Source of the DNA: Epiperipatus broadwayi
Lineage: Eukaryota > Animalia > Onychophora
Direction: 5' to 3'
DNA: 64,000 nucleotides
Assembly (NCBI GenBank): GCA_028023455.1
Contig: JAQFVV010000004.1
Coordinates: 13,268,001-13,332,000, forward strand
Position 1 is the first letter of the stretch; each line of letters begins with the position of its first letter. The notes beneath the pieces are model-generated. The model searched no databases. It had not been told where the DNA came from and was given only the letters and a program-made list of their open reading frames with translations. The translations under genes were made by a program, and so were the position numbers. Below are positions 1-64,000 of the stretch, one piece after another.

Positions 1-1367
1 ATAGTGCAAAAATAGTGGAGTGGACAGCTAGTGATCTGGGATGTTGCCAAATGAGGACTTGGATTACGGAAGGATGGCCACGCCACTGTCCTGATTATCT
101 TCATATAGCTATCTGGAATGCCCGTCAAACCTTCTCAACCTGTAATGGTTGTATAACCAGGACAGATCGTGTATTCGTACCGATGGAAGGTCGTGCCCAG
201 GTCTTATGACTACTCCATGCCAGACACCCGGGAATAGTGAGAATGAAAGCTTTGTCATGTTCATATGTGTGATGGCCAAGAATTGACCAAGAGATCGAAA
301 AGATGGTGGGACAATGTCACAGTTGCCAAGCCGAGGCAAACCTACCAAGAAAAACACTATGAGCTCTTGGATAGAACCAAACAAACCCTGGGAATGGATC
401 CACATCAATTATGCTGGGCCTATAGAGGGGCAAATGGTTTTAGTGGTGGTGGATGCATACAGCAATTGGGTAGAATACCATTTGTTAAGGTCAGAAAACT
501 TGAAATGTACCAAAAGGGCTCTCCAAGAGATATTTACCATGCATGGATACCCCGAAATATTGGTATCAGATAATGGAACAAGCTTTACCTCCGCCAGTTT
601 TGAAAACTTCCTGACAGAAAGAGGAATACATCACATTTTTGAACCAACATACCACCCTGCATCAAATGGTTTGGCAGAGAAGGCAGTCCAGTGTTTAAAA
701 AAGTACCTTAAGAAAACAAGCAAGACCAGGATGGACCTTAAGAAAACAAGCAAGACCAGGATGGAGGAGGCATTGCTGGAAATCACATTCTTCCAACATT
801 TTTTACCAAGGTCTAAAGATGGTAAATCACTGGCTGAACTGTTATTCGACAGAATGTGTCACACACACAGGTCAACAGTTTTACCCCAAAGGAAAAGAAT
901 TAAGAGAGAACCAGAGGGTGATTTCCATAAACCCTTGAAAAGGTTCAAAAGAAATGATCCAGTCTGGGTGCGTGATATACTAAGGAAGAGATGGCTGCCC
1001 GGAACCATCATAATTGCGAAATCAAGGGCAATTTACCAAATAAGACTAGAGAATGGTCCATCTGTTCATAAACACATAGACCACTTAAGGAGAAGATCTT
1101 CATGTGCTCGAATGGATATCCCAGAAACCGGGAAATGCCAGTCAATAGGACATCTTACCTAAAGAAGATAAGGAAGTATTGCCACAAATAGCCCAGGAAG
1201 AGTTTTGCCAAAATGAACCAGACCAGATGGATAGTGTACTGGAAGTTACGGACCTGATACATGACACTGACAGTGGGCCAACCCAACAAGATGAAGTGAC
1301 ACCTGCACCAAGAGTTCACTGTGAGCATAGGCTGCCAGAAAGGTTGAAGGACTATATTCTAGAGTGA
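1..1367 (+). mobile_element. Ty3/Gypsy LTR retrotransposon pol 3' end (integrase zinc finger, core and tail), with stops and a frameshift
   Basis: Reads LHARHPGIVRMKALSCSYV*WPRIDQEIERMVGQCHSCQ (HHCC zinc finger), then ORF 314-1162 with KPWEWIHINYAGP, LVVVDAYS, LVSDNGTSF, YHPASNGLAEKAVQ (rve core motifs). Confidence 0.93.
705..764 (+). repeat. Perfect 30-bp tandem duplication inside the integrase (in frame)
   Basis: accttaagaaaacaagcaagaccaggatgg occurs twice, giving LKKTSKTRMD/LKKTSKTRME. Confidence 0.95.
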
Positions 1368-1780
1368 GGAGAGGTGTAGAATACAGAGATGTTGTCTCTA
1401 GAAACGTCCGGTTATACGAGAACGGGAAAAAAGACAAGAAGAAGAGAGACCAAGATGGCGTAACATATAGCCACATGTGGAACCAAACATCTTATTTTTC
1501 ATTTGCCATGAGTAATCAAACTTTTCTTTGAAGAGACTTCAATCATATGTATACTTTTGACTTTGTTGCTGTTTTTCTTTCCGCTTATTTTGTTGTCTTA
1601 AGCATAGACATTTTTTTTGTATAATAACACATAACATGTAACTAATAAACTAGCTTTGGGAAAGTAAAACTGTCTCCGACTCTTAAGTTAATAAATTGTG
1701 GTTTCAGCTGAGATCGTTAACTTGCTTTTATTCTAATTTTAGAAAGTTTATACCTCGATAAGGATCAGTAGATTTCAATA
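1361..1780 (+). mobile_element. Polypurine tract and putative 3' LTR of the Gypsy element
   Basis: Purine run agagtgaggagagg (1361-1374) is followed by TGTAGAATA at 1375; aataaa occurs near 1691. The LTR right end (~1777-1780) is a guess. Confidence 0.6.
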
Positions 1781-2269
1781 TAATTTTATGTTAGTTTTAT
1801 TTTGAGATAACAATGTAGGATCTCTACTAATTAATGAATATAAATTCCAAAGTAAATGGATTTTTGGTAATTTCTAAGTGCTTTAATTTAATATTTAGTT
1901 TCAACTTGTTATCCAGGTACCAATCTTTCCAAAAGACCATCTTGGATTCTTAAACTAAAAAAAATAAGGCATTTTGAACATACATATATAAAATGTATAA
2001 AAAAATTCAAATTTTACTATTTGAATCTTTTTCCCTTTAATAATATAAATGGAATAACTTAGTGTGTTAGTACAATTATATATATGATTAACACTATCCA
2101 AAATAAATTTTAGGATTTATTCAGGATAGTTAAAAAAAAATGTTAAATTTTTTTTTTTTAGAATAATAAAAAGAAAGCAAACATTAATAAAATAAATGAT
2201 TAGGCAGGTCAGACTGTGAAACAGCAAATCTGACTCAGATTTACCATTTCAATATATATATATAGATTA

Positions 2270-2690
2270 AAGAGTATTCATGTTCTTATGTCTGTGTTGA
2301 TTAAACATGGTGATTTGTCAAAGAATAAGTCTAAAGTTATTAAAGATTTGCTTTTATTATTAGAGCATTCTATGTATTTTACTTATAATGATGAAGGGTG
2401 GATAATAGATTACATTATTTCTCCTTTAATCTCTTCAGTTTATATTAATTATTTAGAAAAGGAAATTATTATTAAGAAGGATTGTTTATATTTACTTATT
2501 TTGGTGAATGTTGTTTCTAGTAGACAATGATAAATTGAAAGAATTGGTAAATGAGTTTAATTGTTTTGATCCTTCTATAAAATATGTTGTAGAAAAAGGG
2601 GAATTAGATTCTGTTAAATTAAGATTTTTAGATCTATTGGTGATTATAAATATACTGAATAAACAAATTGACCATATAACGGAGTTGCTA
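2270..2690 (+). pseudogene. Penelope-like reverse transcriptase remnant
   Basis: LLLLLEHSMYFTYNDE, ISPLISSVYINYLEKEII and FNCFDPSIKYVVEKGELDSVKLRFLDLLV resemble the PLE RT motifs xYFTYN, SPxIANIYMxxLE and IKFTxExE..LxFLDVL. Confidence 0.7.
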
Positions 2691-2953
2691 TATATACTGT
2701 TCACCCAGTGCTGGGTGATTATTCTATTCTTTTTTTTTTTTTGCTTATTCTTTCGTTTTCCCAGAGAGAGACTTCAAGAAATCAGTTTGTATTCTCATTT
2801 GTTTTTCCAGAGAGACTTCAAGAGATTATTTATTTTTTATTATGCTTCTTCCCAGAGAGATTTGCAGAGATAAACCAAAGAGATTGAAAAAACAAGCTAA
2901 GCCATTTTAGAAGATATCTTGCATGACCATTGCAGGACAACTAGTATTATATT

Positions 2954-2999
2954 TTAGTTCCTGCCAATATTTCATGTTAGTTCCTGCCAATATTTCATG
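2954..2999. repeat. 23-bp tandem duplication
   Basis: ttagttcctgccaatatttcatg occurs twice. Confidence 0.9.
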
Positions 3000-5900
3000 A
3001 CCCCCAACTAAAGCTGAGGTTACTTACGCAGAATACCATAGCTATGGGGTACGAACCTAAAATTAAATGGCGAGAGCCACAGTCAGTTCAGAGGAGAGTT
3101 AAGTTGCCAAAATCTTATGGTGCTGAGGAGTTCCTGTCCCCATCAGTTACAAGTAGCACTTGCCTCACATTCAGATCACAATTTAAAAGATATGATCTGT
3201 CAAGAAAGAGCCTAGAGCCAAGTCTTCATGGAATCATTTCCAAGAAATAACAGTGTTCATCTGATTGCCACAGTATTAATAATCACCAAATGAATGCCCT
3301 TCCTACACCATCCAACAAGATGGTTATGGGGTAGAAGCCAGCTTCAGTACACCCGTCCACCTCCTTCCAAAGCCATTAAAATGTAGCCATCCAGATCCAG
3401 CGGATATTGATGATGAATATTGTCAAACCACCATAGTGAAATAAAGAAGTCCTTGCTACCCTGATGAGCAGGGGTATATAGCACATTCAGAGACCCCAAG
3501 TCCAGATGAAGTCCCAAGACACTGGAGAGTAAAACTTGTTTCAACCTTTTAATAATATTATTTTCTTTTTGTGTTTTAAAATTTGTTCAACTTTTTTAAT
3601 ATATTTTCTTACTACTCAATCATAATTAAGTCAGCAAGTAAACCAATAAATAAAATGTGTTATTAACACAAATAATAACTCAGATAAAAAAATCATAAAG
3701 CAGTTAAATCAGTAAATCAGGTATTGATACTATTATACCAGTTAATGAAACATTTAACGAATGATAATAATAAATCATAAATCAGTTATTAGATCATTTT
3801 AAATCAGGCAAGATTTTAGGATTAAAATAAAATAAAATTATATTTTAAAGATAAGTTTAAGTTACATAATTATTATGGCCATAGATCTTAGATTTAGCTA
3901 TCTTATAGGAAATTATGGATTTAGTTGAAAGTCTTTAAATTGAAGGAGTTTTATTACCATTGTCTTGTTTCTGGTGGTAGGCTTTTTCATCATCGAGGGA
4001 CTTCTTAGGTGGTGATGTCTTTCACTGCATCTCTTCCCACATCAGGTAGCTTTCATTGAGGATCAGAAGGCAAAGCAATTAGCCTTCTACCCCAACTTTA
4101 TCATTATTACAAATTTTATAATGTCTGAGTTTAATAATTAATAAATTTTAATGACTGAACGACTCAATGAAAATTGTTACAGTAGCTTTTATATTAGCTC
4201 ACCCCCCCCTCTCTCACTTCAATTTATTTTTAGATTTGCTCTACTAATTACTTCTCAAAATCATGGAAACCTGCTATGATTATTATTTTATAGGTCAACT
4301 TTAGCCTCAGTCACTCGCTATAATTTATTCATATTTCAAATTTTAAATCTAATTTTAACCTTAAATTGTAACTAGGTCATTTTATAGCAAGAAGGATTAA
4401 CTTTTCTAGCATCATCCTTTCTAGAAAAACAAATCTAAAAGATGGAAAAACATTTTGTTATATATGTAACTCGACCGTTTAATTTAGCAATATATGCAGA
4501 ATTATATAACAATTTCAAATATTACTTTTAAGAATATTTTAAATAAAGAAATCTTAATGTTTAAATTCTGTTAACATTATTCTTCTAGCATATATATAGT
4601 CTTTAGTTACACATACAACACATTTTTCATTTATTTATCCCCAGAAATATATATGTGCATATATAGATGCAATTTTCATACTATATTTTAATACACACAC
4701 ATACATGATTAACATATTTAGGTTTAATTTTAGCCTGTTTTTAAATACAATTTTAACATGATATATGAGAATTTGGTGATAGTTACACATATAGAAATAC
4801 TACTATAGAATATAGTAGGTGAAGCAGTAGGATTGTGAAAGCTGACTAAGTATTATATAATGTGAGCTTGGATGAAAAAGCTGTCATTTACTTAAAGATA
4901 ACTAATTGAAATATATGCATTTTTAAAAAAAATATTGAATATTATTTTAAAAAAATATTTACCTATAGCAAATACAAAATATAGATGTCTGCTGAAAAAA
5001 TAAATAAATGAACAAATCTTATGTGATGAAATATTCTACAGATGTTTAATGATAGAGCTATATTCATCGCAATTTGTTTTTGTTATATAAAAGTTTTGAA
5101 TTTGTATAAAAAAATATGTACATAAAAGATGTCTTATTCAACATAAAAATGGATCTTAATTATTTTTTATTAAAATATTTTTTGTATGGATAAATTTTCA
5201 TAAAAAAGACTGAAATACATATTTATCTTTCAAGGATGAATAGTATTTTCACCAGATTTTGCAGGATTCAATTTTGTTGTTTATGTGTTTATTTAATAGT
5301 GCTGGGAGAGGAGAGCAATTTTGTTCAGAATTTTCTACTCATAACTAAGCAATAGGGGGAGAATTTTGAAAGCACCGAAAATACAAGGAGAACAAGACTT
5401 TTAGTAACTTTAAATTTTTATCATTATTTGAGTTTATTGCTAATATTTTAAAATAAGATTTAACTAGCATGCTTATTATAATATATGTTCTTAATTTAAT
5501 ATTAAAATAAATTGGTTTTTATATTAAATAAAGAAAAATAAGTTTATGGAAGTTAATTTTGTGACAGGTAATAAATATTTATAATTTGCTTGGATGGACA
5601 GTCGATAAGAAACAGATCACCATTCATGCTTCCAATAATTGTTAAAATCATGGATATTATTTATTTATATTGCATTATTTGATATTTTTAAGTGATATTT
5701 TTAAATTAGTACTTTATTATTATGCATCATTGTGATTGAATATTTAAAAGTTGAATGAATCATTCATATGCTTATTAGCATATGTATAATTTATAAAAAA
5801 AGAGAATGCAAGAGAATACCTGGTAAAATATCTAGAGATATTTTTTTTAAATATTTTTTTCTCATAAATACTTGAATATTCATACGTTTCACAACCTAAT

Positions 5901-6019
5901 TGAGTTGTTAACATACTATTGTTATTAATGGTATTTGTTAAGATACAAAAATATAGAAGTATTAATATTTAAATTATGTTATGCTATAATAAATGAATAA
6001 ATGTACAATATTAATGAAT

Positions 6020-6169
6020 AATTATATTTATAAAGCATATACTCGTTACTTAAAATAATATTTATTAAGGCTGCCCTTGTCTTTTAAATAAATCTTGTTA
6101 AACATTTGCAGAGGTCCCTACTGTCATTTTCCAGATGCATAGTCTTAAGGTTATAGCCTTAAAAATATT
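6020..6169. mobile_element. Family C fold-back element with left tail and 13-bp TSD
   Basis: aatatttattaaggct...agccttaaaaatatt inverted ends; core ggtccctact...aggttatagcc is shared with other C copies; aatattaatgaat occurs at 6007-6019 and 6170-6182. Confidence 0.7.
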
Positions 6170-7792
6170 AATATTAATGAATGTTTTAGCAAAATCATTT
6201 GTACCTGAAATACTTTTGAACCATATTGAAATGAATATTAGATCTTTGTTGTTTTTCAGAAAAGTAGTTTGGAGATTATTTTTGTGTTGTGTGATTTGTA
6301 TTTCTTTGTGATGTTAGTAGAGTTATTCAGCATGTGGAGGAAGATATAGGATAGGGGTCAGGAGAGTAATTTTTAAATGAAATCCTAGGAGTTAGGGATA
6401 TATATTTTGAAAAGATATTATATGTGAGCTATATTATCACAATGTGAATTTATTAAATATGTAGGTAACAAAAGACTGTATAGTAGTACTTTCCATGGAC
6501 AGTTGCATTTTCTTTACTGTCAGTAAGAGCTGAGATAAAAGCCATGACATGAATTTAAGATGTTAAATGTGGACCTTTCCTTTTAGCAATCTATGATGAT
6601 GTTTTTCTTACTCATTGGAGTTGTTGTTGTTGTTCTTCTTCTTCTATATCCCTCACTATAATTACTGCCAATCACCATTGGCATCGCAGCATGAAAGATA
6701 GTCTTTAAGGATGGTAGAGTAATAGCTAAACTGTTAGAAGCTGGTAGTTTATGTAAAGGCAAAATGAGATAAAAACTTCTACCACAAATGATGTAGAATT
6801 ATTACTGTTTGTTATAATATATAAAAAAAGGAGAGGAATGATTGATATTCCTATAAATATTGTAAATATTAGAGATCATTAGACTCAAATAAATGTATAT
6901 TTAGATTGGATTGAATGAGAAAGTGATAAAAGTATAATTTGGATGCTACAATGAATGTAAAATATAAAATAAATGAAATATAAAATATCAAGCAATATAA
7001 TTTATTATCAGTTTAAAATTTGCTATAAGAAATATGAACATATTTAAAATAGAGAAAAGCTATGAATTTAAGGAGTTAATTTGCTAAGGGAGCCATAACT
7101 ATTTTTCTTTATTTAAATTTTCTAGTATTAGAATACTCAAGCATATTAAAAGATTAAAATAATACTTTAATGAAATGCAAAGAAAGTGTTTAATAAGTCT
7201 AAATATTTTGCTTTGTGCTATGTTTAGATAGGTGTGTTTTAATATAAATTTATACTTAAAAATTATATAATTATAAATATATTTTTAAAATACTATGAAA
7301 CATAGTATTAAGGTTAGTAAGTTATGATATTTATTGTCATTATTTATCACCATAGAGATAATAGAATGTTATTACTTTACTAGTAAAATATAGTACATTA
7401 CTATTAAAGTATTGTAAAATTTTATTTTATTTTAGGTAGTCGGAATGAAGGCTATCTTATGTTTATTTATTCGTTATATTTATTATGTAAATATTTTAAT
7501 TTTTAAATAATTTTAATTTTTTATATTATAGTTTGTAAATATTTTTTCAAATTTTATAATTTTATTGTATCATAATCATAATGGTATTCAACTATAATAA
7601 AATTATTAATTTGTTTTTTTAAATTACTTTGTTGTTGGAAGTTTAATTTGTCTGAGTGTTTTTCTTCTTTGATTCTTCATACTCACATGCATGATTCATA
7701 GAAATTATGGCTTGAAATATTACTTATTTGCACATGATTTGTAGAAAATTATTTAGAATATTATTATTACACATGATTGAATAATAAGAATA

Positions 7793-7838
7793 CATTATCA
7801 TCATCATCATCATCATCATTATAATAATAATAATAATA

Positions 7839-7906
<68 letters not shown>

Positions 7907-7924
7907 CATCATCATCATCATCAT
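7793..7924. repeat. Compound trinucleotide microsatellite (ATC)n-(TAA)n-(TGA)n-(TAA)n-(TCA)n
   Basis: Direct reading of the sequence. Confidence 0.97.
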
Positions 7925-9477
7925 TGGTGATTATTCTTAAATGATCCAACACCAATTGGAGATGTTTACTATTGCAATGATATCAAAATATAATTTATTC
8001 TATGAATGCCACATAAAATAAAAGATTATACAATATTTTCCAGAATCTTATGATTTATTTTATTTTTTATTGCTGAATATCAATATTTGAATAGATGTGT
8101 AATGTTAAGGATCATTAAGATGTTCTAGTTGCTTGTTGTTATTATTTTTCATGAGGGTAGTTAGATATTATGCAAAATCCCTCATTATATTTAACTACAG
8201 GGTCTTAACTAATTTGTTTTATTATTGGTGTTAGAAATGAATCTGAGATTATTTTAAAATGATTATAGAGTTTGTACAAAATGATGATGAATAAAAATTA
8301 TTAGATGATATGAGATTTAAAATAGTATTTTATAAATGAATAGTAATTAATTTATCATATTTCCATAATAGGTTTTAATAAATTTATGTTAGGATTATTT
8401 TATGTGTTTTCAAAACATGAGAATATTACAAAGTAGTTTTGTTATAAAATTTAATAGGGGTAATATTGTTATGCCATTGGAAATGCATCTTTAGGGATGT
8501 ATCCTTAATGTTTAAGCCATTGTGCCTTACTGAATATCTCATGTGAAGAGTTTTTATAATTGTATTAGTTAATTTAATCAAACCATATTTTAATTATAAT
8601 GTATGAGCTAGTTGTAACTTAAACTACTGGTAAAATAAATGAGCTGAATATTTAATTTGAACCCTGATTATTTATTGTGAATATTATATTTTAATTAAAT
8701 TAGTTTATTATATTTACTTATCATAAAATATTGATTCTGTTAGATATTGTATGTTAGTCGTATATTTTGAGTTAGTTCTGATAGTATTTATTTTTTAATA
8801 GTCATTGCTATGTAACTTGTCCGTAGTTTAGTATAGTTATTTCCAAGTTAACCAGAAAGTAAATGTCAGATTTCTTGTGAGAGTATATATGATTATTACA
8901 TTTCTATTTTTTGGCTGGGTCTAATTGAAGTAGTGTAAATCAATACAATGTTTATTGTGGTTTCACTATTTAAGCTGAAGATTATTTCCTAAAAAATATT
9001 TATTAATAATTGCTGAAAAATCCCTATTCAAATTGGTTAATACAGATATGTGAAAGGTATAAATGAAACCAAAATAACTGTAGAGATAGAAAGCTATAGG
9101 ATTTTCCAGAAGAAGTTCCATTTCCAGGATACATACCCTTGAGATAAATAATTAGGTGCAGAAAAAAATTACAAGTTGTACAGATCTTAAATATTAATTT
9201 TGTAAGCTCTCAAGTTACCAATATGGTAGAAATAATTCTTTGTGTGTAATGATATTAATATAAATAATTGTGTTATATTAGTTCTGAAATATTACTATTA
9301 TTATTAATAAAAATAATTGCCTTATAATTTATTGAATTATTTTTTTGTTCTTAAATTCTTAACCTCTCAAATTTTCTATATATCTGGCTAACTTGGGAAT
9401 TAAACCACAGCCACACAGAGAAGTTAGCCAATCATACATAGTAACTACTAATATAATATTTCAGATTCCCCCTACCC

Positions 9478-9580
9478 AAGCATAAGCTTGTGGTTAAGAC
9501 CTGAAGAGGTCCCTACTATCGCATTTTTACGCGCACATTCTTGAGGTTACAGCTTAATAAATATTAAACATTAATAATTA
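9478..9580 (+). repeat. Family C single-arm copy
   Basis: cataagcttgtggttaagacctgaagaggtccctactatcgcattttt...gaggttacagc matches 43055-43150 and 49905-50000. Confidence 0.8.
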
Positions 9581-10027
9581 ACTCGACTACCCTTATAAAA
9601 TGTTGGTGACCAGGTTAAATTGATTTCTTTTTTCATCTGATTAATAGATTAACACAGCAAGAAGGCATTATTTGTAAGTTTATAAAAATGACTTTTAGAA
9701 AGTCTTATTTGTGAAAGATAATTATAGTGTGTGGGCATAAAGATTATTACTTCTGAATCATTGCTATATATTTTCAGTGTTATATATTTAATAACCAGTA
9801 TTTATTTATATAGTTATTAAAATAGAATTTATATGTCTATTACGATCTGAAACTATTAATTAATTACATAGAGGTTATTCTAAAACTGTTTTCTAATGTA
9901 ACATTTCACGTCATTGAAATATCAATGATTAATAGACCACTAATGTAATAATTTGGGGACCAGAGAAAAATAGTTCATTTTTATTTTAATATGAAATACT
10001 ATTTATAAGTTTACTAAAATGATTTAT

Positions 10028-10125
10028 AAATATAGGGGTTTTGAACTCAGACTTTCAAGCACCTTTCAGCTATCCACACTATCTCATACCACTGATACAT
10101 ATGACCACACACATGTAGAAAATCT
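10028..10125 (-). repeat. Family A truncated, diverged copy
   Basis: ttttgaactcagactttca...gaccacacacatgtagaaaa matches 10765-10852. Confidence 0.65.
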
Positions 10126-10863
10126 GAATTACGAACAATTCTTATAATACATGCATATGATGATTATTTCTTCAGAAATATTTTTATATGTACGTGTAAA
10201 TATTATTTATTATTAATTCTAGATAAAAGTTATTTTATTAAACACAAACTAAGTGAACTAATAAAAATTTAATGAATCAAAACTGTTTTCCAGTTAATAA
10301 TTTTATACAAACATTCTATTATTTGTATATACATATAATTCATTATGTATTTTTTTGTGTGTGATTTCACCTACTTGATTTTAAAGTAAACGCAATGCAG
10401 TTACGTTTTCAATTAACTTAATTGAAACATCAATGGCACAATTTTTCAACCTTACTAGAAATAGATAAGAAAGATGTCATTAAAACTAATGTTTAAGTGG
10501 CTTAGTTTGTAATGAATAGATGTTTAATTGAAATAAGATTTGATTTGTTTCAATTGTTAATTAAATTATTTTCAAAAGAAGTTTTTATATATAGTTTGCT
10601 AATATACATGTAAACAAAACATAACTAAAAATATAAATAAATAAAAGTAAACATTTTATTTAAAATCTTATTTAATATTTTAGAATGTGATTTTTTTTTA
10701 AGAATTTGTTCTAAAGATGATACTTTGCACAGACTTAAACCTGCATTTATATATGTAATATGGGCGGGATTCGAAGTCAGACTTTCACACGATCCACTAC
10801 TCTCAGTGCCATCTCATATTGCTGACCCACCTGATCACACACATGTTGAAAAGATAAATAATC

Positions 10864-10907
10864 ACCAATATACGTATTTCACGCTAAACCAGCAATCATC
10901 AGTTGGT
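10864..10907 (-). ncRNA. Minimal type I hammerhead ribozyme motif (family A)
   Basis: Minus strand reads ACCAA CTGATGA TTGCT GGTTT AGCGT GAAA TACGTA TA TTGGT; helix I is ACCAA/TTGGT and helix III is the palindrome ATACGTAT. Confidence 0.8.
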
Positions 10908-11466
10908 CTAGATTACTATCCTCACACACATATATAATCAGTGCTCAGCTTTATATTAAGATAGCCAATCTTCATACTTTAATGGACAGGCTTCAAACTA
11001 TTCCACCTCACAACTCTTCAACCTTCCATTTCATTGAAAATCTGGTGATGGAACGTTCAAAGCCCTTGTTAGTGCCAAGGTTGTCATCCTATCCATGTTG
11101 ACATATTAGTCATTCTGACCCCTCATGTACAGGAGAATAATCCATGTATACATACATATGTGAGGGATGAGCAGACCTTTTATACACTATTTATATAAAT
11201 TAATACATTGCACAGGCTTAAACCTGCCAGGATTCGAACTCAGACTTTCACACGATCCACTACTCTCAGTGCCATCTCATATTGCTGACCCACCTGATCA
11301 CACACATGTTGAAAAGATAAATAATCACCAATATACATATTTCATGAAGGCTGAAGAGTTGTGAGGTGGAATAGTTTGAAGCCTGTCCATTAAAGTATGA
11401 TGATTGGCTATCTTAATATAAAGCTGAGTACTGATTATATATATATGTGTGAGGATAGTAATCTAG

Positions 11467-11510
11467 ACCAACTGATGATTGCTGGTTTAGCATGAAATAC
11501 ATATATTGGT
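11467..11510 (+). ncRNA. Minimal type I hammerhead ribozyme motif (family A, inverted arm)
   Basis: ACCAA CTGATGA TTGCT GGTTT AGCAT GAAA TACATA TA TTGGT; helix I extends through GTAATC/GATTAT. Confidence 0.78.
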
Positions 11511-13764
11511 GATTATTTATCTTTTCAACATGTGTGTGATCAGGTGGGTCAGCAATATGAGATGGCACTGAGAGTAGTGGATCGTGTGAAAGTCTGAGTT
11601 CGAATCCTGTCTAAAGATGATGTAATTAATGATGCAAATAATAATTATCTTATAAAATATGTTACAATATGATATAGATATCCTATTAGTAAAAGGATGA
11701 ATTTAATCAAAAATGCGTCACTTATTTAAGTTATTTTTTCTCTCTGCTTTTGGTCTTCATCGCGATGTCTTTATCACTTCTTTACTTTTAACAATTTTAA
11801 ATTATTATTAAAACAGAAATGTAACATTAAAAATTTACTTTTCCATTCCTATAATTATTATTATTATTATTTTTATTTTTATTTATGGTTAAAAAAATTT
11901 TATTACTTTACAAAATGAAATTAATGTTTAATGTATCCCAAATTTTACTTTAATTTTCAGCTTTATTAGTGACTTTTTTAAAAACTTTTTCATTTGGTTA
12001 TCAGTCTTTCACAGAGCTATAAATGATAATATATCAATAAAATTTTTGACCAGAGTCCAATCAGAGAATCTAAAGCTATTGGACCTAATTCGTTCTTTCA
12101 AAACCAGAATACCAAACTAGCCCCACCCTCACTCCTCACAGACACTTGGGCAATCCTCCAACTCCCATCCTCTCAGCCTCTGTCATGTGCTTTGGTTTGA
12201 GAATATCCTTCATACTCAACAAAACACCATTGACATATTAAAATAATATTACAGCATGTGTATAGGGTGTAATTTCCTTCTTAAAATTACATACATATAC
12301 TGTGCTAGTAAATTAAATATAGAGTTATATAGATACAAATTAATTTAAACATTTTATTTTTACTTTATTCATGTCATGTTTGTAAAATATGCACATTGAA
12401 ATTTGATAATAAGTTTTTTGTACTCCAGAAAAGGAAGGAAAATATATTAGAGAAATATGTATATGTTTTAGGTGATGATAAGGGTTCAATTAATGATTAA
12501 ACTTGTGTAGAATGTAACAATAGAAAATATTTACATTATTTGTGATAAAAAATTGCTTTTGGTAAAAAGCCAAGAAAGCCAAGAAATATTTGCTAATTCC
12601 AAATATTTCTTGATTCTATTTAAGTTGAACTTACTAATTAAAAACACAAAGATAAAAATAAGACCTATAACAATCAAGGGTGAACCTTGGATTGCCACAG
12701 GCAAATCTGGGGGGGGGATAAATAGTGGGTGCAGCAAAGTGCCCTGTTCTTATTCCAGTTAATTTACCAAATGAACTGTTGGTACGATATTTTAATGGAC
12801 AATAGCTGTAAGAAACTTAAGTGACAGTGCAGCACTCCAGTGTGAAGCCAATATGTTTGTGAGCAACAGCTGAATGAAGCCAAAGAACTCCGTTAGTTTG
12901 AGGTGCGGAGCCAAAGTGCTTTGGAAACTGAGAGCAAGGAAAACCATTCAACAATCAGAAAGCTGTATAAGCATCATAGGAATTGAACCACAAGTGAACT
13001 ATATATATACTGTGTTGGAGTATATCAATAACTATTCCCTACTAATAACTTTTCATCATTATTTCAGTCTGCATCTAAATTTATTATTTATTAATTTATT
13101 TGTTGATATTCTGAGTATCTGCATTCGAATACATAACAATTCACATTTCCCCTCTTGTTGTACAACCATAAATGAGTAAAACATCTTGTTTGAAGTTTAT
13201 AGTTCTTTCAGGCAGTCTTTTTTTTGTCATTTTTTAAAATTGCACCCAAATAAAAGATGATCACATTCTTGACATCATTTGAAAATAAATGGCAATTTGA
13301 GAGAACTAATACTTTCTTGCATTATAGATATATTCTTTTGCTAAATTTTGGGAAAGGGTATTGCCCAATAAGATTATTTCAGGGGATTCCAACTTAGTTA
13401 TGCTTTTAATCTTCTTGTTTATTTAATCCTAGGATGGTTGGTTTGTCATTACCATATTGTTTAATCATTAGATTATTGGCTTATTAATATTACAGTTTAA
13501 TCATTTATTTAAGTTTAATTTTAAATTATCAAAGCATTTCTATCAAATTTTCCTTTTTATTTATACATACGATATTTTATTAATATGAACACAAATTAGA
13601 AATCCTTTTATTTAGAATTTATTATATAATATTTAAATATTTAACAGTTGTAAAGAAATCGGCATATTATGAAATAAATAATACAAAGTATAGTTAGTAG
13701 TAATATAATAAAAAAGAATGAGCTTAAATATAAAACACTTTGAATTAAATAGAATTAAAAATAC

Positions 13765-13862
13765 TTTTTTTTTCATATGTCATAGCATCAGCCGGAGGCG
13801 AACCCACAACCGTCTGTAACCAACTAACTGCTTGCAAGGCGGCTGCGATGACCTCTCGGCTT
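13765..13862 (-). mobile_element. tRNA-Gly-derived SINE copy (5' end lost, enlarged variable region)
   Basis: Minus strand: gccgagaggtcatcgcagccgccttgcaagcag...gggttcgcctccggctgatgctatgacatatgaaaaaaaaa. Confidence 0.8.
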
Positions 13863-14134
13863 TTGTCTATTATTATTTTCATTTTCCCCTAAAAACCAAC
13901 AACAACAGTAGGTAGTACATGTATATATTAAATAAAATAAAACTAAAGTAAAAAAAAAAGAAATATTTAAATGTCTCATTTACATAATGAATTCATTTAA
14001 GAGTACTACTTTTCAAATGCAAAATAAGACAGTGCTATGATTTTGGCAGTGTTCTGCTGAAAGTATGCTTAGTGCAATATACATTTTAAATTTAAATTAG
14101 TTTTCACTCGTGTGCAATGAGTTATAAAAATTAC

Positions 14135-14525
14135 AATCATCATCATCATCAACCATTATCAATCCAATGCAGGATGAAGATCTCTCCAAGTTCAATCCAT
14201 CTTTTCTGATCTTTAGGTTCTCTTCTCCACATCACCCCTGCACACTTTTTTATTTCATCTATCCATCTCACATGTGGTCTCTTTCTGGGTCTTTTACAAT
14301 CTCTTGGAATCCAGTTTAAGATTTCAATTGTCCATCTATTATCATCTCTTCTAACAATATGACCAGCTCAACTCCACTTTAGTCTTTTAATTTTTTCAAT
14401 GAGGTCAGTAACACCTGTTTGTTTTCTCACCCATAAATTGCTTTTTCGATCTCTTTTTGTTACTCACAATATGCATCTCTCCCTACTTCTTTGAGTGGTC
14501 TTAAGTCTCTGTATTGCTTTTCTAT
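14135..14525 (-). mobile_element. RTE-clade LINE 3' end with (ATG)n tail
   Basis: Minus-strand translation RLKTTQRSRERCIL*VTKRDRKSNLWVRKQTGVTDLIEKIKRLKWS*AGHIVRRDDNRWTIEILNWIPRDCKRPRKRP; catcatcatcat at ~14137-14150; homologous to 63320-63490. Confidence 0.9.
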
Positions 14526-16589
14526 AAGTAAAGAAAAGTGAAATAAATACCATTTAGAATTAATTATAGTAAATATATAAATAAATAATAGCTATAGTTA
14601 ACTTACAGCATAAATGTCATCATCACTATAATTAAACTGTAACATTTAAAAAAGGTAATAATTATTAACTAATTCATATTACTGCTTTAGTTTATTAAGA
14701 TAGCCATCAATATCCACAAGATTCAACATTAATCTACAGATAATCAATTTGACTCTAAGTAATGTTCACGAATCTTAAAGTATTCATTTTGATAGTCTTG
14801 TGAAACTCCAATTCATCTTAAATATTCAAAAGTGTAAACAGCATATTTTAATATGTAATAATTATTAGGAGTTAATGATAATCTCTTAATGCATTGTTTT
14901 TAAATTTCAATTAACTATTACATATTTATGATGAAATGAAAATTAATACTAACATGAAGAGTCCAAAATTTTATTTTGTGAAGATTACACAAGACCAATT
15001 GACTTACACCATAATAATAATTTTTGAATTTATAAATGCTATTGTCCAAATTTGCTATTTTAATAAGAATTCAAAACGCAATTGGAAATGGTATCATTTT
15101 TGACTGCCAATGATGTTTAGATGATAATGTTTGTGAATTAGTTAAACTTAATAGACAATCTAGAAGATTATTTTCGTTCTAAAAATATTTTTATATAAAA
15201 TGCATAATTTTGCTTAAAAAATTATTCCTTAATGTTGTAAATTTAAATTATAACTTTTATAAAAAATAAAAATAAAAGTCAGATAAGAAAATGTTACATG
15301 ATGATTACTGGTCAAAAATTAAGTTTTAAAGTTTAGTTATCTTTAAACTGATAAAATATTTAGCTTGGTTTTATATGGATTATTGCATTCTGAAGATTAT
15401 TTTTAAAATTGCTTAATTAAAAAAATACTTATATCGTTTTTTTCGCCATGAGATAAAACATAATTGATATTACACAATGCTAGTTTATATATAAACGTAT
15501 TTGAATATCAAATTGAAATTTATATTTTACTATCTTAACATATTATTTTAAGAGCGATAAAATATCAGAACGCTTGTCAGAAGTACTAGATTATGATTTT
15601 GTTCAAGCTTCATTAACTTTCTATTTGCATGCTTAAGTGGCTACAATTATACATTAACCCGTTATGAAATCTCATTCTTATATATTCAGATAAATTTATA
15701 TTTTACAGACAATGTTTAAAACGTTTATCTGTTATAATATTCAATCAGCAATTTTAAAATGATTGAATTATTTAAAGCTTATTTTACAATTTTATTAACC
15801 AAATTTTATTGCTTATTAATTCAAGTCTTTACATTATATATGTTTGAAATTGTGTATTTTTTTTAGAAAACAACTTTTGTATGCCATTGAAGAACATCTT
15901 ATTAACTTTAACATAGTATATTAAATAGACACCTGAACTACGCGTTAATACTAATTAATAATATACAAACAGAGATTAAAGTTTATAAAGTAAATCTTTT
16001 CATCTTTTTTTTTGCAGCAAGGAATAACTAAATAAAGCATTGAGTTTAAAATCTTATTTCAAACCCTCTTCCAAATTGACTCATTTATTGAACATACTGC
16101 CTTGTGCAAAATTACAATTAAGAACTCCTTAAACCATTCCTGATATTATTTTCTCAGTATCAAGGATGTGTGTGCATAAAAGAGAAAATGAAATGATAGG
16201 AATCAGAATGGCTATGGTACAATAAAAGTATAAAAATATGGTTTCCAAATGTATGATCACATTGACACAGTTAACACTGGGAGATGATAGATGACAGAAG
16301 AGGCACTGTATTAACTTATAAAATTAAAGATAGTAAAGAAAACATGTCATAGTATTAGACATCCATCAATTTTTCCTGTAAGATAACATTATATCAGAAT
16401 TCTTTGTTAATAAAAAAGTTTAGCACCCTAAGTATTCTAATATATTTTTAAAATATGAATGTTTCATTTATTTTACTGTCAGATATGTGATCTTCCACAT
16501 GATAATAAACTATGTTTAGTGTTGTGAGGATAGCTAATAAATATAGTATTGCAAAAATTAAAAAAAAAAAATATAAAATAAAAGTAATA

Positions 16590-16694
16590 ATTGTCAAGCA
16601 TTGGTGGTCGAGAGGTCAGCGACAGCTACTTTACAAGCAGTTGTTCCGGGTTACGGGTTTGCTTCCCAGCTGATGCTATGACACATGAGAAAAA
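16590..16694 (+). mobile_element. tRNA-Gly-derived SINE copy with A-tail and 15-bp TSD
   Basis: tgtcaagcattggtggtcgagaggtcagcgacagctactttacaagcag...ttcccagctgatgctatgacacatgagaaaa; aaaataaaagtaata occurs at 16575-16589 and 16695-16709. Confidence 0.88.
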
Positions 16695-17089
16695 AAAATA
16701 AAAGTAATATCTTAAAATATGGTTTAAAAATAATTATAATAAGTAATTTTGAAATTATAGAATAAATTAATAAAAGTCATATTTTTAAATAATTATAAAT
16801 AATAATTGGGTTTATTGCAGAAATGTTTAAATTTAAAGAAACCAATAACTTATATAAACTATGTTAAAACAGATTCTCTTATCAAGGATTAAAAGAATGT
16901 ATGGAATTTATTGCAAAACAACTCAATTAATTAAATTAATGTTAAAAAATATAATTCATTAAAAATAAGTAAATAAATAGATTATACATGTTTTGAGATA
17001 TAAGATTTGAAAACAAGGGAAAAATTCAAGTAATTTAACAATTAATGTGTTTTGAAAATTTAATCAATTTAAATAATGATGTAATTATA

Positions 17090-17212
17090 AATGTATTAAA
17101 CACACATTGATTACGTAAGTAATATCCACTGAGGCTATAACCTCGATAATATGCGTGTAAAAATGCGATAGTAGGGACCTCTACAGGTTTTAACCACAAG
17201 CTTACGCTATGG
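17090..17212 (-). repeat. Family C single-arm copy including tail
   Basis: cacattgattacgtaagtaatatccactgaggctataacctcgataatatgcgtgtaaaaatgcgatagtagggacctct is near-identical to 49822-49899. Confidence 0.85.
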
Positions 17213-17787
17213 AAAAATGATGGTGTTTTGAAATTTTGTGTTATTAAAATAAAATGAGATGAAAGATATTGAAAATAAGAAATTATCAAAAGTGTTATAA
17301 ATAAAAGGTCAAAAGTATATATATAATCAGTTTTTCATTCAAACCTGAACCATTATTAGATTGGACAAGTAGAAAAGAGAAAAAACTACCAGATGCTAAA
17401 GACTAACCTGAATCTTTGATGAATTTTATTAAACTATTATAAAGAAATCTCTACTCAAAATAAGGATAAAAAAGCTTAAACATCAAATTTTAAATACAGG
17501 AGATTGATAAAGGATACTATAAGGAAATAAATATGATTATACATGAAATAAAATAATGCATGCCATTATGTAAGAAATATTAGCTTGCATAGAAATCCTC
17601 ACAATGAACTGTAAAGAATTCCGGCCACACACTTTACGTTATGTAAGTAAAAAATGTTGATTGATTTCATTGATAGTAACAATCAAGTTTTTTATTTTAT
17701 GATGTCTTAGAATATATTAATTCTAACAATCTATATATTAGTATATGTAAGGTATTTATATAATATATTATTTAATTGATTGATTGA

Positions 17788-17865
17788 AACAGGCAAAACT
17801 CTCCATATAGTAGTGCCACCCAGTGCAAGCCAGAGGAATCAATGGATGCTAGCATATGCTGCTAA
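17788..17865. repeat. Family B terminal fragment
   Basis: aaacaggcaaaactctccatatagtagtgccac...gcaagccagaggaatcaatggatg matches the B left ends at 21889, 29405 and 41879. Confidence 0.85.
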
Positions 17866-19448
17866 ATATATATAAATATTGTAGCTGCATTTATAAAGCT
17901 AAAATACAAAATTTGCTTCATTATTTCTTTTATTACATATATGCTTAAATAAAATTTTATCTCCTTTAAAAAATAGAAAATGTTTTTTTTCTCATATAAA
18001 AATTATCACTATCTTAGATTAAATAATCAGAATGTGATATTTATTTTAACACAAAATGTGCATGCATGTAAAATATTTAAACTGAAGGGTTCAAGTGTTA
18101 TAAATAATGAGTGATAGTATGATTATTAAAATTTTAAGCTGAAGTTTTATTTTGAAATTTGATCAAGTTCATTTCCTTATAAATTAACTCTCATTATTAA
18201 TTACTGTGAATTCAATTTTAAGTTTATTAGAAATTATAATATAAATGCAGTTGTTAGATCACTCTTGAATGGTTAAAATATATTATAATTATATCATAAA
18301 TTTGTTCATGATTTTGTTTTGTAAATTGGAGGTCAGATTAAAAAAGAATATCTTCATATAATTGGATTAGTAATTAAATTGTGTTATTATTATTAAATTA
18401 GGATTCAGACCTAATGTGGCCACTCTCTAGAATTATCATTGTAAGAAAGATCTATTGATTATAATAATCCCATATTAAATATATGTGTGTGACTAATATA
18501 TAAAGCTAATAATATGAATAAATGTACTGTGTTTATGAAGATTCGACATATAAAAAATTATATCCAAGATGTATTAAAGGCCATGGATTTAATCTACATC
18601 AAGAGTACTCAGTAATATAATCATGTTAGTATTGTAAGATGCAATTAAAAGAATAATGTTTTAAAATTTATGAAAATAAACTTTGGACACTTTACAAATA
18701 AATACAGTTTCATATTTGTTTTCTAGCATGTGTGTAAACTAAAAGTTAAAATGTAGGGTGAAATGGCATATTAAAGCAATCATTGTTATAAAATTATAAT
18801 TATAAAAGATGATCAAATTATAAAAAAAATTGGCATAAATTCTTATGATATAGTCTGCAACGTAAACATGTATAGGGTAAAAGAACATTATATATTGTTT
18901 GATAATAATGGCACTGTGTAAATAAATTAATGTTTTGTTATTTGTTTAAATAGTGTGTTAACTTTTTACATGTAATATTGTCTGGTCTATATATCAATTC
19001 CATGTTCATTTCATTAGTAATAAGTTATGTTCTATTGATTTGGCAGGTATTATATATAGTGTATGTGTAGTGGTAATCATTATTACATGCTTTTATTCAA
19101 CTTACATTATCTCTATAATTGGATGATTGTTTGTTTCATAGATAAAGCTTAAGTAAGATGCACAAGAAGGTGGTACAGAGATTTTTTTGGCTTCAATTGA
19201 TAGCTTTTAAAATCAAGCTTAATATGTTTTAAATAATGGACAATTTTTTAGGATTTCAATTGAAACCATGATTTGATGATTTATTAAATATACTAAATCT
19301 GATACATACATAACAGGTATGCATATTAACTTGTAGCAGAAATATATATAAACTGGATACTAAAAATAAAAAAAAAGATAAAAAATCTTTTATTATAAAT
19401 GTTTTTATTTCTCGTGCATAAAAACACAAAAAAATTATTTCCTCTGTC

Positions 19449-19560
19449 ACAATTGAGGTTTTTAAATTGAACTTGAAATAAAACCATGGGAGTTCATAAA
19501 TTAATTAATTCCACCCCTATGCACTCCCCACCCATAGTTTTATTTTATATTCAACTAAAG
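19449..19560. repeat. Imperfect palindromic MITE-like repeat related to 23315-23480
   Basis: caattgaggtttttaaatt...aataaaaccatggg...cccatagttttattttat. Confidence 0.45.
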
Positions 19561-19760
19561 AGTTTGTGTAGGATTAATGTAAACTGATTGCTCTGCAATT
19601 TTTAAGATTTTTTTTGTGTCATCTTTCTTAAATATTAATATTTCTAATTTCAGTCTTCCAATCATCTGATGCAAGTCTATTATTTAGAGATTTGTTTCAT
19701 GGTTTTACTAATGATTTTTCAATTTTTTACCCGCTTCTTTTAAGATATCAATAATAATTC
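19560..19760 (-). pseudogene. LINE (RTE-like) reverse transcriptase N-terminal remnant
   Basis: Minus strand: GIIIDILKEAG ... LIFKKDDTK-(frameshift)-NLKNCRAISL, comparable to IFKKGD..LKNYRPISL. Confidence 0.6.
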
Positions 19761-20289
19761 CATTATTTTCTGTAGTTTTTTTTAAAATATAAATTTAATT
19801 ACATGTTTGACCTTTTCATGTAAAAGACTTGGAAATTCAAATGATGTAGTAAGTGTTACATTTATTTTGTTTTATTGTTTTTATATTCCTTTATAATTCT
19901 TTGTCCATATATTGGATTATTTCCATCACTCAAAATTAATTATCAAATGTCATTTAGAAAAATTCAAGCTTTATTTGAACTTTTTGAATAGTTTCAATTA
20001 TTAGTTATTGCATCCAGTTAGTACACAACACCATTTTCTGTGGAATTGTTCCCTTCTCTTCTTCAAATGTTAGAAAATCAATCCAAAACTCTTTAGACTC
20101 AAGAATAATGAATTTGAAATTATGCTCTAACCAACTAAGCTATTCTTTCAAAGGTAGCAATCACAAATTTTAATTTTATATAATTACATATGAGCATCCC
20201 TCAGATTTTAACTATATTTTTCTTAAGGGCAAATCAATAGATTGACTTATGTGATTAGTTATCATTATCATATGAGCAACTTTTAATAT

Positions 20290-21450
20290 TTTTTTCTTTT
20301 TAATTTTTTCTTCTCTTTTCCCAATTGAACATATATTCATTGCAACATGCATGGTATTGTAATTTAAATACACTGGGTTTTTTCTCTTTAATCATTAGTT
20401 TGTGCTCTTTTAATAGTGTTTCAATGGGGGAACTGGTTCTGCCTATATATATCTTTTCATATTTACATGAAATTTTACAAATGAAGTTTGGATTTTTCCA
20501 CCATTTCATATTTAAGCTTTTCAGAGGGTAGGATTCCTTGCAGTATAATATGGTTTCAAAAAGCCATTCTCACATTATATTGATTGCAGTTTTTTATAGT
20601 TTGTCTTCTACTACTGTAATATATGATATATTATAATATCTATTACTGATTTTTCTTTTGATGATTTTTTATTTATTTAATAATTTTTAATGACAATTGA
20701 TTGGATAACCATTCTTTATGAGAGTTTGTTCTATGAGGGTTTTTCTCAAAACATTGGTTTCTTAATAAACTACTTTTATTCTATTAATAGAAAAGTTAAT
20801 TTCACATTTCCTGTCATGATTGGATGTATATACTAAAATTTTTTTCTATATGTAAGTTTTTGAAAATCCCAGTTTTAATTTTGCCATGAGAGTTTTGTCA
20901 TGAGGTCATCAAAAATGCCAATTTATTCTTGTTCTAATTCTAGGATTTATTAATTGAGGAATATATTATTGATTTGTGACAAGAATATTTGTAAAATTAC
21001 TTCAACATGTTGCTATATAATAAATGCATTATTGACATAGCATAGTCAGACTTTAAATGAAGATGGAGTAGTATTTATGTCTATAGTTTCAGGGTGTTCC
21101 AAATAAATGTTACAAATGAACCTACATCAATCTCTTCATACAGCTGGAATAATTCTGTGTTGTATTAAAAGTTTGTTGTTGCTTTTAGAAGGTTAAGAGT
21201 TTTACTATAACAATAAATATTAAGACTTGTTTTTACTATTATTTTCATTTAATTCTTTCCTTACAATAAGCAATGATTCACCACAGGGTAGATTGAATAA
21301 ACGTTTTTCACATTAAAGCTTATAAATAAGCTATTTCTTTTTCATGTTCTTCATTAACTTAAAATTCTCAGAATTTCCCACAAATCTTTTTTTTATTTGC
21401 TGAAGAACTAAAAAGCTCGAAGAGAGGTCTAATTTCTACAAATTATCTCT
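20290..21450 (-). pseudogene. Penelope-like element remnant, RT plus GIY-YIG endonuclease
   Basis: SFNVKNVY (~21297-21320); FKV*LCYVNNAFII (~21016-21057), a decayed WLRYVDD motif; ORF 20300-20509 ICKISCKYEKIYIGRTSSPIETLLKEHK...YHACCNEYMFNWE matches the PLE GIY-YIG signature. Confidence 0.82.
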
Positions 21451-21888
21451 ATTAAATTTAAATCTGAAATGCTGAAAAACTAAAACTGTGTTTTTGAAAT
21501 ATCATGTTAAATTTGAAGAATAATTATGAGGGAAACCATATGCCCCACTGAAAAAATGATTAAAAAAGCATAAACTAATAACTAAAGATAAAAAAATGAA
21601 TGAACCTTATGTAACTGACCAAATCTGAACCAATTGATTAATTTCAGTTGGAAAAAAGGCAAAATATAAAGGAAAATGTAAAAATAAAGAGTAAATTTAA
21701 GGCTCACATGACAATAACAAATAATCTTATAAGTATATAACATTTCATAATGATAGGAAGCTACTTATTATTTTTAAGATAAAGAAGAAAAATCAGGAGG
21801 ATCCTCATGGATAATTATGTAAACTTTATATTGACTTCTATCCTTGACTAAGTATCACTTTAACTTCAGTATTCAGAAATATAAATAT

Positions 21889-22119
21889 GCAAAACTCTCC
21901 ATACAGTAGTGCCACTCAGTGCAAGCCAGAGTAATAAATGGATGGCAGCAGGTTTCTGCATAAAATACCTATCTAGTGCCTACTCATCCAATACCCCCAA
22001 ACTAGTTTCTAGCTTGTGGCTTTCATCAATGAGTGGCACTACTGTATGAAGGTTTTTGCCTGTATAATAACAGTTATGAGCAAGTGTAAATAATGATGAT
22101 CATGTGATGTTTAGTGGTT
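21889..22119. mobile_element. Family B fold-back element (short inverted arm) with tail and 12-bp TSD; decayed hammerhead at 21994-22033 (-)
   Basis: Inverted arms 21889-21918 and 22030-22059; tail aataacagttat...gtttagtggtt; aaatataaatat occurs at 21877-21888 and 22120-22131. Confidence 0.85.
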
Positions 22120-23314
22120 AAATATAAATATACCTGTTCCTATGCTAATACTGTCACTGGTCACATTAGCTATACCTGGAGAATAGAGGAAGAATACTAC
22201 TACTTTAATTCTGTTATATATTAACCTATGTGCTATTACTAACAGCTGAATATATTTGGAATTTAAATAAAGTTAAATTTTTTTAAAAGTCTTTAAATAA
22301 TTACTATTAGATGATAGAAATGGTTCAAAATATAAATAAAAGTAAAATGCCACAATCATGAACATTCACACCAACATGCTTTGCAGAACACTTTTATAAT
22401 TTTATTATGTCATCTTTTTTTAAAATGCTTTTATTAAAGTTGAAAAATCAGTTTGTTTGTTTATTTGTTAAATTTTGATCTTTTCAAATTGAGGTTTAAT
22501 ATATTTAAATTCAATAGAATTTCTTGAAATCTGATATATAACTAAGTAATACCAGAGTAATCCAAATAAGACATTTATCTTTTCAGTAGGTTACCTGGTT
22601 TATTAAATATAAAACAAAGGGCAAGAAAATATTAAAAAATATTCAATAATTTCATGTATCACAGTTAAAAACTATTTTTAGAACTTCATGAAAAAATGGT
22701 ATAAAGATTTTTTTTTTCAATTTAGTATTTTCTTAACATTTTAAAATTGATATTTAATACATTTATGTTCATTATAACTTATTGAAATTTTATACATTTG
22801 TTTAAAATGTCTAAAGTGATAGAACATATTAATTTTTTAAATAGATGAATTAGTTTCATAGATAGGAAGAGTGAGGGGAAGGTTTTGAATAATGGTCACT
22901 ACCAATTTTATTTGTTACAATTGCAAGCTTCATTTAAGTGATAAGAAAATTGTTCATAATAAAGTTTTATTTAAAACATTTTTTAAAATAAAAATAAAAA
23001 CTGTCAAAATGTAAACCATTTTTCACTTAAAAGAATATTTCATATTTTTAGTCATTTATATATGCATATATTATTATGTACACATACCAAATATGATATA
23101 TACATAAGAAGTGTAAATTTAATTTATAGCATAAATTTGTAGTGATGTATGTATATATATCAAATATAAGTGCTCTGTCAATTTTAAATATGATATACTT
23201 TCCATTTTCATTTATTATGCCAATACTAACAACTTAAAAAATAATAAATAAAATTTTTTTATATATTGAATGTGTTTATTGACTTTGCCTTAAAAAGATG
23301 GAAAAAATCAACCA

Positions 23315-23480
23315 CAATTGGGGTTTTTAGATTTAAAATTGCAATAAAAGCATGGGGGGGGGGTTGTCCAAAAATTAATTAATTCAATCCCTATTTTTTA
23401 TAACAAAGGATTGTCTTAATTTCTGGACCTCCCCCCATCTCCATGCGTTTATTTTAATTTAAATCTAAAAACCCTAATTG
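23315..23480. repeat. MITE-like palindrome with ~65-bp inverted arms
   Basis: caattggggtttttagatttaaa...gtccaaaaattaa versus ttaatttctggac...tttaaatctaaaaaccctaattg; inner caatcc/ggattg hairpin. Confidence 0.75.
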
Positions 23481-25585
23481 AGGGTAAACAAACAATTATT
23501 ATATTTCTTTTTTAATGCATTTAGTATAAATTTTTTTTATCTCTCTTATTAGTAATAATTTTAGTTTTTTTCTTATTACTGGAATTTTTTTTTTCCAATA
23601 CCGATATATTGTTTTATACTTTTGAAACTTTTATTCTATTATATAATTTTTTAAACTCCTTTTTATACCATTGTATAGAAATCCAGCTATTAAATTCTTT
23701 TTAATAGATTATCTATAAATATTTTCATATTTCTTTTTCTTCATACATTTTTGTGCATCAGCTCAAAAAGTTTAGTGATTAACTACATATTTTGTACCCA
23801 CTATTTTTGTTATTGTATTTAGTTGACTTTTGGTTATCTTCTTACTGGTCTCATTTAAGTTTGAACTATCTTCAAAGTCAATCAAAATTTTAAAACTATT
23901 ATCAAATTTTAATTTAAATTGCTTAGAATGTTTTTAAAAGTTAGGAATATCAACTATCAATATACATTTTAAAATAATTTTCATATCTTTAGTTTTGCAT
24001 TAACATATATCTTTTATCTTACAACTGATAGTACATTGAATCTATTAAGAATAGTACAGTCTTAACAAAACATTTTCTGTTAAACAAAATATAATCCAAT
24101 TTTTAATTTATAATATACATTTTTTCTTTTTCTGCAAATTTCATAAATATCTGTTTTCTTCCATTTTTGTCACCACAGCAAATACATTCAACACACTCTT
24201 CCAATGACTTTCAAATAACTATTATTAAAATTTTCTATCATAATTTTCAAATATTGTTTATTGTAATAAAAAGCATTTTTGTGACTATGTTTAAAAAAAC
24301 CTAAGATTTTATCTTATTTTTAAGGTTGCATTTTTGTGTTTTTGTTTTTTGGGAGACAATAGAACAAAAAAAGGCATAATTAGATGTAATATAACTTCCA
24401 TGATATGAACGTAATTAAGGAGATAATTATAGTATACATAAAACTTTTTTAGTTAAATGTAATTAAGGTTTTTGAAAGCAGGTGAGGTCACAAAGCATAT
24501 ATAAATGTGGGAAATTCTTTAAAAACTCTGTTTGAATCTGGTCAACAAAGAAGCCAACATGACTTAGTGGTTAAAAAGTAAATAAAGTGACAAACTGCCA
24601 GAAGTCTATCTTGGAACCAATATTTGTTAACTTGAATAATGCTATTCTAAATACGTTTTAACTCACAATGCAATTTGAAACATATGATGAAGATTCAGCA
24701 AATATTTTGCAGCAAATTTCAATGAATAAAATTGTAACCAGATGAAAGACAATTCAACTTCTTCAGAAAAACTTGTATGTCACAGTCTAGCTGTACATAT
24801 CCATGAGGGAAACCTAAGTCATGAACTATAGAAACTAGATGAGAAACTATTGAAATAATTGTTTGATCATGATTATATGTATGCCAATTATATCATAAAA
24901 GACAAAAACTATTTATAATTTAAAGACTAAACTGTTTATAATTTAGACTTATTTTAAGAGTCTTATTTTGCTCTAACTTCCAAAAAATGTATTATATATA
25001 TTTGCATAGTTAAAGTTATTAGTTAATTACATATGTTTTTAGTTTTCAAGTTAGTACAAATTGGGATTTAATTATGCTACAGGGAAGTGAATGATTTGTT
25101 TTGTTTTCTTCATTTAAATTAATTTAATAGAACCAATTTCAATGGCAATTTAATTTATTCTAACATATAATTTTTATTTTTTTTAAAGAAAAGATAAAAA
25201 TAAATATTTCCTACCTCTTATCGAATTCTTTTTAAAATTTAGTTTTGATTAAAATGTATGTTTTTTAAACAAAAGTTATCACTTTAAATATAAATGAGTA
25301 AAAAAAATATCTAAAAAGAGTCATTTTAAATGTAAGAATTTCATAACAATATTTTAGATTATAGAGTAATACTAGAATATAACTAGATTAGCAAAAAAAA
25401 CTTATTACATAATATGTAAATACGGAGAGTATACAGGCATGTAGAAATATGTCACAATATATGAAAGGTTCAAGAACAAAATTTAAAAAACAGACAAAAA
25501 TTAAATAAAAATCAACATTATAATCATTTTAATTTTAAACTAAACAGATAAACTATTTATTATACTAATTATAATCAGTATTAAA

Positions 25586-25852
25586 TGTGATAATACGTTG
25601 GTCTACTTCCATCATCTATCGTAAATGTTGAATGTATAGAAAAATTTAAACTTTATTTAAACTTTTCAAAGTACAAACAACTGATTAGTAATAACACACA
25701 AATAGACAACACAGGTTGTCTGTGTTGTCTATTTATGTGTTATTACTAACAAGTTGTTGTATTTGAAAAGTTTAAAATTTTCTATACATTCAACATTTAC
25801 TGATAGATGATGGAAATAGTGTAACATATTATACCTAATATACCATTATCAC
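25586..25852. repeat. Long hairpin palindrome (family H) with ~100-bp arms and a 5-nt loop
   Basis: Centre aaatagacaacacag-gttgt-ctgtgttgtctattt; arms extend to ttccatcatctatc / gatagatgatggaa. Confidence 0.9.
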
Positions 25853-27710
25853 AAACCTTCAGGAAAATACTATGATCTATATTGTTTTCTATGTAGATTT
25901 TGCCCTTTACATTAATCCATATTGAAATATACTTTCATGAAATAAAATTATAAATACAAGTATTTACAGCCTTTGTTTATAGTTAAGTATATTCTATATT
26001 CATAGTATGATGCAAAATGATTAATTTTAAGGATATTATTCACGGGGGGGGGGGGGGGTAGGATCTGAAAGCTAACTACTTCTATGAATGATTTAATTTT
26101 AAGGATACTATTTTAGGAGAAATAGAATCCAACATCTGGCCACCTCACAAATTAAAAATTTAAAATAATTGTATTATAATGAGCAGTATCCAAAGAATGA
26201 CCCTCTTTTAATTATCATTAGTTTAAGGAAGATAATTGCGTAGCTATGTATAATGACCAATATTTAACTAGAGATTTATGACTAACTTTATTTTATATAT
26301 ATTTATGTGAAAGCTATGAATTTAAAAATGTAAGAATAAATGAATTATTATATTTCTAAGAGTCATTGACACATGAGGTTGTTTCATAGATCCATTAGAG
26401 GCATCTGATATTCACTTGTGCAAAGCAGTGCTTAATTATAAATTTATATAATTCTATTATATGTTGTAATTTGTAAAATTAATATTTTAAAGTTGATCAA
26501 GTATAAGCCTTGAATATTTTTTGAGATTATTTAATGTGTATTTATCTTTCCACACGTGCTCATGAAAGGTTACTAAAAGATAATTTAGAGATAAAATTAT
26601 TAAGAAATAACATTGCTTGTTACTTAAATTTAATTATGTGAGAAATTAATTATATATAAAGAGAAATACAATTTAAATTTTAAAAATTTAATTAAAATTG
26701 AAGGATATCAATAATAGTTTTTATTGGATATAATATTGCATTTCTGATTTGTAAATATTTGTGAGAGAATATATATTTTCATGAGAATAGAAATAAGGAA
26801 TTATGCTGAAAATTATGTTATTATAAATCTGTAAATGATTATTATTCTTTATTTAAATATTGTGAGATATCAATTATTTTTATATGAAAATTATCAGGTC
26901 TTATATTATGTCCATTTGGTTTCATCCAAGAGCATTTCATGTGGTTTTTGATTTGGTCAGATAAGAGAAGTGGAAGGTAATATATTAATTAGTTTAATTA
27001 TAAAATTTAATGAAGGGTTAACATAAAGTATTATGAAGACAACTATTTTAAATCATATCAACATAGAAGCAGGGAATAATCCAGGAATATGTCCTAATGG
27101 TATTTATCAGGTGACATCCAGTATTTGATTTGATAATGACTAAGAACTCAACAAGAATATCATTTATTTAGCAGTATTATGTTTACTATACAACATTAGC
27201 AAGTGTATTAAAATACTTAAGGTATGGTCAAATCTTGTATATCACGAATGTATTTCAATAATCATAGCTGACCATTACAATATATGTATAAATTATTGAT
27301 TATATAATGAATGTTTATATTTTACTGTATGAAAAATAATATAATTCAGTTGCACTATTTATTATATTATATAATATGTTGAAACCAATTTATATCTGTG
27401 CCCAATTACTCCGTACATGAATATGGTTTGTGTTGAATAATACAGAAAATAAGTTTTATGTATAATGCTAATAAATGATTTCTACTTACTTTATCTTTTC
27501 CTTGTCTCTTTTATATATATTCCCCATCTTTTTGGGTAAAGTTTTTATCATTTCCTTATTTCTTATTCAATAGTCACACCAACTGTATTTAATATATATA
27601 TATATATATATATGATCAATAGATGGCATTTTACCAAAAACACCGTCAAAACGTATGTTTGTTTACATAAATGTCAGAGTAAGCATTCACTATCTCTTTC
27701 GTTAGTTCCA

Positions 27711-27755
27711 CCCTCAGATCATGATTTCAAGCCGATTTGCTAACATCAGTAAAGG
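27711..27755 (-). ncRNA. Hammerhead motif (family D) with core mutation CTGATGT
   Basis: CCTTTA CTGATGT TAGC AAATCG GCTT GAAA TCATGA TC TGAGGG. Confidence 0.65.
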
Positions 27756-28111
27756 ATAGGAATAAGAAACTAGATCTAAACACTCACTCCAAGCGTTTAA
27801 GAAACAATTTATATTCAGCTTGCAAGCGTGAATCTTTTAGACATGTAATGTCTTCAAACTCAGCATAGCAAGCCAGATAGCTATATGGGTCTAATATCAG
27901 TTCAGTATCACCACCTAGTAGAAGCCTCTGCAATATATATCATTGCAAGAAAACTTCAAAAGTACATTTATGAAAAACAAAAAACAAGTTAAACTTGCTA
28001 ATGCTTGTATTTATGATCAATAGATGGCATTTTACCAAAAACACCATCAAAGCATATGTTTGTTTACATAAGCATCAGAGTAAACATTCACTATCTTTTT
28101 CATTAGTTCCA

Positions 28112-28156
28112 CCCTCAGATCATGATTTCAAGCTGATTTGCTATCATCAGTGAAGG
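28112..28156 (-). ncRNA. Minimal type I hammerhead ribozyme motif (family D), intact core
   Basis: CCTTCA CTGATGA TAGC AAATCA GCTT GAAA TCATGA TC TGAGGG; helix III is the palindrome ATCATGAT. Confidence 0.85.
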
Positions 28157-28335
28157 ATAGGAATAAGAAACTAGATCTAAACACTCACTCCGAGTGTTTA
28201 TGAAACAATTTCTATTCAGCTTGCAAGCGTGAATCTTTTAGACATGTAATGTCTTCAAACTCAGCATAGCAAGCCAGATAGTTATATGGGTCTGATATCA
28301 GTTCAGTATCACCACATCTAGTTTCTTATTCCTAT

Positions 28336-28380
28336 TCTTCACTGATGATAGCAAATCAGCTTGAAATCATGATCTGAGGG
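28336..28380 (+). ncRNA. Minimal type I hammerhead ribozyme motif (family D), intact core
   Basis: TCTTCA CTGATGA TAGC AAATCA GCTT GAAA TCATGA TC TGAGGG; predicted cut after C28374. Confidence 0.85.
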
Positions 28381-28737
28381 TGAAACTAACAAAAGAGATA
28401 GTGAATGTTTACTCTGACATTTATGTAAAAAAACATATGTTTGACGATGTTTTTGGTAAAACGCCATCTATTGATCATAAATAAAAGCGTTAGCAAGTTT
28501 AACTTTTTTTTTTTGTTTTTCATAAATGAACTTTTGAAGTTTTCTTGCAATGATATATATTGCAGAGGCTTCTACTATGTGGTGATACTGAACTGATATC
28601 AGACCCATATAGCTATCTGGCTTGGTATGCTGAGTTTGAAGACATTACATGTCTAAAAGTTTCACACTTGCAAGCTGAATAGAAATTATTTCATAAACGC
28701 CCAGAGTGAGTGTTTAGATCTAGTTTCTTATTCCTAT

Positions 28738-28782
28738 CCTTCACTGATGATAGCAAATCAGCTTGAAATCATGATTTGAGGG
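28738..28782 (+). ncRNA. Hammerhead motif (family D) with C17U at the cleavage site
   Basis: CCTTCA CTGATGA TAGC AAATCA GCTT GAAA TCATGA TT TGAGGG. Confidence 0.75.
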
Positions 28783-29513
28783 TGGAACTAATGAAAGAGA
28801 TAGTAAATGCTTACTCTGATGTTTATGTAAACAAACATATGCTTTGACGGTGTTTTTGGTAAAATGCCAACTATTGATCATAAATACAAGTGTTAGCAAG
28901 TTTAACTTGTTTTTTGTTTTTCATATATATAGAACCATTAGAAACCAGTTAGCCTTGAGCCTTATTACACTTATTATTTCATATATATAGTATAATTTTC
29001 AGGAGATTCCATGTAGTAAAAATAAAATAGCTAACATTTCAGTACAATAACAAGTATTTTTCTCAGAGCATCTTTTTCAAACCTTAACAATGTGGGTGAA
29101 ATTTAAAATCATTACTTTTTCATTTTATTATTTTCTTCTTATATTCAAATTTTATTGATTGAAAAGATTTTATTCTTCAATAGCTTTTTCCAAATATTGT
29201 TTATTTTTTTCTATTCACACTGTTTATTTATGTTATTGGGCCTTTTAAAAATCTCTATAGTTTCTATTAACAGTCTCTGATCACATTGTTCAATTTTAGT
29301 GAGCATATATGTGTTTTATTTAAATTAATCTCATAGTTAGTTAATTTTATGTGTGAATAAATGGCTGACAAATTGTATTTTTCTCTAATTGCCAAAATAT
29401 ATTTAACAGGCAAAACTCTCCATACAGTAGTCCACCTTGTGACAACCAGAGTAATAAATGGATGCCAGAGGCTTGTGCATAAAATCCATATCTAGTGCCT
29501 ACTCATCCAATAT

Positions 29514-29553
29514 CCCCAGAGTATTTTCTGGCTTTTGGCCTTCATCAGTGAGG
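29514..29553 (-). ncRNA. Hammerhead motif (family B left arm)
   Basis: CCTCA CTGATGA AGGC CAAAA GCCA GAAA ATAC TC TGGGG; the helix III palindrome is degraded. Confidence 0.7.
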
Positions 29554-29677
29554 AACCTTGGATCTGAGAGCCCTGCAACTAGATTTTAGGATCCAATGCA
29601 ACCCTCCGGCAGCTACCTTTTATTTCTACTTAACTACAAAACTAAGATCTAGGTGCAGTGTTCTCAGATCCAAGGCT

Positions 29678-29717
29678 CCTCACTGATGAAGGCCACAAGC
29701 CAGAAACTAGTCTGGGG
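29678..29717 (+). ncRNA. Minimal type I hammerhead ribozyme motif (family B), GTC cleavage triplet
   Basis: CCTCA CTGATGA AGGC CACAA GCCA GAAA CTAG TC TGGGG; palindrome ACTAGT; helix I extends through ATCCAA/TTGGAT. Confidence 0.85.
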
Positions 29718-30054
29718 ATATTGGATGAGTAGGCATTAGATAGAGATTTTATGCTCAAACCTTCTGACATCCACTGATTATTCTGGTTGGCACAGGGTGG
29801 CAATACTGTATGGAGAGTTTGCCTGTTTAATAACAGTTATGTGCTAGCATAAAAATGGTGATCATGTGATGTTTAGTGGTTTAACAAAATATATTTATTT
29901 TATGATTGATCTGTCCTATGTATAAATGTGAACAAACTCCACATGGAATTTCATATACAACATGACATTCTATGGAAATCTCCCAAAAATGATAGTATAA
30001 AATCATTTATTTGTGAGAATATTAGAATCAACACACACAAACATATATATATAT

Positions 30055-31640
30055 ATTGTACCAGGTCAAACCACCGAAACCACTTACTTATACGTATATA
30101 TAAGTTTTGGCCGGTTTCAAACTCTTTTCTAATACATTTATAATCTTATAAATGCTACGTGGACGAACCAGCACCTTCGAGCAAAATGGGAGATCTTATT
30201 GATAGCTTTAACTATCAAAAATGGCCTATCTTGGCTGCTATATTCAAACCCCTACTATCCAAATACTTTGTTTCGGGGTAAACCCCGGGGTGCCAGCTAG
30301 TCTGAGGTCTAATGTATTTGGGCAGTAGGCTCATAATCCAGTGCTCGAAACATTCCCTAAAACTAGCTCAGTCTAATTTTAATTCAATAATGAAATTATA
30401 CAAAATTTGTGGTGGAAAGAATTAATAAAAGGTTGGTAAAAAGAATTGACTGACAAATAAAGTTTAAGTTTGAAGACATTTTATTTTAATTAACATTAAT
30501 TAAGTTTAAAGATAATTTATTACCCAATATTTATTGACTAAATTTAAACATCTTTATAAATCTAATATAATACACACACATTCTAAATTAGCATTTCTAA
30601 ACTAGTTTAAATATTCTTGTAGATTTTAATAGTAGAACACTGGTATTTATCTAATTTAACTAATAACACTGATATAATGATCACACACATTATTAACTCA
30701 TATATCATTCACAAATATAATAATAAAGCATTAATAGCATTTGAAACTTAAACACACATATCAATAATTCATTTAAGTATGATAGAGTTCATATAATTTG
30801 AATCTTGAATATTTACAAATTACAGCAGTGGCTACTATGTATAAATGATAATAAATAAATGTTTACCTAGGATTTTTGGAACAGGGATATTGCTTGTTGT
30901 TGGCTGCTTCTGCTGCTTCTGATGGATTATATCTAACTGGTTAGATTTGTATGTTTCTTGAAGAGATTTTATGTGAATCCATTGGCTTTATTCTTGAAGA
31001 CAGTTGAATGTTTGATGGAGGATTTCTGAGTTGTTATGCAGACATTATTTCACAGGCAAGTTTTGATGATCTTGTTGGACTAAAAAGGCTGAAGCACGAG
31101 CATATATTTCCAAAAGCTGCTCAACAATGCATTTTTGTTTCTGAATACATAATAGAAATGCACTGTTATCTCAATTGACTGAAAAAAACTGCCAACTAGA
31201 CTGAAAAAAACTGACTCCAATAAAAAAATCTGGCTATTTATGTATCCAAATTGTTTTCATTTTAATATCCTCTGGCAAAAGGTGCAATAGGTGTTGTCGA
31301 AATTCCATTAGTAATTAATCCTATGACAATGTGTTTTTGTCAATTGTTTAATTAGTAGTACCTATTTTAAAATGTGTTGTTTTCATATCTTTAATTAGTA
31401 GTCCACCACTGTGTTTTTAAATAAATCTTTATTTAACTTAATAGCCATCGCTGTGTTTTCCAAATATAATTTCTTTTTTAACTTTCATTTACATATATAT
31501 ATATATTTAATATTATTCTCACACGCATACATTTATTTACACTCGCACGCACATATATAATTTATTATAATAAGTTTGAAAGAAAAGAGATTTATATTTT
31601 TTTTAAATTTTAAATTACTTATTTTTACGAATACTAATTT
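30055..31640 (-). mobile_element. Family E, ~1.6-kb unclassified dispersed repeat, copy 1
   Basis: Colinear reverse-complement similarity to ~37480-38997 across the GC-richer terminus, the AT-rich middle and a decayed coding-like block. Confidence 0.75.
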
Positions 31641-31844
31641 AGAAAAACTTTACTTTCTTTTATAACCTTCTTAGTTTGACTGTAAGAAAACCCCCTTCCC
31701 ACTTTTAATCTTTTATTTCAAATTCTTTTACGAAAGATTTTTTTTCTTTTTATTTTAATAATTTTTTTAGACAAAATTATTTTATATACATGTGCCAAAT
31801 TGGCCTTGGCACAATATATATATATATTCACATTTTACACCTAT

Positions 31845-32550
31845 ATAAAATAGCTTTCTGTATTTAAATCCATATAACAACTTGAGTTTGAAGTAAAAAT
31901 GGACCTCATTTTACTTCAACAAAAAACCCTTAGAAATGAGCTATTAAAAGTTAATGGAAAAAATTTGTTTAGCCTCACGTTAATTGTCAATTAGTAGTAA
32001 TTAACAGTTTTTTGGCAACATTAAAAGGCAAAAGTTATCTCTGTTTACATGGATGCAATTTTTTTTCTCATGTGTCATAGCATCAGCCGGGAAGCGAAAC
32101 CACTGCTTGTAAAGCAGCTGTCACTGACCTCTTGACCACCAGTGCACTTTTATTTCTATTTTTTATTATAAAAACAATCCATGAATATATTTAATTCAAC
32201 ATATACAATTATCTGGAGAAGTTTATAAATATTATTTTTAGAATGTCAAAAAAGATGTTATTCTTTCATATTCTCAGAACTATATAAAATAGCATTCTAA
32301 GTTTAAATTCATTTAACAACTTGGGTTTGAAATGAATTATTATCTTTTATTTCAACAAAAAATAAAATAAAAGCACTATTATAGGTTAATGGAGGAAACT
32401 TGTTTAACCTCAAGGGAATTATCAATTGGTAGTAATTGAGATTCCTGGAAACATCAAAAGGCAAAAATTTTCTCTGTTTACATGTATATAATCTCTTTAT
32501 ATATATTCTTTACTATAATAACAATCCATGAATAAATTTAATTCAATATA
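31845..32550. repeat. Old diverged tandem duplication (~31845-32200 versus ~32285-32550)
   Basis: Shared blocks aacaacttg.gtttgaa, gttaatgga, aaaaggcaaaa.tt.tctctgtttacatg, aacaatccatgaat. Confidence 0.75.
32059..32147 (-). mobile_element. tRNA-Gly-derived SINE copy (T-arm partly deleted)
   Basis: Minus strand: gcactggtggtcaagaggtcagtgacagctgctttacaagcagtggtttcgcttcccggctgatgctatgacacatgagaaaaaaaa. Confidence 0.85.
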
Positions 32551-32561
32551 TATATATATTA

Positions 32562-33291
32562 AATACATGTATGGTGTTTATATTTTAAGCTAGGTGTAAT
32601 TAGAGACAACTTGAACCCAGACTTTTAAGCTCCCTTTAGTCATCCACTCCATCTTATGCAGCCGATACACATGACCACACACATAAAAAAAGGCTAATTT
32701 ATCTCCAATATATACATTTTATGCTGGACCAGCACTCATCAGTTGGTCCAGATTATCATCTTCTACACATATATACAATTAGTGCTTGGCTTATATTAAG
32801 ATAGCAAGTCCTCAAACTTTGATGGATGGAGTTTAACCTTCTCCACTCTACAACTCTTCAGTTATCCATATCTTTGAAAATCTAATAATGATGAATTCAG
32901 ATCTTTTGTTTGCCAATTTTTGTTGAGTCATACCCATGTTGACCAAAGTCAATCTAATCCCTCATAAGTAGGATGTTAAGCCCAACTTAAAATATAAATT
33001 CTACACATGTAATTAAAATATGAATGACCAAAGAGTTGGAGAGTGAAGAAGATTGAAACCTGTCTATTAAAGTTTGGGAATTTGCTATTTTAATATAAAC
33101 TAATCACTGATTGTATATACATGTGGAAGATGATAATCTGGACCAGCTGATGAGTGCTGGTTGAGCATAAAATGCATATATTGGAGATCATTTGCCTTTT
33201 TCACAAGTATGTGGTCAATATGTATTGATTGTATGAGATGGAATGAATAACTAAAGGGAGATTGAATGTCTAGGTTCAAATCCCCTCTACT
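32562..33291. mobile_element. Family A fold-back copy (older), with hammerheads at 32705-32746 (-) and 33143-33184 (+) both showing GAAA->AAAA
   Basis: Arms ~32610-32865 and ~33035-33290 are reverse complements and homologous to 10722-11609; a low-complexity 15-bp repeat tatatatatatatta occurs at 32547-32561 and 33292-33306. Confidence 0.8.
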
Positions 33292-33327
33292 TATATATAT
33301 ATATATTACTACATAAAATTTTTAATG

Positions 33328-33703
33328 GATTTATAAATAGAAAATATTTCTGTGGAGTTAACTTATTTATAATTATTTAATTAAAAGCTCTTTACTTAGA
33401 ATAATAACTAGTCAAGGTTAGCTGCCTTAGGCTAAGAGTGAAAGTAACCTGTCATGTTATTGCATTCAAAAGCAAAATTCTTTATTGAATGCCATCTAGA
33501 TCTAACATAAAGACAAAACACTAACATCTATAGATATAAGAAATCAAATCAGTCGCATACTTTTCAATTTTATTACTTATTGTAATAAACATCTTCTCTG
33601 GTAGGTTTGTATTATAATATATTTTTAATGGGTGTTTAGATGAAATATTTGTGTGGAGTTATTTATTTATAATAATTTAGTTGGAAAGCTCTTTACTTAG
33701 GAT
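33328..33703. repeat. ~75-bp direct repeats about 305 bp apart (33328-33402, 33633-33703)
   Basis: aaatatt..tgtggagtta..tatttataat.atttagtt..aaagctctttacttag occurs twice. Confidence 0.65.
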
Positions 33704-33759
33704 TTCAATCAATCAATATGTACATATATACATAAACACTAAATTAAGCAGCTCAATAT

Positions 33760-34960
33760 ATCTGTAAACAAAGGAAGTAAATCACTATCCCTCAGGCTAC
33801 CAATTAAAAACACCCTAAATGTTGAATAAGAAGCAAGAATAAAATTATTTATTCTTGGAGCTCTAATGTTTATAAGAATATCCTTTTCAACATTGTTGAT
33901 AATTCAGCATAAAATTAATATGACATTCTGGTATATGATTCCTAATAGTTATTAAACTAATAATTAATTATGCAAGGCTGGAAAATGAATTTGTCTTTTA
34001 ACACCTTGATTATAATAAAAGTATTAATCTATTTTTCTAAAAACATCTAAGCAAATTCCTAACTTACAAAAAATTTTGGCCAAGAGCTTCATCAATCAAT
34101 GAAGGAAAAGCAAACAGACAGCACTTTAAAGGGAATCCATATCATTTTCTCAGATTTCCCTTCTATTTAAATAACTTGGCAATACGGAACCGCATACAAC
34201 AAAAAGTTTATGAAAAAAGTCAATGCCTAGTAAACTCACTTTTTAAATCATGTCTAACTGTCAGGAAACTTCTCTTTTTAACCTCCTCATTATAACAACA
34301 ATTTTACATTTCTCACTGATAATAGTTTATTAGAAAAATATATTGTCAATTAAAAAGACTACTTTGGGAAAATCACATAGCAGCTATCTCACTAAATCGG
34401 CTATAAAAACCACTAAATCTCAATGGTCTTAAATTACATATAATTAATATATTCAAATTCAAAAAACAGCAAATCTTTTAATTTCATGTTATAACTTATT
34501 CCCACATATAATAGAAACATTATAAGTTTTGCCAAATAAAAAATCTCCCTCACAACGTAATTTCTGGGAAAGTTTCAGCCTGCCACTTTGCACAATTCTT
34601 AACATTAACCTTTTCTTCTCCAGTCCCAAATACAAATATTATCATTTATTTAGTCTTATTCAAATCTCTTCTTAAGATTAGGAAATAAACCAATACTTAA
34701 TATAAACAACAAATAACTATTACTAAATGTAAATTCTGATCACTTGAACTGGGTATCTGGATTTTTTCATCAAGATAAGCTTAGAATCCATACTTACATT
34801 TCATTTTTCTAGAGATAGAAGTCAAGTACAATAATGTTAATGAGCATTGTAACCTTTGTCATTGTCATAAAGATATTGAAAAACAATACCATCTCATCTT
34901 TGAATGTATAAGCTTTGAGAATATCCATACAGCAATACCAAAACTTTTTTATAACTCCAG
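33760..34960 (+). pseudogene. Degraded non-LTR retrotransposon 3' region with CCHC-type C-terminal motif
   Basis: EHCNLCHCHKDIEKQYHLIFECIALR at ~34842-34919; upstream frames are broken. Confidence 0.45.
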
Positions 34961-35997
34961 ATACAGCATTAACACCCATTCTAAGCATTCAAACAAGGTA
35001 TATATGCAAACATTTCCCTTATAACTGCAATTCCAGAAGATACCTGAACACCTTCTGGAATAAACTGGAAAATATCAAGGAATGAGTAAAAAACTATCAC
35101 CTCACACAATGTTTAAAACCACTTGTCCATAATGTGACAGCTGAAATAGTGAAAAGACTTTAAGACTAAGCACTTTATAACTTGATGAATTGTTTTCCCC
35201 TTAATTAACTTTAAAACTGTTAATGTAAATATTGATGTATGTAATAATAATGTAAAACCACAGTTCTTAATTTGTAACATTTCATAGACTTTCCTTCACT
35301 ATCATATATATGTGGTTTGAATCTTATGTGATTTACTCTTATTGAGCATAAATAAAAAATTTCAAATGTATTATTTTATTTGCGCTTTCATTTAATATTA
35401 TAATATTTTTTTAAAGACTCAAAATTAATTGAGTAAAGATGGTTTTTAATTTTGTTAGGACATATTGCTTTGTAAAACTTTTTTTTTTCAGATTAAAAAA
35501 AGATGAACTTTTTGTAGAACGAAATCTAATTGCAAAAATTATAAACGCTGAAACCTAATAAATGTTATTCAGAATAAAAAAAATTGAATCCAAAGATACG
35601 TCAAATTTGTTTTTCGTTAATTACAAAAACTGCCTGTTAATTTTATCAAAAGAGAAAAAAAAGTTATTTATTTATATTATAATTATTATGAAATATTAAA
35701 ATCTTATAATAAAAAAATATTAAAGATTTAAATAAAAAATGGTTATATTTAATTATCTAACAATTGACATAAAAATACATAAATAAATGTTCAATTAAAA
35801 AAAGGAAACAATATTATACAAATCAATTCTGCACAAAAAATAAAGATTAAGAGAATAAGTACCATTCAGAAGACATTTTATTATTTTTTGATTTTATTTG
35901 AAATATAATAAAATATTATCATCCTCATCATTCTAAATTATCTGCGAAAGAGAATTCTTGCAACGTTTAAAAAAATCGTCTAACACCTTTTTATTCA

Positions 35998-36592
35998 TTG
36001 CAGGAAATCAAGTCATACGTCACGTAACTTAATTTAATAAGCTTGTACTACAAATGTTATATAATGAGCGTGCTAATAGCTCTTAACAAGCTTCTCCGAA
36101 TATCCCTATTCTCAGACCGGTTTCTAGATCTGGCTGTAGTCAACGAGGCACTAGGATATTCAGGTATTAGATTTAAAAATACCTGGTCAAGCCCAACATT
36201 TATCTAATAGTTAACTTTTAAGTAGAAAATCTAAAATTTTTAGGCATCCATATGTCTTCAAATCCAGCTGTGCAACTTACATAGCCATATGGGACTAAAC
36301 TCTGTTAAGATATATTACATATTAATAGCTTTAGCAATATAAAATCATTAAAGCCTCAAGAGCAAAACAATAACTGCAAGAAAATCAAATCATACATCAT
36401 GTGACTTAATTTAATAAATGTGTACTACAAATGTTATATAATGATCATGCTAATATTTATAATATAATATATACAATATGGTGTGTCTGACCTTAATTTA
36501 GTCCCATAAGACTATTTAAGTTAAATAGCTGGATTTGAAGACACATGGACATCTGAAAACTAGATTTTCTACTTAATAGTTAACTATTAGCT
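35998..36592. mobile_element. Family K: ~380-bp partial tandem plus inverted segment; decayed hammerhead at 36098-36161 (-)
   Basis: Direct repeats ~35998-36077 and ~36377-36456; inverted ~36203-36305 versus ~36495-36592; minus strand GAATATCCTA gtgc CTCG TTGACTA CAGCCAGATCTA GAAA CCGG TC TGAG aa TAGGGATATTC. Confidence 0.7.
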
Positions 36593-36599
36593 ACATGCT

Positions 36600-37390
36600 A
36601 CATTGTCCATCACTCAGCATTCTTGGGTCTTTCATTGACGAAAAGGTAAAACGCTATTCTACAGACACATTGTTAATCCAGCAAGCAATTAAAGCTGGCA
36701 ATTTTGCTAACATTAGATTAGCAATTTTCCTATCCCTCGCCATCTGGATAACAAGATGCAGTTTTGTTCTGGGCAATGCGAACACCAGTACCCTTCAAGT
36801 ATTTAAAACACTCATCAAGGGTAATATCATCAGAGATAAAATGCTTGCTCTGGATTGGCTGGATCAACAAACCTGGGCCAGCACCTCTATGCTAGTGCAC
36901 TAATTATTGCAAAGATATCAATGATCAAATATGAGTCTCGCCTCATCAATGCAATACCAAAATGAGCTCAGTCATATATATGGAAACTCTACAATACTAT
37001 CTAAAGACTACCAATTAGTGGATTGATCACACTATCTACCTTAAGAATAAAAGCTAACAAATTTAATCATGAACTGAATGACTTAACTTATAAGAAAGTG
37101 GACGGACTGATCTCGGGATGCTTGGGCTCAGACTGACGGATTGGGAGTGAATCAATGACCTTGTCAGTGTTCTCCCAGCCCACTTAGCCTCTGCTTCACA
37201 TCTTGACTTTAAACCTATACTCATTATAAATTTGGATGTGCCTTTCAATGCTCAATGAGGCATACATAATTGTTCAACTGGGACACAGTATGGACCAATC
37301 TAGAATACTACTGAAGCATTGATCCAACATTCATGTATATATCCACTTCTCATTTGGCTATGGACATTGCTTGGTATTCATGTAATCATC
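36600..37390 (-). pseudogene. Possible CR1/L2-like LINE 3' remnant
   Basis: Minus strand NASVVF*IGPYCVPVEQLCMPH*ALKGTSKFI resembles EYASVVWSP...LExVQRRATKFI. Confidence 0.4.
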
Positions 37391-37479
37391 ATTGTATAAA
37401 ATTGTATAAATCATTTAAATAAATCGTTATTTTTTAAAAAAAAAAGTTGCAATTAGTTAATTAGAAACGTCAAACTAGA

Positions 37480-38997
37480 AGTTTTGAGTTTAAAGAGTTG
37501 TCATATTATTATTATTAGTTGAAATATAATTCAAAAGCCTAAAAAAATATAAATCTCTTTATTTAAATTAAAGAAAAAAAAAGTAATCTTAAAACTAGTT
37601 TTGATTTTAGAATAGTAAAATATATATGTGCAATTGTAAATAATAGAATAAATGTATGCGTAATAAATGTTAAAATGAAATAAATGAATACAGAAGATTA
37701 TCATTAAAAAACATGGCGGTGGCTATTGATTAAAAATATAAAACAACACGTTTGCACAGCTACTACTAATTAAACAATCTTCAAAAACATGTGATTATCA
37801 AAGGAATTTCGACAAAAGATATTGCCAGCGGACATGAAAATAAAAACACTTCTCATATATAAATATCCAATTTTTTTATCATCAGTCAGTCAAATTAATT
37901 GCATGAGTGAGGACAATCAGTTGAGTTGAGAGAGATAACAGTCAAGTTAATTGCATCAGAGTTGCATTACAGCCCAGACATCTATCAGTGAGTTATATCA
38001 GAATCAAGAATGCAGTGTTAAAACCTCGGAAAACATACGACTTTCTCCCAGCCTGAGTCCCAGAGTAACAGCAAAATCTGCCCATGAAAATAATGCCTGC
38101 ATAACAACCTGAAGCTGCTCAATATCTAATTGTCTCTAATAATAAAAAAATGAATAATAATGAAACTCCTCAAGGAAATGTCCCAGCTGGCTGAAAATAT
38201 CCGTAAAGGAAGCAGCAACCAAGAAGAAAACAAAATTCTAAATCTACGTTCAAAATCCTAGGTAAAACATTTTCTTATTTTCATTTATACAGTAGCCATT
38301 GCATTTGTGTGAATCCTCCAAGAGTCAAGGATATGAACTCTATATCATACATAAAATGAACTATTGATATGTGTGTTTAAGTTTCAAATACTATTTAATG
38401 ATTTATTATTATATATGTGAGTGTATGAGTTAAATATGTGCATGATAAAAATACCAATATTATGTTAGTTAAAAATTATAAAGATATTTAAATTTAGTAT
38501 AATTAATGTTAGTTAAAATAAATTGTCTTTAAACTAAAACTTTATTTGTCGGTCAATTCTTTTTACCAATTCTTTTACCAATCTTTTCATCAATTCTTTT
38601 ATCCATTTTTATCAATTCTTTTCACCACTAATTTTGTATAATCTGCTATTGATTAAAAATAGACTGAGCTAGTCAAGGGATTTTTCGAGCGCTGGATTAT
38701 GAGCCTACTGTCCGAACATGTTAGTCTTAGACGAGCTGGCACCTGGGGTTTACTCCTAAACAAATAAAGTGTTTGGATAGTAGGGGTTTGAATCTAGCAG
38801 CCGAGGTGGGCCACGATCTGATCGTTGATATTGTTGATAGTTAAATATCAATATTTTCCACTTTGCTCGAACGTGCCGGTTCGTTCACGTAACATTTATA
38901 ATTAAATAAGATTATAAATGTATTATAAAGAAGTTTGTAACCAGCCAAAACATTTGCAGTGTAAGTAAGATTTTCTGAGGATCGAACCCGGTACAAT
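37480..38997 (+). mobile_element. Family E, copy 2
   Basis: Reverse complement of 30055-31640; decayed reading frame ending ...ILNLRSKS* near 38260; structured GC-richer 3' end. Confidence 0.75.
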
Positions 38998-39024
38998 ATA
39001 TATGCATTATAACCAGTTGTCTTG

Positions 39025-39270
39025 ATGATGACATTAAAGGCAGTCTATTGGGTTACATTACAACAACAAATGTAACTGGATTACAAGTATATAGGTTGAT
39101 GGACTACTGACTCAATCATGATTTATGATGCATTTACTGAAAGGTATTATCAGTTTAAAGTCTACTTCTGATAATGTTAACTCAACAATAGCAATATTTC
39201 CTGCTCATCATATAAATATAACTTATGATGCCTGAGTTAACTAGTCTATGGATATACTATTGAAAACCCA
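39025..39270 (+). repeat. Unclassified ~250-bp dispersed repeat (partner at ~47000-47240)
   Basis: Shared aacaaatgt.ac, gatggactactga, atttatgatg, tttaaagt, taatattt..ctgctcatcat, aatataacttat.atgcct. Confidence 0.6.
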
Positions 39271-39879
39271 CTAAGATATTACTAACAATTTTTATTAGAA
39301 CTTATATCTATTAGTAGACATCCTGTTAGCACTGAATCATAGCTTTTAGGTTCATGGAACTTATTTGGGTTGTTGCACTAATCAGATAATTTGATGAAAT
39401 AAATAAATGAAAGGTAAATAAAGCAAAAATATATCAAAACGATAGTTTTATTGCAAAAATAGTAATATGTAAGATATTTCCACATCTTCCCAAACTATGG
39501 GCAGAATAACCCCTGACAAGTAATCTGCATTAGATAATGATTATCCTTTTTTATAAATTAAATAAATACATACATAAACACTATTTTTGTTATTCCAGAT
39601 GCCCAATCAAAGTTTGAATCACACTTTTGAATCAGAGTAAATAATGATAATAATACATGTATCTAATTCCTCAATTAAAAATTAGATAATACATAAAAAG
39701 AAATATAATATAAATATTAGTGTAAGTAGATTAATATAAACAAAAATTGATACAGATTAATGGTTAACCAATTAAGAAAAAAAAATATAATAATGAAAAT
39801 AAGAACTCTTATTTTAGTTTAGTTTATCTTTTGCTGGAACAAAGTAGTTACATAAAAAAACTAACACTTTATTCATTCC

Positions 39880-40480
39880 AATTAATAATTTATAAAGTGC
39901 ATACTCATTAAGTAAGTAATATATATTAAGGCTATAACCTGAAGATTATGAACCTAAATGTGACAGTAGGGATCTCAAATCAAAATGCTTTAGATTCACC
40001 TATATAATTAGAAATTAGGTCAAAGATAAGAGTGGCCGCTCTTGTCTTTTAAAGTTGTTAATCTTGTATTAAGATTTGTACAGGTCCCTACTGTTGCATT
40101 TAGGCACATAGTCTTAAGGTTATAGCCTTAATATATATTACTTACTTAATGAGTATGTGCTTTATAAATTATTAATTACAACTTTAAATTGTTTTAAAAG
40201 ATTTTTATTTATAAGAGCTTCACACTGACTCGTAAATTGTAAGATTTTGTGTATATTAGTTTGAACTGAAGTTGTGGACTTAATCAATGAAGTAGTTAAT
40301 AGCTTCACACTCTCAAATCAAAATGCTTTAGATTCACCTATATAATTAAAAATTAGGTCGAAGATAAGAGTAGCTGCTCTTTTCTTTTAAAGTCATTAAT
40401 CTTGTGTTAAAATTTGTAGAGTCCCTACTGTCACTTAGGCACATAATCTTAAGATTATAGCCTTTATATATATTACTTTC
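39880..40480. mobile_element. Family C fold-back (arms 39880-39976 / 40083-40177) plus an adjacent longer direct copy (~40216-40478)
   Basis: The left arm switches at ctcaaatcaaaatgc into the sense copy; 39975-40140 is repeated at ~40315-40478. Confidence 0.85.
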
Positions 40481-40817
40481 ATTCTAATTGTAAAAATTCT
40501 CGAGATTATTTTATTTCCTGTTTTGTCAATAAAGTTGTATAAGTTTTAGTGCACTTATTCTCCTATCCACTTTATTGATTGGATTGAAAGTGAATAATTT
40601 AATCCATGTGATTATTTTAAAAAATTGTAGAGTTTATTTAATTACAAAATAAAGCACAATTGCTCTATTCATACAAATAGTTTGTAGTATTTTCCCACTG
40701 TTTGGTTATGTAATTAAACCAGGAGTTTGCCATGGTTTGGTCTTCCTCTTTCTTGGGTGAGGCCCACATAGATAAGCACATAAGATACAGTTGGGATGGA
40801 GTGATCATTTTTTTTCC

Positions 40818-40932
40818 TTTTTTTTTCATATGTCATAGCATCAGCCAGGAGGCGAACCTGCAATAACCATCTGCAAACAATTGCTTGCTAGCAAGGTAGC
40901 TGCGCAAACCTCTCAGCTAACAATGCTTGACA
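40818..40932 (-). mobile_element. tRNA-Gly-derived SINE copy with enlarged variable region
   Basis: Minus strand: tgtcaagcattgttagctgagaggtttgcgcagctaccttgctagcaagcaattgtttgcagatggttattgcaggttcgcctcctggctgatgctatgacatatgaaaa. Confidence 0.85.
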
Positions 40933-41876
40933 TACTTTCTTCTTTATGCTAGAGAATTTTTACTTAAAAGCTGGATAAGGTTACTTCTTCCTTCATGAAG
41001 CAGCGATGCTGGCCAAAGGATGGACAACAAAACCTTTCAGCAAGCTATTCTGTTTAAAAATTAAATCATATATGCATAAAATCATCATGTATTTAAATAA
41101 TAATACAATTTTTATAATATTTCTCTAACTATTTGCATGCTTTCCTATGATGATCTTAACTGCAAACTTTTCTAGTTCATATTCTTCCTCTGTCTGCAAC
41201 ATGTATTCTGATATAAATTTACTACACAACACCCTTTTTATATATTATTGAGTGCTTTTTTGAAAAATAATTTAACTGACACTGTCCAAACTTTTTACCA
41301 ATTCCATCTCAATATTATGTCTATCAAAAACAGTATAATTAACCCCTGACAAATATTATCAATAGCCTGTTTTTTGAAACACAGGGAAAAAATATATGAT
41401 GATGATTAATAACTGGAAATAAAAAAGAAAACGGAGAAAATAAAAAAAAAATTACCTTTTTTAATATCACAAATTCATTTCAGAATATTGCTTTTATATA
41501 AAATAAAATTTAGATATATCTTTACTCCTCTTAGTGAGGACAATTGGTCCCCCAAAACTAATCATTAATCATAAAGACTAGTAATTATAATGGTTTTCTA
41601 TGGGAAAAAATTTGGCTGGTTACTCCAGCTAAAAATTATATTATAAGCTATGAATAAACCTAGTATATATAGTAATTAAAAAAAACCTTAATGTATATGC
41701 TCGTGTAAACTGTACTATGTGTATTATCCAAGTTTGCACTTAAAATATATATGTATATATGATAATGCAACTTAAATCTATATAAAAAATATATCTTAAA
41801 GTTGTTCTTTCCAGTGATTCATTCACCAATCATAATTATTTAATTGTCTAATTCATGAATTACTTAGTCTAATGTC

Positions 41877-42236
41877 TTAAAACAGGCAAAACTCACTATA
41901 CGTATTGCCACACACAGCAAGCTAGAGTAATCAATGGATGCCAGAAGGATTGTGCATAAAATCCCCATCTAGTATCTACTCATCCAATATTCCCAGACTA
42001 GTTTCTGGCTTGTGGCCTTCGTCAGTGAGGAGCCTTGGATCTGAGAGCACCTAAGCCAGAAACTAGTCTGGGGATATTAGATGAGTAGACCCTAGATGGG
42101 GATTATATGCATAAGCCTTCTGGCATCCATTGATTACTCTATCTTGCTGTGTGTGGCAATATGTATAATGAGTTTTGCCTGTTTTAAAACAGTTATACAC
42201 AAGCATAAGAAGTGGTGGTCATGTGATGTTTATTGG
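41877..42236. mobile_element. Family B fold-back element with tail and 14-bp TSD
   Basis: Arms ~41879-42050 and 42053-42184; cttagtctaatgtc occurs at 41863-41876 and 42237-42250; the right arm starts inside the hammerhead. Confidence 0.9.
41991..42030 (-). ncRNA. Minimal type I hammerhead ribozyme motif (family B), intact core
   Basis: CCTCA CTGACGA AGGC CACAA GCCA GAAA CTAG TC TGGGA. Confidence 0.85.
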
Positions 42237-43051
42237 CTTAGTCTAATGTCCATTGTTGTCTCTAGAGAAGAAAGTTTACAATGAATGAGTGATGTGCTTT
42301 TTGGATATTTTTTATATGGGATATGTCATTTCATGATTTTTGGAAAGTTTGAATACATCTACAATTGTTTGAGCCCTTTGTTTATTTTTGTTTTTAAAAA
42401 TAATTGTGATGGTAAACATGTAAGAACAAGTATCACAATTTCCTCCTTTTTCTAGTTGACTTAGGTTTCTGTTTCCAAGCTCAGGGATCTTTTTTATTTT
42501 TTCATTGGTCATATTGGTTGCAGCCATGTTTCTAATTGAAAATGTATGTAGCTATAAACTTTTAAACAGATCACTAGAAATAATTTTTTAACTGTTCAAA
42601 AGTACAGAAAAATGAATAAGAAAGTGAAAGTAAACTGGCAGTTGACAATTTTTTGTGATTTTTTGCATAACTGTTTCTCATTGCAGTAAAAAAAATCATA
42701 CTGGTTTTTTTCGAATTTGTATCATTATATTAAATCATTAGTGTAAGAGTAGCAAAATTAGCATATTGTACATTGTCAAAATCTTTTCACAGTTAATTTT
42801 AAAAAAAAAAAATCTGACTTATTAAAAAAATGTATCTAATTCATTTTGTGTTTGCATATTGTAATCAATATTTAAGGCTTTTTTACCATATGTAATAAAG
42901 ATCACTTTATATACAAATACACTAGCTGTGGCATTTCCCCCCACAAGATGTCATATTTTATTAAGTGCAGTGGACATGTTTTTGCAGTGGACATATTCTT
43001 TGAAAGGACTTAATATTTTTTCAGTTAGTGTAATGTTCCCCTTTTTTCTTC

Positions 43052-43400
43052 CAAGGCATAAGCTTGTGGTTAAGACCTGTAGAGGTCCCTACCTTTACAT
43101 TTTTCAGATGCATATTCCTGAGGTTACAATCTTAGTAAATATTACTTGAACTATTTCAATAAATATTAAAGATAAAAATCTTTTTCAGTTTATTTGTATA
43201 AGTAATAATATTAAGGCTGTAACCTTAGCAACAAGCGTCTGAAAAATTCACCACTAAGGACCTCTGTAGATCTTGAAAACACATGCTACGCTATGAAGAA
43301 AAGAGAGAATCCTTCTTTACTTCGACCTACTTTTATATATAAATAGGTGAAGCAGAAGTGTTTTGATTTAAGAGTGTGAAGTTATTCCATACTTCATGTA
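43052..43400. repeat. Two family C copies facing tail-to-tail (~43052-43165 and ~43205-43400)
   Basis: cataagcttgtggttaagacctgtagaggtccctac on plus; aaggctgtaacc...gacctct...ggtgaagcagaagtgttttgatttaagagtgtgaag is the reverse complement of 40290-40470. Confidence 0.75.
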
Positions 43401-44799
43401 ATTTTTCATGTTTTCTAAAACCAAAAATACATTTATGTTAATAGTTTTATGCTGAATAAAATTTTCATTTATTTTTTTTAGTTCTATATTTTTATATACA
43501 TGTAATAATGTTATGAAATTTTTTAAAATCAAGAAAATAGATTGTGTTATTTTTAACTTAGATTTAATAATTTTTGATCATATGAAGTTCATTATTATGA
43601 AACCACTTGTTTCTTTTTTCAAAATAATAATTATGATAACTAAATTACAATATAATGATCATTATTTTTGCTGCATGCAAAGCAATGTTTGTAAAAATTT
43701 AAACCCATAATACTGACTAAATACAATGTATAGTTTTTAATCTAATGTATACATTTGAAAATTTAATACAGTATTAATGGTTGTTGTATGATGATTTTGA
43801 TTATTTATTATACTGAATGAATACTTTGGGGGGGGGGGGCTTTGTGATCATTAATGATAAAAATCTTTACTTTGGATGTATCATTAATGAAGAACTGATT
43901 GTCTTACAAAGTCACTGGATGATAATTAAATAAAATATTGTACTGTACATTCAGTAATTGTATTTTAAGTTTATAATCAAAATATTCTATATAGCACTAA
44001 TATTGTGTACTATATTGGGTGTTATGAATAAACTTTGCATCATCAAATTTCAGGTATGATAGCTACTATTTTGCTTTTGAAGGACATTGTGTTTATAACT
44101 ATCCCATAATGTCATTAGTTTCGGAATGGTTGCCATTTTAAAAAATGGCCCCAAATTTTTTTAAAATTATTTTTATGATTTATAGTTGAATAATCAATTG
44201 TAAATCAAAATAGTGGGTACAAATTAATGTTGATGGCTTTGTGAATCCCTGTCTAAAGAACAAGCACTAAATGGGTCATAGGTATATTTGAAAATTCTAT
44301 TATTGAATTAATACTTTTAATAATTTTACTTTGTTTTGAATCTGCACTACTTTCCTTTTTCTTTTCAATAATTAATTTTATAATTAGTTCATAAAATCTT
44401 TTTTTTCTTTTTTTGTATACATTAACACTTGTTTGAGATAAAATGCTAAGACACTCTCATACACAATTACTAGAACAAATATTTATATGCTAAATGTCAG
44501 TGAAAATGCCATTATTTGTTATTGTTATATTTAATACTTGTATTTGATGCTTGTAACTGGTTTTACAATACTACAATACTCAATCTAATATATGGAAGGA
44601 AATTGCCTTAAACTGCATTGAGAACATGTTTCTCTCAAACAATTTTGCTTCACATTACTTAGACATTAATGATCTCAGCTGTCTTTATCATTGTCATAAA
44701 CTTATGAACTACTGTTATTATGCCACTCTGAGCTTTCTTGATATTATTAGTTTGTCTTTTTATCATGATTGTTTCTGTACTTCTTGGACATTTGGATAA

Positions 44800-46630
44800 T
44801 CTTCAGCAATTGAAAGATATGAATACTGACTCCAACATCATAATGGATAGAAAAATTCAGGCAGAGATCATAAGTATACAGTGCATCATAAACACCAGGA
44901 AAGTTTTTTCACTTTAAATACAACATGCAACTTAAAACTCAAAGGATATAGTAAAATAAAATGTTTGATTATGAGTCTTACATTTTTGGTTTTAAGTTCT
45001 GCTTCTTTGCAACAAAGAGACTAGTTTTGATAACACTGAACCTTTATCTAGGGTAGGTTCAGTGCAGAGATATACTACTCCATAAAGCATCATAAACAAA
45101 TCAAACCCTTGCACTAATGACAAAACTCTCCTTCCACCATCATTACTGAATACAGCCAACATACATTGGCAGCTAAAAATCACTCCCAATCTATGCAAAG
45201 ATGTTTCATCTTTGTTTATATTCATGCTGCTTATTGCTTAGTTTTTTCTTCATTTCTATATTAGAAACAAAACTATATCCTGCTTTTGGAGACTGGGGAT
45301 CATAGTCAGAAATCTGTGATACTATTTATCTTGGTTGTTGCATGACTCACTTTCAGTTTTTCTTATTATGTGAGTTCCAGTTGGATTGGTTGAAATATCA
45401 GCCAATCTTCTTTATTTTTGTTTTTTTCATGGTGGCCCAGCTCCTTGCTTCACTTCATACCTTGGTGGTAGTTTTTTTGTGCTTTCCATAACTGATGGCA
45501 TTCGTGTAAGAATCATTATTTCATCTGTATGCTGTTTTGATGGAGATTTAAATTCCTATTCTTTTTAATTCTGATACAGATTTTCTATTATCAAATGCAT
45601 TTAACAGATCAATAACCTATTCAATAGTAAATACATCTGTATCAATCAGCATCCCCTCAATGTATCTTGAAAAGTTATGCCTCAATATTTATATGATTTG
45701 CAATTCTTACAATGAGTTGACTGTTAGGGCTCTGTAGTGCTCATCAGGTGGACACTTTTTTGGGTAGTCTTGTGTTTGATATTCTCCTGATATCCTTACT
45801 CCACTTGCAATTTAATATTGCCTGTTTAAATTCGGTAAACATTCTAGGCCAGATGAATAAGGAGTTCCACCAGGCCTATGATGTTCCTTGCAAATGACCA
45901 CAGTCTATGGCCAGCTTTGCCTCTTTCATCATGGCATCCAAGATAAAATATCTTTCCATGCTACTTATATATTAAATGATTGTTTTTTGTTTAAAAAGAT
46001 GCCAATTTTTAAAAAGTGGTTCATGATGCCAGTATAAAATTCAGTATTTGGGGATCCATATTTCTACTTCAATTTTCTTATTTATTTCCTCTTTTGTGAT
46101 TGTCAGAGCTTTTTTTTCAATTTGGTCATCCTGTCCATCATTTTTTTTGTTGATCATCATCCACAATTTAGATTTGTTTTATTTGCTTACTGAAGTTACC
46201 TATTTCTTTTTGCACTAGCTCTAGATTTTTTTATTTTGTATGTCTACCAACTCTATTGTTTCTTATAGCTGGCTTATTTTGCTTTGTTCTTTTTGACCTA
46301 TTTATGAATCTCCTCCATCCAATCATTCAAGCTTCATAATCTACTCTGTAATTTTTTTATAATTTCCTCTTTCAACTGCCTTGACTATTTTCAATGTCAT
46401 TCATCTCATTTGCCATTTTTCTATTTGGCTTTTATTATCTACAGCTAAATTTTTCATTTGTTCCGTTAATCATATCATTAGATCGTTTGATTGGCTTGCT
46501 CTTTTGAAATTTCAGGTTTTTCTTCAGCTGTTTTTGGTCATTTATTACCACACATGGCTTCATAATTTCTGTTTGCTTTGCTAACAGTTCAGATATTTCT
46601 TCTGATTTTTGAGCTTGCATTGCCACTTTA
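44800..46630 (-). pseudogene. Possible degraded LTR-retrotransposon gag-like region
   Basis: Coiled-coil-like N-terminal ORF (46435-46626) and LQGTS*AWWNSLFIWPRMFTEFKQAIL, resembling the retrotransposon gag LxGxAxxWW..F..FK motif; many stops. Confidence 0.35.
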
Positions 46631-46999
46631 ACCCTGGTTATAATTTGTCAAACAAAATAGTAGTAATTTTTTTTATATATATAAATATCAATGATTATTA
46701 AATTTGCACTTCAACTACACATCAACTTTACATAGTTCCTTTGCATATCCAATCCTACTTTTCCCTAGCATATTTACTCTTGACCATCTGGATCTATCAC
46801 ACTATTTTAACTTTCTTCATATTGGCCTTTCTCACTATAGTAACCACTTCTTAATTCTTGCATTTCACTTTCATTTGTGCAACATAACGTTATTCCTCTT
46901 AGGGTTTGTGTTTATTCTCATATTTTCACCATATATGTAACAGAATGAACACAGGAGAGTTAATCATGACATATTGCAAAATATAACCAGATACCTTAA

Positions 47000-47240
47000 C
47001 AACAACCTTGAAGAAAGTTCATTGGTCCATGTTACAGTAACAAATGTGACATCCCAAAGGTTTAATGGACTACTGATCTAACCATAATTTATGATGAGAA
47101 AACTGAAAAGTTTAAAGTTTATTGCTAATAATGCTAACTCAGTAATATTTTCTGCTCATCATTTATGAATATAACTTATAATGCCTAATGTGGCTAAAAT
47201 GTTTATTAGTTTGGGCTGGTTATAATATTGAAGAATCATA
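47000..47240 (+). repeat. Unclassified dispersed repeat (partner at 39025-39270)
   Basis: Shares the blocks listed for 39025-39270. Confidence 0.6.
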
Positions 47241-48002
47241 ATGGTGCCACTAGCGGAAAAGGTTTTTACTTTTGATTGAAAAGATGTCAGGTAAAAATGC
47301 TAATACTAAATGACATAATTTTAATTTGCAATTTCCATTTTTAATTGGTTATTTGTTTAATTCCATATATAAAATTTATCTACATAAATATATGAGCATT
47401 CTTATATTTTTAATATATATATACAATTCTTATGTTATATATAGAGTTAGTAAATAAGATCATAACAAACTTTGCAGAATACCCCAAATCTCAGACCAGT
47501 TTCTGCTACTGGCTTCCTCAGTGATTCTTATACAGTATATACAATTATGTATGAACAAAAGACAGAAAAAAATCTTTTAGGAATATTGTTGCTACTCGCA
47601 ATAACATTGTTCTACATTAGATTAAATCATTACAACATACATCTTTCAATGCATTACATTTTCAGAAATACCAGAATTATAAACATGTGCTCTCTATAGT
47701 AAATGCTGATCAGTAAAAAAATATATAATTTATATATATCATTCATTAATACAATTACATAGTTTAAACGTGTGGCTGCAAATAAAATCGAAAATATATT
47801 AACATAAATTTCCAATTTCTGCAATCTTATGTATGAAGTATAGCAATCATAATAATGATTTTAAAGTTTTAAAAAATCTTGCCTAAAAAAAATAATTAGT
47901 GATCACTTACGTATTTATTGCTGGATTGTTGTTTTGAATGAATGCTAATTAAAAGTGCAGTACTTATAAACTAGGATTTTCTATTTCTTTCCTTTTCCTT
48001 TT

Positions 48003-48640
<638 letters not shown>

Positions 48641-49810
48641 TTATTTATACAGTATATTTTATTTATCTTTCATTTTATTTACCTATATAAAAAAATTATC
48701 TTATGGTTTTTTGCTTAAGAGTTCATAAAAATGTTCTAATATCAGAATAATAGAGTTAAGCCATGACCCATGGATCTTGAATTCCAAAATCTGCCACTTT
48801 ACCATTGCACTAACTATCTATCTATTTATCAATGTATCTATCTATATTATGGCAAATATATTATATATTTTTATGCCATACAACTTTAACTATATAAAAA
48901 AATTATAACCAATGTGTTTTTTCCATATATCTGATAAGATTTATTCATTTTTGTGAAACAATATTATTTTTATTTAAGAATCCATAACATAATGATTACT
49001 GGTGACCTCATGTTGGCATATGGTCATATATACATTTTCATTGTTATAATAGCTCAGTTCAAGATTAGTGTACAAATGAGATTATAGTAATATAATGAAT
49101 GACCAAGACTTAGAGACAATGAATAAAAAAATGTGCAAAGTTAAAAAAAGAAACAAAGGAATTTAATTAACAGATGAATAATAATAATATTTGATATCTG
49201 AATTGGCTATTTACAAGAATGTAAAAGAAGTTTATATATTTATTTATAAAATAAATAGCAGTTATTATTGGAGCTTCCTTGTGATCCCATACATTGATTT
49301 GAATACTAACCTTGATGACTTAAGCTTAATCTACGATGTTATTAAAATTCAAATGCGTTGAATGAGGACATTGATTTCAATGATAATTTTACAATGAGAA
49401 ATTAATGTAAAGTTATATAATTATTATTTAATAAAGTAATATCATTTAAAAATAAACTATCAAATATACTGACAAAAATTAAATCACATAACCTTATCAT
49501 TGTTTTAAGTAAAATATAAATTATTAATTATATACAACCAATTGTTCAGAAAAAAAAACCTCCAACAACTTGAATCTGCAAATGTCTGATCTTTGCAGGA
49601 TTCTGATTGAATTATAGAAATACTTATAATATTTTCTTTTCTTCTTTCTCTTCTGGTTAAAAATAAAATTTTATCATGATGTATAGATAAATAGAAGACT
49701 GTATTTTGTATGTCATTGATAATGTTATTCATATTGTTGCTATGCCTATAATTTAGTAAATCTTTTTCATATTGTAGACTTTTTTGATGATTTTTCCATA
49801 ATAATCTTAA

Positions 49811-50000
49811 ATTTATTAAATGCACATTGATTACGTAGTAATATTTACTGAGGCTATAACCTCGATAATATGCGTGTAAAATGCGATAGTAGGGACCTCT
49901 TTTCTTTCATAGCGTAAGCTTGTGGTTAAAACACCTGTAGAGGTCCCTACTATCGCATTTTACATGCATATTATCGAGGTTATAGCCTCAGTAAATATTA
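49811..50000. mobile_element. Young family C fold-back element with ~62-bp near-perfect arms, left tail and 14-bp TSD
   Basis: Arms ~49838-49899 and ~49939-50000; cataataatcttaa occurs at 49797-49810 and 50001-50014. Confidence 0.9.
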
Positions 50001-50560
50001 CATAATAATCTTAATAAAGATTTCCACTTTTTAAAGACAGCTTAGCATACAAAAACATCAATAGAAGTCAATTAAAATCTGGAGAACTTACATGTAATTG
50101 TTTAAAGATGTATTTTCAAGACACTCATTATTTATAAGACTTGTTTTCAAATGTTAAAATGTGTTGTTACTTTGATTTGGTGCTCTCTTAAAAGATTTCT
50201 TTCTTCGAATCTATACAATGAACATTTCAATTTTTCATTTTTTAAATTACACTTTTATTCTTTGCAATTAGCCTGCTTTTGACTGACTTTGACTCACTAA
50301 TCTTTTTATATAAGCTTCTCATATACTCTAGTGAGGTTGCTTTAAAAAATAGTTGTTAGACTTGTTTTCGAATTTTTTGATAATGACATCATCTTTATTT
50401 TTTTTTAAATTCATACTTTATATAGAATGCTTTAAAATAACATCCTTGACTAACAAAACGTTTTATTAAAAAAAAAAACTATGATTAAAAGAAAACAAAG
50501 TCAACATTTTAACTTATTAATGGGGCTCATATTTTTTTAAATATACACATTCATAGAAAA

Positions 50561-51057
50561 TAATCGTTAGTGTATTTATCAGAAATGGATGGCGTCAAAG
50601 TTGTGAGTGGAGGAAGTTTGACAATGGTAAATGAAAATGTAACAATTTACTCTAGATAAATACTTTGCATATAATAAAAGATATATATGAGAGATTGTGA
50701 CCTGGGCCAACTGATGAGTGCTAGTTCAGCACGAAATGCATCTTGGGGGGTCACTTGTCTTTTATTATATCTTTATTTATATGTATTTAAAGAGAATGGG
50801 GAAGTATGAAGATGTTTATTATATCTATAAAGATATTACATACGGGACAGAGAAAGGTGAATAACTACGTGTGCATAAATTAAAAAAAACAACAGATATA
50901 TTAATCTTTAACTGAAGTTTAAAGTTTATATTTGTGCTAGAAATAATCTCTAGTTTCGAAAATGATTAGTAATAATCATTAGTGTATTTATCAGAAATGG
51001 ATGGCATCAAAGTTGTGAGTGGAGGAAGTTTGACAATGGTAAATGAAAATGTAACAA
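50561..51057 (+). mobile_element. Family A-related 412-bp monomer bounded by 85-bp direct repeats (partial tandem)
   Basis: 50561-50645 and 50973-51057 differ at two CpG positions; gaaatgga.gg...aagttgtgag.tgga matches family A. Confidence 0.8.
50697..50754 (+). ncRNA. Fully canonical type I hammerhead ribozyme motif with extended helix I
   Basis: GTGACC tggg CCAA CTGATGA GTGCT AGTTC AGCAC GAAA TGCA TC TTGG gg GGTCAC; G-C at the helix II base, palindrome ATGCAT, predicted cut after C50742. Confidence 0.92.
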
Positions 51058-51255
51058 AATAAATTTGCTATTTAATTTTTTAATTGAAGTATAAAATGGT
51101 TAGAATAAATCAATCAAATAAAAATTTGAAAAAATGTTTATATAGCACAACTATATAATGCTATAATATTTTGTAATTCTGCATCCAAAATTGATATGCT
51201 ATAAGACATTATTACGATGAGATTTTATATATATTAAAATGTTCATTGTTGAGAA

Positions 51256-51859
51256 ATTCTTATAAAGTTGTTGTAATTGAGTATTCTGAAAAGGTAAAAA
51301 TTAAAATTCATGACTTTTATAATTCATTGAGCATGCTTTCTTCAGACCCCTACCAAAATCATAGTTATATTAATTTAGTAGTTGAAAATTATGCCTATAT
51401 ATATATAATTTATTATGTAAATGAGGTTTAATATGTAAATGCAGCATTTAAATATTCCATATTTTCAAGAATGGAATGCATAAATCCTATCTCTTAATTG
51501 CATTTGTATCATTTGCCATTACCCAAGTCTCCTTTTCTTTTTCTATCATGTCTTTCAACATAAATGATCCTCACATTAGTGGAACTAAAAGTATGATCCA
51601 TAACAAACTTACAATTAAGAAAATTGATTTATATTCATTATTCTATTTTGCTGTATTGTATAAGTATGCTGCATTTACATATCAATCCTCATTTACATAG
51701 TAAATTATACTGATATATAGGCATAATTTTCAACTGCTAAGTTAATACAGCACTATGATTCTAATAATGGTCTGCTGAAAGCATGCTCAGTACATTATAG
51801 TCTTCAATTTCAACTTTTATTTTTTTCTAATACTTGAATGCAGTGAGTTTATAAGAATT
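51256..51859. mobile_element. Family J fold-back with ~195-bp arms; decayed hammerhead-like motif at ~51753-51800 (+)
   Basis: ~51256-51452 is the reverse complement of ~51662-51859; CTAATAA TGGTCTGCT GAAA GCATGC TC AG, palindrome AGCATGCT. Confidence 0.7.
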
Positions 51860-51867
51860 ACATTAAT

Positions 51868-53002
51868 AATTTAGAAAATGTTAAAACATTTAACAACAAA
51901 ACAAGTTGGTGAGCACTTTCAATACTGAATAGGATCATAATCATAGCATAATATGACTAAAGGAAGTTGAGAATTAAATTTAAAGTCACTTTTAAATATT
52001 AAAAAATAGATCATAAAATTGAATTTTTAGGAGTAGATTTACATACTAATAATGGAACTGAAAGCTACAAATGCCATTTTTTTTAGAAATATGGGTGAGA
52101 GGGTCCTTTTTATTGAATGTGCTATCATCTTTAATTATTGACCACACCTCCTTTACCTTTCTCTTTCTATCTTCTCTCTTGGAACAAACAATTTCAGTTG
52201 TAGAGAAGTCAAAGTTGTGGCCTGACTGCAACTCATGATCCAAGAAAACAGAAGTGTATTCATTGCTTGTCTTGGCCCAGTTGTGAACAATTAAGATCTA
52301 CATTTCAAAAGTCCCACATAAATTAAAAAATAGTTATATCCATATATACAATACCAGTTTTTGCTCATCTCCATTTTTAAATAAATTATTAACTAGAGAG
52401 GCTTCACATCAAATTGTATATAAAATTAATTGCAAAGATTTTAATTGCTCAAAGGCTTGCTATGGTGAAAATTGAACTAACTTATCTACAAGATTTGACC
52501 AGCATAATTATCTATATAACCAGGCCAAGAAAAACAATGAATACTCTTTTATTTTCTTTGATCATGAGATGCATTCAGGCTACAACTTTGACTTCTCTAT
52601 GGGTAATATCATTTGTCATGAGATAGATGACAGAAAAAGAAAAGTGAAGGAGGTGTGGTCAATAGCTAAAGATGATAACCTATCAATAAGAGTGACTCTA
52701 GCATTCATCTTCCTAAAAATAGTAATTGTAGCTTCCAGTTTTGTCATTTGTATGTAAATCTACTCCTAAAAATTTAATTTTATGATAATCTATTTTTTAA
52801 TATTCAAAAGTGTCTTTAAATTTAGATCTCAACTTCATCATATTATGTTATGATTATGATAGTATACAGTATTGAAAGCACTCAGCTTTAAATAAATGTT
52901 CTTTATCACCAATTCAACCCTGTTTTATTGCTAAATGTTTTAACATTTTCTAAATCATTACAATTATTGCAGAAAAACAGGACATTTTTTTTTTCACTTA
53001 AA
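51868..53002. mobile_element. Family F: Penelope 3' fragment (GIY-YIG plus 3' UTR) with inverted 5' copy, ~38-nt tail and 12-bp TSD
   Basis: Plus strand VYKINCKDFNCSKACYGEN*TNLSTRFDQH...HSGYNFDFS...DDRKRKVKEVWSI; minus copy HELQSGHNFDFSTTEIVCSKREDRKRKVKEVWSI; arms ~51868-52260 and ~52550-52962; aattacattaat occurs at 51856-51867 and 53003-53014. Confidence 0.85.
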
Positions 53003-54824
53003 AATTACATTAATTAAAAGAAAAGAGAATTAAATATTTAGAATTATTATTGAGAAATGTAGAATAATTTGTTGTAATTTTCAGATCATATAAAATATTA
53101 AAATACTGAAGATGCATGTTTTTAAAAAATGACATATGCCTTCAGTTGGGAAAAGATGTTTTTCTGTGAATGCTGCAGAGATAAAAATTGTTATGTAAAT
53201 GAGAATTAAATTTATAATTGTTAGATAAATCAAATTAAAAACTCTAAATAAAAAGTAAAAATCAAACTTAAGATGAAAAGAATTGATTTATTAATCTGTT
53301 TAAATTAACTCTTACATATGATGGTAAATTTAATACTTCATTTTACTTGTTAATATATTTCAGTCTATTTAATATATCAATGATTTCCCTAAAATCTCTC
53401 GATGAGGATTGTCACATCTAAATAGGGTTTTGGTTTTGGAGAAAATTATGTGATTAACAAGCAAGCACTGAAGTGGATGAATAACTTTTGACTGAGTCAC
53501 TTTTTGTCAGTGCTTATGTGAGAGCTAATCATCTCTCTATAGGTGCTCAGGTATACCCTATCTCACATAGATACCTTAAGCATCAAGGAGGATTGCATTT
53601 TGGCTTTGGTTTGTATACTAACATTTTAATTAATGAAAATGTTTTAATATTATAGTTATCCAATACATATCCAATGTTGTCTGTAGTTTTCTTTATATAA
53701 GAACTACATATTCTAATAAAAAGTATTCTTGCTGTATTTGTACTATTGGTATTATAGTCATTCTTTATTGATATTCATATACATGTATAATTCCTTTTTT
53801 CAGAAAACTTTTAATACAGAGAAGGAAGGTTCTTATGAATGATTACCTAGTCATAGAATAGATTTGAATTAATTTATGGTAAGATCAAGTATCTATCTAT
53901 ATGTGTGTGCTTTTTATATATAAAAATGTTAAGATAATATTTATAGTTTGTTTAGAAACAAAAATGTCAAAAAAAGAGACTTGTTCACCAGTTTTTGTTT
54001 TCAAGTATTTAATTTTACTGTGTAAGCTATCAATACATATCAAAAAGCCATTTTCTTTTTATTTTCTATGTGACAAAATAAATGTGTTATTAAAATATTT
54101 GAGCCAGTCGAAGATTTGTAGAAAACAGAATCTATAGTCTAATTCAAATTCCTTTAATAAAATATTTACAAAAGTATTACAGATCGGGTATCTCACTGGA
54201 ATCTCAATCACGTGTTTGTAATGCTGATCATTATAAATAAAAAGATATCAACAAAGCAATGTTTGGCCAAAGCCATAATGTCTTCTAGTAAACTAGAACA
54301 GAAAGAAGCTATATCCAGAGCTTCATCGGGTGATATGATGATAAACAACAAGATGATAGAATCGGCTAAGAATATCACTCATCATAATTAATGACAGGAG
54401 TAGAGTGAATTAATCGTTTATTAAGAATTTCATAAATAGAATTTTTGATTGTATCCGATTTCTCAGATATTTTTACTAAGACCAGAATGTGTGATCCAAG
54501 GACCTTAAGATAAAAGAATTGAGTAAAAGTCTTTTTTGTACATTTTTATTAGACAATAGAAATTAGAGTTACCTTTCATAAAATATTTTTATTTTACGTA
54601 TTATTATTATTAGTAAAACATTTTAAAATAAGAGCCTTAGTGGTATAATCTCTGTTTGTTTAAATATAAGCTTTATCGGTAAGTCTCGAATTATATTACC
54701 ATAGATGATAAGATCCATAATAACTATATCATACACTTTGTTGGCAGGAAATATTTCTACAGATAAATGTAATTTAATATTTTTTTAAAACGAATTTTTC
54801 TCCTTTTTGTAATATAATTTTTAG

Positions 54825-54870
54825 GGGATGTTGATTCAAATGGAACGCTGCAAATTTCATTTCTAGCAAG
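54825..54870 (+). other. Candidate 46-nt host exon (GDVDSNGTLQISFLA; possibly an Ig I-set NGTLxI strand)
   Basis: Pyrimidine-rich tract ending ttttag, an open frame, then AAG|gtcagt donor. No other exons were confirmed. Confidence 0.3.
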
Positions 54871-55572
54871 GTCAGTCCTTAATAATCTGGATTGTCTGTG
54901 CATATATATAAAACTAAATAAAGTTTATTAAATTTTTGTAATTAAGTATAGTCAGACAATACTCATATAATTATCACCCTTCATTATTATTTTCACTCTA
55001 GAAAAATTTGTGTACAACATAAATATCTTTGAATGTTATTAAAAAATAATATATGCAAATGGTTGGATTATGCAGAAAAGGACCAATATAAAGACTGCAA
55101 TAATCTACTCAGAGATGCACTGTTATAGTGAAGGCATATGTAATCTTCAGCAGAGTGTTGGCTTAATAATTAATTGTCATTATGAATCATTGTATATAAA
55201 AGTTATACTATATCTGGGTGTGTAAGAAACTATCGTTGATGGAAACATTCAGTTATATGGATTATATTAAATTATTGTGCATAAGTTCATTCTTACAGTC
55301 ACTGATCAAAATGGAATTTAAAGATTACAAAATAATGCTAAATTTCTATTAAATGTCTTATTTGTATACATTAAAACTTGAGTTGTTTATTTAATGTGTC
55401 ATAGTTTTATTTTAATAAAGTTATCGATGCTATCCTGCTGGTGTTGAATGAATACCTCATGGTATAGCAGAATGATGCAATCAACAGTTTTTTGTTTAGA
55501 AGAACTTGTACAAACAGTAGCAGAATGGTGCAGATATGACTGTAGCATAACTTTTGCAAGGATGTGGAATAA

Positions 55573-56060
55573 GCATTTATTTTTATAGCACTATGTCTTA
55601 TAAATTGCAATACATTAAAGATCAGCCTTTCCAAGCTATTGTGCATTCTCTTTTTACGAGTGTTAATAATAAATGAATACTTTCATTCCCAACACAAGAT
55701 ATAGTATTTATAAAAGAATAAAATAAATCCACTTATTCTTTCCAACCCAGATGCTTATATATACTTATTTACATATGTTTAAGTTTCATATGAAAGTGAC
55801 GTTTAGTAAATTCTAAATAATTTTGTCGACGTCATTCATTCAGACATCGTAAACAGTAATTTAAAATGAGTGGTCTATCCTCACGCTTTCATTTCCAGAA
55901 CTTAAGATTTGTCCATATATAAGCATTTGGGTTGGAAAGAATAAATGGATTCATTTTATTCTTTCATAAATGCTAAATCTTGTGTTGGGAATGAAAGTAT
56001 TCATTTATTATTAACACTCATAAAAAGCGCATGCACCATAGCTTGGAAAGGCTGATCTTT
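55573..56060. mobile_element. Family G fold-back nested in the Gypsy leader: ~148-bp arms, ~42-nt left tail, 15-bp TSD
   Basis: Arms 55615-55762 and 55915-56062; aaggatgtggaataa occurs at 55558-55572 and 56061-56075. Confidence 0.88.
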
Positions 56061-59000
56061 AAGGATGTGGAATAAAACAGTTTGATAACTGAAAAAACTG
56101 TGTAAACAATTATCATGGCATAATCAAATAACAATATTCCTGAATTTGGTATAATACTTTGCCTTGGAAAATTTATTTTGAACATGTCAAAAGATACTTG
56201 TTTATTAATATAATCAATGATGACAAAATTAAAGTGGCTATACTTTTGTTATTTTTTCAGAAAAAATATGTGGCAAAACAACCATGTGAACCCCAACACA
56301 TGAGGAGTTATAGGGGATAAGTTAAATGTTTATTTTCATCCAGCAATAACTAAATAGGTAGGAAGCCTAAGATTTAGGACTTCCAAGAGAATTATTAAAA
56401 TTATGATACTGCATGAAGAACAAGCATTAAATGAATGTAATTTTAACTCTGAGTTAGATGATATCCTATGGGATAAATTATTGTATGGAATGATGGATTA
56501 TAAATTCAGGAAAATTTTATTAAATGAACCAAATCTTATTTATAATTATGCAATAGAAATATTGGAGGATATTTTGGAATTTCAAGATACTACATAAGAC
56601 CCAAATAGCTGTAATAAAACAGAAGCTTATGGTCTGAGCTATAGGCACTCAAAATATGTTTCAATATAATGCTGCTGCAAAAGAAAAGGCCATGTGAAAA
56701 AGTACTGTAAATTATATTCATCATATTCTGTTATATGTTATTATCTCTGAACAAAAAAGTACTATAGAAATGGGTGATGTTGCTGGTTAATATTTGTTGA
56801 TCACAGAAGGACATTGTAAAGTTAGTAAAAAAGTAAAATAAAGTTAATGCTCAGGAAAATGAACATGAACAAACACAGTAGTCATTAACATTAAGGAGAA
56901 TAAAATACACTTATACTGCAAAGTAATTGTACCCATTAAAGTCCAATTCCAAATAAAATATCTATGAATGCATATAGGTAAGAGATACTTAAGTTCTGTT
57001 CTGGGTAGAAACTGGTTTAGACTATTTGCAATTTATATTAACATTATTAAGAGAGTACAGGTAAAAACAAAAGTCAGACGTAAGTTCTCATATTTGTTCT
57101 TGTCAGAATTAACTGAATTAAGAACACAGCTGGTTGATATTGGACTTATGAAGCATTCTTAACCAATAGTGAATAAACTGAGAAATGTCCCATTTGCTTT
57201 AAAATCCAAGATTGAAGAGACTATTAAGGATATGGTTAACAAAAACATTTTAGTCCTTGAATTGACCCTGGAGGAAAACTCATTATGTACTTATTGCTAT
57301 TATGAAACTGGATGGCACCATTAATATATGCAGAGACTACCATGTTACAGTTACCAGATATGGTAACAATGGAGCTTATTCTCCCTCAAGTATGGGTTAA
57401 GTATAAGCATTGCTATAGAAGACATAGTTCTTCACAAAGATTAATTTAAAGTCTGCATTCAACCAAATACTTATTATGGATAGAACTGCAGAATTATTAA
57501 CTATTAGTAGACATCAATGCACCAAAATATTGTATGGTAATGCAGTAGTACTTAACATATTTCAATCCAAGAAGATTAGTTTATTCCAAGAAAAGGGATG
57601 GGAATTATTCTTTATTAGGATGATATATTGATTACCAACAAAACAGAGCTCAGGTTAGAGATATGTTTATTAAAAGTTTGTTTAAAATTGGAGAAAATTG
57701 GAGCAAATGTTAATATTTTAAAATGTATTTGGGTTACCTCCAAGATAAAGTTATGAAATATACATCAAAAGAAAAATACTCTGAAAAAGTTATGGTGATA
57801 AAAATACCACAAGACTTAGTAATATCAAAGATTTAATGCATTATTAGGCTTATTCAAACTTTTTCTGAGTTTTCTTAAAGAAAAGTCATGTGTCATAACA
57901 CCTTTGTAAGAATTACTGAGAAATGAAGATGAACTAAAGAGCGAAAACAAAAGACTCATTAGTGTCTAGACAACTCCTTGTATATTATCATAGTGACCAG
58001 GAAGTAATGATAAAAACCAATGCTTCAAAGGAATAGGAGCATCATCTCACACTTCTGTTTTGGAGAACTTCAATAGCCTATGTTTTGAGAATATTGAGAG
58101 ATGTAAAAAATACAGTCAGTTTGACAAAAAATTTTGAATATTGTCTTCACTATTAGAAAATTTCATCAATATGCACCTGGATACAATTTTCAGATCTATA
58201 CAATCATTGTTTATTATTAGGAATTTTCATCAATAATAAGATAATTCCTGAATATGCCAACAAAAATTTGATCCACTGGATATATGTATTAGCAGTTTAT
58301 GATTATGAACTGATTTACAATCCAGTCAAGAAACTGGCCATACAGATGCCCTATTATATTTACCCGATACTTGCAAGTCTCAGCGTCAGTTTGCAGATAT
58401 AAACTATATAGACTCTATGAATCATAAAACAGTGAAGGTTGCTAATGAACTAAAAATGACCACAGATACAAAATTTTGCAAAATCCCATAAAGTATGGAT
58501 GACCAAAAAGTCACCAAAATAAGTAGGAGGGCCTGTAAGGAATATGTGTGAAAATAGTTGCATCTTCACATCCACACCATTATAAAAATAGATGCAAGTG
58601 CATAGTGTACTACATAAGAAGTATCCATGAGTAGTATGGATAAAATTCTGAGCAAGATTATATATATGGTGGCTTAATATGAGCCAAGATATGGAGCAGA
58701 TACTGAAGAATTGTTCAGAAATGTCAATCTAACACTAATGTTCTCCCAAAAAGATTGGAATCCTGGCTGAAGTCTACAGAAACATGAAAAAGACTACAAT
58801 TGAATTATGCCAAGCAATGAATGGCTACATTTTTTTAATTGCTATAGATTCAAAATCCAAATGTGCAGATTATAAATTTGTCAAAAATACCAGCATGGAA
58901 TATATTATCAAGGCTTTAAAAGAAATCTTCATAAGCCAGGGAGATCCAGAAAACATTGTGACTGACAACAGAATTAGTTTTATATTGCAGATGTTTAAGT

Positions 59001-59100
59001 TCTTTTCCCTGTGTCCTAGCTCCCGGCGCGAACCCCAACCCCCCCCCCACCCCCCCTTTTTTGTTTGGGCGGCGCTCCCCCCCCCCAAAAACTAGCTGAT
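59001..59100 (-). mobile_element. Garbled copy of the tRNA-derived SINE inserted in the Gypsy integrase
   Basis: ttttccctgtgtcctagctcccggcgcgaacccc parallels ttttctcatgtgtcatagcatcagccgggaagcgaacc; the remainder is homopolymer-rich. Confidence 0.5.
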
Positions 59101-61131
59101 TAGGTAATATGTCAGGTTTTTATACTATGTACTATCCCAAATCCAATGGTCTAGCCAAAAAGGATGTTCAACAGCTTAAATTGATATTTAATAAAATGAT
59201 ATACTAGAATATAAGTTCACAATATTTTTTTCCATATTTTACACCAGCATGCCAATGAAGACATTAGTAGCATTATTAATTCATTGAAAATTTAATACAG
59301 ATCTGTCAAAGTTATTTCAGATAATAATGTAATTAGTGAAAACAATCTAGACCTTGAAAATTTTAAAGTTAGCAAATAAGTTTGAATAAGGGACATTAAA
59401 AAATACTTTCTTGGTTTGATAATAAAAATATTGGCTAAACAAATCAGGTTAATCCAACTGAGAAGTGAAAAACATTTAAAGAAACACATCAATCATTTAC
59501 AACCTCACCAGAATAAGATGTCAAAAACAGATATTGTCCATGGAAAATCAGTAATAAAAAAATCTTATAAAGAAGAGAAATATGTTAATATATTCCAACT
59601 GTCCCAAATGAGGAAACATTCCCTGATAGCCGGACAGAGGAATAAGATCTTACTGAAAGAAGTACTCAATCACATGATCAACCAGTAGAAACAGTGGAGG
59701 ATCTATCATTAGCAAAGCAATCAGATCAAGAAAAAACTTCTGATCAGGATGAAGATTAATGCCATCTTTGAGCCTGTTTAAGATTGTCAGAGACCCCAAA
59801 AGATTTTAAGACAATTTTCTGTAACATTACATATTATTTTCTAGAGTTAGGGAGTAGATTGTCTGAGCATATATATATATATATATAAAGTGTAAATAAA
59901 GTTTATTAAAATTATTGTGATTATGCACAGACAGTTTATGTAGAATTGTCACCTTTCATTATTACTTTCACTGTAGAAAAAATTTACATACAACATGAAT
60001 ATCTTTGAGTGTTAGTAAAATCTAATACATGCAAATGAGTTTATATTATGCAGGAAGAACTATTATAAAAACCTGCAATGATTTATTTAAAGATGTGCTG
60101 ATATAGTGAATTAAGTGTAGTCGTCAACAGAGTTTTATGGAATCGATGTGTATACAAGTTATATCTATGTGTGAAAAAAACTATAGTTAATGGGAACACA
60201 TAATTTTCGAACATCACATGATAACACAATTGTATGACCTATATTAAATTACTATGCATGTGAATAAGGTAATCCACCCATAAACGAACTTTAGAGATTA
60301 TTTATATACATTATTGGCAAGTGAATAAACTTGTGATGTTAAGTTTAATGTATCTGTAGTCTTTATTTTAATAAAGTTATTAATTCTACTTGGCTGAAAT
60401 TGAAAGAATACCCCCAGAATGCAGCAGAATCTATTTTATTGAAAGTTGTTTCAATATTGCAAATAATTTTCTGAAAAGAAATATGCAATAGCTATTAATG
60501 CAAGATTGAAAAGTTTTTTTCTACTATTGAACTCTCATTTTCAGACATATGTTAATAATAAATTACAAATCCTATAGGTTGGTGTGGAATTGTGTAGATT
60601 GATTCTTAGTAGGAGCGATTAATTCTCATTTTTGTTTACTAGTTATTAAAGTCGAATTTTTAATGTTTCTTTGGTTGGAGAGAAAATAAAAATTACCCTC
60701 TAATAAAAGGTATGTTATATTACTAAGAGATGTGCGTATATCAAGTAATGTTATCAATTAAGATAAGTTTATGGCTAGACTCTTTTATAAAAAGAAATAA
60801 AATAATCTTATTTATTCTTTTTATGATTACATCTATTCAAACATTTTTTGAATGAAAATTAATTTTACAATAATACAGAAATGATATCTCTGCCTGCTAA
60901 AAGTTAAATCATAAATCAATTTACTTTTCTTAATTCATCTTTTATTGAATAATCTGAGATGTTTTCAATATATGTATTAGTTTATTGAATTGTAAAATCT
61001 AATCATAAAAACGAAGATATCTATACACATTTTTAAATATTGTAGAATATGATTCGTTTTTCAATGTTTTGCTTTTATTTTTCATAACAAAATTATTTGA
61101 AATATTATTGAATTATTAATTGTTTTTCGTG

Positions 61132-61231
61132 TTTTTTTTCTTCTATGTGTCAAAGCATCGACCAGGAAGCGAACCCGGGACAATTGCTTGTAAGATAGCT
61201 GTGCTGACCACTCGGCCACCAACACTTGACC
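61132..61231 (-). mobile_element. tRNA-Gly-derived SINE copy
   Basis: Minus strand: ggtcaagtgttggtggccgagtggtcagcacagctatcttacaagcaattgtcccgggttcgcttcctggtcgatgctttgacacatagaagaaaaaaaa. Confidence 0.87.
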
Positions 61232-61728
61232 ATTGTGTGCTATATATTTTAATATTACAATATTCATATTAATAGATTTTAAAGTAAATTTATTAAAAGT
61301 TACTGATAAATTGCAAGCTAAAGAAATCGTAATTTACAAGGTTTTACAATTTCTTCCAAATTGTTTTTTTTTTATTTGAATAGAAAAAAAATTAGACTCA
61401 AAAATAACTATTTAACATTTTCAATTTGCTGATGACATTAGTAAATGTGAAACAACATCAAATGAATAACAATGAAAATTTTGAGAACTGAATTTATCCA
61501 ATTTGATAATCTAATACATTTTAGCAAACCAAGGTTGGTGAATTAGTTCTGTGATATATATAAAGAAAGTATTTGAATTTAATTTGTTGGTGCCAGCAAA
61601 AATAATCAAATGAAAAACTAGAAATAAAAATGATTGAAATATACATAAGTAACTTATATATAGTGTCATTAAGAAGGAAGGCCACGTGAAGGTTAAAATA
61701 AAAATAAAATAAAACAAAAGCTCAATTA

Positions 61729-61828
61729 TTGTCAAAAGCGTTGGTGGCCCAGCGGTTAGCATAGCTGCCTTCCAAGCAGCCGGCCCGGGTTCGCTTCCCG
61801 GTAAACGCTTTGACATATATAAAAAAAA
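61729..61828 (+). tRNA. tRNA-Gly(TCC)-like retrocopy / youngest SINE copy (tRNA body 61738-61809), probably non-functional
   Basis: GCGTTGGTGGCCCAGCGGTTAGCATAGCTGCCTTCCAAGCAGCCGGCCCGGGTTCGCTTCCCGGTAAACGCT; anticodon TCC at 61771-61773; D-stem mismatched; T-loop TTCGCTT; A-tail; TSD aaaagctc(a/t)attatt at 61716-61730 and 61825-61839. Confidence 0.85.
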
Positions 61829-62739
61829 GCTCTATTATTATTGTTGTTATTTAAAAGATTTATTTAAATATAGTTAATAAAGAGTCATAATTTGTATTGG
61901 CTATGTGTATGTGTGTGTGCATACAATAATAAATAAATAAGAAAATAAAATTACACACATCAATATTAAAATATTTTATATAAAATTAATAGTGTGATTA
62001 GTTAACATTTAAAATAAATAATAGGAAAAAGTAACATTTATTTTTGTGAATCATTAGTAATTATTATTACAGGTTATAAAATATTATTCTTTGCAATTTT
62101 ATTTATGTAAATTAGTATAATTAAAAGAAGGCTAGACAGAATGCAAGAAAATCAATGAAAAGCTTTGGTAAAAGTGAAATTTTTGAATACAATAGGAAAC
62201 AAAGTAAACATTGAACCCAATGACATGTATTTTCAAATTTCCTGATTTAAAAACTGAACTGTGAAATATTTAAAATAAATTAGAAATCAAAGACATGGAT
62301 TTCTAAGAAAATAAGATCAAATGAAGGTTTTATACTTCATTTGCTAATACATTTTCCCAAGAACTTCTATGAAATACATGGTACAAAAAACATAGTATGA
62401 AAACATAGCATGGAATAAGTTAATTATATAATACAAATCTCTCTTCAAAATTAATGGATATCTCATAACTTATAATATTTGTTAGTCAACTAGGAAGCAA
62501 ACAAGATATGAAAAAATTATTGTTCAAAAACACAGTCAGATATTTAAAGCTAATGGATGATAATATTTCCACTCTATTATCACATCACCAACTTTGATAT
62601 GGATTATATTATTCAGATTAAATGAATATTAAATGGTAATATTTTTTTTAAAAAAGGCATTTCATTCTATAACCATTTCTTTAGTGATTAAAATATATGA
62701 TCTTCAAGATATAGACCCATAATATTGTTATATTCTGAA

Positions 62740-63495
62740 TAATATTTATAAAAAGGCAACAGCAACAATTAGATTACATAAGGATACTAGGAAGGTTAAC
62801 ATTGAAAAGGATGTAAGACAGGGTAATGCCATATCTCCAAAACATTTTACAGCAGTGCTGCAAGGAGTATTTTGTGGATTAAAATGGGAAGCTAAAAGAG
62901 TAAAAGTAAATGGAGATTATTTAAGTCATGTAGATTTTGCAGATGTACTATTAGTTTTTGCAAATAATGCTTCAGAGCTTCAGGAAATGCTGCAAAAGTT
63001 TTCAAATGAAAGTAAGAAAGTAGGACTAAAAGTAAATGTTAAAAAGACTAAATTAATGTTCAATGGAATTTCTCAAAAAATGAAAATAAAGATTAATTAT
63101 GATGAGTTAGATAAGTTAGCAACTACAAATACTTTGGTCAGATTACTACAACAGATGGAAACAATGGATTAAATTAGTCATAGAATTAAACTTGGCTGAA
63201 GTGATTTTGAAAGAAATAACCAAATATTAAAAGGACATATGCTCATGTGTTTGAAAATCAAGGTTTTTAATAAATATGTGGTACTAGTTTTTACCTACAG
63301 ATCTGAGACTTGGGCACTTAACAAAAAAGCAACACAAAGACTTCAGACCACTCAAAGAAGTATGGAGAGAGCATGTTATGATAACAAGAATAGATCAAAA
63401 ATTCAATAAATAAGTGGGAGAAGAAACAGGTATTACTGACATTATTGAAAGAATTGAAAAACTGAAGTGGAATTGGGTTGGACATATTGCTTCAT
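62740..63495 (+). mobile_element. RTE-clade LINE reverse transcriptase remnant
   Basis: DVRQGNAISPKHFTAVLQGVFCGLKWE..VNGDYLSHVDFADVLLVFA..GLKVNVKKTKLM, then fty rSETW and LKWNWVGHIA. Confidence 0.9.
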
Positions 63496-64000
63496 TTTGA
63501 ATAATTTTATCATTCTGATATTATTTATTTATGGTAATACTTTAAAATAAACTATAATTAATCATCTTACATAATATCCAGGCATTTTTGAATGTAGTAA
63601 ACCCAGGCCATCAGTTGATAAAAAATTGGAGCTGGTTCCTTAAAAATTTATCCCTCCAAGGTAGTATTATTTCAAGTAGTATGACAGAAAAATTATCCAC
63701 AAGAATATTAGCAAATCTTCGTGATGTTTATTTCACTTATTCTAATATTTTTAGAGAGTTATTCGATTTTTTTAAACTTTTTTTTTTTATATCTTCTTCC
63801 TTGGAATTCTCTTGTCCAAGCTCTCTCACGCCCTCTTTTTTTATTATTATGAATTTGGAAACATGCCAGAATTTTCTTTCTTATAAAATGTTAACAATAG
63901 AATATTGGAACTGAAGAAAACAAAAAAAATATTAAATATTAATTTACAAATGTTACTCAATAATATACAGATAATCTTTACCATTTTAAATATAAGATTA

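Follow-up and report, generated by a model that had tools for sequence, protein, structure and literature searches.

Family B is, with a probability of roughly 0.8, a non-coding, non-autonomous, retrozyme-like retroelement that has a unit of ~420–456 bp, carries a minimal type I hammerhead motif and inserts in the manner of Penelope-like elements (PLEs). This reading is based on target site duplications (TSDs), two fixed outer ends, variable head-to-head junctions, the similarity of arms and tandem units within single insertions, and PLE copies of the same format. Together, the junctions, the outer ends and the arm similarity indicate that the palindrome of each copy arises at insertion instead of being a fixed terminal repeat.

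Results

Family B copies in the window and in the genome

The genome assembly comprises 5.6 Gb in 18,588 contigs and belongs to an AT-rich animal. The window, that is, the whole stretch of 64,000 nucleotides analysed here, has a GC content of 27% overall, with a range of 24–34% along its length. The sequence-only reading had placed three family B copies at 21889, 29405 and 41877, and we located them at 21889–22119, 29406–29884 and 41877–42236 (copies 1, 2 and 3, respectively; Table 1). They share the left terminus region and the fixed tail that had been described; the tail, put at ~55 nt, is about 50–58 nt long and present on one side only. The unrelated TSDs of 12, 13 and 14 bp were also found as claimed, and all three are perfect direct repeats. 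The arms do differ in length, the measured values being ~30, 185 and 135–139 nt in place of the ~30, ~165 and ~130 given earlier.

Unit positions refer throughout to a natural monomer (L059:2001–2421, 421 nt), which was used instead of a consensus. On this monomer, copy 1 runs from unit position 364 down to 205 in inverted orientation and is joined to 331–420 in direct orientation; the corresponding segments are 367 down to 117 joined to 175–421 in copy 2, and 370 down to 191 joined to 230–419 in copy 3. The tail-less inverted arm of all three copies begins near unit position 365, and each copy has its own junction. These junctions are asymmetric, the tail-less arm reaching 124, 58 and 39 unit positions deeper than the tailed arm. 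What had first been read as the “loop” of copy 2 corresponds to the 58 nt by which its inverted arm outruns the direct arm. No TSD was recognised for the fourth copy, a fragment at 17787–17852. The flanks of copies 2 and 3 (29000–29405, 30043–30290, 41470–41876 and 42260–42640) are high-copy repeats with 700–3,300 first-look candidates, and 30043–30290 has 92% identity to >40 places; these two family B copies thus inserted into older repeats.

Table 1. Family B copies, PLE fragments and other fold-backs in the window
Feature	Positions	Strand	Comment
Copy 1 left TSD, 12 bp	21877–21888	.	Identical to 22120–22131
Copy 1 tail-less inverted arm	21889–22043	-	Unit ~364 down to 205
Copy 1 decayed hammerhead core	22000–22029	-	Within inverted arm; A:U stem II variant
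Copy 1 direct arm, ~30 nt	22040–22069	+	4 nt (22040–22043) common to both arms
Copy 1 tail, 50 nt	22070–22119	+	No counterpart in left arm
Copy 1 right TSD	22120–22131	.	
Copy 2 left TSD, 13 bp	29393–29405	.	Identical to 29885–29897
Copy 2 tail-less inverted arm	29406–29644	-	Unit 367 down to 117; hammerhead core decayed
Copy 2 junction overlap CTA	29642–29644		
Copy 2 direct arm, 185 nt	29642–29826	+	Arm is unit 175–367
Copy 2 hammerhead motif	29668–29726	+	Predicted cut after 29712
Copy 2 tail, 58 nt	29827–29884	+	
Copy 2 right TSD	29885–29897	.	
Copy 3 left TSD, 14 bp	41863–41876	.	Identical to 42237–42250
Copy 3 tail-less inverted arm	41877–42050	-	Unit ~370 down to 191
Copy 3 intact hammerhead core	41996–42025	-	Within inverted arm
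Copy 3 direct arm, ~135 nt	42053–42187	+	Unit 230–367; begins inside hammerhead
Copy 3 tail, 49 nt	42188–42236	+	
Copy 3 right TSD	42237–42250	.	
Fourth family B copy, fragment	17787–17852	-	Tail-less arm start, unit 363 down to 298
PLE, head-to-head GIY-YIG C-terminal fragments	51868–52998		With flanking repeats, 51852–53014
PLE ORF piece	52046–52243	-	
PLE ORF piece	52569–52757	+	
Other fold-backs	27963–28931, 32672–33217, 55604–56073, 10923–11609, 39880–40177, 49829–50010, 36237–36559		

Fold-backs are a dominant repeat form in the window, which contains at least seven more of other families, with arms of 72–355 nt and 78–98% complementarity (Table 1). A microsatellite at 7794–7925, in which (ATC)n/(AAT)n passes into (ATG)n and back, also reads as a palindrome. 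Among the other features of the window, an ORF of 282 aa at 314–1162 (+) matches the integrase core domain (rve, E = 1e-13) and is probably the remnant of an LTR retrotransposon or DNA transposon. A tRNA-like sequence at 61738–61809 (+) (Rfam tRNA, 36 bits) departs from standard pairing at several places in the acceptor and D stems; it could be a tRNA gene or a repeat that derives from a tRNA.

A genome-wide search with copy 2 returned 8,144 first-look family B candidates. A second search used only the tail plus 27 nt of arm as query, so that its loci were unselected for any junction. The resulting sample of 60 loci, 55 of them distinct, was mapped on the monomer. We identified 63 head-to-head junctions in the 55 distinct loci, as well as one in each of the three window copies. 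The mapped loci include simple fold-backs and fold-backs with arms that cover up to ~3 tandem units, and five loci (L034, L040, L048, L059 and L060) contain head-to-tail arrays with a period of ~420–456 bp. The most variable part of the element is the stretch directly after the tail. In the reference monomer the spacer from the tail end to unit position 38 measures 37 nt, whereas it is 72 nt in a subfamily (L004, L006, L008, L010 and L027, about 1427–1500), which brings the unit to ~456 bp. No ORF longer than 54 aa was found over three tandem units; family B as an autonomous PLE, encoding a reverse transcriptase and a GIY-YIG endonuclease, was accordingly rejected.

Target site duplications and outer ends

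An exact flanking repeat of 9–15 bp was present at the ends of 39 of the 60 family B fold-backs. Among 120 shifted controls, in which one flank was displaced by 120 nt, six reached 9 bp and none reached 10, and the target duplications of family B are therefore far above chance. Their GC content is 17%, compared with 26% in the flanks.

Outer ends were analysed in the 37 insertions for which a TSD of 9 bp or longer lies within 14 nt of both mapped ends. All 37 have one end at unit position 355–372 and the other at 402–421, with a single outlier at 434; neither a two-tailed nor a tail-less insertion occurs among them. Six of these bounded insertions were bystanders that had been selected by no query. 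The two fixed outer ends point to two initiation sites, one per target strand. Beside the tail-less end, the TSD terminates in TTA in 10 of the 37 insertions and so matches the element at that point, which suggests priming there.

The left flanks of all three window copies were searched for a second haplotype or empty allele, and no near-identical second place was found. For copy 3, three paralogues of the host repeat have ~60 nt between the matched flanks where one TSD would be expected, a spacing that is derived from match coordinates and is ambiguous.

Junctions between the arms

The 35 junctions that were unselected for resemblance to copy 2 are all different and spread over unit positions 38–381, with clusters near 59–67, 163–186 and 195–208. 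The overlap at the joint is mostly 0–3 nt, which the breakpoint-interval method gives as an upper bound, and a filler of 1–23 nt is present at about one third of the junctions.

The junction of copy 2 is 117|175, and this junction or 128|175 is common to at least 20 insertions that arose independently and have different TSDs; a variant of the junction sequence shorter by 8 nt also occurs among them. The breakpoints are thus not fully random. The overlap at junctions of this type is CTA, and the variants use three successive TAG/CTA sites (TAG in the sense strand). Position 175, the side that does not vary, marks the edge of a near-palindrome of 13 nt that includes AGATCT, and one-sided breakpoints at 175–183 recur with other partners. 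The 117|175 and 128|175 variants are interleaved in the arm phylogeny, where L008 groups with L005 and L016, and L015 with L004. Most copies of this set carry the tail on the short arm, and three carry it on the long arm. We interpret 117|175 as a hot spot of joining.

Similarity of arms and tandem units

The sequence-only reading had proposed that the palindrome is no fixed terminal inverted repeat (TIR) but is generated anew at each insertion, and had called for a comparison of arm-to-arm with copy-to-consensus divergence; here the comparison was between arms and between copies. If whole palindromes were inherited, the divergence between the arms of a copy should equal or exceed that between copies; we observed the opposite. 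In the 48 fold-backs whose arms overlap by 50 nt or more, mean divergence is 9.9% within copies and 14.4% between copies, and the arms are more alike within the copy in 44 of the 48 (Wilcoxon p = 3.6e-10). With the copy-2 subfamily removed, within-copy arms are closer in 24 of 28 (p = 1.2e-4). This result, together with the 35 of 35 differing junctions, bears out the proposal.

Some family B arms exceed one unit in length, and these composites allow tandem and inverted units to be compared. In the youngest copies, L002, L004 and L008, the arms are 0–1.8% apart, yet these copies differ from each other by 6–7%. In L004 and L008 all units, whether neighbours in the same arm or located in opposite arms, are at most 1.7% apart. 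Older composites show the same agreement of same-arm with opposite-arm divergence: 5.5% versus 4.5–6.3% in L010, 5.3% versus 5.3–6.9% in L014 and 8.2–8.6% versus 6.6–10.4% in L040. The inverted and tandem units of one insertion are essentially identical at birth. Because the units of the youngest composites are within 1.7% of each other when their lineages are 6–7% apart, and because same-arm and opposite-arm divergences are equal in older ones, each insertion with all its tandem and inverted units could have been built at integration from a single monomer-length template, a tentative reading that we consider possible rather than probable. The window copies combine perfect TSDs with arms that are 8–17% apart. 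Their arms may not have been identical at birth; alternatively, the GC-richer element may mutate faster than the AT-rich target.

Hammerhead motif

In the direct arm of copy 2, stem I of the motif is split by an internal loop into two parts of 6 bp each. The core is CTGAYGA (CTGATGA in copy 2), with C and T about equally frequent at position 7. Stem II, GGC/GCC, is closed by A·A and followed by GAAA, and stem III consists of 2 bp inside the palindrome ACTAGT, after which come a C and the predicted cut site. The window has four occurrences of the core pattern where 0.12 would be expected, two of them in family B. A further hammerhead-like core (CTGAGGA ... AGAAAC) lies outside family B at 47499–47521 (-).

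Across 110 distinct instances of the motif, 90% of the pairing cells pair. Covariation of helix II had been noted from the window copies, and the larger sample agrees: the outer stem II pair is G:C in 86, A:U in 12 and G:U in 3 of the 110 instances, and it is the only real covariation in the motif. Cells changed on both sides number 17, a count reached by none of 500 shuffles, in which the value is 7.8. The compensatory change in stem II may reflect a single event.

Rfam gave no hammerhead match for family B at gathering thresholds or at E values up to 10, as expected for a dimer-type minimal variant. Matches of the palindrome to Rfam plant microRNA hairpins were rejected as spurious. By folding energy, the 72-nt hammerhead and the tail region are no better than shuffles. 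The RNA of the whole monomer is predicted to be more self-paired than shuffles (z = -2.4).

PLEs in the same genome

A six-frame search for GIY-YIG returned >10,000 first-look candidates, many with open frames of 800–900 aa and many forming divergent pairs. Two loci, L073:673–3306 and L074:2586–5222, contain intact PLE ORFs of 877–878 aa with YVDD and GIY...YIG motifs. Pfam hmmscan gave no match for the lysine-, asparagine- and isoleucine-rich 877-aa PLE ORFs, despite which the six-frame genome search found GIY-YIG at the same place in both loci; composition-biased proteins of this genome can escape a family scan.

The PLE copies form 3.1-kb tandems and head-to-head pairs with arms that are 99–100% identical. 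The inverted repeat of one such pair (L064) stops ~75 nt before the right end, which leaves a one-sided tail, and a 9-bp repeat flanks the whole. The window itself contains a head-to-head pair of GIY-YIG C-terminal fragments (Table 1); its tail of 38 nt is restricted to the right side, and it is flanked by a 16-nt repeat in which one position mismatches. This pair has the same insertion format as family B. In tblastn of two PLE ORFs against the window there was no match, and the GIY-YIG fragment is visible solely on translation. Among 22 sampled PLE loci, drawn from the >10,000 candidates, none shares a 3′ region or other sequence, or the hammerhead type, with family B.

Discussion

Proposed mechanism of insertion

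Based on these observations and on published work on PLEs, we infer an insertion carried out by a PLE-type enzyme, in which both target strands would be primed and the hammerhead would have a role. The enzyme would make a staggered cut in AT-rich DNA, which would later give the duplication of 9–15 bp, and both freed 3′ ends would prime cDNA synthesis on family B RNA. One cDNA would start at the tail end (unit ~402–421) and the other ~54 nt further in (~355–372). The two cDNAs would grow toward each other and be joined at a variable point, with an overlap of 0–3 nt or a short filler. The predicted product is a head-to-head pair of 5′-truncated copies of which just one bears the tail.

Partial tandems, an adjacent inverted 5′-truncated copy and a tail of 30–40 bp that is often one-ended are standard features of PLEs (PMC8557442). 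A purified PLE protein cuts and extends both strands; reverse transcription starts at two internal sites in the RNA, the spacing of which corresponds to the tail, and hammerhead cleavage is dispensable in vitro (PMC11167929). In that system the two start sites are used equally by both strands, whereas family B uses each site once per insertion. This difference speaks against the PLE reading, as do the longer tail of family B, the absence of shared sequence among the 22 sampled PLE loci, the lack of an Rfam hammerhead match, the unremarkable folding energies of motif and tail, and the arm divergence of 8–17% in the window copies. Animal non-LTR retrozymes were defined in PMC7229834, which suggests their mobilisation by PLEs, and a 2026 preprint relates retrozymes to PLE pseudo-LTRs (bioRxiv 10.64898/2026.07.22.740005); a dependence of animal hammerhead repeats on PLEs is proposed in both. 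Term searches of these two sources found no mention of fold-back insertions, and the same kind of search in the preprint found none of a one-sided tail. Family B fits known PLE-type behaviour, to which it adds a quantified footprint: each insertion has one tail and two fixed ends, and its arms and tandem units are produced as it forms.

Alternative explanations

The mechanism originally suggested for family B was a fold-back or template switch during target-primed reverse transcription (TPRT). The variable TSDs of 9–15 bp fit TPRT, and this part stands. The more specific version, in which a single cDNA primed on one strand snaps back or switches onto itself, fits less well and appears improbable to us. 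It is compatible with the variable junctions and their short overlaps or fillers, and with the likeness of the arms of one copy. Such a cDNA should run through the tail or stop at variable points, yet the tail-less end is confined to 355–372 in all 37 bounded insertions; the TTA match beside this end suggests that priming occurred there, and biochemical work on a PLE directly supports priming on both strands (PMC11167929). Much further from the data is a SINE mobilised by a LINE, with the 5′ inversion produced by twin priming as in L1, which we regard as very improbable: variable TSDs and 5′ truncation are LINE-like, but neither poly(A) nor a simple repeat forms the 3′ end of the window copies, the site of second priming does not vary, inverted and direct segments cover some of the same unit positions where twin priming leaves them adjacent, and an identical format is seen in PLE copies from this genome. 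Least credible of all is a DNA transposon or foldback/MITE derived from one long-TIR master, in which the inversion points would be internal deletions. This had been named as the scenario that would overturn the sequence-only reading, and it finds no support among the mapped copies. Many copies do match the whole 479-bp form of copy 2 at 82–89% identity. Against this, TSD length varies, a tail of 50–58 nt lies at one terminus outside the inverted repeat, arms can exceed the supposed master by covering several tandem units, no copy retains a common centre together with a deletion within one arm, and arms diverge less within copies than between them; the explanation is already contradicted.

A narrower question concerns the copies that share the copy 2 junction. 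Their palindrome might be inherited, a fold-back master being transcribed and its RNA serving as template for the junction and the 58-nt single-copy centre; only the outer arm would then be re-copied from its partner in each round, and the fold-back would be partly heritable. We consider this rather unlikely. The sharing of one junction sequence, or of its 8-nt-shorter variant, by at least 20 independent insertions with different TSDs speaks for inheritance, as does the occurrence of 117|175 in 0 of the 35 unselected junctions, which shows that this joint is not a very frequent outcome. On the other side, the arms within these copies are 0–13% apart (mean 6.6%) compared with 10–12% between copies, and there are no fixed differences between long and short arms. 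Inheritance also sits poorly with the interleaving of the two variants in the arm phylogeny, with the three copies that carry the tail on the long arm, and with the breakpoints at 175–183 that have other partners. The use of three successive TAG/CTA sites is what would be expected of repeated microhomology joins beside the AGATCT palindrome.

Implications

PLE integration is still poorly understood, and the link between animal retrozymes and PLE enzymes rests mostly on co-occurrence and sequence relatedness. An abundant short non-coding family provides a dense natural record in which both initiation sites, the junction and the target duplication are kept. The one tailed and one tail-less end of every bounded insertion (37 of 37), the arms re-made per insertion and the junction hot spots constitute testable constraints on the mechanism. 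If the single-template reading were true, it would imply reverse transcription by a rolling-circle or iterative template-jumping route, with a circular or dimeric hammerhead RNA as one conceivable template. Reverse transcription would then proceed from both target ends with each start site used strictly once per event, a rule stricter than the behaviour in vitro.

Comparison with known systems

Family B resembles PLEs of the Penelope/Poseidon type, such as PAc of Anolis, in its variable TSDs in AT-rich targets, its adjacent inverted 5′-truncated copy, its partial tandems and its tail at one end only. A minimal hammerhead, putative in family B, with a very short stem III and a location upstream of both termini, is a further likeness; the distances from cut to terminus are ~119 and 173 nt in family B, counted from the predicted cut, and ~90 and 120–130 nt in PAc. 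Unlike PLEs, family B has no reverse transcriptase or GIY-YIG protein, measures only ~420–456 bp and has no detectable sequence in common with the 22 sampled PLE loci. Its tail of 50–58 nt compares with 30–40 in published PLEs.

With the metazoan non-LTR retrozymes (Cervera and de la Pena, 2020) family B shares a short non-coding head-to-tail repeat with a type I hammerhead, TSDs of >4 bp, co-occurrence with PLEs and a monomer that is predicted to be strongly self-paired. Retrozymes are recognised by a type I hammerhead in head-to-tail repeats of 150–450 bp and by expression as self-cleaved circular RNA; in the first respect, family B has one motif, of the minimal variant, per unit of ~420–456 bp. 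The hammerheads of retrozymes are canonical with a stable stem III, whereas that of family B is minimal and PLE-like, with its 2-bp stem III in the palindromic ACTAGT.

As in L1 twin priming, two cDNAs would arise from the two ends of a staggered break and be joined with little or no microhomology. In L1, however, the second site is variable, the inverted segment lies upstream of the direct one so that no palindrome results, and the element ends in poly(A). Long inverted arms and high copy number are features in common with foldback/MITE DNA transposons, which are characterised by a fixed-length TSD, symmetric termini and inherited arms; family B has none of these three. Elements with a one-sided tail, re-made arms and junction hot spots are thus easily mis-annotated as DNA transposons of the foldback/MITE kind.
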